A stretch of 42,671 nt of DNA, from NCBI GenBank assembly GCA_965603395.1, contig CBFDCV010000002.1, forward strand, positions 1 through 42,671, given 5' to 3'. How positions within the stretch are numbered: position 1 is the stretch's first letter; each line of letters begins with the position of its first letter. Origin of the DNA: an uncultured candidate division WWE3 bacterium. Its GTDB lineage: Bacteria > Patescibacteriota > WWE3 > UBA101185 > UBA10185. The translations under genes were made by a program, and so were the position numbers. The notes under the pieces were generated by a model. That model ran no database searches. It was given only the letters and a program-made list of their open reading frames with translations, and had not been told where the DNA came from. Shown one piece after another: positions 1 through 42,671 of this stretch.

Positions 1-1
1 A

Positions 2-631
2 GCTGTAGACACAGTTGTTTTTACTGTATTAAAGGTAAAACTATCAGTACTGCTCATTCAAATAAATATGGGTCCATATAAAGATAAATGGGCAGTTCCC
101 GGTAGTTTAGTAAAAGAAAAAGAGACTCTGGACGAAGCTGCTGTGAGAGTATTAAGTGAAAAGGCCAATCTAAAAAACATATTCTTGGAGCAGCTTTACA
201 CATTTGGGGATCCGGATAGGGATGTAAGGAGTAGATCAGTCTCAGTGGCATACTTTGCTCTGATAAGTTCTCCTGAAAAATTGGAAGTTTCAACTTTAAA
301 ATATTACAAAGGAACTGAATGGTTTCCCATCGAAAAGTTACCTGAGCTGGCCTTTGACCACAAAAAAATCATTGGAACAGCACACAAAAGATTAAAAGGA
401 AAGTTATCATACACAAACATAGCCTACTCACTACTACCGGAAGAATTTACTCTAACTCAATCACAAAAAGTATACGAAGTAATTTTAGGTAGGCACTTGG
501 ATAAAAGAAATTTTAGGAAAAAAATTAACTCGTTGGATATTGTTGAACAATTAGATAAAAAACAAACCGATGTAATTCACAGACCAGCCACTCTTTATAG
601 GTTTAAGAATAGGGAATTAGAGGTATTCTAA
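2..631 (+). CDS. NrtR-like Nudix-domain regulator (5' end outside window)
   Basis: The frame is open from base 2 (AVDTVVFTVLKVKLSVLLIQIN precedes the first Met at 68), so the window edge cuts the N-terminus. The Nudix-fold core has a degenerate Nudix box (GSLVKEKETLDEAAVRVLSEKANL). A C-terminal winged-helix-like segment follows (FTLTQSQKVYEVILGRHLDKRNFRKKI...HRPATLYRF). This is the NrtR layout. Confidence 0.7.
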   Translation, partial: AVDTVVFTVLKVKLSVLLIQINMGPYKDKWAVPGSLVKEKETLDEAAVRVLSEKANLKNIFLEQLYTFGDPDRDVRSRSVSVAYFALISSPEKLEVSTLKYYKGTEWFPIEKLPELAFDHKKIIGTAHKRLKGKLSYTNIAYSLLPEEFTLTQSQKVYEVILGRHLDKRNFRKKINSLDIVEQLDKKQTDVIHRPATLYRFKNRELEVF

Positions 632-646
632 GCCACAGACACAGTA

Positions 647-675
647 TTTACAATATATGGAACCTATAGTATAAT
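647..675 (+). promoter_or_regulatory. sigma70-type promoter for the 728..2317 gene
   Basis: TTTACA (647-652), a 17-nt spacer, then TATAAT (670-675). It lies about 50 nt upstream of ATG 728, which has its own strong SD (AAGGAGAGGAG, 711-721). Confidence 0.5.
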
Positions 676-727
676 TACTCTGTTGACAAATAAATAGGAA
701 ACTACAAAAAAAGGAGAGGAGAATAGA

Positions 728-2317
728 ATGTCTAGGAATCGATCATTACGTAGACGGAGAGATGGAATATCATTAGGACGCATTTCGCTAGGTGTTTTAG
801 GTGTTGCGCTTGCTTTGAGTTGTTTTATCTTTTGGAGAGGTTTAGGACCTATCCACTGGGTAATCTACAGGTTTTATAGCAACCCTATAGCATCAATAAG
901 CTTTATGGCTATGGTTGCGGCATTCATTGTAGCATTCGTTAAGTTTTGGAATACCAGTACAGGGAGTATCGCATATGCACTTCTTGGTATAGCGAGCGGG
1001 TTTTTCTGGGTTTGCTGGTTATTTATTAGCCAGCCAATCATGAAGGTTGGTCTGTATCAGAATACTGATTATCAAGCAACTGAGCAACTTGTTCACGTGG
1101 TTGAGCCCAGGCCTGTAGGTTATGCAGAGGCCACAACAAATTTCAGAAATCAAAACCCTGAAGCGCGCTTTGGCCCAGGAGATCTGGATTATGTGAGAGG
1201 TGAGTGGCTTGCCGAATTTGGTCCCGCTACTATTTGGAACTATTTAACGGCACCAACCCAAGGGTTTTTTGTCTATAAACCCCAAGAGCAAGATAAGGTC
1301 CAGATTGTCCGTCAGGAAATGCCTTTTGCTGAGTCCGGTTGGTTGTGGAATTCAGCTGGCTATTTTATTCACCAAAAAGATCCGTTTGTAGAGTTTCATG
1401 AGATTCTTTACATTAAAGATCAGGACGGTGGGTATATGGCTATGGTTTCTCTAATCAAGAGATCAGGTTGGCGAAGAGTGCCCTATGTTTCCACTATTCT
1501 GCTTATTCACGCGGACGGAGAGACAGAGTGGTTATCGCCCCGGCAGGCCAAAAATGACGAACGCCTTTATGGTATTCAACTTATACCAGAGTGGTTATCC
1601 CGTAAAAAAGTGGAAGCCTATGGATGGCAAAATGGGATTTGGGAAGGAATGATCTCAAAGAGAGGTAGAATTCAGGTTCAACAAAGCCAAGTGAATGAGG
1701 AAAACTCTGCACCATATCATCTTGAAACTCCTGATGGAGCTATGTGGTTTACACCTTTTGGTCCGTTAGGAAAAGAGTCTTTGAAGGGTATTATGATGCA
1801 GGACTCTCACGATGTCGCAGAACCCATCCTTGTGTGGAAATTACCCGGTGACCAGGCGTACCAAGGCGTAGACGCTCTAGCCACTGAAATTAAGGCCGCG
1901 CCAAATCACCCAGGAGATATTAACTGGCTTAGGGTAAGCAACGTAGAGGGAGGGTCCACCAGAAGCGGTGACACCGATGTCATTGAGATGATTCCTGTGC
2001 CCCACTTGGAAGGCGATCGCATCGTCCTACACTTTATGGGATATGTTGCTATCGATCCTCCGGTGAATACGCGCTTTTATACGATTATCAATGCAGAAAC
2101 GCGCGAAGTACTGGAAGATGTTTATTCAATTGATGAGGTGACCGCCTGGTTGAACGGCGCAAAAGAACTTTCTGTTCAGACTGAGAAAAACGATGTTAGT
2201 CAGGAATCTTCGTATGATGCGGATCCCTCCGACGACCTATCTGGTATGTCTGAAGAAGAGCTCCTACACCTTCTAAAACAGATCGCAGAAGAGCTTGAAA
2301 AACGTTCAGGAGAGTAG
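728..2317 (+). CDS. hypothetical membrane-anchored protein with large soluble domain
   Basis: 529-aa ORF with a strong SD. It has an Arg-rich N-terminus, 3-4 hydrophobic helices in the first ~105 aa, a ~400-aa soluble region and an acidic C-terminal tail (DADPSDDLSGMSEEELL). I recognise no family by eye. The DNA is visibly more G+C-rich than the flanking genes. Confidence 0.75.
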   Translation: MSRNRSLRRRRDGISLGRISLGVLGVALALSCFIFWRGLGPIHWVIYRFYSNPIASISFMAMVAAFIVAFVKFWNTSTGSIAYALLGIASGFFWVCWLFISQPIMKVGLYQNTDYQATEQLVHVVEPRPVGYAEATTNFRNQNPEARFGPGDLDYVRGEWLAEFGPATIWNYLTAPTQGFFVYKPQEQDKVQIVRQEMPFAESGWLWNSAGYFIHQKDPFVEFHEILYIKDQDGGYMAMVSLIKRSGWRRVPYVSTILLIHADGETEWLSPRQAKNDERLYGIQLIPEWLSRKKVEAYGWQNGIWEGMISKRGRIQVQQSQVNEENSAPYHLETPDGAMWFTPFGPLGKESLKGIMMQDSHDVAEPILVWKLPGDQAYQGVDALATEIKAAPNHPGDINWLRVSNVEGGSTRSGDTDVIEMIPVPHLEGDRIVLHFMGYVAIDPPVNTRFYTIINAETREVLEDVYSIDEVTAWLNGAKELSVQTEKNDVSQESSYDADPSDDLSGMSEEELLHLLKQIAEELEKRSGE

Positions 2318-2367
2318 TAACTTAGTAGTTTCTTGAGAGAGTTGTGTTTTACGCTTTCTCACACAAA

Positions 2368-2406
2368 CCCCTTGTACGGTTCACATTACCTGCAGGGGGT
2401 TTTTTC
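2368..2406 (+). terminator. possible intrinsic terminator between convergent genes
   Basis: CCCCT (2368-2372) can pair with AGGGG (2394-2398), followed by GTTTTTT (2399-2405). The stem is short and the loop long, so this is weak. Confidence 0.3.
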
Positions 2407-4013
2407 TATATTTTCTCGGCAAAAATGACCACATTGGTGGGTGGATAAGGTAGAGGATTCATTTCTTTATCGAACAATTCAGCGCAATTTTTATAGCGGT
2501 TTTCAATAACCCAAGGATTTGTCATTAATCCGGAACCGTTTCTTATTCTAAAACCAATTTTCTCAAGCTCACTCTTCCAATCGTCAAAGTCCCAAAAACA
2601 GAAGGTTTCATGCATTTCGCTATACCAGTTATCTGTGTAGTCTTTTTTACCTAAAAACTCTATAGCATCTCTTAAACTCAACTCAACATATTTTCTATCG
2701 TCTTTTTCTAAAACGTTATGTTTAAGCTCATATCCTTCTTCCTTTCTAAAATCCTGTGCAAATCTTAAAAACTTAGTATAAGTGGAAAGCCCACTAAGAA
2801 GCTCACTAACCTCCGTACCTTTATTATCATCGAAAACCCTGTTCCAGCCCTCATCAGCCCCGTCTTTGTCGTTTAGCTCCATTAAAATAGGTGAATCTTT
2901 ATTTTCAGGCCCTATAACATCATAAATAATTAAAGTACCGCCGGGGGCCAGCTGATCGTACATTCTCTGTAAAAAGCTTAATAAAGTTTCTCTTCCCGAA
3001 TAACTCTCAAGTTCATGAGCTAAAGAAAAAGCGGTAAAAGTGTCTACGGAATTATCAGGGAATATTTTTCTTTCGATGATATTTCTATGGTAAAAAAAGA
3101 CATACTCACTGCTAAACTCACCATTCTCTTTTCTTTGCTGGCAAATCGAATAGAGCTGCCTGGAGGCTTCAATACCGTACAGATCCGATTCCTGTAAGTT
3201 AGTGTCCTCACTCATTTGTTTGATTATCGAACCTGTGGCACATCCTATATCCACAATCTTTCCGTTTTTTATATATTCTTTGATGTAGGCATATTTTCTA
3301 TCAGCACCCCTATCAAAAGATTTTATGTACGTGGTGTAATCTCTGGTGTCCGTGATATCTCCGTCGTCTCCTAAAATCGGATCATTGAATAGCTCAATGA
3401 TAAGGTCTCCATAATCATATTTTAAAAAAAGATCTCTGCTAGCCTTGGCGGTTTTGGTGAGAAAGTTTTGATCAGTTCTCCAGTCTTTACTTTCTTTGTT
3501 TGCTTGTACGATAAGTTCCACAATTTCCCAAGTTCTTTCCGTGTGATAAGAAGGAGGATCTCTTTTTTCAAGTTCTAAGGGGAGAATTTGGAAACCAAGT
3601 TTTTCATACATTTCTATTACGCTAGGTGTGGAAACTGCTATTACGCAATTCTCCGGAGCAAGGTTATGCTTTCCCAAGCTATTTACATTTATGGTTTTTA
3701 AGACATACTCAGCAAATTTTGGTGTATATGCCAGGTCATTAATAAGATAAACAAAAGTATCACCGTTTAAATTGTCACCGAATCTTTCAGCAGCAACTTC
3801 TCTGCGGTGCCCCGGAATAGGGTTTCTTCTTGTGTTGCTGTGATTGGCGCTAGTTACAGCCCAAATGACTGTATCAATTTTATCCGATAATTTTAGTGGT
3901 TTACTATCCAAATCCTTTAATTCTCCGGGAGGAGTATTTAAAAGCGTTGTCAAATAGGTTTCTTGAAAGTTTGATAATAAATGATGCCTGCCGGGAACTA
4001 ATACATAAGACAT
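2406..4013 (-). CDS. class I SAM-dependent methyltransferase with N-terminal nucleotidyltransferase-like domain
   Basis: The C-terminal half has SAM-MTase motif I (KIVDIGCATGSIIKQM) and downstream elements (LYGIEAS, DTFTAFSLAHEL, LAPGGTLIIYD). The N-terminal ~230 aa has nucleotidyltransferase-like strings (VLVPGRHHLLSNFQ, HSNTRRNPIPGHRRE) that I cannot place in a family. Confidence 0.6.
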   Translation of the reverse strand: MSYVLVPGRHHLLSNFQETYLTTLLNTPPGELKDLDSKPLKLSDKIDTVIWAVTSANHSNTRRNPIPGHRREVAAERFGDNLNGDTFVYLINDLAYTPKFAEYVLKTINVNSLGKHNLAPENCVIAVSTPSVIEMYEKLGFQILPLELEKRDPPSYHTERTWEIVELIVQANKESKDWRTDQNFLTKTAKASRDLFLKYDYGDLIIELFNDPILGDDGDITDTRDYTTYIKSFDRGADRKYAYIKEYIKNGKIVDIGCATGSIIKQMSEDTNLQESDLYGIEASRQLYSICQQRKENGEFSSEYVFFYHRNIIERKIFPDNSVDTFTAFSLAHELESYSGRETLLSFLQRMYDQLAPGGTLIIYDVIGPENKDSPILMELNDKDGADEGWNRVFDDNKGTEVSELLSGLSTYTKFLRFAQDFRKEEGYELKHNVLEKDDRKYVELSLRDAIEFLGKKDYTDNWYSEMHETFCFWDFDDWKSELEKIGFRIRNGSGLMTNPWVIENRYKNCAELFDKEMNPLPYPPTNVVIFAEKI

Positions 4014-4019
4014 AGTCTG

Positions 4020-4025
4020 ATTTTA
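4020..4025 (-). promoter_or_regulatory. -10 box placed for a leaderless transcript of 2406..4013
   Basis: On the minus strand TAAAAT is followed by 6 nt (CAGACT) and then ATG (4013-4011). There is no SD. Confidence 0.4.
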
Positions 4026-4082
4026 CATTAAAGGGCATGGGCAAGGAACAGCACGGTTTTACTAGAAGTTAATCGAATAAGA

Positions 4083-4088
4083 TATAAT
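4083..4088 (+). promoter_or_regulatory. -10 box upstream of the 4089/4095 start
   Basis: An exact TATAAT directly abuts TTG 4089. The in-frame GTG 4095 lies 6 nt downstream. There is no SD. Confidence 0.35.
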
Positions 4089-5555
4089 TTGAGTGTGCTA
4101 AAAAGAGGTTCACGGACATTTTACCTGTGCCTACTTTTGTTAGCAGTTTGTTCCGGATTTCTAAGGGCTAACATTGGTACCTATGGCTATGCAAAAGATG
4201 AAGCAGCTACATTAACGTACATTAAAAAAGGCACCAACACTTTCTTAAAGGAGTTTATCTTCAAAACCAAAAGACCGCCCCTTCAGTACCAATTAGCGCA
4301 AGCAATGTCTGTATTGGGCGCAGATTTGGATAACGAGTTTGTTATGCGTTTACCATACACATTAGCGGGGTTTTTAAGCTCTATTGTCCTATTTCTATAT
4401 ATAAATAGGCTTACGGCTAACCCGCTAACCGCCGTTACGGGGGCACTTTTATTTGCTGTAAACGGATTTACGGTTGGTCTTGGAAAGATAGTTCAATATC
4501 ACTCCTTTGTAATGTTATTTTCAGCGATCTCTCTTTATCTGTTTTATTCTTATTCAAAAAGTAGCCATCTTAAGACGTTGATGTTGGGCGTATTGGCATT
4601 TTCCGTTGGTTTTTATTTTCACTGGGATATGATATACATCGGGCCTATCATCCTAGTATACTTTTTACAAGGATTGAAAAAACCCCATGTTTTACCCTTT
4701 TTAATTAGTATACTGCCGCTGCTTTTATTGTATTTAATCCCCTATGTTTTAGTCTCAGGGGAAACCGGTACGGTAGATTATTTGCTGGGTAGAGCTGGGT
4801 TAGCCGGAGACATATCTATACAAGAGAGGCTTGAGAACTATAGGTTTCTGATAAATTTATACAACCCATTTTTATTTTTTAATTTCCTTATCTTTACACT
4901 TGCGTTTTCAGTATTTTCGATAAAAAAGGAACGTTTTGAGTATTTGTGGCTAGCAATTGTAGTATTAGTATTTTTGTTTTTCATCAAAAGTTCCGGAACC
5001 CATATTTATACTGTTTTAATTCCTTTGTTTGTATGTTTTTCATTAGCGCTTGATTGGGTTTTAGAGAAAACGAGAAAGGTTGGGTATGTCATTATTGGAG
5101 GGCCAATTTTAGTGCTGATAGTGTTTTTTACATACCAAAGCTATATGTTATTCGTTGATTTGGAAAAAGAGTACCCATGGCAGCGCGAAGCTTTTTTTAA
5201 CGGATGGGAAACAACGGAATACACACATGAAAATTCGTCCAGATATATGATCGGATTTCCTATTAATCGGTATTTTAAAGAGGCCGCATCTGAGCTTAGA
5301 AAAACGTACCCTGACTATGAAGAATTCACTTTTGATACAAATGAAAACAATAAGATTGCAGAATTTTATCTTGAACTTGATAAAGAGGCTTCGGATAAAA
5401 TGTTCCTTTTTGCTGTTAAAGAACCCGCCAGCTTTGTCACCGATACAGGACTTGGTAGATATAGGAATAAGAAGGAGGTTTTGAAGTTAAAAAACGATGA
5501 GGGTCGTACAATGAATAAGGTTTATGTGTGGTATAAGGAGGATTCTGAAAATTAA
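4089..5555 (+). CDS. polytopic GT-C-type (ArnT/PMT-like) glycosyltransferase candidate
   Basis: 488-aa ORF with 10 or more hydrophobic helices. The first loop carries KDEAATLTY, a D-E motif typical of GT-C glycosyltransferases, and the C-terminal domain is soluble. The start is uncertain: TTG 4089 or in-frame GTG 4095. Confidence 0.6.
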   Translation: MSVLKRGSRTFYLCLLLLAVCSGFLRANIGTYGYAKDEAATLTYIKKGTNTFLKEFIFKTKRPPLQYQLAQAMSVLGADLDNEFVMRLPYTLAGFLSSIVLFLYINRLTANPLTAVTGALLFAVNGFTVGLGKIVQYHSFVMLFSAISLYLFYSYSKSSHLKTLMLGVLAFSVGFYFHWDMIYIGPIILVYFLQGLKKPHVLPFLISILPLLLLYLIPYVLVSGETGTVDYLLGRAGLAGDISIQERLENYRFLINLYNPFLFFNFLIFTLAFSVFSIKKERFEYLWLAIVVLVFLFFIKSSGTHIYTVLIPLFVCFSLALDWVLEKTRKVGYVIIGGPILVLIVFFTYQSYMLFVDLEKEYPWQREAFFNGWETTEYTHENSSRYMIGFPINRYFKEAASELRKTYPDYEEFTFDTNENNKIAEFYLELDKEASDKMFLFAVKEPASFVTDTGLGRYRNKKEVLKLKNDEGRTMNKVYVWYKEDSEN

Positions 5556-5617
5556 CTGAGTTCTCGCTTAAATTTGAAGCTTTTTTCAAAGGTAATTATC
5601 ATGATTTGATTTTGTCG

Positions 5618-5640
5618 TGGTCGGGGTGGCCGGACGTCGA
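5618..5640 (-). repeat. duplicated 3'-end fragment of tRNA-Pro(CGG)
   Basis: TGGTCGGGGTGGCCGGAC (5618-5635) matches the CCA/acceptor/T-stem end of the tRNA at 5729-5746 at 18 of 18 positions. After a 1-nt insertion, TCGAA also matches. Downstream there are only scattered matches (CTCAC, CTGAG). No 5' acceptor strand and no T-loop are present. Confidence 0.75.
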
Positions 5641-5728
5641 AAGACGCTCACTTCGTTCGCTGAGTTCTTGTCCGTCCACTACCATACAAATTTGAAAAAC
5701 CACCTAAAGGCGGTTTCCAAATTTCCAC

Positions 5729-5804
5729 TGGTCGGGGTGGCCGGACTCGAACCGGCGGCCTCACGAACCCGAATCGTGCACTCTTCCAACTGAGCTACAC
5801 CCCG
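5729..5804 (-). tRNA. tRNA-Pro (anticodon CGG), CCA encoded
   Basis: The reverse complement folds as a cloverleaf. Acceptor stem CGGGGTG/CACCCCG, anticodon stem CACGA/TCGTG with loop TTCGGGT (anticodon CGG), T arm GCCGG-TTCGAGT-CCGGC, discriminator A and 3' CCA. Confidence 0.9.
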
Positions 5805-5884
5805 TTAATTAAAAAAATACTAGATCGTAAATTAAATATATTACATAAAGATCACAAAACAAGCAAAATTCCCTAAAATATCTA

Positions 5885-5890
5885 TATAAT
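5885..5890 (+). promoter_or_regulatory. -10 box placed for a leaderless transcript of 5897..6445
   Basis: An exact TATAAT is followed by 6 nt (GAATAC) and then ATG 5897. There is no SD. Confidence 0.4.
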
Positions 5891-5896
5891 GAATAC

Positions 5897-6445
5897 ATGA
5901 TTTATTTACTGCTCAAAGTCATTTGGCTGGGACTCCCAGGTGCCATGGCTGATTTAACCCCGCCTTTAGCTTTTAGACTCTTCCCAAAACTCGGGGCTCC
6001 TTTAGATTTAAAAAAACGTTATAAGGGAAAAAGGATATTTGGGTGGGAAAAAACGGTGAGCTGGGTAGTGACAGGTCTGATTTTTGCGCATCTTACTTAT
6101 ATTTTTCAAACCTTCACAATTATTAAAAATTCAAACATACTATTTTACGATATAAAACCCAGCCTATTTGATCTTCCCTGGTACTACGGATTAGCTATTG
6201 GTTTGGGTGCTCTGGCTTTTGACATTGTAAAAAGCTTTTTTAAAAGACAAAAAGACATTAAACCGGGACGTCCGTGGTTCCCCTGGGACCAAATTTCTTG
6301 GATCATAGGCGTAGTCGTCATTCAGAGTTTCTTTTTTAATACCGGTACGACTTATATAACGCTGTCATTTGTTGCAGGCATAACACTACACTTGTTAGTG
6401 GAAATGTTTAAACGTTTTGTAAAAGCAGAAGAAACTATAATTTAG
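5897..6445 (+). CDS. CarS/DUF46-like (CDP-archaeol synthase family) membrane protein
   Basis: 182-aa protein with about 5 TM helices. LPGAMADLTPPLAF ... GAPLDLKKRYKGKRIFGWEKTVSWVVTG follows the hallmark layout of the CarS/DUF46 family as I remember it (aN..P....P.D....G.r.lG..KT..G). Not verified by a search. Confidence 0.45.
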   Translation: MIYLLLKVIWLGLPGAMADLTPPLAFRLFPKLGAPLDLKKRYKGKRIFGWEKTVSWVVTGLIFAHLTYIFQTFTIIKNSNILFYDIKPSLFDLPWYYGLAIGLGALAFDIVKSFFKRQKDIKPGRPWFPWDQISWIIGVVVIQSFFFNTGTTYITLSFVAGITLHLLVEMFKRFVKAEETII

Positions 6446-6446
6446 C

Positions 6447-6677
6447 TTATCTTAAACCTTCAAGTTTGCTTTCTACACTCTTCAGAACCTCATTTTCGAT
6501 TTCCAGCTTATAGACCTCCATTTTTACATCATTAAAATCTGCCTGGTCAACAATTTTTTGATATTTTACTCCAAGGCAAAAGCCAATAAACGGCATGGCT
6601 ATAAATAAAGCTAAGGCTATTCCTTTGGAAAGAGGCGTAACTTTATGAGGATCGAATTTTTTCTTTTTGAACAGCAT
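6447..6677 (-). CDS. small single-pass membrane protein, hypothetical
   Basis: 76 aa with a Lys-rich N-terminus, one TM helix (GIALALFIAMPFIGFCLGV) and a short coiled-coil tail. TATAAT plus 6 nt plus ATG lies upstream on the minus strand (box at 6684-6689). Confidence 0.6.
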   Translation of the reverse strand: MLFKKKKFDPHKVTPLSKGIALALFIAMPFIGFCLGVKYQKIVDQADFNDVKMEVYKLEIENEVLKSVESKLEGLR

Positions 6678-6683
6678 GTATAA

Positions 6684-6689
6684 ATTATA
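6684..6689 (-). promoter_or_regulatory. -10 box placed for a leaderless transcript of 6447..6677
   Basis: On the minus strand TATAAT is followed by 6 nt (TTATAC) and then ATG (6677-6675). There is no SD. Confidence 0.4.
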
Positions 6690-6742
6690 TAGTTTTTTAA
6701 TTCGTAAATCAGATTTCCTATTAATATAGGAGGTGATTTTGT

Positions 6743-7075
6743 TTGAAAGTATTTAAGAAAGTGGGAGTTAAATCCTTTGCTAAGTTTAATTTGTATTATA
6801 TGGGTGTCATGGGCTTGGTCTTTGGTCTGTTTGCCGGTGTTCCCATATTGTTATTCGGACCTTATTCAAATGAGTTTGGAGCAGGGATGGGCAGAATAAT
6901 GGGATTGGCATTTTTGATTGGTGCACCACTGTTTTACGGTGTTATGGGCCTTGTTTTTGGGTATTTGGGAGGATTACTTCTTAATTTTATATTGAAAATA
7001 TCCAGTGGAATTGAAATGGAATTTGAGGATGGAAGAGCAACTGAAGTATCAGAAAAAGAGGATAAAATTAATTAA
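6743..7075 (+). CDS. small Gly-rich membrane protein, hypothetical
   Basis: TTG start with SD GGAGGTG (6729-6735) 7 nt upstream. Three predicted TM helices and an acidic C-terminus. Confidence 0.6.
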   Translation: MKVFKKVGVKSFAKFNLYYMGVMGLVFGLFAGVPILLFGPYSNEFGAGMGRIMGLAFLIGAPLFYGVMGLVFGYLGGLLLNFILKISSGIEMEFEDGRATEVSEKEDKIN

Positions 7076-7240
7076 ATTAGAAGTTTTCTTGTTGGTCGAG
7101 AAGGAGCGATGAATCTTGAACAGTTTTTACCACTTGCAGAATCTATATTTGAGAATTGGGATATTGAGAATTTTGATGAGAGTTTGTTAGTATCCGTAGG
7201 TGTGGGAGTGGAACACGAGTCTTTTTATAAGTATTAGCAT

Positions 7241-7263
7241 AAAAAACGACCCCTTTCGGAGTC
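7241..7263 (-). terminator. intrinsic terminator (minus strand)
   Basis: The minus strand reads GACTCC-GAAA-GGGGTC followed by TTTTTT (plus strand AAAAAA-C-GACCCC-TTTC-GGAGTC). It lies ~125 nt downstream of the stop of 7390..7632. Confidence 0.6.
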
Positions 7264-7389
7264 ATTCTTTCTCTTGAATTAACAACTTTTAGTTATTACC
7301 TCAAGAACTCACATTTAAGATTAGTTTCACATCTAATCACCTTTGGGGTATACCCGTTGGCTGTGTCTCTGTGGGGGTCATTAGAAAAT

Positions 7390-7632
7390 TCAAACTAGAA
7401 GCATTGCTCCAATGTTAATCACACCTAATACAAGGGCGATAATCATTAGTGCAATCCCAATAACTTTCTGCGTAGCGTTGGCCTTCTTTTGGTAATTGCC
7501 TCCTACTGCTAGGAACATCATACCAATAGCCACATACATAGCTCCAATCGGAAAGTTATTGCTTCCGATGACCCAGAGAATCCCACCGAAGTTCCAGATT
7601 ACTGCAACAAGTTCCCAGATTATGTAAGACAT
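7390..7632 (-). CDS. small 3-TM membrane protein, hypothetical
   Basis: I chose the internal ATG (MSYIIWELVAV...). It has AAGGAGG 6 nt upstream, and a good promoter lies inside the longer ORF-track version (7390..7752). Confidence 0.65.
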   Translation of the reverse strand: MSYIIWELVAVIWNFGGILWVIGSNNFPIGAMYVAIGMMFLAVGGNYQKKANATQKVIGIALMIIALVLGVINIGAMLLV

Positions 7633-7681
7633 TTCGTCCTCCTTGATTTGTTTTAGCCGAGGGATAATTGCAACTAACCAC

Positions 7682-7710
7682 ATTATACAGCAGTTTTCTC
7701 CCGCAATCAA
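7682..7710 (-). promoter_or_regulatory. sigma70-type promoter for 7390..7632
   Basis: On the minus strand: TTGATT (7710-7705), a 17-nt spacer, then TATAAT (7687-7682). It lies ~50 nt upstream of the SD-preceded ATG at 7632. Confidence 0.5.
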
Positions 7711-7843
7711 TGCTATAGGGTATCGATACAAAATTAAGACAAATGCATCCAAAACAAGGGCTATAGGTACTGTTAAAGTCTCAAAGTGATTAAAAATGCA
7801 GGTTTTATGTCGTTAAAGACACCTTATACGACAACAAAAAACC

Positions 7844-7919
7844 TGGTCGGGGTGACAGGACTCGAACCTGCGACCTCACGCACCCCATGCGTACGCGCTA
7901 CCAACTGCGCCACACCCCG
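7844..7919 (-). tRNA. tRNA-Pro (anticodon GGG), CCA encoded
   Basis: The reverse complement reads CGGGGTG-TG-GCGC-AGTTGGT-AGCGC ... The anticodon stem is TACGC/GCGTG with loop ATGGGGT (anticodon GGG). The T arm is GCAGG-TTCGAGT-CCTGT and the acceptor 3' strand is CACCCCG-A-CCA. Confidence 0.9.
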
Positions 7920-7992
7920 TTGCCATTAGTATTTTACACTAAAAAAAATGAAAAAAGGGGAAGTAGATATTTTATCAAACTTCCCCTCAGGG

Positions 7993-8250
7993 CTACCATC
8001 TGGTGAAAGCCCAAGCTTCAATCGATTCCAACCTTTTAGCTACATTTAAAACATTTCCCAATACCTTTCTCCGTTCAGGTCCCCTTTCCTGTACACGTAC
8101 TTTGAATGTGTGCAGCGTTCCTCTGATTTCGTTACTCTCATCTATGAGCGGTGTCTCCCCTTCATGCCTGAATATTTTCCTGATTTTTCCACGCGCTTTA
8201 CTCGCTTGAGTTTTGTTTCTACAAACCACTATGGCAATCGTATGTTTCAT
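7993..8250 (-). CDS. hypothetical basic 85-aa protein
   Basis: SD AGGAG lies 7 nt upstream of the ATG. It sits 10 nt downstream of the preceding ORF in the same orientation. No family recognised. Confidence 0.6.
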   Translation of the reverse strand: MKHTIAIVVCRNKTQASKARGKIRKIFRHEGETPLIDESNEIRGTLHTFKVRVQERGPERRKVLGNVLNVAKRLESIEAWAFTRW

Positions 8251-8260
8251 ATTATCTCTC

Positions 8261-8578
8261 CTAGTTTTGTATAAGAATGCTTTTCGGACAGTGCGGTTCT
8301 ATTACATAGCTGTGGACAGCGCCGTCTATATAAAGTTGTTCTAATGTGCCATCTAATATGTTCCAGAAAGCCATAGTGTCCACATAAACTTTGAACGTCC
8401 AGATATCAGTGCTTGGAACGTGTGTGTCGCCGAGAATTGTGGCGGGTAATCTCCATTGTTCTATATCGGACAAGTCACAGCTGCTACCCGCTAGTTTTAG
8501 GTCAGATCTAAGCCTTTTTATTACATCTTCCATTGACTGAGGGTCTGGGCAAAACACCCGACCCTTGATAGATAACAT
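8261..8578 (-). CDS. hypothetical 105-aa protein
   Basis: SD AAGGAGG lies 4 nt upstream of the ATG. It sits 10 nt downstream of the methyltransferase gene. No family recognised. Confidence 0.6.
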   Translation of the reverse strand: MLSIKGRVFCPDPQSMEDVIKRLRSDLKLAGSSCDLSDIEQWRLPATILGDTHVPSTDIWTFKVYVDTMAFWNILDGTLEQLYIDGAVHSYVIEPHCPKSILIQN

Positions 8579-8588
8579 CTCTCCTCCT

Positions 8589-9233
8589 TTACGCTATTTT
8601 TTTTGTCAAGGTTAGTTTGAATATTTCCCTTATCTTACCAAAAGATAGTTTTTTACTCCAAGTTGTTTCAATCTTCTTTAAATCCGTCTTTTTGATTTGC
8701 TGTAACGAGACATACTCAAACCCGTTAGCACAAAGGTTAGGAATTATAACATTTTCTATATAGTCTTTTGAAAGAGGCGGCAGCTCCAGCCTTTCAATTT
8801 CAGATGGTTCGAATTCTTGGTAATAGCCGAATATTATTTCAAGCTCACCTCCGGTTTTCAGTAAACTGCAAAGTTTTTTAGCATTTTCTCTTGAAGGCAA
8901 GACAACATTTTTTAGAAGTGTGCCCCAAGGCAGTAGTATAAACACCTTATTAGCCGTGTTAATAAGTTCTTTAGGAAGAAGTTCTATAGAACCTAAACAA
9001 AAAATTACGTTAGGTAACTTTTTACGAACTGATTTTATTGAATAATTTTTAAGTTGCTTTTCACTAGGATCAATACCTATATAAAAGAAATCAGGATTAT
9101 CTACAGCACTTTTATACACAAACCTGCCATCGCCAGTTCCCAGATCAATAATGGTTTTGTCATAACATTTTGTTAAACCCAGCAGCTCTTCTTTGCTTAA
9201 TTCAATATTTTTATTTCCTAACACAGTTTTCAC
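8589..9233 (-). CDS. 16S rRNA (adenine1408-N1)-methyltransferase, NpmA/KamB family
   Basis: GTG start. The protein aligns colinearly with NpmA as I remember it: LSKEEL, IIDLGTGDGRFVYKSA (SAM motif I), FYIGIDP, ILLPWGTLL, LPPLSKDY and WSKKLSFG. At 214 aa the length also fits the family (~215-220 aa). Confidence 0.75.
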   Translation of the reverse strand: MKTVLGNKNIELSKEELLGLTKCYDKTIIDLGTGDGRFVYKSAVDNPDFFYIGIDPSEKQLKNYSIKSVRKKLPNVIFCLGSIELLPKELINTANKVFILLPWGTLLKNVVLPSRENAKKLCSLLKTGGELEIIFGYYQEFEPSEIERLELPPLSKDYIENVIIPNLCANGFEYVSLQQIKKTDLKKIETTWSKKLSFGKIREIFKLTLTKKIA

Positions 9234-9239
9234 CCTATA

Positions 9240-9245
9240 ATGATA
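9240..9245 (-). promoter_or_regulatory. -10-like box 6 nt upstream of the GTG start of 8589..9233
   Basis: On the minus strand TATCAT is followed by 6 nt (TATAGG) and then GTG (9233-9231). There is no SD. Confidence 0.3.
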
Positions 9246-9256
9246 AGATAAAGCCG

Positions 9257-10075
9257 ATGAAAATACTACCTATATGGCAGCCTGTTGGTTTTTCTACACA
9301 CTTAATTTCTCAAAGAGTGGGAGAATTTTATGGAGTGAAAACTTCCCATACGGGAACTTTGGATCCCATGGCAGAGGGGGTAATAATAGTTTTGTTAGGG
9401 GAGGAGCGTTTAAAAAAGTATGAACACGCAAAATGGCTTAAAAATTACGAATTTTACATAATATTTAGTATTTCAACTGATTCATACGACACGTTAGGTC
9501 TTGCTACAAGTGTTTTTCAACCTATAAATATTGAGGAAAAAGAACTTAAAAGTACTTTATGTACTTTTATTGGTGACTACAAACAAAAAGTACCACCACT
9601 ATCCACAATAAAAATTAAAGGCAAACATTTACACGAATATTTCCATTCCGAAGAAAAAGTAAATTTACCGGAAAAACAAGGAAAAATATACAACCTCAAA
9701 CTAAAAAGCCTAAAAAGTATGAAATCCAAGGATTTAGTTGAAAATATTACTGAAAATATATCTCTCGTTACGGGAGATTTCAGACAAAATGAAATTGCTA
9801 ATCAGTGGAAAGCCTTTTTGAAAAACAAAAACATACCGGACTCGATTACAATAGCAAAACTAGAAGCAAAAACATCAAAAGGTATTTATATAAGATCTCT
9901 TACTCAAGATATAGCTAAAAAAATGGGTACTATAGGGATTGCCCATGGAATTATTCGTACAAAAAATGGAAAATATGGCAAAAAAGAGTGTAAAATCTTA
10001 GAAGAAATATTTGGAAAAAATTACCAAAAAGTGTATGATTTCAACTCCAAGTACAGATTTACTGTGGTAAAATGA
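9257..10075 (+). CDS. truB: tRNA pseudouridine(55) synthase TruB
   Basis: HTGTLDPMAEGVIIVLLGE contains the catalytic-Asp motif. I chose ATG 9257 (MKILPIWQPVGFSTH) because the longer track ORF (from 9170) overlaps the divergent methyltransferase gene. Confidence 0.85.
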   Translation: MKILPIWQPVGFSTHLISQRVGEFYGVKTSHTGTLDPMAEGVIIVLLGEERLKKYEHAKWLKNYEFYIIFSISTDSYDTLGLATSVFQPINIEEKELKSTLCTFIGDYKQKVPPLSTIKIKGKHLHEYFHSEEKVNLPEKQGKIYNLKLKSLKSMKSKDLVENITENISLVTGDFRQNEIANQWKAFLKNKNIPDSITIAKLEAKTSKGIYIRSLTQDIAKKMGTIGIAHGIIRTKNGKYGKKECKILEEIFGKNYQKVYDFNSKYRFTVVK

Positions 10076-10085
10076 CAATTGCTTT

Positions 10086-10448
10086 ATGTCAACAGAAAAA
10101 ATAGCAAACAGATTAAAAATAATAAAAGATATCAGCGATGAAATAAAAAAGGTCAGAGCTCTTTATACAGAGGATTTGGAGCAGGATCAGTCGTATATTG
10201 AGTTACAGGAAGAAAAGAAAAAAATTAGGGAAGAAAGTAGAACACACAGGCTAAGATCCTTAAATAATCCCACATTTAGTGAGTACGAGTTGCACCTAAA
10301 GGAATTAAAGGAAGACATGAAGGAAAATAAAGAGATATTGGCGCAAGAAATTGCTGATTATTACAAGGAATCGGGAAAAATGGAGATAACCGATGAGGAG
10401 GGACACACTAGAAGGATAGTGTTTTCCGTGAAGTTGGTGAGGGGGTAG
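10086..10448 (+). CDS. hypothetical charged coiled-coil protein
   Basis: 120-aa ORF rich in E and K, sitting 10 nt after truB. No family recognised. Confidence 0.55.
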   Translation: MSTEKIANRLKIIKDISDEIKKVRALYTEDLEQDQSYIELQEEKKKIREESRTHRLRSLNNPTFSEYELHLKELKEDMKENKEILAQEIADYYKESGKMEITDEEGHTRRIVFSVKLVRG

Positions 10449-10487
10449 CAATAGAAAATATAAAAAATTTATGAGAAAATTGGCATT

Positions 10488-10613
10488 ATGGCAAGGACTA
10501 AAGCACACGATCATATAAAATCGGTAAAAAGAAAATTAACTAAGAAGAAAAAACACGCTCAAGCTAATCGTATTAGAAGAAAAGCCAGGCAGAAAATAAA
10601 ACGTGTTTGCTAA
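10488..10613 (+). CDS. possible 41-aa highly basic peptide (below ORF-track cutoff)
   Basis: ATG 10488 to TAA 10611-10613 encodes MARTKAHDHIKSVKRKLTKKKKHAQANRIRRKARQKIKRVC. About half of the residues are K, R or H, which is ribosomal-protein-like in composition. It fills an otherwise empty 205-nt gap. There is no clear SD. Confidence 0.35.
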   Translation: MARTKAHDHIKSVKRKLTKKKKHAQANRIRRKARQKIKRVC

Positions 10614-10653
10614 AAAGTGCCGGAATGTAAGTGATTTTAATAATTAATTACAC

Positions 10654-11442
10654 ATGACTATAGACGAACAATTTAATTCTATTCCTAAAGACCAGTTTCC
10701 AAACCACATAGCCCTTATTCCTAATGGGAATAGAACCTGGGCTAAGTTAAAAGGATTGACTGCTATTGACGGTCACAACGAAGGTGTTGAGGTGCTTATT
10801 AAGTTTTCCAGAATAATTAGAAAATGGGGTATACATACAGCTACTGTTTGGGGAAGTTCCACCGAAAATCTTGTAAGAAGAGACCCTAAAGAGGTGGCAA
10901 ACTTATTTAAATTATTAAACTACGTACTTGATACTACGGGAGAAGAAGCTGATGAGGATGGTGTTAGGTTGATCCACATTGGTAACAAGAAAAGATTGCC
11001 AAAAGAATTAGTAAAAAAGATCAAGGATTGGGAAGAAAAGACTAAAGATAACAAAAACCACGTAGCTAATATTGCTTTTGCCTATGGTGGCCACGACGAA
11101 CTATTTAGAGGTATGAAAAAAGCATTTGAGGATATACAGGCCGGTAACATTACTTTTGAGGATTTAATGGAAGTTACAGGTATGTACCACAATAAATACC
11201 CCTATCATAGATTTAAAGATTACTTGGATACTAAAGATCAGCTGTACCCCTATCCGGATCTGATTCTCAGGACTGCCGGTGAGAACAGATTAAGCGGTTT
11301 TATGCCTTGGCAGGGTGTCTATTCAGAGTATTATTCCACTACAAAGTTAATGCCCGAGATGACAGAAGAAGAATACAAGAAAGCTATAATTGCTTATGCT
11401 AATAGGGATAGATCGTTTGGTGGGAACAAAACAAAGAAATAG
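10654..11442 (+). CDS. uppS: isoprenyl transferase (undecaprenyl-diphosphate synthase family)
   Basis: HIALIPNGNRTWA, WGSSTENLVRR and ILRTAGENRLSGFMPWQ ... DRSFGG are classic cis-prenyltransferase motifs. Confidence 0.9.
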   Translation: MTIDEQFNSIPKDQFPNHIALIPNGNRTWAKLKGLTAIDGHNEGVEVLIKFSRIIRKWGIHTATVWGSSTENLVRRDPKEVANLFKLLNYVLDTTGEEADEDGVRLIHIGNKKRLPKELVKKIKDWEEKTKDNKNHVANIAFAYGGHDELFRGMKKAFEDIQAGNITFEDLMEVTGMYHNKYPYHRFKDYLDTKDQLYPYPDLILRTAGENRLSGFMPWQGVYSEYYSTTKLMPEMTEEEYKKAIIAYANRDRSFGGNKTKK

Positions 11443-11443
11443 A

Positions 11444-11890
11444 CTATTCTTCCAGAGTACTATCTAAGTAGGCCTCCTCCACCATTTCCAAATTTAGTTT
11501 GTTTAACTCTATAATCTTTGCTTTAGGATCGAATTTTTCTGATTCTAGTGGAAGCATTTCCTCTGGTGTTTCAGTGACCACTTCAGTTGTTTCTACCTGT
11601 ACAGGAGCTATGGTAGATTTGTCCTTCATTCTCAAAGCGAAAACTAAACTCACTATAGAAATTACACCAAAAACTATTGTAACAGTGATCAGGAAAATCA
11701 TTTTATTGTGAGGCTGTGTGTGCATTTTAGTTACCGGCACAGTAGGTGCAGGCTTTTTCGGTTGTGGCGACTGCGCGGGCTGTGGTGATTGTGCCGGTTG
11801 CTGCGGTTGCGCGGGCTGTGGTGATTGTGCGGGTTGTACTGGCGGGTTGGATGGGATATTCATATTTACATTTGCATTTTCATTATTCAT
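11444..11890 (-). CDS. Pro/Gln-repeat single-pass membrane protein, hypothetical
   Basis: N-terminal PVQPAQSPQPAQPQQPAQSPQPAQSPQP repeats, one TM helix (MIFLITVTIVFGVISIVSLVFAL) and an acidic tail. Its start overlaps the upstream gene by 8 nt. Confidence 0.65.
   Translation of the reverse strand: MNNENANVNMNIPSNPPVQPAQSPQPAQPQQPAQSPQPAQSPQPKKPAPTVPVTKMHTQPHNKMIFLITVTIVFGVISIVSLVFALRMKDKSTIAPVQVETTEVVTETPEEMLPLESEKFDPKAKIIELNKLNLEMVEEAYLDSTLEE
11773..11836. repeat. 36-bp-period tandem direct repeat (G+C-rich) inside the PQ-repeat gene
   Basis: GCGCGGGCTGTGGTGATTGTGCCGGTTG (11773-11800) recurs at 11809-11836 with one mismatch. This encodes the PAQSPQ repeats on the minus strand. Confidence 0.8.
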
Positions 11891-12383
11891 TTTCTACATC
11901 CTCCAAAGATAATATGTTTTGCCTGATATCTTCCTGATACAGCTGTGTGATGTCCATGGCGCTTTTTCTTACGTCTCCTAATGCTTCTTTAGCCCCCACA
12001 AAGTCTTTAGCATAAATCTCTTCTTTTCCACAAGCACTTTTATCTGCTTTTTCTAGTGCATCAATGAAATCTTCATAGTTTTCTTCGAAGACTTCAATAA
12101 AATCCTCAAGTTCATCCAAGTTTTTGTATATTTCATCAACCTCGTACCCCAAAACCTCCGCTTTTTTAGCAAAAGCAGCTAGTTTAAGGTATAAAATTTG
12201 ATAGGTGAGGGCGTGCTCAGGTTTATTGGCTTGATAAGTTTGGATTTTTTCCTGTATCTTTTCTTGAACTACCACACAAGAAGCAGCTTCAGTTTCAGGT
12301 TTTTCTTCAGTCTGCGCTGATACAACCAAAAAAGTTGGTAGCATCATTAAGCCTAGTATTAGGGCAATAAACTTAGCTTTCAT
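11883..12383 (-). CDS. secreted hypothetical protein
   Basis: Signal-peptide-like N-terminus (MKAKFIALILGLMMLPTFLVVSAQ), followed by an acidic helical protein. Confidence 0.65.
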   Translation of the reverse strand: MKAKFIALILGLMMLPTFLVVSAQTEEKPETEAASCVVVQEKIQEKIQTYQANKPEHALTYQILYLKLAAFAKKAEVLGYEVDEIYKNLDELEDFIEVFEENYEDFIDALEKADKSACGKEEIYAKDFVGAKEALGDVRKSAMDITQLYQEDIRQNILSLEDVENE

Positions 12384-12416
12384 ACAAGTACAGTATATCT
12401 TAAATTATTGCGTGTG

Positions 12417-12422
12417 TATAAT
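12417..12422 (+). promoter_or_regulatory. -10 box placed for a leaderless transcript of the ROK kinase gene
   Basis: An exact TATAAT is followed by 7 nt and then ATG 12430. There is no SD. Confidence 0.4.
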
Positions 12423-12429
12423 AAATATT

Positions 12430-13278
12430 ATGTACATTTCCATTGATTTAGGGGGTACAAACACCCGCATAGCATCGTCCAAAGATTTGGGGAAAATTTT
12501 AAAAGTAGAGAGAGTAAAAACTGAGCAAAACGTAGCTTTAGAGAGAAAAATCATCATCTCAGCCGTAGAAAAATTGTGTAAGGAAGAAAAAATTGATGGT
12601 ATTTGCGTGGGAGTTCCGGGGTTTGTGAATAAAAAAGACAAAAAGTTCGAAAAAATCGTGAATGTCCCGTCACTTAGCGGACTTTCCTATGAAGATCTGT
12701 TCGGTGACCTGGTAAATCCGGATTTGGTTATTGCACAAAACGATGCCACCTTAGCCGGTTTGGGGGAAGCAGTTGTAGGGGCTGGGCAGGATTATGAGGT
12801 AGTAGTTTATCTCACATTGAGTACAGGTGTAGGAGGGGTAAGAATTGCAGGTAAAAAAATCGATCCTACTCAAAATTTTTCCGAACCCGGACATATGAGA
12901 GTTCAAGAGAATGGTTTGGTATGCCCTCATTGTCATCAGAAAGGGTGTATATCAGCCTATATTTCAGGAGCGGCCTTTGAAGATGTTTATAAAGTAAGAC
13001 CATCTAAGTGTGAAGATAGAGAGGTTTGGGGGGAGTATGCCAAAAAATTAACATACCTAATTATTAACGTTTTAGCTACATGGGCTCCTGACGCAATTAT
13101 TTTAGGAGGAAGCATTTCAAACAAATTCGAACAATATTTTAAAGAACCATTATTTGATAATTTATCCAAACAGAATTTTTTTACTATTCCTCCTATACTG
13201 AAATCAAAGCTTGACGACAACTCAGGATTATATGGGGGTTTAATATTGTTAAACCAAGTTTTCGGATCTAATACATGA
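12430..13278 (+). CDS. ROK-family sugar kinase (glucokinase-like)
   Basis: ISIDLGGTNTRIA (ATP-binding motif), NDATLAGLGEA and the ROK zinc motif CPHCHQKGCISAYISGAA. I prefer ATG 12430 over GTG 12412. Confidence 0.8.
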   Translation: MYISIDLGGTNTRIASSKDLGKILKVERVKTEQNVALERKIIISAVEKLCKEEKIDGICVGVPGFVNKKDKKFEKIVNVPSLSGLSYEDLFGDLVNPDLVIAQNDATLAGLGEAVVGAGQDYEVVVYLTLSTGVGGVRIAGKKIDPTQNFSEPGHMRVQENGLVCPHCHQKGCISAYISGAAFEDVYKVRPSKCEDREVWGEYAKKLTYLIINVLATWAPDAIILGGSISNKFEQYFKEPLFDNLSKQNFFTIPPILKSKLDDNSGLYGGLILLNQVFGSNT

Positions 13279-14270
13279 GAAATTTATTACCGATTGTTTT
13301 AATAGCTTTTGTTGTATGTGCCGGAGTGGCTTTTTTGATCATAAAATACCCCATCTCTACAGAACGGTCTGCAGAATTACAAAAGTTTTTAACCGGACCT
13401 CCTCCTACCATAGAAATAACCAAAGATTATGAGGGCGCTAAAATAGATCCTGTGAAATTATTGCGGGGATGTCCTGTCAAAGATTGTATTCCCTCCATCG
13501 ATGAGCCTGAGTTTGAATCACTGGCTGAAGCAAACGAGTGGTTGAACGATGACGATAGGGTGTTTGGTTTGGTTTATAAAGGAGTAGAAAGAGCCTATCC
13601 GCAAAGGATACTTAATTGGCACGAAATAGTTAATGATGAAGTAGCCGGGGATCCCGTAGCCGTAACTTTTTGCCCTCTTTGCGGTACAGCCGTGGCTTTT
13701 ATTAGGGAAGTGGATGGAAAAAAGGCAGAATTTGGAGTTTCAGGCTATTTATACAACAGTGATCTGATCATGTACGATCGCGTTGAAGGAAATTTATGGC
13801 AACAAATTACTTTAGAAGCCATTATTGGTCCTGCCGCCCGAAGAGATGAATTTTTGCAATGGGTTGGGGTTTCCACTACTGATTGGAAAGCCTGGAAAAC
13901 TCAGCACCCGAATACGGATGTATTGTCAAAACCAAGTAACTTTAAACGGGATTATGATCGCTATCCTTATGGTAGTTACGAAGAAAACAGTGAAGTAAGA
14001 TTTGGGGCCAAGCACGCAGACAAAAGACTTCATTCTAAAGATATAGTATATGGAGTAGTAGTAGGTGAGATGGCAAAAGCTTATCCGCTTGCAAAGCTTG
14101 AACTGCAACCGGTAATCGAAGACGTTATTGGAACTACCACAGTAGCTGTGAGTTATGAATCGGATGGTACAGTGGTTATTATCGACAAAAGCACACAAGA
14201 AGAGTTTGTTGTACAACGGTCTTTTTGGTTTGCTTGGGCTGTATTTCACCCCGCTACAGACCTTTATTAA
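13275..14270 (+). CDS. DUF3179-domain protein, membrane-anchored
   Basis: ATGA overlap with the upstream stop. N-terminal TM helix. DCIPSIDEPEF, RAYPQRILNWHEIVND, FCPLCGT and GVSGYLYNSDLIMYDR match DUF3179 hallmarks. Confidence 0.7.
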   Translation: MRNLLPIVLIAFVVCAGVAFLIIKYPISTERSAELQKFLTGPPPTIEITKDYEGAKIDPVKLLRGCPVKDCIPSIDEPEFESLAEANEWLNDDDRVFGLVYKGVERAYPQRILNWHEIVNDEVAGDPVAVTFCPLCGTAVAFIREVDGKKAEFGVSGYLYNSDLIMYDRVEGNLWQQITLEAIIGPAARRDEFLQWVGVSTTDWKAWKTQHPNTDVLSKPSNFKRDYDRYPYGSYEENSEVRFGAKHADKRLHSKDIVYGVVVGEMAKAYPLAKLELQPVIEDVIGTTTVAVSYESDGTVVIIDKSTQEEFVVQRSFWFAWAVFHPATDLY

Positions 14271-14303
14271 CAAATCCCTTACAATGGTAAAATCTGGTTT
14301 GAG

Positions 14304-15392
14304 ATGGACAACATAGTTATAAAAAACAAAAAATACAAACTCCCGATTTTTTTACCTGATGCTACTAGAGGAGTTACAAAAGGAGTTGATTCGATTGACT
14401 TGGTGGGTGCCGGAATAGAGGGGGTGGTTGTAAATACATATCACTTGATGAGTTCCCCCGGTGTAAAAACACTAGAAAAATTAGGCGGCATCAAAGGATT
14501 TATGAACCTTGATGAATTGGTAGTATCAGATAGTGGTGGTTGGCAGGTTTTTTCATTAATACACAAAAGCAAAAAGAAAGGAAAAATTACAGATCTAGGT
14601 GTTACTTTTTCTATTGGCAAAGGCAAAAATCGAATTTTTACGCCTGAAAAATCCATTCAGGTCCAATTTTCCATAGGTTCTGACATCCTGATCTGTTTAG
14701 ATGATTTCACTCCTCCTGATGCCACGAGGGAACAAGCAGAAGAGACAGTTAGAAGGACAATAAAATGGGCGGAAGAGTCAAAAAAAGAGTATCGAAAAAT
14801 TATTACCGACACTAAATTAACAAATAGGAATAGACCACATATTTATGCTGTTGTTCAGGGAGGTTACTATAAAGATTTGAGGAAAAAATGCGCAGAAGAA
14901 TTAATAAAAATCGGTTTTGACGGGTATGGTTACGGGGGTTATGTGATCGATGATAAAGGGAAGCTGGATCTAAGGCTATCCCATTACATAAGTAAACTTT
15001 TGCCGGAAGATAAGCCTAAGTTTGCTTTAGGCATAGGAAGACCCTTAGACATTGTAAAATTATCTGCCATGGGGTGGGATATCTTTGACTGTACGCTACC
15101 TACCCGGGACGCTAGGCATAAAAGGTTATACACATTTAAGAGAAAACCGAAAAATTACAAAGAGCTAGATAGCCCCAGAACATTTGGTTATATATACATA
15201 AACAAGAAAATTTTTGAAGAAGATGAAAATCCTATAGATAAAAATTGCAATTGTCACACCTGCAAAAATTTTTCTAGAGCTTATTTAAGACATCTATTTA
15301 AAATTAATGATACTCTTGCCTACAAACTTGCCACTATTCATAATCTAAAAATTTACGCGCAGACCATACAGTACATAAGAGACTTTAATTGA
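14304..15392 (+). CDS. tgt: tRNA-guanine transglycosylase
   Basis: SDSGGWQV, GSDILICLDD, WDIFDCTLPTRDARH and the Zn site CNCHTCKNFSRAYLRHL...IHNL. The usual GGLxVGE segment reads GYGGYVIDD. Confidence 0.85.
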   Translation: MDNIVIKNKKYKLPIFLPDATRGVTKGVDSIDLVGAGIEGVVVNTYHLMSSPGVKTLEKLGGIKGFMNLDELVVSDSGGWQVFSLIHKSKKKGKITDLGVTFSIGKGKNRIFTPEKSIQVQFSIGSDILICLDDFTPPDATREQAEETVRRTIKWAEESKKEYRKIITDTKLTNRNRPHIYAVVQGGYYKDLRKKCAEELIKIGFDGYGYGGYVIDDKGKLDLRLSHYISKLLPEDKPKFALGIGRPLDIVKLSAMGWDIFDCTLPTRDARHKRLYTFKRKPKNYKELDSPRTFGYIYINKKIFEEDENPIDKNCNCHTCKNFSRAYLRHLFKINDTLAYKLATIHNLKIYAQTIQYIRDFN

Positions 15393-15423
15393 CATAAGGC
15401 CTATAAATTTTTATGCTTATGAT

Positions 15424-16107
15424 ATGAAGGTAGTGGAACTAAACTCACCATCAGAACATATAGAAAGAGTGATCAATATTTTGTCCGACATGGGTGGTAA
15501 AGATTATTTACTGGCTCTTTCAGGTGAAGTGGCCACTAAACAGCTTTATAACCATCTTTCTTTTAGTTTTGTATACCCCTTTCCGCTGGATGTGGTTTTA
15601 ACAGATGAAAGATGGGGTGAATTTAGCCAGCACAGTGATAGCGTTGAGCTTATAATAAAAAATACAGGCCTGATGGGAAGAATTAGATGGGAAAAATCTA
15701 ATTTTCACCCCATACTAAGCCCAAAACCCACATATCCAAAAGTTGAAGCCGGTGGTTACGAGTTGGAGTTGCTAAAGCTGTTCGAAGCTTACCAAAAAAA
15801 GGTCGTAGCTGTAATGAGCTTGGGTGTTGACGGTAGTATTGCCGGTATATTACCGGAATGCGGAGCCGTAAAATCGGAAAAATATGTGATTGCTTATGAT
15901 AGTGATGATCAATATAAACAAAGGATCACAGTTACGGTGAAATGCATCACGGAAAATTTTTCCAGGACAGTTTTGCTAGTAGATACAGATGAAAAATGTG
16001 GAGTTTTCAATAAGATCATGAAGTTTGAGTCAGATATGGATAAGTATCCGGTCCTAGCCTTAAAAAATCTTAAAGATACAACCGTTTTTTGTTACTCGGA
16101 GAGATAA
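15424..16107 (+). CDS. 6-phosphogluconolactonase / glucosamine-6-P isomerase family protein
   Basis: LALSGEVATKQLYNHL ... VVLTDERW follows the SGGstp...DER pattern of the family. Divergent otherwise. Confidence 0.5.
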   Translation: MKVVELNSPSEHIERVINILSDMGGKDYLLALSGEVATKQLYNHLSFSFVYPFPLDVVLTDERWGEFSQHSDSVELIIKNTGLMGRIRWEKSNFHPILSPKPTYPKVEAGGYELELLKLFEAYQKKVVAVMSLGVDGSIAGILPECGAVKSEKYVIAYDSDDQYKQRITVTVKCITENFSRTVLLVDTDEKCGVFNKIMKFESDMDKYPVLALKNLKDTTVFCYSER

Positions 16108-16122
16108 TTTCCTGCTTTAACT

Positions 16123-16761
16123 ATGAAAGCTAAAGAGCTCGCTAAGACCAAAATTGATGACTTGGAATTTTCCGTGGTAGATGTAGAAACTACAGGTATG
16201 TATGCGGAATTCAACCGGGTAATGGATATAGGAATTGTAAAAGTAAAGGGTGGAAAAGTAGTAAAGGAGTGGGAAACATTAATTAATCCGCAACAGACAA
16301 TTCCCGCGTATATCACAAGTTTTACCAAAATTTCAAAATCTCACGTCAAAAACAAAAAGGAATTCTCACATTTTGCCACTAAGGTTGATGAGATGTTAAA
16401 AGGATCGATATTTGTGGCCCATAACGTCTATTTTGATTACTGGTTCTTATGGTTCGAAATGAAAAGGGCAGGTTATTCTTTGGATTTGCCAAAACTTTGC
16501 ACAGTTATGTTAGGAAGAAAGCTTACATTGGGGATAACTAGTGCTAGTTTGGATTCTTTGGCAGATAGTTATGGTATTCGAATAGAAAACAGACACAGAG
16601 CGTTACCGGACGCTAAGGCCGCAGCTGACTTGTTAGTAAGGTTTATAGATGTGGCTAAAAAAAGATATAAAGCAGAGACGTACTTTGATTTGTACCGCTT
16701 ACAGTGGATGAGGATAGGCGCCGGCAATAATTATAAAGGGCTTTTTGATGAGCACATATAA
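16123..16761 (+). CDS. DEDDh 3'-5' exonuclease (DNA pol III epsilon-like)
   Basis: Exo I VVDVETTG, Exo II FVAHNVYFDYWFL and Exo III HRALPDAKAAADL. Confidence 0.85.
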   Translation: MKAKELAKTKIDDLEFSVVDVETTGMYAEFNRVMDIGIVKVKGGKVVKEWETLINPQQTIPAYITSFTKISKSHVKNKKEFSHFATKVDEMLKGSIFVAHNVYFDYWFLWFEMKRAGYSLDLPKLCTVMLGRKLTLGITSASLDSLADSYGIRIENRHRALPDAKAAADLLVRFIDVAKKRYKAETYFDLYRLQWMRIGAGNNYKGLFDEHI

Positions 16762-17302
16762 CAATCTTTTTATTGGCATACCCATACCGGAAAATTACAT
16801 TGGAGAATACAATAAAATACTAGCATTATTACAAAATGTGGACGGTAATTTGAAGTTAAACACTACAAATTTCTTACATATCACAATTCTCTTTATGGGA
16901 AGACAAGACGATTATAATGTGGATGAGGTGGAAAAGGTTGTGAAAAAACATAAGAAACTTTTAGAGACCTCGGACGTAAAGATCGAAGGCTTCGGGTATT
17001 TTAAAAATAAAAATTTTGATGTCGCCCACTTACGTGTTAATGAAAATGAAAAGCTTAAGGAATTTTTCAATTCAATAAAAAAAGATTTAAACCATATGTT
17101 TCTTTCGAAAAAAAGTAACTTTGATCCACACCTGACTTTAGCAAGAGTAAAAAGCAAATCAATGAATAAGAAAAACCTAAGGGAATTAGAAAGTTTACTA
17201 AAAACAATTTGTTGGACATTTCCCATTACGGAAATCAGACTATACGGAAGACAAAGTGAGAACAAGAACAAACAAGTAGTTATAAAGACCATTGAGGTTT
17301 AG
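16745..17302 (+). CDS. thpR: RNA 2',3'-cyclic phosphodiesterase (2H phosphoesterase, ThpR/LigT)
   Basis: Two HxT motifs, LHITILFMG and PHLTLARV. 17-nt overlap with the upstream gene. Confidence 0.8.
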   Translation: MMSTYNNLFIGIPIPENYIGEYNKILALLQNVDGNLKLNTTNFLHITILFMGRQDDYNVDEVEKVVKKHKKLLETSDVKIEGFGYFKNKNFDVAHLRVNENEKLKEFFNSIKKDLNHMFLSKKSNFDPHLTLARVKSKSMNKKNLRELESLLKTICWTFPITEIRLYGRQSENKNKQVVIKTIEV

Positions 17303-17688
17303 GAAAGGTCCAGTTGGTTTATTATGATATTTCTTTTCCTAGGACCGTCAAGTTCGACTAAAACAATCCTCTGCCAAGTTCCAAGTACAAGCTTACCGTT
17401 AAACACAGGTATGGATACAGAAGAGCCAATGATAGAAGACATTATATGGTCATTGGCATGGCTGGGGTCGTGCGGATGCCTGTATTTTAGGTCAGGGGCG
17501 ATTGCTTCTATGGCATCAAGAAAGTCCAAATCAGTACCTGGGTCAAGATCTGCCGTAGTAATTGCAGCTGTGGTGTGAGTAATAAATACAAAAACCATGC
17601 CCTCTGAGATCTTGAGTTGAGAACTTACGTTTTCTGTAATATCTACAACCTCTTTTTGTTTTTTAGTTATAATTGTTATCTCATCCAT
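17299..17688 (-). CDS. YjbQ/UPF0047 family protein (secondary thiamine-phosphate synthase)
   Basis: ITHTTAAITTADLDPG, HANDHIMSSIIGSS and LGTWQRIVLVELDGPR are typical of the family. Confidence 0.8.
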   Translation of the reverse strand: MDEITIITKKQKEVVDITENVSSQLKISEGMVFVFITHTTAAITTADLDPGTDLDFLDAIEAIAPDLKYRHPHDPSHANDHIMSSIIGSSVSIPVFNGKLVLGTWQRIVLVELDGPRKRNIIINQLDLS

Positions 17689-17694
17689 ATATAG

Positions 17695-17700
17695 ATTTTA
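17695..17700 (-). promoter_or_regulatory. -10 box placed for a leaderless transcript of 17299..17688
   Basis: On the minus strand TAAAAT is followed by 6 nt (CTATAT) and then ATG (17688-17686). There is no SD. Confidence 0.4.
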
Positions 17701-17751
17701 ACAAAAACTTCCATTTGAAAAACTTACACTTTTGTATATGATAAAAAAGCA

Positions 17752-19491
17752 ATGAGTAAACTTACTAAAAAAGAGAGAAAAGAATTAAAAAAGCAAAAAC
17801 TGCACAAGATTCAAGTAAAACCCCAAACAAAAAAGCAGATCCCAAATATGAGGAAAATCACACTCTATAACTGGAAATTTTTACTGTTTATTGTGACTGT
17901 TTGTGTGCTAGTTTATTACAACTCAATAGATAATCAACTTACTTTAGTAGATGATATGCAAGGTATTGTTTTTGACGAAACCATAAGAGATTTAGGAGGA
18001 ATATTACGAAAACATAACCTTCAAAAAGTTTTTTACGCTATCTCTTATAGACTTTTTGAATTTAACCCCTTGCCCATAAGAATAGCCTCAGTTTTTTTAC
18101 ATGTGGTTGCAACAATACTGGTTTTTTACTTTGTATACCTAATTTGGGGTAAGAGGATTGCCCGTATGGCTACCTTAGTATTTGCCGTCCATCCCATCAA
18201 TACAGAAGCTGTAACCTGGATCAGCGGTGCTCCTTATTTATACTTTGCTGTGTTTACGTTTGTTATATTCAATCTTTATCTTCTGTACTATGCCAAGGAT
18301 CAAAAAAAGTATTTGTACGCAGCACTAGTGGTTTTCATTACGGAAATGTTAGTTTTACAATCTCCTTGGGTTCTAGTACCGCCAATAGGTTTAGTAGTTC
18401 TGGATCAGCTCATTCTGGAGAAAAAATATGACCTGTCACGATTGTGGTGGATAGCGCTGTTTGCCGTGCCAATAAGTATTTACCTCATTACTTATTTTGG
18501 CTCAGCTTATGAGAGCAGGCTGGCTGCCAGATCTGCAGGTGGTACAAGAATTACTATGCACACGCAAGCCCTTAAGCCCGTAATAGAGGGGTATCCGTAC
18601 ACAACTTATTTAATGAGTAAATTGTACGTATTTCCAAAAAATTTAACAGTTTATTACGATGGTATGGAAGTTACAACCGGATTATATGTAGCTATGTATC
18701 TAACTTTCATTATTTATATAGTTGTAACCTTATATTTATTAAAAAGGCAGCGGCAAATAGCAGGAATATTAATAATGTTAGCGGTTTTAATAGCCCCGGC
18801 CTACTCACCCGTAAAAATCACGTGGTTTTTATCTGAAAGGTATTTATACTCAGGCACGGCTTTGGTTGGTGTGTTATTTGCAATGGGCACTATTTATTTA
18901 CAAAGAAAATATAATAGTAAATACCTGGCTTACGGCATTTTTGGGTTGGTGTTAGTAATTTTTACCGCCAGAACTATTGTTCGAAACAACGATTGGCAGG
19001 ATACAGAAACCTTATCTTACGCAAATATAAAAGCGGCTCCATTAAGTGTTAGGGCTTACAATGATATGGGAGGTCATTTTTATTACAAGGGGGATATAAT
19101 GCGGGCCGTTGAGTGGTATGAGAAAGGTTTACAAGTGGTACCTACATCAGGCACAGCCATAAATAATCTGGGATTTATATATTTTGAGTTGGGGCCGCTC
19201 ATTTTTTGGGATGATTTGAACTGGCCCGAAAAAGACGAAGCCAAAGCAGACGAGCTATTTAGATACGGTTTATCGGTATTAGAAGAAGGGGGAGAGCCCA
19301 GGACAATATCCTACTTTTTTAATAAATCTTTAGCTTTTAATCCTGACAACGTTGACGTAACCTTGTATACCGCAGATTTGTACATGAGTTTGGGAATGCC
19401 AAATCATGCCGAAGATATGTACTTGCATGCGTTGAATACAGACCCTCAAAACGAGTTTGCTCTAAAGGCTCTTGATGCCTTGTATAATTAA
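17752..19491 (+). CDS. TPR-containing polytopic membrane protein (TMTC/PMT-like GT-C candidate)
   Basis: About 9 TM helices. The first loop reads LVDDMQGIVFDE. The C-terminus carries TPR-like repeats (AYNDMGGHFYYKGDIMRAVEWYEKGLQ..., ADLYMSLGMPNHAEDMYLHALNTDPQN). Confidence 0.6.
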   Translation: MSKLTKKERKELKKQKLHKIQVKPQTKKQIPNMRKITLYNWKFLLFIVTVCVLVYYNSIDNQLTLVDDMQGIVFDETIRDLGGILRKHNLQKVFYAISYRLFEFNPLPIRIASVFLHVVATILVFYFVYLIWGKRIARMATLVFAVHPINTEAVTWISGAPYLYFAVFTFVIFNLYLLYYAKDQKKYLYAALVVFITEMLVLQSPWVLVPPIGLVVLDQLILEKKYDLSRLWWIALFAVPISIYLITYFGSAYESRLAARSAGGTRITMHTQALKPVIEGYPYTTYLMSKLYVFPKNLTVYYDGMEVTTGLYVAMYLTFIIYIVVTLYLLKRQRQIAGILIMLAVLIAPAYSPVKITWFLSERYLYSGTALVGVLFAMGTIYLQRKYNSKYLAYGIFGLVLVIFTARTIVRNNDWQDTETLSYANIKAAPLSVRAYNDMGGHFYYKGDIMRAVEWYEKGLQVVPTSGTAINNLGFIYFELGPLIFWDDLNWPEKDEAKADELFRYGLSVLEEGGEPRTISYFFNKSLAFNPDNVDVTLYTADLYMSLGMPNHAEDMYLHALNTDPQNEFALKALDALYN

Positions 19492-21053
19492 TTTTCCTCA
19501 GCAAAAATATCGGTTTTGTAAACAAAAATTTGAGCCATCGGATCCTTATAACAATTTTTATCAAGTCCCATTTTTTGACCGCAAATTGTTTCTAAAAAAG
19601 TAACTAAGTCCCAATCGTTGTCGGTTGCTACCTGGGGCAATAAAGTTCCGGATCTTCCTCCTAGTATTATCCTAACACCGTGCTTGCCAGCCTCAATGTC
19701 CTCCCAGTTTTTCATACGTTTTTGGGGAGACATAGTAGAGATCTCAATTTCTATTTCTGCCAACTCTTCTTTTGTCACAGGCGGGAACCTGGTATCTTTA
19801 GTAGCTGAGGAAACAGAGACATCTTGAATAGTTTTATATAAAGGTTCTTCAGGTTCGAAATGTCCAACACACCCTCTTAGATCACCGTCTTTGGTCAATG
19901 TGACAAAAGCCCCGATGTGATGGTTTAGGTCAGCATTAATGGGGGTGTAGTTTTGTTGATTGTTTACGTAGTAATTTTCCAAAGTTTCTCTAGCCAGTAT
20001 TAAAGCCTCTTGTTTTGCCTCTTCATCAAGGACAATAGGAGGAATTTTTTGACTGTACATACCAATGGCAGCATAACCAACCACCCTACCCTTATCACCT
20101 GTAATGTCTCCGGAATTCGTGTAATCCAGTTCTTTAATGTTATCGATGCCCATTATTTCCGATAACCTTAAAGCCACTCTTAAAGCATGGTAACCACAAG
20201 CAGAGGTACTCAAACCGGGGTATTTATCAGCCGTATTGAACGCGATCATATTATCCAGAGCCTGTACTTTTCCGGAGAGGATTGCGTTAATAGTGTTTCG
20301 GTCAGCGTAGTTCGCGTCTTGCCAATTAGGGTAATGAGATAGGTCGGTACTAATAATGAGGAGTGTTTCACCATCAAGCACCCCGGCAATTTTGTAGGCC
20401 AAGTAATCGACCAAAGATTTATTAGGTCTCCCCAACAAAATTGGCACTATAGTGTAGTTTTTTTGTACTTTTTCCAAAAAAAGAATGGGAATTTCCAAAG
20501 AGTGTTCCTTTTTATGGGGCGCATCATCCGCCAAAATGTTGTATTTCTCACTGATTAACTTGTTAGCCAAAGCTTGATCTATCTCTATGTCCCTGAAAGG
20601 AGTCTCCCACAACCCCTCTGAATAAACCGCTGCGTGGGAAATGGGACTTTTATGACTTACACCTAAGATAATAATTTTTGAATATTTCTCTCCACTGATT
20701 TGTTTAAAACCCTCCGCGGCAGTTTGGCCGGAGAAATTGATTCCGGCATGAGGAACAATGAGTACCCGCAACTTCCCCGCAACCTCCACCTTCTCTGTTT
20801 GTTCCAAATAGTCTTCCAGCTGTTTATTCAACATAGCCGGTTCTTTAGGATAAAAATCACCTGCTACGGCCGGCTCTCTTATCTTTTGCCTAAGAAGATC
20901 AACACCGGTTCTTAAGGTTTCCTCAGCTTTAGATACAGCAGATTCCCTAGTTTGGTCAAACTCTTCTCCGGTTGGAGCAAATATAATAATAGAAATAATG
21001 AGGCCGAATGTGACAACTAAAGTTATTATTATAAGGAGATACTGTTTTTTCAT
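19488..21053 (-). CDS. Memo-like (AmmeMemoRadiSam protein B) fused to AMMECR1 domain, N-terminal membrane anchor
   Basis: N-terminal TM helix (LLIIITLVVTFGLIISIIIF). Memo motifs are AGDFYPKEP and LIVPHAGINFSGQTAA. The C-terminal AMMECR1 motifs are GAFVTLTKDGDLRGCVGH, DTRFPPV and GTLLPQV. Confidence 0.8.
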   Translation of the reverse strand: MKKQYLLIIITLVVTFGLIISIIIFAPTGEEFDQTRESAVSKAEETLRTGVDLLRQKIREPAVAGDFYPKEPAMLNKQLEDYLEQTEKVEVAGKLRVLIVPHAGINFSGQTAAEGFKQISGEKYSKIIILGVSHKSPISHAAVYSEGLWETPFRDIEIDQALANKLISEKYNILADDAPHKKEHSLEIPILFLEKVQKNYTIVPILLGRPNKSLVDYLAYKIAGVLDGETLLIISTDLSHYPNWQDANYADRNTINAILSGKVQALDNMIAFNTADKYPGLSTSACGYHALRVALRLSEIMGIDNIKELDYTNSGDITGDKGRVVGYAAIGMYSQKIPPIVLDEEAKQEALILARETLENYYVNNQQNYTPINADLNHHIGAFVTLTKDGDLRGCVGHFEPEEPLYKTIQDVSVSSATKDTRFPPVTKEELAEIEIEISTMSPQKRMKNWEDIEAGKHGVRIILGGRSGTLLPQVATDNDWDLVTFLETICGQKMGLDKNCYKDPMAQIFVYKTDIFAEEN

Positions 21054-21090
21054 AATTTATGGGGCAGAGAGTTTATAACTTGCAGAAAGT

Positions 21091-21450
21091 TTATAACTTA
21101 TCGATATCCAAGACAACCAAACTATTTGGTGCTAGTACAATCCTAACGTAGTCTCCGTATTTGCACTCTTCTAAGGTAACTTCAACATCCCTACCGGCAC
21201 AGGCATATAGACTTACGCCATTTACCATGTAATTAAACTCGGCGCCCTCAGGTTTTGATGTGTCCTTTTCCAACTCTCCTTTTATGGAATAGGCATGTAC
21301 ACTACCAAGATCGAGATTTAAAAATTTTAATAGATCTCTATCTGCCATACCTGCCTTAGCTCTACTAGTAAAACCTCTAGTGAATTCTTCAATCCTAGCT
21401 CTTTGAGAATCTGTCATTTTTTCCTTTTGTAGTATACGACCTTGGGCCAT
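21091..21450 (-). CDS. hypothetical protein
   Basis: 119-aa ORF, 4 nt downstream of the cupin gene and co-oriented with it. No family recognised. Confidence 0.55.
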   Translation of the reverse strand: MAQGRILQKEKMTDSQRARIEEFTRGFTSRAKAGMADRDLLKFLNLDLGSVHAYSIKGELEKDTSKPEGAEFNYMVNGVSLYACAGRDVEVTLEECKYGDYVRIVLAPNSLVVLDIDKL

Positions 21451-21454
21451 GGTG

Positions 21455-21835
21455 TTAATGGTGGTGCTCAGCTTTATCGGCTTCTTCTTTGCTTCGATGA
21501 ATAGTGCCGTGCGAGTGTTCAGGAGGAGAGTAGACAGTATATAGTCTTAGAGGCTCCTCTCCTGAGCCGTTCACTACATTGTGCTCAGCTCCGGCAGGAA
21601 TAATTACTACGTAGTCCGGTCCTATGATGTGCTCTTCGCCGTCAATATAAATCTTAGCGACACCTGTTTGTACCTTGATGTACTGATCGATGTCAGCATG
21701 AACCTCAGAGCCGATTTCCTCTCCCGGTTGAAGAGTCATGACTACGAGTTGGATTTTAGGACCTGTAAATAGGACTTTGCGGAAATTTTGATTACTTAGG
21801 GTTTCGTTTTCTATGTTTGCAATGTATCCATTCAT
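21455..21835 (-). CDS. cupin-domain protein
   Basis: GEEIGSEVHADIDQY...IPAGAEHNVVN shows the two cupin His-containing motifs. The C-terminus ends in His residues (EHHH). Confidence 0.7.
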   Translation of the reverse strand: MNGYIANIENETLSNQNFRKVLFTGPKIQLVVMTLQPGEEIGSEVHADIDQYIKVQTGVAKIYIDGEEHIIGPDYVVIIPAGAEHNVVNGSGEEPLRLYTVYSPPEHSHGTIHRSKEEADKAEHHH

Positions 21836-21860
21836 AGATACATTATACTATCATGTGCAA

Positions 21861-23114
21861 CTATTCGACACGAAGACTGTTTCTGAGGACCTCATCGATA
21901 GTTGTGATGCCCTGCTCACATTTTAATAGACCGTCTTTAAGAAGAGTTGTAAAGTTCATTTGTTTTAAAGTTTCTCTGAATTCTTCTTCACTAGCCTTTG
22001 TTCTGATCAACCCCCTAACTTTGGCATCGATTCTGAGGACCTCATAAATTCCTATCCTGCCTTTGTAAGCCAGTTTTTGGCAGGTAGGACACCCGGCGGA
22101 TTTGAATAATTTATTAGGAGGCCTGCCAACTATGTTGGTAAAAATATCAATTTCTTCTTGAGTGGGAGCGTAGGGTTTTATACAAGAGGGACAGTTTTTT
22201 CTGGTTAATCGTTGTGCCACAATACCCACTAGTGAGGAATTTAAAAGGTAAGTTTCCACACCAAGATCCAGCATTCTAAACAAAGCACCAACAGAATCTT
22301 CCGCATGCACCGTGGACAAGACCAGTAAACCGGTCAGACCTGATTCAACAGCAATTTCTGCTGTTTCTTTATCTCTGATCTCTCCTACTAACACTATGTC
22401 AGGGCTTAGGCGCAACATAGTTCTTAGTCCTTTAGCAAATGTAAAATCACGGTCTTTGCTGGTTTGGATCTGATTGGTACCTTCCAAGTGGAACTCAACC
22501 GGATCTTCAACCGTCATGATGTTGTAATCATCTTTTCTCTTCAAGGCAGTAAGTGTAGAGTATAGGGTGGTGGTTTTACCACTGCCGGTTGGTCCGCACA
22601 CCAGCACCAAGCCGCTTTTCTGATCCAGCATTTTCCAATATTGATCATATGAGTCTTTGCTAAAGCCCAACTCAGAAAGCTTCATAACAATAGTACGTTT
22701 CTCGTGTAGTCTAAAAACAATCAGTTCTCCATGAACGGTTTCCACAATTTCTACTCTAAGATTTATAATGCCATTTTCGTGTTCGACAGTGAACTGTCCT
22801 TCCTGAACCTGGCTTTTTCTTGTAATATCCAGATTGCAGATAATTTTTATTCTGGAAGCTACCGCCGCATACATATCATGGCTCATTTTTCCTACCTCGT
22901 ATAAAACACCGTCAATTCTTGCCCTAATACGGATATCTTCTTGTGCCGGTTCGAAAAGAATATCTGAGGCTAATAAATAAGCTAGTTCATGGAGTATTAC
23001 GTTGATGAGTTGGACAGGATCAGCTCCGGGGTTACTAATTAAATTTGCCAGATTCTCATTTTGCAATTTTCTTGGCTGGGAATCTGCGGTGTCTACGGCA
23101 GTATTTTGGACCAT
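21861..23114 (-). CDS. type II/IV secretion-family ATPase (PilB/GspE-like, short form)
   Basis: Walker A GPTGSGKTTT, Walker B IVLVGEIRD, His box LVLSTVHA and a tetracysteine motif CPSC...CPTC. At 417 aa it lacks the long N-terminal domains. Confidence 0.85.
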   Translation of the reverse strand: MVQNTAVDTADSQPRKLQNENLANLISNPGADPVQLINVILHELAYLLASDILFEPAQEDIRIRARIDGVLYEVGKMSHDMYAAVASRIKIICNLDITRKSQVQEGQFTVEHENGIINLRVEIVETVHGELIVFRLHEKRTIVMKLSELGFSKDSYDQYWKMLDQKSGLVLVCGPTGSGKTTTLYSTLTALKRKDDYNIMTVEDPVEFHLEGTNQIQTSKDRDFTFAKGLRTMLRLSPDIVLVGEIRDKETAEIAVESGLTGLLVLSTVHAEDSVGALFRMLDLGVETYLLNSSLVGIVAQRLTRKNCPSCIKPYAPTQEEIDIFTNIVGRPPNKLFKSAGCPTCQKLAYKGRIGIYEVLRIDAKVRGLIRTKASEEEFRETLKQMNFTTLLKDGLLKCEQGITTIDEVLRNSLRVE

Positions 23115-23145
23115 GGCAGTTTATCCTGCATACATTGTATCTTAT

Positions 23146-23562
23146 TTACTCTAGTTCCAACAGACCACTGCCGGTGGTTTTTAATTGGCAGTACTGGGAA
23201 ATTTCATCAAAACTATTATCACTAAACACAACTTGACCTAAAGAAAGGGGAATTTTACATTCGTTGATATAATAACCGCCCTCAGTTTCAAAAGTAGTTT
23301 GGGTAAGACAAAACTCATCTTCGGGACCTATGACGGTTAATTTACTTGAACCCAACCCTAAATTAACTTTGAAACCATCATCAGGCACACACTGAGCAAA
23401 ATTAATCGGTTTTTCTTCGAAATTTTTATTTGTATAAAGTTGCGATAGCTCTTCAGAAATATTAGCACTGGACGTTAAGTTCTCTTTTGGTCTATCTTTT
23501 AAAAAAGCGACTATAATAATGGCTAAAACACCAATTAAAATTAGTTTGTAGGGGATTTTCAT
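23146..23562 (-). CDS. membrane-anchored hypothetical protein (4 Cys)
   Basis: N-terminal TM helix (LILIGVLAIIIVAF). The soluble domain has four cysteines. No family recognised. Confidence 0.55.
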   Translation of the reverse strand: MKIPYKLILIGVLAIIIVAFLKDRPKENLTSSANISEELSQLYTNKNFEEKPINFAQCVPDDGFKVNLGLGSSKLTVIGPEDEFCLTQTTFETEGGYYINECKIPLSLGQVVFSDNSFDEISQYCQLKTTGSGLLELE

Positions 23563-23567
23563 GTTTT

Positions 23568-24491
23568 TTATGTTACCACAAAATCAAGTTGTGCCAAAAG
23601 TATGTACAAAAGATTTTTAAGGTCATTTTTAATTAGATCCAGGCGGTTGTTTTCAGAGCAAAATTGAGAAATAGCTTGTAGGTCTGCGTCTGTAGCGTGT
23701 GATCCGGGGGAGGAAACAGGGTACATAATGGCAACCTGATCTTCCACGTGGTCAAGACCTAGCGCATGGCCTAGCTCATGAGCTACTGTGTGCATAAAGT
23801 TTTGGTCACTGTCATAAATGTAGATCTCAATTTTGTTAGGGCCTGCCATGTAGATGCCCTCCTCAGGTTTAACAGAAAGAATGTTGTTAAATTTTTCTAC
23901 CTCTTTATTAACGGATTCCACTTCCTGATTAACTTTTTGGGCAGTTAGATTAAGTTTTTCAGCCATGGAGTTTATGTTTTCGATTTCTCTTTGCAGTCTT
24001 CCCTGTTTTTTAGTCAACGTATCATAAACATCTTGAGGAGCTCCACCTTTTTGGTTCCAGTAATTAATCTCATTATTGAGCTCGTCAAGGTTGGTTTGAA
24101 GATCTGCCCTTTTGTCTTCGAACTCCTTTGCACTCATCATGAGATCCTCTCTTTTTGCATCAAGATCCTCTCTTTGTTCATTAATATTGGCCAAAGATCC
24201 CTGCCTCTCATCAAAAACCAGACTTATTTCCAGTTTTGAATTCTGATCATAAACAAAAAGGTCTTTGCCGATCAACTCGTTCCACAGCAGACCCGCTTTT
24301 TTTGTGTTTTCCACCACTTCGCTTCTTGATTTTTCGAATTTCTGGTCGATAGAACCTACTTTATAGGTAATGGGGCTGTCGCAAAAAGAAAAGTTTATCC
24401 AGCGGTCAAAAATTTTATAAAGATCATTTTTGTAAAGAAATATTGCCGCTAAAGATATGAGTACCAAAAGAAACAGCAGGAATTTTTTCAT
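23568..24491 (-). CDS. matrixin-type (M10) zinc metalloprotease, membrane-anchored
   Basis: HTVAHELGHALGLDH (HExxHxxGxxH) plus the Met-turn AIMYP. N-terminal TM helix. A long coiled-coil segment precedes the catalytic motif. Confidence 0.8.
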   Translation of the reverse strand: MKKFLLFLLVLISLAAIFLYKNDLYKIFDRWINFSFCDSPITYKVGSIDQKFEKSRSEVVENTKKAGLLWNELIGKDLFVYDQNSKLEISLVFDERQGSLANINEQREDLDAKREDLMMSAKEFEDKRADLQTNLDELNNEINYWNQKGGAPQDVYDTLTKKQGRLQREIENINSMAEKLNLTAQKVNQEVESVNKEVEKFNNILSVKPEEGIYMAGPNKIEIYIYDSDQNFMHTVAHELGHALGLDHVEDQVAIMYPVSSPGSHATDADLQAISQFCSENNRLDLIKNDLKNLLYILLAQLDFVVT

Positions 24492-24525
24492 ACTTTATTA
24501 TTTTATCACTACAATCCGGACAAGC

Positions 24526-24870
24526 TTAGTTCGTTTGCCAAAGCCCCATGATATTTCCTTCTGTGTCTTCAAAAGTAGCCAGCCAACCGTAGCCGGGAAC
24601 CTCGATTTTTGGTGTTATCATCTTCCCGCCGTACTTTCTTACGCTGTTTATGTATTTGTCTATATCATCAACGCCTACGTAGTTAGTAATTTTTTGATCA
24701 GCCTGTTTTTGTCCCATACCCCCTGCTAGAGCTCCTTTTTCTGTTGTTATGTCGTAGTATTCCATGTCGCCAGGCATCTTATCAATTTTCCAGGCGAATA
24801 AGTTTTCGTAGAATTTTTTGGCTCTTTGAATGTTATCTGCAGGGATGTCAAAATGTTCGATTTTTGGCAT
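24526..24870 (-). CDS. VOC/glyoxalase-family protein
   Basis: IEHFDIPADNIQRAKKFYENLFAW ... GYGWLATFEDTEGNIMGLWQ is typical of small glyoxalase/bleomycin-resistance fold proteins. Confidence 0.7.
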   Translation of the reverse strand: MPKIEHFDIPADNIQRAKKFYENLFAWKIDKMPGDMEYYDITTEKGALAGGMGQKQADQKITNYVGVDDIDKYINSVRKYGGKMITPKIEVPGYGWLATFEDTEGNIMGLWQTN

Positions 24871-24935
24871 ATGTTATTTCCAAATTTGTTACCTGTTGAC
24901 TTATTATTACACGCTTTTGTTAAAGGTTTAAGTCT

Positions 24936-24964
24936 TTGACACATTAATTAATCTCCCATAGACT
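24936..24964 (+). promoter_or_regulatory. sigma70-type promoter placed for a leaderless ACD operon transcript
   Basis: TTGACA (24936-24941), a 17-nt spacer, TAGACT (24959-24964), then 6 nt and ATG 24971. There is no SD. Confidence 0.45.
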
Positions 24965-24970
24965 AAACGT

Positions 24971-27841
24971 ATGCCCACAGAATTAGTAAGTTTTTTTTAT
25001 CCAAAATCAGTGGCTATAATAGGTGCTTCCAGGTCTCCCGAGAAATTAGGTACCATTATTTTAAAAAACATAAGGGAAAGTGGTTTTACTGGGAAAATAT
25101 ACCCGGTTAATCCTCATGCGGACAGTATAAATGATATTAAAGCTTACCCTGACATTACAAAACTGCCCGAAACACCGGAACTGGTGATCATATCAATACC
25201 GTCTTGTCAGGTAGTGGAGGTTTTAAAGCAAGTAGGCGAAAAAGGCACCAAAAACGTAGTAGTTTTATCAGCCGGGTTTAAAGAAATCGGTGAGGAAGGT
25301 GCGAAACTAGAAAAAAACCTGGTAGAAATAGTAAAAAAGCATGAAATCAACCTTTTAGGGCCAAATTGTCTGGGTTTTGTCAATAATCTCGCCCCTATTA
25401 ACGCTACGTTTGGCGAGCCGGTTAAGCAGGTTGGAAATTTACGTTTTATTACTCAATCCGGAGCCATTGCGGCGGGACTTTTTGATTGGTGTAATTTTGT
25501 AGGTTTAGGTTTAAGTGAATTTGTCACATTAGGCAACAAAGCCGGTTTGAGTGAAAACAACATCTTGAGATATTTTCACGAACAAGATCAGAATACTTTA
25601 GCCAACCACAACGGTGAGGGATTATCTAGCCTCTCACCCATTGGTTTATATTTGGAATCTTTAGCAGATGGGAAAGAATTTTTACGCTTGGCTAAAGAAA
25701 TTACTAAAACCAATCCTGTTTTTGTCATCAAACCCGGAAAAACCAAAGCAGCGGCTAAAGCCATGCAGTCCCATACGGGCGCCATTGCCGGTGAGGATGA
25801 TGTGTTAGACGCTGTTTTAAAACATGCTGGAGTTGTAAGATGTCAGACTTTGGAAGATTTTTTCGATGTTGCCAGAGCCTTTGCTTGGGAAGATTTACCC
25901 CAGGGTCCTAAAGTAGCAGTTGTTTCCAATGCCGGAGGCCCGGCAGTTATAAGTGCGGATGCGGTTATTCAGGAAGGGTTGGAATTAGCAGAATTTGATC
26001 AACTCACTAAAGATAAATTAACCGAAGCTCTACCAAGATCAGCAAGCATAGTAAATCCGGTTGATGTGCTCGGGGACGCACTAGCTGATAGGTTTTCCCA
26101 AGCCATTGAAGCGGTATTGCAGACAGATGATGTACATTCTTTGGTAGTGATCTTAACCCCGCAAATCATGACACAGATAGCCCAAACAGCTGAAACCATC
26201 GGTAATTTATCCAAAAAATACAAAAAACCCATATTTTGCTCATTTATAGGTGGAAAACTGGTAGCGGAAGGTGAACAAAAATTGAATGAATATAAAATAC
26301 CCTCTTTTAGATACCCGGAAAGAGCCATTGCAGCCGTAGGAGCTATGTGGAAATTTAAAAAATACCAACTTGAAGCCCATGAGGATGGATTTGTAGAAGA
26401 AACCGTGCAATTGGAATCAGACGACAACTCTTGCCGTGCCGCTATACAAGAGGCCGTAAACAAAAAATACAAAACATTGGATAATCTCATGGCTGATAAA
26501 GTATTATGCTCGGCTGGAATAAAATCGCCGCCAACCAAGGCAGCCGCTAGTTTGGACGAGGCCAAAGAATTTGCAAAAGAACATGGCTGGCCTGTTGTTT
26601 TGAAACTATCATCTCCCGGATTGTTGCACAAAAAAGAAGTGGGCGGCGTGGTGCTGGATATATTAAATGAAAAACAACTGGATGAAGCTTGGCATATGCT
26701 GGAAAGAAAAGTCGAACAGTTGGACCGGGGAATTAAGGAACATTTGGTTTTCCAAATCCAAAAAGACATTCAAAATGGCGTAGAAGTGATAGTTGGCTTC
26801 AAGCATGATCCAACTTTTGGTCCGGTATTGCTTTTTGGAGCCGGCGGATCTTATGCGGAATTAATCGATGATAAAAACTTACATTTACTACCTATAACAC
26901 GTCAGCAAGTTGTTGAGTTAGTGCAAAAATCTAAAATTTACGAAATACTAAAAGGCCATGAAGGTGAGCCACCTTATTCCTTGGAAAAACTGTATGATCT
27001 GATCTTACGTGTTGCTAAGCTGGAAACCATGATTCCTGAGGCTGAGGATATAGAAATCAATCCGGTTATAGTAACATTAAATGATGTGTGGGCTGTGGAT
27101 GGAAAAATCATTATGAAAGAAATCGAACAAAAAACAACTCCAAATCCTCCAACCATGAAAACAGCTACTGCTACTAAACATGAGGTGTTGGCAGCGTATT
27201 TTCATTATTATGAGGTGGAAACTGAAGAACCGTTTGATTTCAAACCCGGGCAGTATATTAGTGTTAAGGTAGCGCCGGATGCCATCAGGGCATATTCTAT
27301 TACTACCAAACTGGGACCTAACAAATTTGCCTTGTTGGTGGATATTAGACCGGGCGGACCGGGCTCAAAGTTTTTCGAGAGTTTAAAACCTGGCGATAAA
27401 CTGCCCTTTTTAGGACCTTTTGGAAAGTTCACTCTTGAATTGGAAGAAAGTGTGGAACAACTACTGTTTTTAGGTACAGGATCAGGTATGAGCGCACTTA
27501 GGTGCATGATAGATTCGGCCCTAAAAGAGCAAGGAGTGAAAACACCTATGAAATTATATTTTGGGCTTACTTTTCCTCATGAGATCTTTTGGCAGGATTA
27601 TTTTGAAAATCTTAAAAAAGAGTACCCAAACTTTGATTATGATATTGCTATATTCAAACCTGATGAATCTTGGACCGGGCACACAGGATTTATCACAGAA
27701 TATGTAAAGCAGGACTTCCCGGATACTAGTAAAAGTGTGGCCTATTTGTGTGGTCACAGAGCTATGATCGCTGACGCTAGTGAGTTATTGCAGGCCAACG
27801 GCTGCCCCAAAGAAAGAATTTTTACAGAAAGGTTTGTGTAA
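24971..27841 (+). CDS. ADP-forming acetyl-CoA synthetase (fused alpha-beta) with C-terminal FNR-type FAD/NAD(P)-binding domain
   Basis: CoA-binding N-terminus (VAIIGASRSPEKLG), the phosphohistidine segment MQSHTGAIAGEDD and an ATP-grasp half (to about aa 715). About 220 aa follow carrying RAYS, GGPGSKF, LGPFG, LFLGTGSGMS and YLCGHRAM. Confidence 0.85.
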   Translation: MPTELVSFFYPKSVAIIGASRSPEKLGTIILKNIRESGFTGKIYPVNPHADSINDIKAYPDITKLPETPELVIISIPSCQVVEVLKQVGEKGTKNVVVLSAGFKEIGEEGAKLEKNLVEIVKKHEINLLGPNCLGFVNNLAPINATFGEPVKQVGNLRFITQSGAIAAGLFDWCNFVGLGLSEFVTLGNKAGLSENNILRYFHEQDQNTLANHNGEGLSSLSPIGLYLESLADGKEFLRLAKEITKTNPVFVIKPGKTKAAAKAMQSHTGAIAGEDDVLDAVLKHAGVVRCQTLEDFFDVARAFAWEDLPQGPKVAVVSNAGGPAVISADAVIQEGLELAEFDQLTKDKLTEALPRSASIVNPVDVLGDALADRFSQAIEAVLQTDDVHSLVVILTPQIMTQIAQTAETIGNLSKKYKKPIFCSFIGGKLVAEGEQKLNEYKIPSFRYPERAIAAVGAMWKFKKYQLEAHEDGFVEETVQLESDDNSCRAAIQEAVNKKYKTLDNLMADKVLCSAGIKSPPTKAAASLDEAKEFAKEHGWPVVLKLSSPGLLHKKEVGGVVLDILNEKQLDEAWHMLERKVEQLDRGIKEHLVFQIQKDIQNGVEVIVGFKHDPTFGPVLLFGAGGSYAELIDDKNLHLLPITRQQVVELVQKSKIYEILKGHEGEPPYSLEKLYDLILRVAKLETMIPEAEDIEINPVIVTLNDVWAVDGKIIMKEIEQKTTPNPPTMKTATATKHEVLAAYFHYYEVETEEPFDFKPGQYISVKVAPDAIRAYSITTKLGPNKFALLVDIRPGGPGSKFFESLKPGDKLPFLGPFGKFTLELEESVEQLLFLGTGSGMSALRCMIDSALKEQGVKTPMKLYFGLTFPHEIFWQDYFENLKKEYPNFDYDIAIFKPDESWTGHTGFITEYVKQDFPDTSKSVAYLCGHRAMIADASELLQANGCPKERIFTERFV

Positions 27842-29574
27842 TGCAAGAAATTTTTACACTAAAAATTGCCGGTATGGCAGGGCAAGGAATAAAATCCGCA
27901 GGCATTTTATATGCTCGATTTGCTAATCGTTCGGGACGGTTTATTTATAACTATATTGAATACCCATCTATAATTAGGGGCGGACATAATGTGATGCAAA
28001 TAAACATTTGTAATGAAGAGGTAACCGGTCCTAGCAGCAAAACAGACTTTTTAATTGCCCTAAATCAAGAATCCATTGATTTTCATGTGGATGAACTAAC
28101 TAAGGGAGCGGGAATTGTGTTTGATGGAGATGATAATTTGGATACTTCCAAAGTGCCTGAGGGCGTGAATCTTTGTCCGGTTCCTTTGTCTGCCTTGGCT
28201 AAAGAGGCTGGTGGCGGTGAGTTGTTGGTAAATACTGTGGCTTTGGGAGCTGCTACAGCTCATTTGGGTGGCAGTATGGATATTTTGAAAAATCTTGTTC
28301 ATGAAGAATTTGCCGACAAGGGTGAGGAGATTGTGCAGGCTGATCAAAAAGCTGCTGAGTTAGGTTACAATTTTGCAAAAGAAAATTACCCCAATGTAAT
28401 AAATGATACTTTAAAACCTGAGGACACTATGTCTTCCGCTATTCCTAGGATGGTTATCAACGGTAATGAAGCGGCTGCCTTAGGCGCCATTGCCGGTGGA
28501 GTGCAGTTTGCCGCTATTTATCCCATGTCACCTATATCAAATATATTGCATGTACTGGCTAAACATCAGGAAACATACGGTTATGTGTATAAACAGCCTG
28601 AAGATGAGATTGCGGCCATAAATATGGCTTTAGGAGCTTCCTTTGCCGGTGCTAGGGCCATGACCGCTACCTCAGGTGGAGGTTTTGCCTTAATGACTGA
28701 AAGCTACGGTTTGGCAGGCATTGCAGAGCTACCGGTAGTGATTATTGAGGGTCAGCGCGGAGGTCCGGCTACAGGAATTCCTACTTGGAGCAGCCAGGGA
28801 GATCTACGATTTGTATTACATGCTCATCAGGATGATTTTCCCAGGATTATATTAACCCCCGGAGATCCGGAAGAAACTTTTTACATGACCATGGAAGCTT
28901 TTAATTTGGCAGAAAAATACCAAACACCTGTAGTGGTACTAATCGATAAAAATATTTGTGAAAATGATAAGAGCATTCAGTATCTGAATATCAAGGATTT
29001 TGAGGTGGATAGAGGTAATTTCACCATGGAAAAAGTCGAAAACTATGAAAGATACGCTTTATCAGATGATGGAATTTCTCATAGATCAGTTCCCGGAGTA
29101 GGGAATTACTTTATTGCTAATTCCGATGAGCACGACGCTATTGGTTACTCCAGTGAAGAAATTCAAAATCGCAATGAGCAAATGGAAAAAAGAATGAAAA
29201 AGCTGGAAACTTGCGCTCAACAAGACATGCCCGAACCGGAGTTGTTCGGTCCGGAAAATGCTGATCTGACAATAATTTCATGGGGTAGTAATAAAGGAAC
29301 CATCACACAGGCACTGAAAAAATTCGATAATGTTAACTTTTTACATTTAACTTGGATAAATCCTTTTCCGGTGGCCAAAGTAAAAAAAGTACTGAGCAAA
29401 GCAAAACACGTTATTAATGTTGAATGCAACTTCACAGCACACCTGGGCGGTATCATCAGAGAAAAAACAGGTATTGAAATTAAGGACAACTTCTTAAAAT
29501 ATGATGGCAGACCAATCTATGTAGAGGAGATGGTCGAAAAGATAAATTCTGTTTTGAAAGGAGGCAAATCATGA
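27841..29574 (+). CDS. 2-oxoacid:ferredoxin oxidoreductase, fused gamma-alpha subunit
   Basis: TAATG overlap with the upstream stop. Gamma-type N-terminus (IAGMAGQGIKSAG). Alpha core (NGNEAAALGAIAGGVQFAAIYPMSPIS, EGQRGGPATGIPT). Confidence 0.85.
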   Translation: MQEIFTLKIAGMAGQGIKSAGILYARFANRSGRFIYNYIEYPSIIRGGHNVMQINICNEEVTGPSSKTDFLIALNQESIDFHVDELTKGAGIVFDGDDNLDTSKVPEGVNLCPVPLSALAKEAGGGELLVNTVALGAATAHLGGSMDILKNLVHEEFADKGEEIVQADQKAAELGYNFAKENYPNVINDTLKPEDTMSSAIPRMVINGNEAAALGAIAGGVQFAAIYPMSPISNILHVLAKHQETYGYVYKQPEDEIAAINMALGASFAGARAMTATSGGGFALMTESYGLAGIAELPVVIIEGQRGGPATGIPTWSSQGDLRFVLHAHQDDFPRIILTPGDPEETFYMTMEAFNLAEKYQTPVVVLIDKNICENDKSIQYLNIKDFEVDRGNFTMEKVENYERYALSDDGISHRSVPGVGNYFIANSDEHDAIGYSSEEIQNRNEQMEKRMKKLETCAQQDMPEPELFGPENADLTIISWGSNKGTITQALKKFDNVNFLHLTWINPFPVAKVKKVLSKAKHVINVECNFTAHLGGIIREKTGIEIKDNFLKYDGRPIYVEEMVEKINSVLKGGKS

Positions 29575-30428
29575 CTACATTAGCAGATTTAAAAACACCA
29601 TATGACCCGAACTGGTGTCCCGGTTGCGGAAATCTACCTTTATGGTTGGCTTTTAAAAACGCAGCTGTAGAAAAAGACTGGGATAATACCAATACGGCTA
29701 TAGTGGCCGGTATAGGATGCCATGGACACATTTTAAACTTTACCAAGCTAACTTCCTTTGAGGGTTTGCACGGCAGGCCGGTTCCTGTAGCGTCGGGTAT
29801 AAAAATGGCCAATCATCGCTTAAACGTATTTGCTTTTTCCGGTGATGGAGACTCTTTAGGTGAAGGCGGCAACCATTTTATACACGCGGCTAGAAGAAAC
29901 CACGATATAACTTTAATTTTGCACGATAACGGATTGTATGCACTAACAACAGGGCAGACATCTCCGGCTACGCCTCATGGGTTGAAGACCAAATCTACGC
30001 CGCAGGGAAATCCTGACTATCCGCTTATGCCCATAACTATGGCTATAGCGGCAGGAGCTACTTTTGTAGCCAGAGGGTTTACCGGAGATATAAAGCAGCT
30101 GACCGACTTATTTATTCAAGCCAATGAACACAAGGGATTTGCCTTGGTGGATGTCATGCAGCCATGTCAGACTTTCAATAAAGTTTTAACTCACGAGTTT
30201 TATCAGCAGAATAAGTACTATTTGGGAGAAGATCATGATGTTACAAACAAAGAAGCAGCCTTCAAAAAATCATTAGAGTTTGGTGAAAAAGCTATACCTT
30301 TGGGAGTATTTTATAAAGAGGAAAAACAAAGCTATGAGAGCGTATTGCCCCAATTAGCAGAAACTCCTCTTATAGAGCATTCACCGGTTCGAAAAGATTT
30401 GGACGGGTTGTTCAAAAAGTATATTTAG
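29571..30428 (+). CDS. 2-oxoacid:ferredoxin oxidoreductase, beta (TPP-binding) subunit
   Basis: ATGA overlap with the alpha subunit. WCPGCGN, and the TPP motif GDGDSLGEGGNHFIHAARRNHDITLILHDNGLYALTTGQ. Confidence 0.85.
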   Translation: MTTLADLKTPYDPNWCPGCGNLPLWLAFKNAAVEKDWDNTNTAIVAGIGCHGHILNFTKLTSFEGLHGRPVPVASGIKMANHRLNVFAFSGDGDSLGEGGNHFIHAARRNHDITLILHDNGLYALTTGQTSPATPHGLKTKSTPQGNPDYPLMPITMAIAAGATFVARGFTGDIKQLTDLFIQANEHKGFALVDVMQPCQTFNKVLTHEFYQQNKYYLGEDHDVTNKEAAFKKSLEFGEKAIPLGVFYKEEKQSYESVLPQLAETPLIEHSPVRKDLDGLFKKYI

Positions 30429-30443
30429 TTTATTCTTAAGTTT

Positions 30444-30701
30444 ATGAGTGATTTCTCAGAAAATGACAAAATATTACAAATCGGCAAGTACAAAGTTCAG
30501 GTTGTAAGAGAACTTTGTATAGGGGCCGCTTCCTGTTTAGCTTTTTCTCCGGATAGCTTTACCTTAGACGGAGAGAACAAGGCAGTGATCACGGAAGGAA
30601 GCACTGATGAAGAAAATATCATCATGGCAGCTCAATCATGTCCCACCAAGGCCATTATTGTCGAAGATACAGAAACAGGTCAGCAAGTTTGGCCGGCTTG
30701 A
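30444..30701 (+). CDS. small single-cluster ferredoxin
   Basis: 85 aa. CIGAASCLAFSPDSF ... AAQSCPTKAI shows the Cx5C...CP pattern of single [3Fe-4S]/[4Fe-4S] ferredoxins. Confidence 0.8.
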   Translation: MSDFSENDKILQIGKYKVQVVRELCIGAASCLAFSPDSFTLDGENKAVITEGSTDEENIIMAAQSCPTKAIIVEDTETGQQVWPA

Positions 30702-30708
30702 TCGAACA

Positions 30709-30760
30709 TAAAAAAAGAGGACAGGCATCAGTTATATTTAACTGAGGTTCACCCGTCCTC
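30709..30760 (-). terminator. intrinsic terminator (minus strand; hairpin also follows the plus-strand ferredoxin gene)
   Basis: The outer stem GAGGACAGG/CCCGTCCTC has one mismatch and encloses the inner stem TCAGTTA-TATT-TAACTGA. The minus strand reads the hairpin followed by a run of at least seven Ts. It abuts the stop codon of 30760..31476. Confidence 0.5.
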
Positions 30761-31476
30761 TAGGCGTTATACGCGTTGACTACTTCCTTGGTCCAGTTCA
30801 GGAGATTTGCTGAGTCTATTGGTGTTTTTGTTAGGTTAACAGCTACCCATTTTAAATGTACTGCTACTGTGTTTCCTACCTTAAGTGATGGCTTGAAAAG
30901 TCTAGGGTCGAATTCCACTTCTTCCCGGAGGTTGGTAGTAACCAGTTTTCTTCTCTTATTAGTCAGAGAGATCAGATCTACAGCGGCTGTCTTTTCTGAA
31001 ATTTCTGTTATTACGCCAAATCTAACCATGCAATTATTGACTCCACCAAGGTCCTTTCTTGTTCCCCCACTTAAAAAATGACCTAGCAAAACTTGATAAA
31101 GGTGCATAGGGATGAAATTTGCAGGTGCAATCTTTCTTAATTCATCCAAGTTCTCCCTAGGATAGCCTTTGACTACCATTTCGGAGAGAAGAAGCTCAAA
31201 ATGTTTGGGCTCAGCTTTATGTAGATCATCACTGCCCAACCAATAAGCACGCGTTACCTCCGGTTTAAATGCGTCAGCTGTGCCTATCATGCTTTTAATG
31301 GTTGTCAGGTACGGAAACATGTTGGCAAATTGACCAAATTCTTTCCTAACACCTTTGCATTGGCCGGTAAGAATACATTTGATGATTGCTTCTTCCGGTA
31401 GTTTTCCGGTGCCGCAAGAACTATTTCTGTAAGCTGGGTAAGCAAATCTTGCCGCAAGCTGTAGGCCACTACTCAT
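30760..31476 (-). CDS. uncharacterised conserved protein (DUF6390-like?) with HypC-like C-terminal segment
   Basis: Strong SD (AAAAGGAGGAAAAG before the ATG). FAYPAYRNSSCGTG, RAYWLGSD, IPMHLYQVL, NNCMVRFGVI and VGNTVAVHLKWVAVNL match what I recall of DUF6390. This is unverified. Confidence 0.5.
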   Translation of the reverse strand: MSSGLQLAARFAYPAYRNSSCGTGKLPEEAIIKCILTGQCKGVRKEFGQFANMFPYLTTIKSMIGTADAFKPEVTRAYWLGSDDLHKAEPKHFELLLSEMVVKGYPRENLDELRKIAPANFIPMHLYQVLLGHFLSGGTRKDLGGVNNCMVRFGVITEISEKTAAVDLISLTNKRRKLVTTNLREEVEFDPRLFKPSLKVGNTVAVHLKWVAVNLTKTPIDSANLLNWTKEVVNAYNA

Positions 31477-31550
31477 CTTTTCCTCCTTTTTTGATTTAAA
31501 GTTCGTCTAATTTATTACTTTGTTTGTGTGGTATCTTAAAGTAAATTGTT

Positions 31551-31952
31551 ATGAAAGTCTATGTTTTCGGAAATCAGGATATGCTCGAAGATAGCTGGGC
31601 ACATAAACATACAGAGAAACTAAGTGCTGATTTTCCTAAAATTAAATTCATTTTCATTAAACCAAACGAAGACCTACCGTTTGTAGATGAGAAACAGATT
31701 GTTATTATGGATGCGGTTGAGGGAATTTCCAAGGCCCGAATTTTTGAAGATGCTGATCCGGATAAGATCAAACTCTCTCCTCGTACCTCAGTGCATGATT
31801 TTGATCTTGGTTTTCAATTAAAATATCTAAAGAAAATTGGGAAGTTGGGAAAAATCACTATTTTAGGGATTCCCATGACGGGAGATGCTGACTACAGTTC
31901 TATCCACTCCATGGTCAAAAAATTAGTAGCACAAGACATGCAAGGATCGTAA
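31551..31952 (+). CDS. [NiFe] hydrogenase maturation endopeptidase (HycI/HyaD family)
   Basis: MKVYVFGNQDMLEDSWA (GNxxxxDD-like), IVIMDAVEG and SVHDFDLG correspond to the three metal-ligand regions. 133 aa. Confidence 0.7.
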   Translation: MKVYVFGNQDMLEDSWAHKHTEKLSADFPKIKFIFIKPNEDLPFVDEKQIVIMDAVEGISKARIFEDADPDKIKLSPRTSVHDFDLGFQLKYLKKIGKLGKITILGIPMTGDADYSSIHSMVKKLVAQDMQGS

Positions 31953-33193
31953 GCCCGGATAATTTTTTCAGCTTCTAAACGTAAAATGTCCTGGTGTTTA
32001 TCCATATTTTCGTTAAAATATTTTTTTAAATCGTTTTCTATGTTTATTTGGTTTTGAGCTGTAGGTACAATAACATCGTAATCTATGATCATGCCTTTTT
32101 CGTCAATTTCTGCCATGTGGTACAAAATTCCTCTTGGGGCCTCCACTACGCCCACCCCTCTGCCTGCTTGAGGGGGTTTTCTAATTGGTTTTTCATCTTT
32201 TAACTCAATATTTCTTAAAATATCTAAAGAATCGTCTACGCAGTGTAAAATCTCAATAGCTTGAGCTAGGTTATTATCGAAGACGTTATTAGAAGGGAAA
32301 GCGTCTAATATTTCTCTTAAACTTTCAACAGTTTTGGGATGGAGCTGATCTTTGTTGAGATTTATTCGAGCCAAAGAGCCAACTAAGTAGTCCTCATGAT
32401 CATCAGAAAATACATAACCCTCAGCTTGAGAGTAAGGGATAACTACTGATTTCAAAAAGTCATGGAAATTTTCTTCAGGAACTTTTTTGCCACTAGAGTT
32501 GACCACTTCTCCTTCCAGAAAATCAAACCTGTCGGGATTTCGAATACAAAGATAATCAGAATTTCTTATCAGCTCCTCTTTCCAATCAAAGAAAAGTTTT
32601 ACACCTCTAAGAACTTGGGAGCGGATTTTTTCTAGATCAGCGATTAATTCCGGAAATTTGGATGAGTCCGGTAACTTTAATAAGCCACCGACAGTAGGAT
32701 AAGGTGCGTGAATAGCGGCGCCGATTGTTACATCAGAGATTTTTGTGCCCACCCTTTTAATATCAAAAGAATCGTGTAGTAAAGTATGGCCAAAATCATC
32801 GTGATCATCAGGAATGTCTAAAATGGAGTCTATGCCCAACACATCAGGCAAAACAAAAAAGTATAGGTGCAAGGCGTGGTCCCTGATCATCAAAGCATTA
32901 TAAGCAAGCCTTCTTAAAGTCATAGTTTGCTCAGTGTTTTCAATGCCTTGGGATTTTTCTATGGCTTCCAGGGAGGCAAAAAGGTGTGCTACAGAACAAG
33001 TACCACAAATCCTGGACAAAAATGAACCCGCGGCAATATAAGGTTTGCCCTTGACCGCTTCAGTGTAAAACCTTCGATAATCCTTGATAATAAATTTTAA
33101 ATCTTTTACCTGGCCGTTTCTGACAGTTACCTCTAAACCAGCTGTTCCTTCAACTTTTGATATAGAATCTATGTTTATTTCACCACTGTGCAT
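31892..33193 (-). CDS. [NiFe] hydrogenase large subunit (group 3-like)
   Basis: N-terminal RICGTCSVAH and C-terminal DPCMSCATN Ni-Fe ligand motifs. At 433 aa the size fits cytoplasmic group 3 enzymes. Confidence 0.9.
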   Translation of the reverse strand: MHSGEINIDSISKVEGTAGLEVTVRNGQVKDLKFIIKDYRRFYTEAVKGKPYIAAGSFLSRICGTCSVAHLFASLEAIEKSQGIENTEQTMTLRRLAYNALMIRDHALHLYFFVLPDVLGIDSILDIPDDHDDFGHTLLHDSFDIKRVGTKISDVTIGAAIHAPYPTVGGLLKLPDSSKFPELIADLEKIRSQVLRGVKLFFDWKEELIRNSDYLCIRNPDRFDFLEGEVVNSSGKKVPEENFHDFLKSVVIPYSQAEGYVFSDDHEDYLVGSLARINLNKDQLHPKTVESLREILDAFPSNNVFDNNLAQAIEILHCVDDSLDILRNIELKDEKPIRKPPQAGRGVGVVEAPRGILYHMAEIDEKGMIIDYDVIVPTAQNQINIENDLKKYFNENMDKHQDILRLEAEKIIRAYDPCMSCATNFLTMEWIEL

Positions 33194-33194
33194 A

Positions 33195-33719
33195 TTAAGG
33201 TATGTTAAAAATTTTTAAATATTTTTCTAAAACTTGATAAAAAGTTTGTACGTTCATAGGGCAGCCATCTACCTTGTCATCTACCTGTATGACTTCCTCC
33301 AGTTTTTGTACTTTATCACTGTAGTCAAAATGATCCAAATACCATTGGATGCGTTCGTTTATTTGCTCATCGCCAAAGTCATTTCTGCTGGCAGAGGGCA
33401 TGCCTGTGCAAGCGCAAGAACCTATGGCTACCACGTATTTGGCGTTGTCCCTTATTTTTTTAACTTCCTCTTCTTGTGTAGACGAAGAAACTGCCCCTTC
33501 GATGAAAGCCACGTCCAAATTTTCCAGCTTATTGTTAGTTTTGAGAGATCTTACATGTTGAAAATCGACTACTTTTTTCCATTCGTCAAAATGATCGTTT
33601 AGTAGTTCCGTAAATAATATAGTGCTATCTTCGCAACAAGTAAATGAAAACCACCCTATGGCCATTTTTTTCTTTTTGGTTTGGGTTTCTTGTACCTGTT
33701 CTTGTTTTTGTTCGTCCAT
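33195..33719 (-). CDS. [NiFe] hydrogenase small subunit, minimal (proximal-cluster only)
   Basis: 174 aa. The cysteines occur only in FTCCEDS, GSCACTGMP and DGCPMN. It lies 1 nt upstream of the large subunit. An alternative start is Met19 (MAIGWFSF). Confidence 0.8.
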   Translation of the reverse strand: MDEQKQEQVQETQTKKKKMAIGWFSFTCCEDSTILFTELLNDHFDEWKKVVDFQHVRSLKTNNKLENLDVAFIEGAVSSSTQEEEVKKIRDNAKYVVAIGSCACTGMPSASRNDFGDEQINERIQWYLDHFDYSDKVQKLEEVIQVDDKVDGCPMNVQTFYQVLEKYLKIFNIP

Positions 33720-33747
33720 AAAACTTCTCTAAATCGATAACATTATT

Positions 33748-33753
33748 TATAAT
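33748..33753 (+). promoter_or_regulatory. -10 box placed for a (near-)leaderless hypC transcript
   Basis: An exact TATAAT is followed by 8 nt and then ATG 33762. There is no SD. It lies in the 42-nt divergent gap to the hydrogenase operon. Confidence 0.4.
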
Positions 33754-33761
33754 AACATAAC

Positions 33762-33962
33762 ATGTGTTTAGCAATACCGGGAAAAATTAAAGCTATAAAG
33801 GGCCGAAAGGCGGTTATAGAATACCCGGGACAGGTGCGGGAAGCCTTCATAGGCGAAGAGGGCGTACAGGTTAACGACTATGTTTTGGTACAAATGGGCG
33901 TGGTGACAAAAAAAATGACAGTGAAGGAAGCCAAGACAGCTATGAAAGCTTGGGAAAAATAA
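33762..33962 (+). CDS. hypC: hydrogenase assembly chaperone HypC/HupF family
   Basis: MCLAIPGKI N-terminus with the essential Cys2, and YVLVQMGVV. 66 aa. Confidence 0.85.
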   Translation: MCLAIPGKIKAIKGRKAVIEYPGQVREAFIGEEGVQVNDYVLVQMGVVTKKMTVKEAKTAMKAWEK

Positions 33963-34010
33963 TGTTGTGGAAACATATTAAATAATATTATAAAATTTAT
34001 TTTGATAAAT

Positions 34011-34016
34011 TAGAAT
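34011..34016 (+). promoter_or_regulatory. -10 box placed for a leaderless transcript of 34023..34799
   Basis: TAGAAT is followed by 6 nt (TATATT) and then ATG 34023. There is no SD. Confidence 0.35.
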
Positions 34017-34022
34017 TATATT

Positions 34023-34799
34023 ATGCACTCATTATTCGTTGGAAGATGGCAGCCCATACATAAGGGCCACAAAACATTAATAGAAAAAGTATTAGACGAA
34101 GGAAAACCCGTTTTAATAGCCATTAGAGAGACTGAAGTATCAGAGCAAGATCCCTATACGGTAGAAGAAAGAGAGGTAATGATAAGAAAGGAGTTTGCTG
34201 AGTACGGTGATCGGGTGAAAATTGTGGCAATTCCCGATATTGCAGAGATTTGTTATGGGAGAAAAGTGGGATATAAAATTAGAGAACTCACGCTTGAGGA
34301 TTCGGTAGAAGACATATCTGCTACAAAAATTAGAGACTCTCAAAAAAGAGTAGTATGGTTTACCGGTAATGTTGGTTCAGGAAAGTCTGAGCTAGCGCAC
34401 TTATTAAAAGAAAGATTAAACGGCATTATATTAGAGGGAAACGCCATGAGGGAATCAATATCTCTTGGCGCCAGTTTTAGTAAAGAAGATAGGGAAGAGC
34501 ACAATCTGCGTGTAGCAAGATTGGCTAAGGTTCTTAATAATCAAGGACACAACGTTGTAGTTTCTGTGATCGCTCCTTTTCAAGACGCTAGGGAAAAGAT
34601 TACTCAGATCTGTAATCCATACTGGATTTACGTAAGTGGAGGAGAAGTAGGTGAGGATAAACCTTATGAACCGCCAGAGAGCCCAGATGTGGTTATAGAG
34701 CCATCAGAAGAGTCATTGTTGGAAAGTATGGATAAAATTATCAAAGAGGTTGGAAATCTGGAAAAGGAAAAACCCAAGGAAGAAGAGCAGAATGAATGA
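34023..34799 (+). CDS. fusion: minimal HxGH nucleotidyltransferase domain + adenylylsulfate (APS) kinase domain
   Basis: The N-terminal ~108 aa carry FVGRWQPIHKGH (GRFQPxHxGH type) and ISATKIR (ISxTxxR). The APS-kinase-like part follows: VVWFTGNVGSGKSELA (P-loop), LEGNAMRE and FSKEDREEHNLRVARLAKVL. The tail is acidic. Confidence 0.7.
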   Translation: MHSLFVGRWQPIHKGHKTLIEKVLDEGKPVLIAIRETEVSEQDPYTVEEREVMIRKEFAEYGDRVKIVAIPDIAEICYGRKVGYKIRELTLEDSVEDISATKIRDSQKRVVWFTGNVGSGKSELAHLLKERLNGIILEGNAMRESISLGASFSKEDREEHNLRVARLAKVLNNQGHNVVVSVIAPFQDAREKITQICNPYWIYVSGGEVGEDKPYEPPESPDVVIEPSEESLLESMDKIIKEVGNLEKEKPKEEEQNE

Positions 34800-35610
34800 A
34801 CAGGCAGGAATCATTGGCTATGGTGTGTTGGGCAAAGCCTACGCAAAAGCGTTAGACATTAAATTATACATTGATCTTGAAGACAGTAACGTAACTTTAG
34901 AAGAAATGTGTGACAAAGCCAAGTGGATATTACTTTGCGTACCGACGCCTCCTACAAAAGAAGGAGACTGCGACACAAGCATAGTTGAAGATTGGGTGAA
35001 AAATATTTCCCAAAAAGATAAAAACAATATTGTAGTAATCAGATCCACTGTCATTCCGGGGACGGCGGTTAAGCTGATGAAAAAGTACAATGTGGATATA
35101 GTTTCTGCTCCTGAATTTCTCACGGAATCTACAGCCGAAGAGGACGCGTTAGACCCGGATTTAGAAGTGCTTGGTGCCAGTGAGGAAAAATTAGCCAGGG
35201 ATTTTTATGAATTTCAAAAAAATGTGAGGAAAAAAGATACGTACAAACCCCACTTGGTTGTAACAGATAACACCACCGCAGAATTTATAAAATATTCGAT
35301 TAATAGTTTTTATGCTACTAAGGTCACTTTTGCTAACCAGGTTTATGACGCCGCTGTTGAGCATGGTGCAGACTACGACATGGTTATGGATGCCATGTAT
35401 CACAGAAAATGGATTGGAGATAACCACCTTAAGGTTTTTCATAAAGGAAAAAGAGGATACGCGGGCAAATGTTTACCAAAAGATACTGTTGCCTTTACCA
35501 GGTTTACAAGGTCTCCACTGCTTGAATTGGTTAACAAGCTTAATAAGAAAATTGTAGCCAAAGATGACGATGAGAGGTGGTTTGGAGTTCTAAACGGGGA
35601 AAAACCCTAG
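34792..35610 (+). CDS. UDP-glucose/GDP-mannose dehydrogenase-family protein lacking the C-terminal domain
   Basis: ATG 34792 overlaps the upstream stop (ATGAATGA). Rossmann motif GIIGYGVLGKAY, then LLCVPTP, TAEFIKYSINSFYATKVTFANQ and the catalytic-Cys motif GYAGKCLPKD. It is only ~272 aa, against ~390-450 aa for the family as I recall it. Confidence 0.65.
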   Translation: MNEQAGIIGYGVLGKAYAKALDIKLYIDLEDSNVTLEEMCDKAKWILLCVPTPPTKEGDCDTSIVEDWVKNISQKDKNNIVVIRSTVIPGTAVKLMKKYNVDIVSAPEFLTESTAEEDALDPDLEVLGASEEKLARDFYEFQKNVRKKDTYKPHLVVTDNTTAEFIKYSINSFYATKVTFANQVYDAAVEHGADYDMVMDAMYHRKWIGDNHLKVFHKGKRGYAGKCLPKDTVAFTRFTRSPLLELVNKLNKKIVAKDDDERWFGVLNGEKP

Positions 35611-35617
35611 AAAACTG

Positions 35618-37732
35618 TTAAAAACCTCCAAAGTAATAGTCTCTTGATCTTTCATAATAAGCGTTAGGTAGTAACATGCAGTTTAATGTGTCTGGAAGGG
35701 GTATTTCAGTGATATTAGCTACCCTTAAAAACTCATAATTGTGATATCCGCACCCCGGGGAGTTGTTGAAGTGGTAGTAATTAAGCTTAATCTTTTCTTG
35801 GTTTTTAGGAAGGTACCTCTCTGAAATAGGTACGTTTGAGAGGAAATACACATTTTGGAAGTTCTCAGCCATCTCCATAACTGTTGTATCAAGTAACTCT
35901 TCCTCAGACCTTAACATAAGAATATTTTTACCATAATAATATTTCATAGGACCTGCCACATAATCATTAAAGTTTTTCGCATACTTACTTGGGTAAATGT
36001 TTTTGTTAACAAAAAGAATTATTGAGTCGCTTCCGATTTTTTTATCAATGTTTTTAAAGAAGTTAACGTCAACTCCTTCATATTTTCCTATTTGAAAAAT
36101 AGAAAAGGTTAAGAAGTACAGACTTGTGAGTATTAAGAATATGTAGCCTAGAACTCTAGTTCTTTTCTTTTGAATGATTTCACCAAGGAAAATTCCCACC
36201 GTTAATAATATGGCAGGAACTACCTCCACAAAGAAATATCGGGCGTTGTAGTAGTCATATCTAACAAAGCCGGTTTTATAGACGTAAATAACCAAAAAGT
36301 AAGTACTAATGAAGGCAAGAAAGTGGTATACGCTAACTTTCTTTCTAAAAATATTTAATAGTGCTACCGAAACAAAGATAATGAATCCTACAACACTAAC
36401 GTAGTTTATTATTGAGACCAACGTGGCATGCTTAATAGTATCAAATCCCCTATAAAGCATATTCCAACGTACCAGCGCTGTGTTTGATCCGGAAAAGAGG
36501 ATGTCGAAGTCTTTTACGGTAGCGCGGTAAATGATATAGAAAAAAGCAGAAGATAGTAGTATATACGACTGTTTAAGGGTTTTAGAAAATAGGCTGTAAA
36601 TTTTCTGATTGGAAAATACAATAAATATTAAAACTAACAAAATAAGAAAAACGAGTATCTTTAAGTTTGTTTCCAAGTTAAGAGGAATAATTTTATCTAA
36701 AGCAAAACCAATTGTTTTTGGATAAAGCCCGTTATATAAGGGAAACATAAACAAACGGTAGTAGATGTAGGTGGCGCTAAGTATCAAGATATTTGCCAAA
36801 GAATATAAAATTAACGCTATCTTGTTACTATTGTAATAATTGAGTAAAACTATCAGTAGTAAAACTGGAAAGTAGATAAAAAACGTCATTCTAGTGAATG
36901 AAAAAACAAAAAATGACATAAGAGAAAAGATTAAAAACAGACAGTCTTTGTAACCGTTGTTTTTGCAGTTCAAATATCTGAGAAGAAAATATAGACCGGA
37001 TGAGGAAAACGCTAAAGCGGAGATTTCTCCTACAGGGAACTTAGAGAAAAATAAATGTAAAGGATTAATGGAAAACAGCAACATTACTATTAGGGACGTA
37101 CGCTTGTTTTTTGTTAAATGATATGTGATGAGGTAAGAATTAATTAAAGTTATGGCAGAAAATAGGGTTAATAGGAACACTCTATTATTTGAACCTAGTA
37201 AAAAAGAAGAGACGCTTAAATAAGAAGGGTAGGCAGGGTAAAACCTCATTGTATATTCCGAGTTTGGTCTATTCCACTTTTCGAAACTGGGCATTATGTA
37301 GTTACCGTCACGGTCATATAGTTCTTTTTGACCGTCTGTTAGTGTTTCCCTGAACTCATCGACCATGTACAGTTTATTATCCAGTTCATATTGCTTTGAA
37401 ATACTTATGTAAGTGCCTTGGTCCTGGCCACCTAGTAGATACAAGGTGGGCGGTAGTCTAATCAATACAGCCGCTAGAAGTAATACTACTGCACTGACGG
37501 TAAATCTTTTATCCCTAGAAACAGCGCCCAAGTATTTTTTAAAAAGAATTATAAAGATAGAAAACAATAATAAACTGAGAGTGATGGAATAAACTGGTTC
37601 GAAACTTTTTAAGGCCAGCAAAATAATATTAACAATTCCCACGGTTGAAATAACTACTAACAGCAAATCATAGAAATACAGGCCTATTTTATTATTGTTG
37701 TTTTTCTTATCCATCGGTTTTTTTGTGGGCAA
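35618..37732 (-). CDS. very large polytopic membrane protein (possible GT-C glycosyltransferase or polymerase)
   Basis: 704 aa with 15 or more hydrophobic helices. The first loop reads LGGQDQGTYISISKQ. The C-terminal domain is soluble. The start is TTG 37732 or ATG 37714. The gene is very AT-rich. Confidence 0.6.
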   Translation of the reverse strand: MPTKKPMDKKNNNNKIGLYFYDLLLVVISTVGIVNIILLALKSFEPVYSITLSLLLFSIFIILFKKYLGAVSRDKRFTVSAVVLLLAAVLIRLPPTLYLLGGQDQGTYISISKQYELDNKLYMVDEFRETLTDGQKELYDRDGNYIMPSFEKWNRPNSEYTMRFYPAYPSYLSVSSFLLGSNNRVFLLTLFSAITLINSYLITYHLTKNKRTSLIVMLLFSINPLHLFFSKFPVGEISALAFSSSGLYFLLRYLNCKNNGYKDCLFLIFSLMSFFVFSFTRMTFFIYFPVLLLIVLLNYYNSNKIALILYSLANILILSATYIYYRLFMFPLYNGLYPKTIGFALDKIIPLNLETNLKILVFLILLVLIFIVFSNQKIYSLFSKTLKQSYILLSSAFFYIIYRATVKDFDILFSGSNTALVRWNMLYRGFDTIKHATLVSIINYVSVVGFIIFVSVALLNIFRKKVSVYHFLAFISTYFLVIYVYKTGFVRYDYYNARYFFVEVVPAILLTVGIFLGEIIQKKRTRVLGYIFLILTSLYFLTFSIFQIGKYEGVDVNFFKNIDKKIGSDSIILFVNKNIYPSKYAKNFNDYVAGPMKYYYGKNILMLRSEEELLDTTVMEMAENFQNVYFLSNVPISERYLPKNQEKIKLNYYHFNNSPGCGYHNYEFLRVANITEIPLPDTLNCMLLPNAYYERSRDYYFGGF

Positions 37733-37751
37733 TTACAGTTTACTAAATAAA

Positions 37752-39038
37752 TTAAACTATTATTAAAAACTCTCTTTTAATAGCAGTATTCAATATTATC
37801 GAAAATATAATATTAGAAAGAGCGGTGGCTAGAGCAGCTCCAAGTAAACCAAATCTTGGGATAAACAGCAGATTTAATAACACATTAGTCACCAAACTGA
37901 AAAGTCTTATTCCAGCCTGTTTTCCCGGCTTTCCTATCATAGGAAGGAAACCGCCTTTCCAGATCACAGAAGAGGTAAAGATCACACCTACTAGAAGAGC
38001 ATAGAAAACGGGAATGCTTTCATCGTATACATCTCCCTTCATGAAAAACTTAACAAAAAACGGGTAAATTAGACCAGCTCCCAATGCGCTAAGGGCAGTA
38101 ATAAGGTACGCTCCTTTTCTGAGGGTTTTAAAATGCCTCAGCAGCGCTTTCTTATCTTTTGACCATAGGTTTGAGATTATAGGATTAAAATTCAAAGCGA
38201 TGATAGACGGAATCATAATTATGCCGCTAGTTACCGTAAAGGCAAAGGTATAAATACCTGTACTTACGCTGGCTAGTAAATATCCCACAAGCAGAACAGA
38301 CGCCCTGCTGTCCAACGCATTAATAGACTGAATGAGGGAAGCTTTGAATCCAAACCAACCATGTTTTTTAAGCCAGGCGTAGTTAAGCTTTTTTATCCAA
38401 ATCTGACCTTTATTTAGAAGCAGTAGTGTGATAAGTAGCAAGCTCTCAGTAAATAGAAATGCAAACAATGTGAGCTCCACATTTTTTCTTTGAAATATTA
38501 CATAAAGCACAAAACAAAAAATTAATATCCATCTGGATGCTCTAAGGATTGCATACTCCTTCATTTTCCTCTGACCGTTCAAGAGACCCATAAGTACCTC
38601 ATTGATAGAAAAAACGGGTAAAGCAATGATCACATAGTATAGAGACACCACATTAATGTTAGGGGAGTTTATAAACCGGCTAGTTAAGAACAAAAATAAG
38701 GTTGTGAGTATCATGGATGTTGTTAAAACAAGCACTAAAGCAGAGAAGACTAGTGTTCTGGACTCTTCTTTCCGGTCTCTATATTCAGCTAAGTGTTTTA
38801 TTATTGAGCTTTTTAGTCCAAATATTGTTAAAGCGGAAAGGACAGTGTAAACGGCGAATGCATAATTAAAAACCCCCCAACCCCCCGCCCCCAAGTGGTT
38901 TACCACGAATATAATAAAAAAATTCAAAAATAAAATAAAAAATACAAAGGATGAGATGTTCCAAATAAGGTCCACTACAAATTTATTTTTTAACATATTT
39001 GGAAAATTATTTAACTGCTTTTTTATAGCAAAATACAT
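37752..39038 (-). CDS. Wzx-like polysaccharide flippase (MOP superfamily) candidate
   Basis: 428 aa with about 12 TM helices and short loops throughout. It sits in a glycan cluster, with a 1-nt gap to the upstream gene. Confidence 0.55.
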   Translation of the reverse strand: MYFAIKKQLNNFPNMLKNKFVVDLIWNISSFVFFILFLNFFIIFVVNHLGAGGWGVFNYAFAVYTVLSALTIFGLKSSIIKHLAEYRDRKEESRTLVFSALVLVLTTSMILTTLFLFLTSRFINSPNINVVSLYYVIIALPVFSINEVLMGLLNGQRKMKEYAILRASRWILIFCFVLYVIFQRKNVELTLFAFLFTESLLLITLLLLNKGQIWIKKLNYAWLKKHGWFGFKASLIQSINALDSRASVLLVGYLLASVSTGIYTFAFTVTSGIIMIPSIIALNFNPIISNLWSKDKKALLRHFKTLRKGAYLITALSALGAGLIYPFFVKFFMKGDVYDESIPVFYALLVGVIFTSSVIWKGGFLPMIGKPGKQAGIRLFSLVTNVLLNLLFIPRFGLLGAALATALSNIIFSIILNTAIKREFLIIV

Positions 39039-39039
39039 A

Positions 39040-40920
39040 TCATTTTAGTTTGTACAGCTCAAAATCGTGTTTGTCTCCGTCCCTTTTTTGTACATGTATT
39101 GCATTATTTTTTAAATAATCATAAAAGGATAACTGGTCCCACCACCCTACCACCGGCCTTTCCAGTAAAACGTAATTAATACCAAGATCTTCAAACGCTT
39201 TTCTAGTTTCCTCATGGTTAGTGGCGTGAGTAATAGGCCAGGATCTGCTGTCATATACAAATAATGATTCTTGCTCAATGTAGTAGTCAGAACCGAGATT
39301 GTCGATAAGCACTTTTGCATCTCCGTGCGTTTTCCAGTAAGAGAATACAGAGTACCTTTTAGTTTTCATGTAGTCAGGAAATGCTTTAGTTAAAAAGCTG
39401 TAAATTAAATAAAAAGAGGCTATATAACTTATGACAAAGGTGCCCATTAGGAGTAGGACTTTGCCATATTTGTTTTTATCGAAAATAACACTCAGAAAGC
39501 TAACTATTAAAATAGACGAGAATAACATCCAGTGAGCTTTGTATCTGTTATTAAGTAGGAACATTTCAGAAAGTTTGACCTGACCAAAATCAAAAATACC
39601 GGTATAGGGAAGCAGTAGAACAACGATAGTAAATGAAAGGAACACTACCTCAACAGGAAATTTTTTCTTTTCTTTGAAGTTTTTTAAGATTGTAAAAATA
39701 GCTGTAGGAAATACTAGCAGCCCAAGGAAGTTATCAAGAGATAGCAACTTGACGATCTTTTCTGAGGAAGTTAGTCCCACTCTTTCCACATATCTTTGAC
39801 CGTTCAAGAAAGAGTCCCACAAGGGAGTATTGATGTAGGAGTAGTAGTAAAAACCATTACCCATCAATCTTCCCGTATCTATAAACGACTTTATGTAATG
39901 AGTTCCTCCAATAATAAATCCCAGTCCGGAGGATACAAGTATGCTTAGTATGTATTTGTGATCTTTCTTAAAATAAATTGCTAGTACAGTCCAGGAAAAA
40001 ATTATAAGAAATAACAAAACAATATTTATGGTATGTGCCCATACGCCAATAATCACTATAAGAGCCAGAAAACCTCCATCTGTCTTAGAAATCTTGTCCT
40101 TTTTTAAAAAAGACCCCAATAATGTTGAGAATAGGAGTAGGGTAATAATTCTGAAGGGATCTCTGGAAATGGAGTTTACAAAATAGGTCGTTATGTTATA
40201 TACAGGATCCAGGAGGAACAACAACATGAAAGGTACTAGGTAAAGTCCGCGTGCTTTTTTAATGTTATGCATTAGGGCAATGACGGCTGCAAAAAGGAAA
40301 AAAATCATTAATCTGGAGCCAAGAATGGCCACGGAATCGTTAGGGTGGCCAAATGGGAGCTCACTAGTGGCAAAAAGGCCGTAGGAAATGTAACCTGAGT
40401 AAAGAAAACTATGCGGGTGTCCGGGTTCGAATCTATCGATATCTTGGGAAAATGAAGGAATTTTCCGCTCAGTAACAAAGTGCAAAGCCTCATTAGCATA
40501 AACTCCAGCATCATGGGGGGTTAAAATAGGATATTCAAAGGCGAACCTAATTGAAATAGCCAGTATTATAATGACAAATTCTAAAGTAGGTATGAGAATA
40601 AGTTTTTGGTAAATTGAGGATTTATTCCAAAGCTCTGAAATATTTTTTACCAACTCACGCAATATACGGACTCCCCGCACTGAGAGATAGCTTATGATAA
40701 ATATCCCGGGGATTACAAAAAACCAACCCTGATGTGCTTTTTTAAACGTTAGGCCAAAAACAGTAGTAAAAGTTGCAATAGCAAAGGGAGTAAGAGAAAC
40801 ACCAAGAAAAAATCTGGATATTGGAGTAAGAGCTTCGTTTTTATAATACTTAAATACCAAAAGTCCCAAGATTAGGGATGTGCCTATTATGTTAAATATA
40901 TAAAGGGCTTCTACAAACAT
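39040..40920 (-). CDS. large polytopic membrane protein (GT-C-like candidate)
   Basis: 626 aa with about 13 TM helices. The first loop reads LTPHDAGVYANEALH. There is a soluble C-terminal ~100 aa. A 1-nt gap separates it from each neighbour. Confidence 0.55.
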   Translation of the reverse strand: MFVEALYIFNIIGTSLILGLLVFKYYKNEALTPISRFFLGVSLTPFAIATFTTVFGLTFKKAHQGWFFVIPGIFIISYLSVRGVRILRELVKNISELWNKSSIYQKLILIPTLEFVIIILAISIRFAFEYPILTPHDAGVYANEALHFVTERKIPSFSQDIDRFEPGHPHSFLYSGYISYGLFATSELPFGHPNDSVAILGSRLMIFFLFAAVIALMHNIKKARGLYLVPFMLLFLLDPVYNITTYFVNSISRDPFRIITLLLFSTLLGSFLKKDKISKTDGGFLALIVIIGVWAHTINIVLLFLIIFSWTVLAIYFKKDHKYILSILVSSGLGFIIGGTHYIKSFIDTGRLMGNGFYYYSYINTPLWDSFLNGQRYVERVGLTSSEKIVKLLSLDNFLGLLVFPTAIFTILKNFKEKKKFPVEVVFLSFTIVVLLLPYTGIFDFGQVKLSEMFLLNNRYKAHWMLFSSILIVSFLSVIFDKNKYGKVLLLMGTFVISYIASFYLIYSFLTKAFPDYMKTKRYSVFSYWKTHGDAKVLIDNLGSDYYIEQESLFVYDSRSWPITHATNHEETRKAFEDLGINYVLLERPVVGWWDQLSFYDYLKNNAIHVQKRDGDKHDFELYKLK

Positions 40921-40921
40921 A

Positions 40922-42283
40922 TTATTTATTTGTTATTATCTTTCTTAACCTCTCAACAATTATACTAGGAACCAAAGTTATAAATAGGTATTCGAAAATT
41001 TGAATAGGAATGTAAAAAAACTCAATAACTTTATTTTTTGGTAAATAAATTTTTAGCAAATCTACAAAAGCATGCTTATAATGTCTGAATTTCAGGTTTT
41101 TTTGAACTTCAGGATAATAAGTAATATTAGGGTTTTTTCCGCCTAACAACTTATTAACCTTAAGATATGCTAGGGAGTGTCTTCTATTATCAAGAGTGTA
41201 GCCTTGTGTTTTAACTAGGGAATCTCTGGTTAAGTTTTCGGATATAATCTTTTTCCGTTGCTCAAGCTCACCAAGTATACTTTCCCCCAACATTGTTCGG
41301 GATATTACAGCTGAGAATCCTGATGGCCTTTTTTCTTTGTATTTTTTTAAATGAGGATCTCCCAAGGCGATATCAGCAAAATCGTTAATTTGATCTGGAC
41401 AGAGTCTGCATCTTTTGAGCATCCAATATCCCTGGAAGGCTGTCATATACTTTAAAATTTTAAATCGTGAGTTTCCATGGATTCTTGATACTATTTTTTC
41501 ACCACCCGAGCTTGTTTTCACCATAATATTTCCCGGCCACGGACCTTCCCTATACTTGATTTGCTGTACCTCTTTCCAATTGATTTCGTACCCATTTAAA
41601 TAGTATTCAACGCCCTTAAACGTATTTACACCGCCACAAAAAAGACCAATACTAATATAGTGCTTATCGGCAACATCCCTATTTTTGGTTTTATACATTT
41701 CCAAACCTTCTATTTGACAGGGAAGACCAACAAAGGCAAATTTTCCTTTTTCTTTAAATAGATCTTTAAGATTTGCTCCAAAATTTGTAGGGTGGTATAC
41801 AGAGCCGTGAAGTTTTGATATTTCGGAAACGCTTCTGATAATAATTCCTTTTGCATCATACGGATCTTTTCCGGGATGTAATACATAGGCGCATGATATC
41901 TTGTTTGTTTCGAATAAGTGTTTGAGTATTTCGGGGATTAGACCACCGGAAGCTGCTTTTTTCCTTAATTCTTTGTCTGTGCTGTGGCTGACCCTTAGTT
42001 TTTTATAAACTCCAAGTACATAATCTTTAGGTAGCTTACCGTGTACTTGTTTAGACAAGCTGACCATATTAACTTTGTCGCAAGGGCAGATAAAGTCTCC
42101 TGCATCTCCATTTTGGTTCCAATTTTTTACCTCTGGCGTAAAAAAATCTTTCTTAGAATTGTATTTCATGGTCATGGATGTTTTCTCATCGGTTGTTTTA
42201 TTGTAAGTTGCAGCGCAAAAGCCGCATCCTACACAATTATCATCCTGCACGATTTTTTCTATTGGGTGTTTTTTCTTACTCAT
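40922..42283 (-). CDS. FrhB/FdhB-family (coenzyme F420 hydrogenase beta-like) Fe-S flavoprotein
   Basis: CVGCGFCAATY is an Fe-S motif, and FVGLPCQIEGL is the family motif. I chose ATG 42283 (MSKKKHPIEK) because GGAAGGAG lies 6 nt upstream of it. The track start at 42319 would overlap the upstream gene by 44 nt. Confidence 0.7.
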   Translation of the reverse strand: MSKKKHPIEKIVQDDNCVGCGFCAATYNKTTDEKTSMTMKYNSKKDFFTPEVKNWNQNGDAGDFICPCDKVNMVSLSKQVHGKLPKDYVLGVYKKLRVSHSTDKELRKKAASGGLIPEILKHLFETNKISCAYVLHPGKDPYDAKGIIIRSVSEISKLHGSVYHPTNFGANLKDLFKEKGKFAFVGLPCQIEGLEMYKTKNRDVADKHYISIGLFCGGVNTFKGVEYYLNGYEINWKEVQQIKYREGPWPGNIMVKTSSGGEKIVSRIHGNSRFKILKYMTAFQGYWMLKRCRLCPDQINDFADIALGDPHLKKYKEKRPSGFSAVISRTMLGESILGELEQRKKIISENLTRDSLVKTQGYTLDNRRHSLAYLKVNKLLGGKNPNITYYPEVQKNLKFRHYKHAFVDLLKIYLPKNKVIEFFYIPIQIFEYLFITLVPSIIVERLRKIITNK

Positions 42284-42671
42284 GTATTTCTCCTTCCAGT
42301 ACAGCCCTAACGAGCTCAAAGTTCGTGTCTGATGATCTTACTACTTTGCCCAAGTTGTTTGATATAGAATTTTTAACAACATTTTTTTCAGATTCCAACT
42401 TATCATAAGTTTTTAACAATTTATCAGCGCTTAAGTTCTCATAGTTGATGATGTACTCATTAATATCAAAAGGATCAACAAGCTCATGGTACTTATGGCC
42501 CCAGCTAATAGCTATTGTAGGTACTTCTTTTGATAAAGACGAGACAATCGAATGGAATCGGCAGCCAATAAAGATACTTCCTAAACCAATAACCTCTCTT
42601 AATACAAGTGAGTTATCTTGGTGGGGCAGCATCCAAACTCCCGCGTCTTTATACGTAGAGTTCTCGTAAAG
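42276..42671 (-). CDS. polysaccharide pyruvyl transferase family protein (5' end outside window)
   Basis: The frame stays open to the window edge (LYENSTYKDAGVW precedes the track Met). IGLGSIFIGCRFHSIVSSLSKEVPTIAISWGHKYHEL resembles the conserved C-terminal core of the PS_pyruv_trans family. Confidence 0.6.
   Translation of the reverse strand, partial: LYENSTYKDAGVWMLPHQDNSLVLREVIGLGSIFIGCRFHSIVSSLSKEVPTIAISWGHKYHELVDPFDINEYIINYENLSADKLLKTYDKLESEKNVVKNSISNNLGKVVRSSDTNFELVRAVLEGEIHE

Follow-up and report, generated by a model that had tools for sequence, protein, structure and literature searches.

Bacteria of the Patescibacteria (CPR) have few energy-yielding reactions. The route through a 2-oxoacid:ferredoxin oxidoreductase (OFOR) and an ADP-forming acyl-CoA synthetase (ACD) is the chief way in which they gain extra ATP, with electron disposal as the bottleneck. 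Characterized ACDs, such as the 4-hydroxybutyryl-CoA synthetase of Nitrosopumilus (PDB 8wzu) and ACD1 of Ca. Korarchaeum (4xyl/4xym), are composed of five subdomains in alpha-then-beta order, with histidines in an SHTG and an HK..GGV motif. PatZ/Pat proteins (9isq, 9it0) have an ACD-type body of ~700 aa followed by a different enzyme domain, a GNAT domain, at the C-terminus. The flavoprotein reductases NqrF, BenC, MmoC and Fre combine FAD_binding_6 and NAD_binding_1 domains and carry xYS, GxxS, GTGxG and CG motifs. NqrF, BenC and MmoC also own a fused [2Fe-2S] ferredoxin domain, and each passes electrons from NADH to a ferredoxin-type Fe-S centre. In the pyruvate:NADP+ oxidoreductase (PNO) of Euglena and Cryptosporidium, PFOR is fused to a module of the NADPH-cytochrome P450 reductase type, so that 2-oxoacid oxidation is linked to the reduction of pyridine nucleotides. 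In group 3b [NiFe] hydrogenases, the gamma subunit (HydG/ShyC) has its own Fe-S domain and is encoded together with a beta subunit. The CPR 'hyd2' hydrogenases have no adjacent beta or gamma genes, have a truncated small subunit (mean 164 aa) and may 'support function with unknown genes' (Jaffe et al. 2020, PMC7304191). NAD-binding proteins were seen near hyd2 in that study, but were set aside because they were non-proximal and on the other strand.

We analyzed a window of 42,671 nucleotides from an uncultured candidate division WWE3 bacterium (contig CBFDCV010000002.1), in which an ACD is continuous with a module of the ferredoxin-NADP reductase (FNR) family. The gene lies in a cluster with an OFOR, a ferredoxin and a [NiFe] hydrogenase (Table 1).

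Table 1 Features of the ACD-FNR locus, with positions in the 42,671-nucleotide window
Feature	Position	Strand	Basis or remark
Promoter-like site TTGACA-17-TAGACT	24936..24964	+	Divergent intergenic region, directly upstream of the ACD-FNR start
ACD-FNR gene, 956 aa	24971..27841	+	ORF translation
ACD part, aa 1-715: fused alpha-beta ADP-forming acyl-CoA synthetase	24971..27115	+	Pfam, NCBIfam, PDB profile, Foldseek
Phosphohistidine His268	25772-25774	+	ACD part
Second catalytic His553	26627-26629	+	ACD part
Linker, aa 716-747 (~30 aa)	27116..27211	+	AlphaFold, alignment
FNR-family module, aa 748-956 (~210 aa): FAD_binding_6 + NAD_binding_1, no Fe-S domain	27212..27841	+	Pfam, NCBIfam, PDB profile, Foldseek
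OFOR alpha subunit, gamma and alpha domains fused	27841..29574	+	Pfam POR, POR_N, PFOR_II
OFOR beta subunit, TPP-binding	29571..30428	+	Pfam TPP_enzyme_C, PFO_beta_C
Ferredoxin, 85 aa, single-cluster, three Cys (C25-x5-C31 ... C66-P; CxxAxxC...CP)	30444..30701	+	Pfam Fer4_13, Fer4_15
DUF6390 protein	30760..31476	-	Pfam DUF6390, E 9e-24
HycI-like hydrogenase maturation protease	31551..31952	+	Pfam HycI, E 2.2e-4 (weak, below cut-off)
[NiFe] hydrogenase large subunit, 433 aa, 3b-related ('hyd2' type)	31892..33193	-	Pfam NiFeSe_Hases
Truncated hydrogenase small subunit, 174 aa, proximal-cluster Cys only	33195..33719	-	Pfam Oxidored_q6

The ACD-FNR gene is a single ORF that runs from an ATG start to a TAA stop with no internal stops. 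A sequence-only reading of this DNA had claimed a complete alpha-beta ACD and an FNR-type module in one polypeptide, and all of the motifs that it quoted are present (MQSHTGAIAG, RAYS, GGPGSKF, LGPFG, LFLGTGSGMS and YLCGHRAM). The five Pfam families that it expected all matched above their gathering scores: CoA_binding_2 (12-138), Succ_CoA_lig (155-304), ATP-grasp_5 (495-714, E 1.8e-57, in agreement with an ATP-grasp half ending near aa 715), FAD_binding_6 (748-820, E 3e-9; 37.5 bits, cut-off 21.1) and NAD_binding_1 (833-937, E 2.6e-14; 54.2 bits, cut-off 22). Ligase_CoA_2 (315-463) matched in addition. The promoter-like site upstream of the gene was the top-scoring site of our promoter scan (10/12). 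We note that it is weak evidence, because the scan returned 18 sites in total where 22.7 were expected from shuffled sequence, and thus no excess.

The ACD part resembles the characterized enzymes closely. It matched 8wzu in the profile search with an E-value of 2.7e-126, and Foldseek gave TM scores of 0.90-0.93 to 8wzu and CkcACD1. The five subdomains and both catalytic His motifs place it in the NDP-forming acyl-CoA synthetase superfamily. Its SHTG loop and HK..GGV motif align with those of 8wzu, 4xyl_A and 4xyl_B, and all 16 of the diverse members compared keep H268 and H553. Its domains and catalytic residues predict that the ACD part is active as an ADP-forming acyl-CoA synthetase. The NCBIfam TIGR02717 and 4-hydroxybutyrate-CoA ligase models matched with E-values of 1e-147 to 1e-151, all below their equivalog cut-offs: TIGR02717, the model for acetate--CoA ligase (ADP-forming), scored 490.6 bits (cut-off 567), NF045494 445.6 (cut-off 1200) and NF045493 504.5 (cut-off 1300). 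The models thus assign neither acetyl-CoA nor another acyl substrate to the protein. What distinguishes the window protein from the characterized ACDs is a further 240 aa at the C-terminus, the linker and the FNR module, which we saw in none of them.

The linker is predicted to be flexible or disordered. AlphaFold pLDDT falls below 50 at residues 719-726, and the length of the linker varies among orthologues, with indels in the alignment (for instance, an insert of 15 aa in the orthologue P0025). The two-domain fold, the flavin and nicotinamide motifs (RAYS, GGPGS, GTGSG and YLCG) and a terminal aromatic residue (Phe955, aligned with the terminal Phe of NqrF) assign the module that follows to the FNR superfamily. 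In the alignment of 16 members, Y775, S776, G796, G798, S799, T836, G837, G839, Y925, G928 and F955 are invariant. NCBIfam models of the reductase halves of MmoC, BenC, AntC, NqrF and Fre match the module, the FAD/NADH domain of NqrF was found with an E-value of 8.6e-36 in the PDB profile search, and Foldseek aligned the module to NqrF (TM 0.72) and to cytochrome b5 reductase (TM 0.78). The window protein keeps the Arg of the RxYS motif, but this residue is replaced by Asn in 45 out of 61 orthologues, and flavin binding may therefore be atypical across much of the family. Unlike NqrF, BenC and MmoC, the module has no Fe-S domain of its own: NAD_binding_1 ends at residue 937 of 956, so there is no room for one at the C-terminus, and a three-Cys ferredoxin is encoded separately in the operon.

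We also compared the protein with two other known types. PatZ and Pat share the general layout, but the appendage of the window protein is an FNR flavoprotein, no GNAT domain was found by Pfam or NCBIfam, and the ACD His loop is conserved. The similarity of the FNR module to the gamma subunits of sulfhydrogenases is distant (E 1e-6 to 3e-11), and the NCBIfam gamma models (HydG/ShyC) scored 25.8-43.3 bits against cut-offs of 395-650. The suggestion that the module could be a gamma-like partner of the hydrogenase did not hold in that form, as the match is far below the family cut-offs and the Fe-S domain is missing. Any role of the FNR domain in hydrogenase function would be via the free ferredoxin.

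The same architecture recurs in databases. Of 78 GTDB species-representative loci, 55 carry a single ACD-FNR ORF of about 945-997 aa. So do 18 independent metagenome contigs and at least 120 protein clusters (the best 120, down to 55% identity). Among these best 120 clusters, 119 have both Pfam domains of the FNR module and the remaining one lists PF00175 alone; two N-terminally truncated entries lack the CoA-binding matches. Because the same continuous ORF is present in independent genomes, contigs and clusters, the junction is not an assembly artefact, and the misassembly or missed stop that the sequence-only reading had asked to exclude can be set aside. That reading also knew of no described ACD with a flavin reductase. 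In our literature search, too, no paper describing an ACD-FNR fusion came up, but the architecture itself is widespread and conserved in databases, where the named records belong to Patescibacteria. Its members go under the generic name 'acetate--CoA ligase family protein', and JGI often labels them 'acetyltransferase'.

The gene is followed by a two-subunit OFOR without a delta-subunit gene in the operon. The alpha and beta subunits scored above the cut-offs of TIGR03710 (618 bits, cut-off 482.75) and TIGR02177 (301.7 bits, cut-off 261.9), respectively, and the two-subunit OFORs 6n2n and 5b46 matched with an E-value of 1e-85. The coupling to ACD-FNR by a TAATG overlap was seen as claimed (gtgTAATGcaa at 27839-27843), as was the ferredoxin that comes next, whose three-Cys CxxAxxC...CP pattern is retained in 45 of 46 orthologues. 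The hydrogenase genes lie 4 kb downstream on the opposite strand and, in line with the sequence-only reading, no beta-subunit or gamma-subunit genes were found in the window cluster. The large subunit carries the metal-binding motifs RICGTC and DPCMSC, and its best NCBIfam match is the sulfhydrogenase HydA (E 2e-66, far below cut-off). The small subunit aligns with residues 2-153 of the 261-aa HydD model. With its 3b-related large subunit, its shortened small subunit and neither beta nor gamma genes beside it, the hydrogenase is of the CPR hyd2 type as defined in PMC7304191, by these features rather than by placement in a tree.

To what extent these genes stay together was assessed in both directions. 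In 40 species genomes whose sequence extends 8 kb or more downstream of the FNR module, the OFOR alpha subunit was found in 39, the beta subunit in 38, the ferredoxin in 36, the NiFe large subunit in 30 and DUF6390 in 27. The order ACD-FNR, OFOR alpha, OFOR beta, ferredoxin is conserved, and the distance from the FNR stop to the OFOR alpha match is mostly 0-30 nt. Ten of these genomes, which have the OFOR and/or the ferredoxin, show no hydrogenase within 8-10 kb, and the linkage of the FNR module is thus slightly tighter to the OFOR and the ferredoxin than to the hydrogenase. In the reverse test, we used 22 metagenome loci anchored on hyd2 with at least 8 kb downstream. Ferredoxin and FNR were both present in 20, both OFOR subunits in 19, an ACD in 19 (18 of these fused), DUF6390 in 18 and the HycI-like protease in all 22; two loci (L135 and L152) had none of the ACD, FNR, OFOR and ferredoxin genes within 10 kb. 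ACD-FNR, two-subunit OFOR, three-Cys ferredoxin, DUF6390, HycI-like protease and hyd2 therefore form a conserved cluster. An EamA-type transporter lies within the operon of relatives.

Some loci contain the parts unfused. The FNR is a separate gene of 235-266 aa directly ahead of the OFOR and ferredoxin genes in L052, L053 and L055, and adjoins only a ferredoxin in L058; a weaker homologue (34% identical) also adjoins a ferredoxin in L062. ACD and FNR are separate genes in L057, L060 and L124, and an ACD without FNR directly precedes the OFOR in L072 and L076. In L145 and L132, ACD-FNR adjoins hyd2 with no OFOR between them (a ferredoxin is present in L145, and none was detected in L132). In a neighbor-joining tree without support values, unfused forms were basal or nested. 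These natural split forms indicate that the fusion is a Rosetta-stone join of neighbouring operon genes and not a redox step inside ACD catalysis. The earlier idea that the fusion tethers NAD(P)H/ferredoxin exchange to the ATP-yielding step fits the genomic evidence as far as the exchange is concerned. The covalent link is not required, since unfused versions exist, and tethering would offer at most co-expression or scaffolding.

We consider it probable that ACD-FNR is a bifunctional protein from two fused neighbouring genes, in a cluster of OFOR, ACD, FNR and hyd2 activities with ferredoxin as the hub; beyond the identity of the domains, this reading rests on gene context. The OFOR would convert 2-oxoacid and CoA into acyl-CoA, CO2 and reduced ferredoxin, and the ACD part, whose substrate would be the acyl-CoA from the co-translated OFOR, would convert acyl-CoA, ADP and Pi into the acid and ATP. 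The FNR part, a minimal Fre/NqrF-type flavoprotein on a flexible tether, may move electrons between NAD(P)(H) and the three-Cys ferredoxin, which would accept electrons from the OFOR and, most likely, also serve hyd2 as redox partner. In favour of such a role of the FNR part, its closest relatives NqrF, MmoC and BenC all use NADH to reduce an Fe-S centre of the ferredoxin type. Reduced ferredoxin could then be re-oxidized either to NAD(P)H via the FNR domain or to H2 via hyd2, and all steps would be reversible. The fusion would add no redox chemistry to the ACD; it would ensure that the ATP-yielding and the ferredoxin-recycling activity are produced in a 1:1 ratio, and the two may also assemble together. 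The logic recalls PNO, with its FNR-family module, although there the reductase sits on the oxidoreductase itself and has an FMN domain, while here it sits on the ACD, the next enzyme of the pathway, and would receive electrons via a free ferredoxin. A scheme of POR, then ACS, plus a ferredoxin-NADP reductase was independently proposed for a Microgenomates genome without hydrogenase (PMC7143001).

This hydrogenase-free genome also counts against a different reading, in which the FNR domain is chiefly the missing diaphorase of hyd2 (H2 + NAD(P)+ <-> NAD(P)H), the ferredoxin standing in for beta and the ACD-fused FNR for gamma, with a secondary association to OFOR and ACD. The recurrence of ferredoxin and FNR in the hyd2-anchored loci, the two loci in which ACD-FNR adjoins hyd2 directly and a genuine, if weak, similarity to the gamma subunits of sulfhydrogenases speak for it, and the partners of a hyd2 with a truncated small subunit and without beta/gamma are an acknowledged gap (PMC7304191). 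The tighter linkage to OFOR and ferredoxin, the ten genomes with no hydrogenase nearby, the lack of an Fe-S domain after the NAD-binding domain and best matches to NqrF, BenC and MmoC, not to HydG or ShyC, point the other way. We thus hold a chiefly diaphorase role to be possible but doubtful. It overlaps with the ferredoxin-hub explanation, as the ferredoxin is shared, and the two do not exclude each other.

Two further readings concern the direction of the pathway and the activity of the ACD. The cluster could run in a reductive, assimilatory direction, in which the ACD spends ATP to activate acetate or a different acid, the OFOR carboxylates the acyl-CoA to a 2-oxoacid with reduced ferredoxin, and hyd2 (from H2) and/or FNR (from NAD(P)H) supply that reduced ferredoxin. 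The reversibility in principle of ACD, OFOR, FNR and group 3 hydrogenases, which is established biochemistry, would allow this, and the EamA-type transporter of relatives may fit it too. The closest solved two-subunit OFOR is 6n2n, a 2-oxoglutarate:ferredoxin oxidoreductase from an organism in which the TCA cycle runs reductively. However, this direction needs a ferredoxin of very low potential, and the potentials of three-Cys (3Fe-4S-type) ferredoxins are in many cases, if not in all, higher; reduction of ferredoxin by NAD(P)H is also uphill. WWE3 RAAC2 came from acetate-amended sediment (PMC3812714), but CPR genomes are mostly interpreted as fermenters that rely on ACD for ATP (PMC3812714, PMC7143001). 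As none of the present evidence favours the reductive direction, we regard it as improbable. The ACD-like part could instead be a non-catalytic sensor of acyl-CoA or nucleotide that regulates the C-terminal reductase, in parallel to PatZ/Pat. PatZ is the top structural match of the whole chain, with the same ACD body and an extra C-terminal domain, and the 'acetyltransferase' label is frequent. Yet the two catalytic histidines do not vary, and their motifs, likewise invariant, line up with those of characterized ligases, the His loop aligns poorly with PatZ (E 0.065) compared with 8wzu (7.6e-14), and ACD and FNR each also occur without the other, with ACD directly ahead of the OFOR in two loci. 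We give a sensor role hardly any credence.

For the ferredoxin-hub reading, the fusion is a Rosetta stone by which four activities are tied into one pathway. It also exposes systematic under-annotation, with hundreds of entries named just 'acetate--CoA ligase family protein' or 'acetyltransferase'. The conserved two-way association suggests that the NAD-binding proteins near hyd2 are the FNR end of the ACD fusion, accompanied by a dedicated three-Cys ferredoxin. From their gene context, the FNR domain and this ferredoxin are concrete candidates for the electron path of hyd2. It is unlikely, in our view, that ACD-FNR, OFOR, ferredoxin and hyd2 make up one physical or functional unit, a modular NAD(P)-linked [NiFe] hydrogenase system of a new type. 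If they did, the free ferredoxin and the ACD-borne FNR domain would stand in for the beta-gamma diaphorase of group 3b enzymes, and a single metabolon would oxidize 2-oxoacids, make ATP, balance NAD(P)H and exchange H2. Such an arrangement would account for the functioning of the minimal hyd2 enzyme in CPR bacteria.

The predicted fusion of an ADP-forming acyl-CoA synthetase (ACD) with a ferredoxin-NADP-reductase-type FAD/NAD(P) module (FNR) is encoded as one 956-aa open reading frame that begins with ATG and has no internal stops in translation. Six Pfam domains, each scoring above its gathering threshold, lie along this polypeptide (see the table); all those expected by the sequence-only reading are among them, and the motifs it cited are all present. 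Residues 6-702 match NCBIfam ACD-family models (E 1e-147 to 1e-151, with scores below the equivalog cut-offs), and residues 747-956 match the reductase halves of MmoC, BenC, AntC, NqrF and Fre. The two halves are joined by a flexible tether, which has pLDDT < 50 at residues 719-726 of the AlphaFold model and varies in length among aligned orthologues. The linker (~30 aa) hides no Fe-S domain, as it has no Pfam or NCBIfam match and no cysteine motif. The ACD-FNR stop codon and the start codon that follows share a TAATG, which confirms the sequence-only reading, and ACD-FNR is translationally coupled to a two-subunit 2-oxoacid:ferredoxin oxidoreductase (OFOR).

Features of the window and domains of the ACD-FNR protein
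Feature	Position	Strand	Remarks
ACD-FNR	24971-27841	+
CoA_binding_2	residues 12-138 of ACD-FNR		Pfam
Succ_CoA_lig	residues 155-304 of ACD-FNR		Pfam
Ligase_CoA_2	residues 315-463 of ACD-FNR		Pfam
ATP-grasp_5	residues 495-714 of ACD-FNR		Pfam
FAD_binding_6	residues 748-820 of ACD-FNR		Pfam
NAD_binding_1	residues 833-937 of ACD-FNR		Pfam
OFORa, fused gamma-alpha subunit	27841-29574	+	TIGR03710, 618 bits, above cut-off
OFORb, beta subunit	29571-30428	+	downstream of OFORa, strand shared with ACD-FNR
Ferredoxin (Fd), 85 aa, single-cluster	30444-30701	+	only three Cys, C-x5-C...C-P
DUF6390 gene	30760-31476	-
HycI-like protease, weak	31551-31952	+	Pfam HycI 2.2e-4, sub-threshold
NiFe hydrogenase large subunit	31892-33193	-	RICGTC and DPCMSC motifs
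Hydrogenase small subunit, 174 aa	33195-33719	-	proximal-cluster cysteines only
704-aa ORF	35618-37732	-	no Pfam match
Memo-AMMECR1 fusion gene	19488-21053	-
tRNA-Pro (CGG, GGG)	5729-5804 and 7844-7919	-

Gene matches in the window also bear out the neighbouring OFOR, ferredoxin and NiFe hydrogenase, and the hydrogenase cluster contains no beta or gamma diaphorase genes. The small subunit aligns with the first 153 of the 261 positions of the sulfhydrogenase delta model. Divergent genes upstream of ACD-FNR (glyoxalase-like, M10 peptidase, T2SSE ATPase) are unrelated to the cluster; by tblastn, the peptidase also lies upstream in about eight related loci, and the closest locus, L001, was alone in giving a glyoxalase homologue. 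A promoter and terminator scan gave overall no excess over chance, and an Rfam scan of the window returned no family above threshold besides the two tRNA-Pro genes.

Searching 5.8 billion proteins, we recovered at least 120 ACD-FNR protein clusters at 55-93% identity. Nearly all have full-length coverage, 940-1018 aa and an identical set of seven Pfam accessions; the exceptions are four clusters truncated at the N- or C-terminus (861-906 aa) and one that lists a single FNR-module domain. Where database names are given (Patescibacteria, WWE3, Woesebacteria), they go no further than 'acetate--CoA ligase family protein' or 'acetyltransferase'. A profile of the junction plus FNR found 78 loci among the GTDB species representatives, and 55 of them, including the closed WWE3 RAAC2 genome (CP006914), have the ACD and FNR matches in one reading frame of about 945-997 aa. 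The fusion is continuous in 18 further independent metagenome contigs as well. Because the same continuous ORF recurs across these genomes and contigs, a mis-assembly or missed stop at the junction is excluded without recourse to reads. Only one orthologue (L042, 8035-10168) has a frameshift in the ACD part: its tblastn match splits at residue 418-419 and its ORF is just 540 aa; the gene is either a pseudogene or was sequenced with an error. The taxon names that automated TPA MAGs bear ('Saccharibacteria', 'Gammaproteobacteria', 'Pseudomonadales', 'Woesearchaeota') were kept out of the evidence. Since clustering at 50% identity reduces the fused form to about three full-length representatives, ACD-FNR is, judged by sequence, one compact family that was not repeatedly invented.

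The genomic context, compared by tblastn of the window proteins against related loci, is also conserved. The recurrent order is ACD-FNR, OFORa, OFORb, Fd, (DUF6390), HycI-like and (large and small hydrogenase subunits), in records of WWE3 and of Levy-, Woese-, Ames-, Davies-, Collier-, Uhr- and Moranbacteria. Among 40 loci anchored on FNR with at least 8 kb downstream, 39 have OFORa, 38 OFORb, 36 Fd and 30 the NiFe large subunit (ACD was not counted in this set). The converse set comprised 22 metagenome contigs with at least 8 kb downstream, anchored on the large subunit of hyd2, the CPR 3b-related hydrogenase type; it contains OFORa in 19, OFORb in 19, Fd in 20, FNR in 20 and ACD in 19 (18 fused), and is biased to near kin because it was drawn from the query's 80 closest relatives. 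The dedicated ferredoxin and, usually, hyd2 are co-conserved with ACD-FNR and OFOR. DUF6390, a conserved part of the hyd2 cluster, occurs in 27/40 of the loci anchored on FNR and 18/22 of those anchored on the hydrogenase (for instance, L013 14708-15430 and L084 about 3038). It shares only 28-39% identity between genomes with neighbouring genes at 55-88%, and may be a hydrogenase accessory protein that evolves fast. Relatives have an EamA/DMT-family transporter gene after Fd on the operon strand (L013 13834-14739, +; L055 13517-14491, +), which is missing from the window between Fd and DUF6390 (30701-30760); it could import or export a carboxylate substrate or product. The ferredoxin has exactly three cysteines (CxxAxxC...CP) in 45 of 46 orthologues. 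Such an arrangement is characteristic of ferredoxins with a [3Fe-4S] cluster, and the sequence suggests either that cluster or a fourth ligand other than Cys.

Each half shows the sequence and predicted fold features of an active enzyme. In the ACD half, H268 (MQSHTGA) and H553 (LLHKKEVGGV) are invariant in an alignment of 16 diverse family members. In the characterised ADP-forming ligases 8wzu, 4xyl_A and 4xyl_B, they line up with the phosphohistidine loop and with the His motif of the beta subunit. The AlphaFold model (mean pLDDT 83) superposes on 8wzu and on Ca. Korarchaeum ACD1 with TM 0.90-0.93. A regulatory role like that of PatZ, an ACD-like acetyltransferase, was rejected because the catalytic histidines are conserved; over the His loop, the alignment with PatZ itself is poor (E 0.065). 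We also looked for docking of FNR on ACD in the whole-chain model, which has pTM 0.65, a disordered linker and no PAE.

In the FNR half, the alignment shows Y775, S776, G796, G798, S799, G815, G818, F820, T836, G837, G839, Y925, G928 and the C-terminal F955 to be invariant. Compared with known structures, the family profile matches the FAD/NADH domain of NqrF best (E 8.6e-36), followed by MmoC, BenC and cytochrome b5 reductase, with weaker scores for plant-type FNRs; Foldseek TM is 0.72 against NqrF and 0.78 against cytochrome b5 reductase. These nearest relatives are NADH enzymes, and an acidic residue is kept after strand beta2 (E/D-I/V-F-W in the alignment), which together are only suggestive of NADH as the cofactor. 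The Tyr and Ser of the RxYS motif (RAYS in the window protein, 27287-27298, aa 773-776) are invariant. Asn takes the place of the Arg in 45 of 61 orthologous modules (orthologues in L001-L061), where flavin binding or flavin choice may differ from canonical FNRs. On the NCBIfam comparison, membership of the hydrogenase gamma family was rejected.

The hyd2 large subunit of the window ends in ...DPCMSCATNFLTMEWIEL, in which Asn424, invariant in 11 orthologues, occupies a position before the C-terminal cleavage site that is usually His or Arg in NiFe hydrogenases. The HycI-like gene runs convergently into the 3' end of the large-subunit gene, with 61 nt shared. Maturation of hyd2 may be atypical. 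Two hyd2 clusters (L135, L152) consist of small subunit, large subunit and HycI-like genes, plus DUF6390 in L135, and lack ACD, FNR, OFOR and Fd across the 10 kb to either side. We found no alternative redox partners within that distance; the genes around them (Crp-family regulator, malic enzyme, histidine phosphatase, DsbD-thioredoxin) are unrelated.

Unfused variants bear on how the fusion arose and what it does. A separate FNR gene of 235-266 aa lies immediately 5' of OFORab-Fd in L052, L053 and L055, and where its upstream genes were checked they are unrelated to ACD (in L055, LeuRS and a nucleotidyltransferase; in L053, an NYN-domain gene). FNR adjoins only Fd in L058, and a weaker homologue (34% identity) adjoins an Fd in L062. 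ACD and FNR are separate genes with others in between in L057, L060 and L124. In L057 a Pyr_redox_2 (PF07992) flavoprotein gene lies between them (2769-4004, +), probably the 'fam013' noted by Jaffe et al. near some hyd2, and L024 and L124 have a second, distant FNR-like gene nearby. ACD without FNR lies immediately 5' of OFORab in L072 and L076, and ACD-FNR lies beside hyd2 with no OFOR between in L145, which has Fd, and L132, where none was detected. In a rough neighbour-joining tree of the FNR modules, without support values, L058, L057 and L060 are basal to the fused clade and L052, L053 and L055 are nested within it; this placement suggests a single fusion event, then a few fissions. FNR also occurs as a free protein in the same place in the operon, so the most plausible effect of the fusion is to set stoichiometry or co-assembly, with no chemistry added to ACD. 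The sequence-only reading, broadly on target overall, suggested that the fusion could tether redox exchange to the ATP-yielding step; the fusion is real, but given the natural split forms the mechanistic tethering was overstated.

So was its rarity, as the architecture is common in Patescibacteria, but no description of an ACD-FNR fusion was found in the literature searched, where coverage of subscription journals is limited and absence is no proof. For WWE3 RAAC2, Kantor et al. (2013; PMC3812714) listed PFOR alpha/beta and an ADP-forming ACS as separate items, along with 'a ferredoxin oxidoreductase-like protein' and a 3b-like hydrogenase, and noted no fusion. Kadnikov et al. (2020; PMC7143001) proposed POR followed by ACS, and a ferredoxin-NADP reductase, in a hydrogenase-free Microgenomates genome. 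Jaffe et al. [quoted passage not shown] (2024; PMC10811913) belong to other CPR lineages and are not hyd2.

In the mechanism we propose, OFOR would form acyl-CoA and reduce Fd, ACD would make ATP from that acyl-CoA, and the FNR domain would equilibrate Fd with NAD(P)(H). With only a proximal cluster in its small subunit, hyd2 would trade electrons with the same Fd, whose potential would decide the possible directions of electron flow. ACD-FNR is a new conserved domain architecture that unites two well-known enzyme families, and its main value lies in the candidates it offers, the three-Cys ferredoxin and the ACD-borne FNR domain, for the electron path of CPR hyd2.

What the first reader, a model, noticed from the sequence alone, without database searches (positions are those of the whole stretch)
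24971..33962. Compact pyruvate-to-acetate-to-H2 module with non-canonical wiring
Within 9 kb sit the following genes:
- ACD-FNR.
- A two-subunit OFOR (gamma-alpha and beta, no delta subunit).
- A single-cluster ferredoxin.
- An unknown protein.
- A maturation protease.
- [NiFe] hydrogenase small and large subunits.
- hypC.

The first four genes overlap or are 15 nt apart (TAATG, ATGA), which implies one operon. The canonical beta and gamma electron-transfer subunits of cytoplasmic group 3b enzymes are absent, as are Hox/Mvh-type partners. The only candidate electron conduits are the 85-aa ferredoxin and the FNR domain on ACD. This looks like a self-contained fermentative ATP and H2 unit whose electron path is not explained by described systems.
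Basis: partly seen in the sequence, partly recalled or inferred. Interest (0 to 1): 0.7.

Follow-up and report, generated by a model that had tools for sequence, protein, structure and literature searches.

The report
Minimal CPR hydrogenase beside oxoacid-ferredoxin operon
In a tiny-genome (Patescibacteria/CPR) bacterium, a stripped-down two-subunit nickel-iron hydrogenase sits beside an operon that oxidises a 2-oxoacid, makes ATP and reduces a small ferredoxin; the pairing is conserved across hundreds of species, and the hydrogenase type was noticed in 2020 but its electron partner is still unknown.

Summary
The gene list is correct and sits at the stated coordinates. The cluster is not a one-off. 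In 80 species-representative genomes the same order recurs: HypC, small subunit (SSU), large subunit (LSU), HycI, DUF6390, often EamA, then ferredoxin, OFOR-beta, OFOR-gamma-alpha and FNR, usually fused to ACD. FNR is present in 45 of 52 sufficiently long loci.

- **Hydrogenase:** it fits the CPR-specific "hyd2" clade of group-3b-related enzymes (Jaffe et al. 2020). That clade has a truncated SSU and no beta/gamma subunits, and its function was left open. That anomaly is therefore already published.
- **OFOR:** the delta-less form is an ordinary two-subunit class, and its substrate is not proven.

New here:
- FNR, not ACD, is the constant partner; it stands alone in 10 loci.
- The ferredoxin has three Cys (CxxAxxC…CP), which suggests a [3Fe-4S] cluster.
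- The "unknown protein" DUF6390 carries a HypC-like domain, so it is probably a maturation factor rather than an electron conduit.
- No HypA/B/D/E/F lies within 10 kb in any locus.
- The two units also occur apart.

Best model (inferred, about 0.45): the ferredoxin is a hub between OFOR, the exposed proximal cluster of hyd2 (giving H2) and FNR (giving NAD(P)H). I rate it a new variant of a known kind, of moderate interest.

The parts
24971..27841 (+). ACD-FNR fusion (956 aa). Residues 1-~715 are an ADP-forming acyl-CoA synthetase with fused alpha and beta parts; the phospho-His loop reads MQSHTGAIAG. Residues ~721-956 (nt 27131-27838) are an FNR-type FAD/NAD(P)H module with no Fe-S domain.
   Evidence: Pfam. 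PDB: 8WZU at 2.7e-126 for the ACD part, and NqrF/MMOR/BenC at 1e-17 to 3e-23 for the FNR part. NCBIfam. The top 120 homologues all share this architecture. The FNR module is stand-alone (~230 aa) in 10 of 52 related loci.
27841..29574 (+). 2-oxoacid:ferredoxin oxidoreductase, fused gamma-alpha subunit (577 aa). It overlaps the ACD-FNR stop codon (TAATG).
   Evidence: Pfam. It scores 618 bits against TIGR03710, above the cutoff of 483. Best PDB matches are the two-subunit enzymes 6N2N (2e-85) and 5B46. Junction sequence.
29571..30428 (+). OFOR beta subunit (285 aa; TPP and single [4Fe-4S] subunit). Its start overlaps the upstream stop codon (ATGA).
   Evidence: Pfam. It scores 302 bits against TIGR02177, above the cutoff of 262. 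Junction sequence.
30444..30701 (+). Small single-cluster ferredoxin (85 aa) with only three Cys in the motif C25-x2-A-x2-C31…C66-P. This is the [3Fe-4S]-type pattern. It is the proposed electron hub.
   Evidence: Fer4_13/Fer4_15 in Pfam. In 52 of 53 orthologues there are three Cys and the CxxAxxC…CP pattern. It lies 15 nt after OFOR beta.
30760..31476 (-). DUF6390 protein (238 aa). It has an N-terminal helical domain with conserved C21, C34, C40 and H125, followed by a C-terminal HypC-like OB-fold domain with C149 and H207. It is a probable hydrogenase maturation factor. The window carries a divergent variant, about 36% identical to that of its nearest relative.
   Evidence: Pfam; conservation; AF2 model with pLDDT 78; weak OB-fold matches. 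hhalign against HypC gives 95% probability and P = 2e-8, with negative controls. Present in 61 of 72 loci.
31551..31952 (+). HycI/HybD-like maturation endopeptidase (133 aa). Its last 61 nt overlap the 3' end of the large-subunit gene on the opposite strand.
   Evidence: Weak Pfam hit. Present in 74 of 74 loci. The 61-nt overlap is conserved in 65 of 75 loci.
31892..33193 (-). [NiFe]-hydrogenase large subunit (433 aa). The L1 motif is RICGTCSVAH. The L2 motif is DPCMSCATN followed by a 9-residue tail.
   Evidence: Pfam. PDB: SHI alpha (group 3b) at 4e-58, ahead of MvhA at 3e-40, FrhA at 1e-32 and HoxH at 1e-31. NCBIfam HydA scores 225 bits against a cutoff of 880. Motif invariance.
33195..33719 (-). 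Truncated small subunit (174 aa). It contains only the N-terminal proximal-cluster domain and lacks the ferredoxin-like domain that carries the medial and distal clusters.
   Evidence: Oxidored_q6 in Pfam. It aligns to residues ~47-150 of the 261-aa SHI delta and to positions 2-153 of the 261-position HydD model. Median length is 171 aa in 73 sequences, and C28, D31, C102 and C153 are conserved.
33762..33962 (+). HypC-family chaperone (66 aa, N-terminal MCLAIPG). It has Gln at the position of E. coli HypC His51.
   Evidence: Pfam. Present in 65 of 72 loci. Gln at this position in 62 of 62 hyd2-linked HypC sequences.

Best explanation
This is a conserved Patescibacteria neighbourhood built from two separable units.

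**Unit 1** is an operon: [ACD-]FNR, a two-subunit OFOR and a three-Cys ferredoxin.

**Unit 2** is the 'hyd2' minimal [NiFe]-hydrogenase. It consists of a large subunit and a small subunit that retains only the proximal Fe-S cluster. It comes with its own maturation set: a HycI-like protease, HypC and the HypC-like DUF6390. Most relatives also have an EamA transporter.

**Proposed mechanism**
1. OFOR oxidises a 2-oxoacid (probably pyruvate) plus CoA to acyl-CoA and CO2, and reduces the small ferredoxin.
2. ACD converts acyl-CoA, ADP and Pi to the acid and ATP.
3. The ferredoxin acts as a diffusible hub and is re-oxidised in one of two ways:
   - (a) by docking directly at the exposed proximal cluster of the truncated small subunit, giving H2;
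   - (b) by the FNR module, giving NAD(P)H.
4. The same FNR-ferredoxin-hyd2 chain could also vent NAD(P)H as H2 at low H2 pressure.

In effect, the FAD/NAD(P) subunit (gamma) and the Fe-S relay (beta plus the small-subunit C-terminal domain) of a group 3b enzyme are replaced by unbundled FNR and ferredoxin.

**Shown:** gene identities, motifs, translational coupling and conserved synteny. **Inferred:** every electron-transfer step, the substrate and the direction.
For: -
- ACD-FNR, OFOR and ferredoxin are translationally coupled.
- Synteny holds across 80 species genomes: HycI 74/74, SSU 73/74, HypC 65/72, DUF6390 61/72, Fd 50/59, OFOR-beta 49/59, FNR 45/52, ACD 37/51.
- From the ACD-FNR side, 4 of 6 long contigs carry hyd2 next door.
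- FNR stays in the operon when ACD is absent (10 loci).
- FNR and ferredoxin stay adjacent when OFOR is absent or moved (L038, L064, L068, L045).
- The small subunit lacks the medial and distal clusters. Its proximal cluster must therefore exchange electrons directly with an external carrier.
- All four Ni-Fe Cys are invariant, and a dedicated protease and HypC are present. This argues for an active enzyme.
- Lower-glycolysis genes (PPDK/PEP synthase, enolase, phosphoglycerate mutase) lie directly upstream of ACD-FNR in L084 and L082. This fits pyruvate as the substrate.
- Jaffe et al. 2020 (PMC7304191) searched whole genomes with HMMs. They recovered no beta subunit near hyd2, and gamma-type (NAD-binding) hits only non-proximal and on the other strand, and left open whether hyd2 has these subunits.
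Against: - There is no direct evidence for any protein-protein contact, and no domain fusion links FNR, ferredoxin or OFOR to the hydrogenase. The top 150 FNR relatives are ACD fusions or stand-alone modules.
- The two units occur apart. hyd2 occurs without the operon within 10 kb in L022, L042 and L076, and with only SSU, LSU and HycI in high-GC Rubrobacteraceae contigs. The operon occurs without hyd2 within 10 kb in L083 and L084.
- From general knowledge, a [3Fe-4S] ferredoxin often has a potential well above the H+/H2 couple. That would make H2 evolution feasible only at low H2 pressure.
- The OFOR's best solved relative is a 2-oxoglutarate enzyme that works in the CO2-fixing direction (6N2N).
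- HypD/E/F and HypA/B were not found near any locus, so maturation is not accounted for.
Confidence: 0.45

Rival explanations
1. The adjacency does not reflect a shared electron chain. hyd2 works with a partner encoded elsewhere (canonical beta/gamma-like subunits or an unknown protein), or with general cellular carriers. In this view the ACD-FNR/OFOR/ferredoxin operon is an independent 2-oxoacid:NAD(P)+ oxidoreductase and ATP system: OFOR reduces ferredoxin, ferredoxin reduces FNR, and FNR makes NAD(P)H. This is analogous to pyruvate:NADP+ oxidoreductase.
For: The units occur apart. hyd2 occurs alone in L022, L042, L076 and in the Rubrobacteraceae loci L063, L067, L070, L075 and L080. The operon occurs alone in L083 and L084. 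The two units lie on opposite strands. FNR belongs to the OFOR operon and is never fused to a hydrogenase gene.
Against: Adjacency holds in about 85% of long loci across many CPR classes despite rearrangements. No alternative partner gene is conserved next to hyd2. Its only other conserved neighbours are maturation-type proteins and an EamA transporter. Jaffe et al. 2020 recovered no beta subunit near hyd2 and only non-proximal gamma-type hits, and left the question open.
Confidence: 0.25
2. The module runs in the opposite, assimilatory direction. hyd2 takes up H2 and reduces the ferredoxin. The ferredoxin then drives reductive carboxylation of acetyl-CoA to pyruvate by the OFOR, with ACD activating acetate at the cost of ATP. 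It also drives NADPH formation by FNR for biosynthesis.
For: The OFOR's best solved relative (6N2N) is a reverse-TCA, CO2-fixing enzyme. PEP synthase/PPDK and enolase lie upstream in L084 and L082 and could serve gluconeogenesis. Group 3b enzymes are considered bidirectional (PMC7304191).
Against: From general knowledge, reductive carboxylation needs a carrier near -500 mV. A three-Cys [3Fe-4S]-type ferredoxin and H2 at environmental pressures are unlikely to supply that without bifurcation, and no bifurcating module is present. ADP-forming ACD is typically used for ATP synthesis in fermenters. CPR bacteria are generally inferred to be fermentative (PMC3812714).
Confidence: 0.12
3. hyd2 is not a working hydrogenase in these reduced genomes. 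It could be a relic, a sensor, or a scaffold with another role, because the canonical machinery for the Fe(CN)2CO cofactor (HypD/E/F) and for nickel insertion (HypA/B) is missing.
For: No HypA/B/D/E/F homologue was found in the window or within 10 kb of 80 loci. The residue at the canonical C-terminal cleavage position is Asn, not His or Arg, in 79 of 79 sequences. HypC lacks the His51 equivalent.
Against: The large subunit is 66-84% identical across distant lineages, and all four metal-binding Cys are invariant. The protease, HypC and a HypC-like protein are retained. Only 2-3% of each genome was inspected, so Hyp genes may lie elsewhere.
Confidence: 0.08

Closest known systems
[quoted passage not shown] 2020, BMC Biol 18:69; PMC7304191)
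   Same: CPR origin. The large subunit is nearest to group 3b. The small subunit is consistently truncated (mean 164 aa in the paper; 174 aa here, median 171 aa in 73 sequences). HypC is nearby, and no proximal beta/gamma subunits are present. The paper's 'NAD-binding hit in the vicinity but on the other strand' matches the FNR module seen here.
   Different: The paper left the function open. Its plots covered only same-strand families, and it did not describe several things found here: the conserved ACD-FNR/OFOR/ferredoxin operon, the three-Cys ferredoxin, the HypC-like nature of DUF6390, or copies in Rubrobacteraceae. Placement of this large subunit inside their hyd2 subtree was not tested, because their sequences were not on hand.
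Pyrococcus furiosus / Thermococcus soluble hydrogenase I (sulfhydrogenase; group 3b; PDB 9NEZ, 9E15, 5YXY)
   Same: It is the best-scoring solved relative of both the large subunit (4e-58) and the small subunit (2e-12). It is cytoplasmic and has the CxxC motifs.
   Different: SHI is an alpha-delta-beta-gamma tetramer. Its delta subunit is 261 aa and has additional clusters. Its beta subunit is an Fe-S protein and its gamma subunit carries FAD, [2Fe-2S] and NADPH. Here the small subunit stops after the proximal-cluster domain, and beta and gamma are absent. Scores fall far below the NCBIfam equivalog cutoffs (225 against 880; 61 against 500). The L2 motif ends in Asn, not His.
Group 3d NAD-linked Hox hydrogenase (HoxHY plus HoxEFU; PDB 5XF9) and the HydABCSL small subunit (7T2R_E, 179 aa)
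   Same: The small subunit is about 180 aa and carries only the proximal cluster, which hands electrons straight to a partner protein.
   Different: The partner there is a NuoEFG-like diaphorase that is stably bound. No such genes are present here. Similarity of the large subunit is lower (1e-31 and 3e-29).
Thermococcales fermentation: POR to ferredoxin to membrane-bound hydrogenase (group 4), with ADP-forming ACD
   Same: The metabolic logic is the same: a 2-oxoacid oxidoreductase reduces a single-cluster ferredoxin, H2 is formed, and ACD makes ATP.
   Different: The hydrogenase there is a multi-subunit, ion-translocating membrane complex, POR has four subunits, and no FNR is fused to ACD.
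Two-subunit OFORs (Sulfolobus tokodaii StOFOR 5B46; Magnetococcus marinus OGOR 6N2N; KorAB type)
   Same: A fused gamma-alpha subunit plus a beta subunit, no delta subunit, and a single [4Fe-4S]. The sequences pass TIGR03710 and TIGR02177.
   Different: Substrate preference is unknown here. The operon context, with FNR and a three-Cys ferredoxin, is specific to CPR.
HypC/HybG/HupF chaperones
   Same: The C-terminal domain of DUF6390 aligns to HypC (hhalign 95%). A Cys and a His sit at the Cys2 and His51 columns. The AF2 model shows the HypC arrangement of a five-stranded barrel followed by a helix.
   Different: The Cys is internal (C149) rather than N-terminal. A roughly 145-residue Cys-rich helical domain precedes it and has no detectable relative.

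Membership tests
Group 3b [NiFe]-hydrogenase (Hyh/SHI type) | Large subunit with the L1 motif (RxCGxCxxxH) and the L2 motif (DPCxxCxxH/R), which supply the Ni-Fe ligands | tested here: met
   L1 is RICGTCSVAH and L2 is DPCMSCATN. All four Cys are invariant. The last residue is Asn rather than His or Arg in 79 of 79 sequences.
Group 3b [NiFe]-hydrogenase (Hyh/SHI type) | Large subunit groups with 3b reference sequences | tested here: inconclusive
   The best PDB and NCBIfam hits are 3b (4e-58; HydA 225 bits), ahead of groups 3c, 3a and 3d. The score is far below the equivalog cutoff of 880. No tree was built here. Jaffe et al. 2020 place hyd2 on a long branch beside 3b.
Group 3b [NiFe]-hydrogenase (Hyh/SHI type) | Small (delta) subunit of about 250-260 aa with Fe-S clusters beyond the proximal one | tested here: not met
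   The subunit is 174 aa and covers only positions 2-153 of the 261-position HydD model. It has no C-terminal ferredoxin-like domain.
Group 3b [NiFe]-hydrogenase (Hyh/SHI type) | Beta (Fe-S) and gamma (FAD/[2Fe-2S]/NAD(P)H) subunits encoded with the enzyme | tested here: not met
   None is present in the 42.7-kb window or in the annotated flanks of L082, L085 and L086. The FNR-domain query also found no gamma-like gene in the 80 loci, but those flanks were not scanned for a HydB-type beta subunit. The only FNR-type module matches SHI gamma weakly (26-43 bits) and has no [2Fe-2S] domain. Genome-wide absence could not be tested here.
CPR hyd2 clade (Jaffe et al. 2020) | CPR genome, truncated small subunit (~164 aa), HypC nearby, no proximal beta/gamma | tested here: met
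   compared with the text of PMC7304191.
CPR hyd2 clade (Jaffe et al. 2020) | Large subunit falls inside the hyd2 subtree | not tested
Group 3d (Hox) bidirectional hydrogenase | HoxEFU diaphorase genes together with HoxHY | tested here: not met
   No NuoE/F/G-like genes occur in the window or the annotated loci. Only the short small subunit resembles HoxY.
Two-subunit 2-oxoacid:ferredoxin oxidoreductase (TIGR03710 and TIGR02177) | Fused gamma-alpha subunit and beta subunit both scoring above the curated cutoffs, with no delta subunit | tested here: met
   Scores are 618 against a cutoff of 483, and 302 against a cutoff of 262. Best PDB matches are 6N2N and 5B46. Substrate (pyruvate or other 2-oxoacids) is not testable here.
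ADP-forming acyl-CoA synthetase (ACD) | CoA-binding, CoA-ligase and ATP-grasp domains, with the phospho-histidine loop | tested here: met
   All domains score above the Pfam cutoffs. 8WZU matches at 2.7e-126. The loop MQSHTGAIAG is read from the translation; its assignment as the phospho-His loop rests on general knowledge. Acetyl-CoA specificity is not testable: scores are below the NCBIfam equivalog cutoffs.
HypC/HupF chaperone family (as applied to DUF6390) | OB-fold domain with the conserved Cys at position 2 (free N-terminus) | tested here: not met
   The domain is homologous (hhalign 95%, P = 2e-8, with controls). However, the Cys is internal (C149), behind a 145-residue domain. DUF6390 therefore contains a HypC-like domain but is not a HypC.
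[3Fe-4S] single-cluster ferredoxins | CxxAxxC…CP motif with three Cys ligands | tested here: met
   The motif is present in 52 of 53 orthologues. The actual cluster type and its potential are not testable with these tools.

The most novel reading that the evidence does not exclude
hyd2 is a soluble, two-subunit [NiFe]-hydrogenase whose physiological partner is a free small ferredoxin. That would make it the [NiFe] counterpart of the clostridial ferredoxin-dependent [FeFe] enzymes and a coupling mode not described for group 3. It would be matured by a lineage-specific route in which DUF6390, a HypC-like domain fused to a Cys-rich domain, takes over part of the HypC/HypD scaffold role in genomes that may lack HypD/E/F.
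Probability: 0.25. Interest if true: 0.8.

Novelty: new variant of a known kind. Interest (0 to 1): 0.55.

Why it matters
CPR/Patescibacteria make up a large share of bacterial diversity, and their energy metabolism is known almost only from gene lists.

**Metabolism.** Suppose this widespread cluster (289 of 185,579 species-representative genomes carry the large subunit) really couples 2-oxoacid oxidation to H2 through a free ferredoxin and a two-subunit [NiFe] enzyme. It would then define the smallest known physiological [NiFe]-hydrogenase system. It would also explain how these ultra-small fermenters dispose of reductant and supply H2 and acetate to hosts or partners.

**Enzymology.** It would offer a compact enzyme for engineering.

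**Maturation.** The link between DUF6390 and HypC, and the apparent lack of nearby Hyp genes, turn the question of how [NiFe] cofactor assembly works in reduced genomes into a concrete, testable one.

Tried and rejected
- **FrhB-like protein as the missing partner.** The FrhB/FdhB-like protein at 40922-42319 sits in a polysaccharide pyruvylation cluster and is absent from all 80 hyd2 loci. Rejected.
- **DUF6390 as an Fe-S electron conduit.** It has four conserved Cys, but profile comparison shows a HypC-like domain with the Cys2 and His51 equivalents. I now read it as a maturation factor. The N-terminal domain matched nothing, either by Foldseek against the PDB or by hhalign against HypA/B/D/E/F, HycH or HydN.
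- **Rosetta-stone fusions.** I looked for fusions of the FNR module to ferredoxin, OFOR or hydrogenase among the best 150 of 10,398 relatives. Only ACD fusions, ACD fragments, stand-alone modules and one ordinary Fer2-FNR turned up.
- **Hyp genes.** E. coli HypA/B/D/E/F used as tblastn queries against the window and 80 loci gave no hits.
- **Alternative partners in hyd2-only loci.** L022 and L076 have only EamA, a transporter, a peptidase and methionine-synthase genes. L063 and L070 have universal stress proteins.
- **EamA as part of the OFOR operon.** It stays with hyd2 when the operon is absent. Rejected.
- **Homologue search for the window's DUF6390.** It returned only 5 proteins, so the structure model rests on a shallow alignment.
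- **Literature.** Searches for DUF6390, for later work on hyd2 and for ACD-FNR fusions found nothing beyond Jaffe 2020 and Kantor 2013.
- **Promoter and terminator scan.** Not above the shuffled background.

Full report
**Observation**

- ACD-FNR (24971-27841, +) has the full ADP-forming acyl-CoA synthetase domain set, followed by FAD_binding_6 and NAD_binding_1.
- The OFOR consists of a fused gamma-alpha subunit (27841-29574) and a beta subunit (29571-30428).
- An 85-aa Fer4_13/Fer4_15 ferredoxin follows at 30444-30701.
- On the other strand, or divergent, lie DUF6390 (30760-31476, -), a HycI-like protease (31551-31952, +), the [NiFe] large subunit (31892-33193, -), the small subunit (33195-33719, -) and HypC (33762-33962, +).

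The junctions read TAATG and ATGA, with a 15-nt spacer before the ferredoxin, so the first four genes are translationally coupled. Pfam scans of the other large ORFs of the window found no further hydrogenase subunit, diaphorase or Hyp gene.

**Organism and recurrence**

Homologues of the large subunit that carry a name are Patescibacteria/CPR. A scan of one genome per species (185,579 species) found 289 genomes with a close relative. I fetched 80 of these with 10-kb flanks. They include WWE3, Woese-, Levy-, Davies-, Ames-, Shapiro-, Collier- and Beckwithbacteria, Uhrbacteria and Dojkabacteria. Some record titles name other taxa, and for the low-GC contigs these are probably mis-binned.

Using the window proteins as tblastn queries, the same order recurs: HypC (reverse), SSU and LSU (forward), HycI (reverse), DUF6390 (forward), then an optional EamA, ferredoxin, OFOR-beta, OFOR-gamma-alpha and FNR(-ACD), all reverse.

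Where the contig is long enough, the counts are:

| Gene | Present / loci long enough |
|---|---|
| HycI | 74/74 |
| SSU | 73/74 |
| HypC | 65/72 |
| DUF6390 | 61/72 |
| Ferredoxin | 50/59 |
| OFOR-beta | 49/59 |
| OFOR-gamma-alpha | 46/53 |
| FNR | 45/52 |
| ACD | 37/51 |

Starting instead from ACD-FNR homologues on long contigs, 4 of 6 have hyd2 next door and 2 do not. The association is far beyond chance.

**The hydrogenase**
- *Large subunit.* It has intact L1 (RICGTCSVAH) and L2 (DPCMSCATN) motifs. It is closest to group 3b: SHI alpha scores 4e-58, against 3e-40 for MvhA, 1e-32 for FrhA and 1e-31 for HoxH. It falls far below the NCBIfam equivalog cutoff (225 against 880 bits).
- *Small subunit.* It is 174 aa (median 171 aa in 73 sequences). 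It aligns only to the N-terminal proximal-cluster domain of the 261-aa SHI delta. The ferredoxin-like domain that carries the medial and distal clusters is missing.
- *Proximal-cluster ligands.* The N-terminal motif GWFSFTC(C/S)EDS is invariant at C28 and 96% conserved at D31. Together with C102 and C153, this suggests a CxxD…C…C ligand set like that of FrhG. This is inferred from an alignment to 3ZFS_B that requires a one-residue shift, and from my recollection that the Frh proximal cluster has an Asp ligand.
- *Prior description.* This is what Jaffe et al. 2020 (PMC7304191) named 'hyd2'. They describe a CPR-specific, long-branch sister of group 3b with truncated small subunits (mean 164 aa), HypC nearby, no proximal beta/gamma, and 'function remains uncertain'. 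Their remark that an NAD-binding hit occurs in the vicinity but on the other strand matches the FNR module described here. The central anomaly of the finding is therefore already in the literature. Kantor et al. 2013 (PMC3812714) listed the same genes individually for the closed WWE3 genome, which is my locus L030.

**The OFOR/ACD/FNR/ferredoxin operon**
- *OFOR.* Both subunits pass the curated cutoffs of the two-subunit 2-oxoacid:acceptor oxidoreductase families (TIGR03710 and TIGR02177). The best solved relatives are the two-subunit enzymes of Magnetococcus (6N2N) and Sulfolobus (5B46). 'No delta subunit' is therefore the normal state of this class. Substrate is not established. Lower-glycolysis genes directly upstream in L084 and L082 favour pyruvate.
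- *FNR module.* It is of the MmoC/BenC/NqrF type and has no Fe-S domain. It resembles SHI gamma only weakly (26-43 bits).
- *FNR, not ACD, is the constant element.* In 52 long loci it is fused to ACD in 34, stand-alone (~230 aa, directly upstream of OFOR) in 10, partial in 1 and absent in 7. FNR and ferredoxin stay adjacent when OFOR is missing or displaced (L038, L064, L068, L045).
- *No informative fusions.* Among 1.84 billion representative proteins, the nearest FNR relatives are ACD fusions and stand-alone modules. None is fused to a ferredoxin of this type, an OFOR or a hydrogenase.
- *Ferredoxin.* It has exactly three Cys in a CxxAxxC…CP motif in 52 of 53 orthologues. From general knowledge this pattern marks [3Fe-4S] single-cluster ferredoxins.

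**The 'unknown protein'**
- DUF6390 has four conserved Cys (21, 34, 40, 149) and two invariant His (125, 207).
- An AF2 model (pLDDT 78, shallow alignment) shows a helical N-domain followed by a five-stranded barrel and a C-terminal helix.
- Foldseek finds only weak OB-fold matches.
- Profile-profile comparison of 59 DUF6390 sequences with 66 HypC sequences gives 95% probability (P = 2e-8). C149 aligns to the essential HypC Cys2, and the VAVH motif aligns to the HypC 'VLVH' segment.
- The same profile matches no other Hyp protein.
- The bona fide HypC of these clusters has Gln at the E. coli His51 position in 62 of 62 sequences, while DUF6390 keeps the His.

I therefore read DUF6390 as a maturation factor, not an electron carrier.

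No HypA/B/D/E/F homologue lies in the window or within 10 kb of any of the 80 loci. Whether they exist elsewhere in these genomes could not be tested.

**Separability**

hyd2 with DUF6390 and EamA occurs without the operon within 10 kb in L022, L042 and L076 (the EamA neighbour was checked in L022 and L076). A bare SSU-LSU-HycI unit occurs on high-GC (58-65%) Rubrobacteraceae contigs, flanked by universal stress proteins. That implies horizontal transfer and shows that the two-subunit enzyme can stand alone. Conversely, the operon occurs without hyd2 nearby in L083 and L084.

The window itself lacks the EamA gene. Its DUF6390 is a divergent variant, only about 36% identical to that of its nearest relative, even though the large subunits are 84% identical.

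**Mechanism**

The small subunit retains only the proximal cluster, so electrons must pass directly between that cluster and an external carrier. The only conserved neighbours with redox cofactors are the ferredoxin, the FNR module and the OFOR.

The best-supported model is that the ferredoxin is a hub:
1. OFOR reduces it.
2. ACD harvests ATP from the acyl-CoA.
3. The ferredoxin is re-oxidised either by hyd2 (giving H2) or by FNR (giving NAD(P)H).
4. The FNR-ferredoxin-hyd2 chain can also act as an unbundled equivalent of the gamma, beta and delta-C-terminal relay of group 3b.

Every electron-transfer step is inferred. I give the model about 0.45.

The rivals are:
- adjacency without a shared chain, with the partner encoded elsewhere (0.25);
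- an assimilatory, H2-consuming direction (0.12);
- a non-functional or re-purposed hydrogenase (0.08).

**Novelty and score**

The hydrogenase type is known from genomics (hyd2). The OFOR, ACD, FNR and HypC families are all known.

What this analysis adds:
- the tight, widespread linkage of hyd2 to an FNR/OFOR/three-Cys-ferredoxin operon;
- the identification of DUF6390 as a HypC-like fusion protein;
- the unusual L2 terminus (Asn plus nine residues);
- the lack of nearby Hyp genes;
- the presence of hyd2 outside CPR.

I rate this a new variant of a known kind and score interest at 0.55. The partner and maturation of a very common minimal [NiFe] enzyme remain open and are now directly testable. 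However, the core oddity was already reported, and no mechanism is demonstrated.

Noticed in passing
window 31892-31952 (overlap of 31551-31952 + and 31892-33193 -): The protease gene and the large-subunit gene overlap tail-to-tail by 61 nt. The protease C-terminus (…KKLVAQDMQGS) is encoded antisense to the nickel-binding L2 motif DPCMSCATNF of its own substrate. The same 61-nt overlap occurs in 65 of 75 related loci.
   Followed up: partly
window 31892-31921 (C-terminus of the large subunit): The L2 motif ends in Asn followed by a 9-residue tail in 79 of 79 sequences. Characterised enzymes have His or Arg at this protease cleavage site. Whether cleavage happens, and where, is unknown.
   Followed up: partly
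between window 30701 and 30760; compare L001 3122-4084, L030 12868-13782, L022 12394-13323: Most relatives carry an EamA/DMT transporter (~305-320 aa) between the ferredoxin and DUF6390. It stays with the hydrogenase unit when the OFOR operon is absent. The window has lost it and has a divergent DUF6390. The role of the transporter is unknown.
   Followed up: partly
L063, L067, L070, L075, L080 (Rubrobacteraceae MAG contigs, GC 58-65%): hyd2-type SSU, LSU and HycI, 66-68% identical to the window's, occur in high-GC actinobacterial contigs. They are flanked by universal stress proteins, and there is no ferredoxin, OFOR, FNR, HypC or DUF6390. This points to horizontal transfer between CPR and Actinobacteria.
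   Followed up: partly
window 40922-42319 (-) and 42276-42632 (-): An FrhB/FdhB-like flavo-Fe-S protein lies next to a polysaccharide pyruvyl transferase fragment and a flippase (37752-39038). It is part of a glycan cluster and is not found near hyd2 in any of the 80 loci.
   Followed up: yes
window 8589-9233 (-): There is a strong match (E = 2.7e-54) to the NpmA family of 16S rRNA (adenine1408-N1) methyltransferases, which is known as an aminoglycoside-resistance family.
   Followed up: no
window 19488-21053 (-), 5897-6445 (+), 34023-34799 (+): Three unusual domain combinations or families for a bacterium: a Memo-AMMECR1 fusion protein, a CarS-like (CDP-archaeol synthase family) protein, and a cytidylyltransferase-like plus APS-kinase-like fusion immediately after HypC.
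   Followed up: no
window 35618-37732 (-), 39040-40920 (-), 728-2317 (+): Three large ORFs (704, 626 and 529 aa) have no Pfam match at E <= 0.001.
   Followed up: no
L085 21637-22865; L086 21408-22859: NifU_N/IscU-like and cysteine desulfurase genes lie directly beside HypC in two relatives. They are a possible local Fe-S supply for the cluster.
   Followed up: no
L085 15435-16142 (-); L086 15436-16002 (-): An extra small redox gene is inserted between OFOR-beta and the ferredoxin on the opposite strand. In L085 it is an NAD_binding_1-only protein of 235 aa. In L086 it is a nitroreductase-family protein.
   Followed up: no
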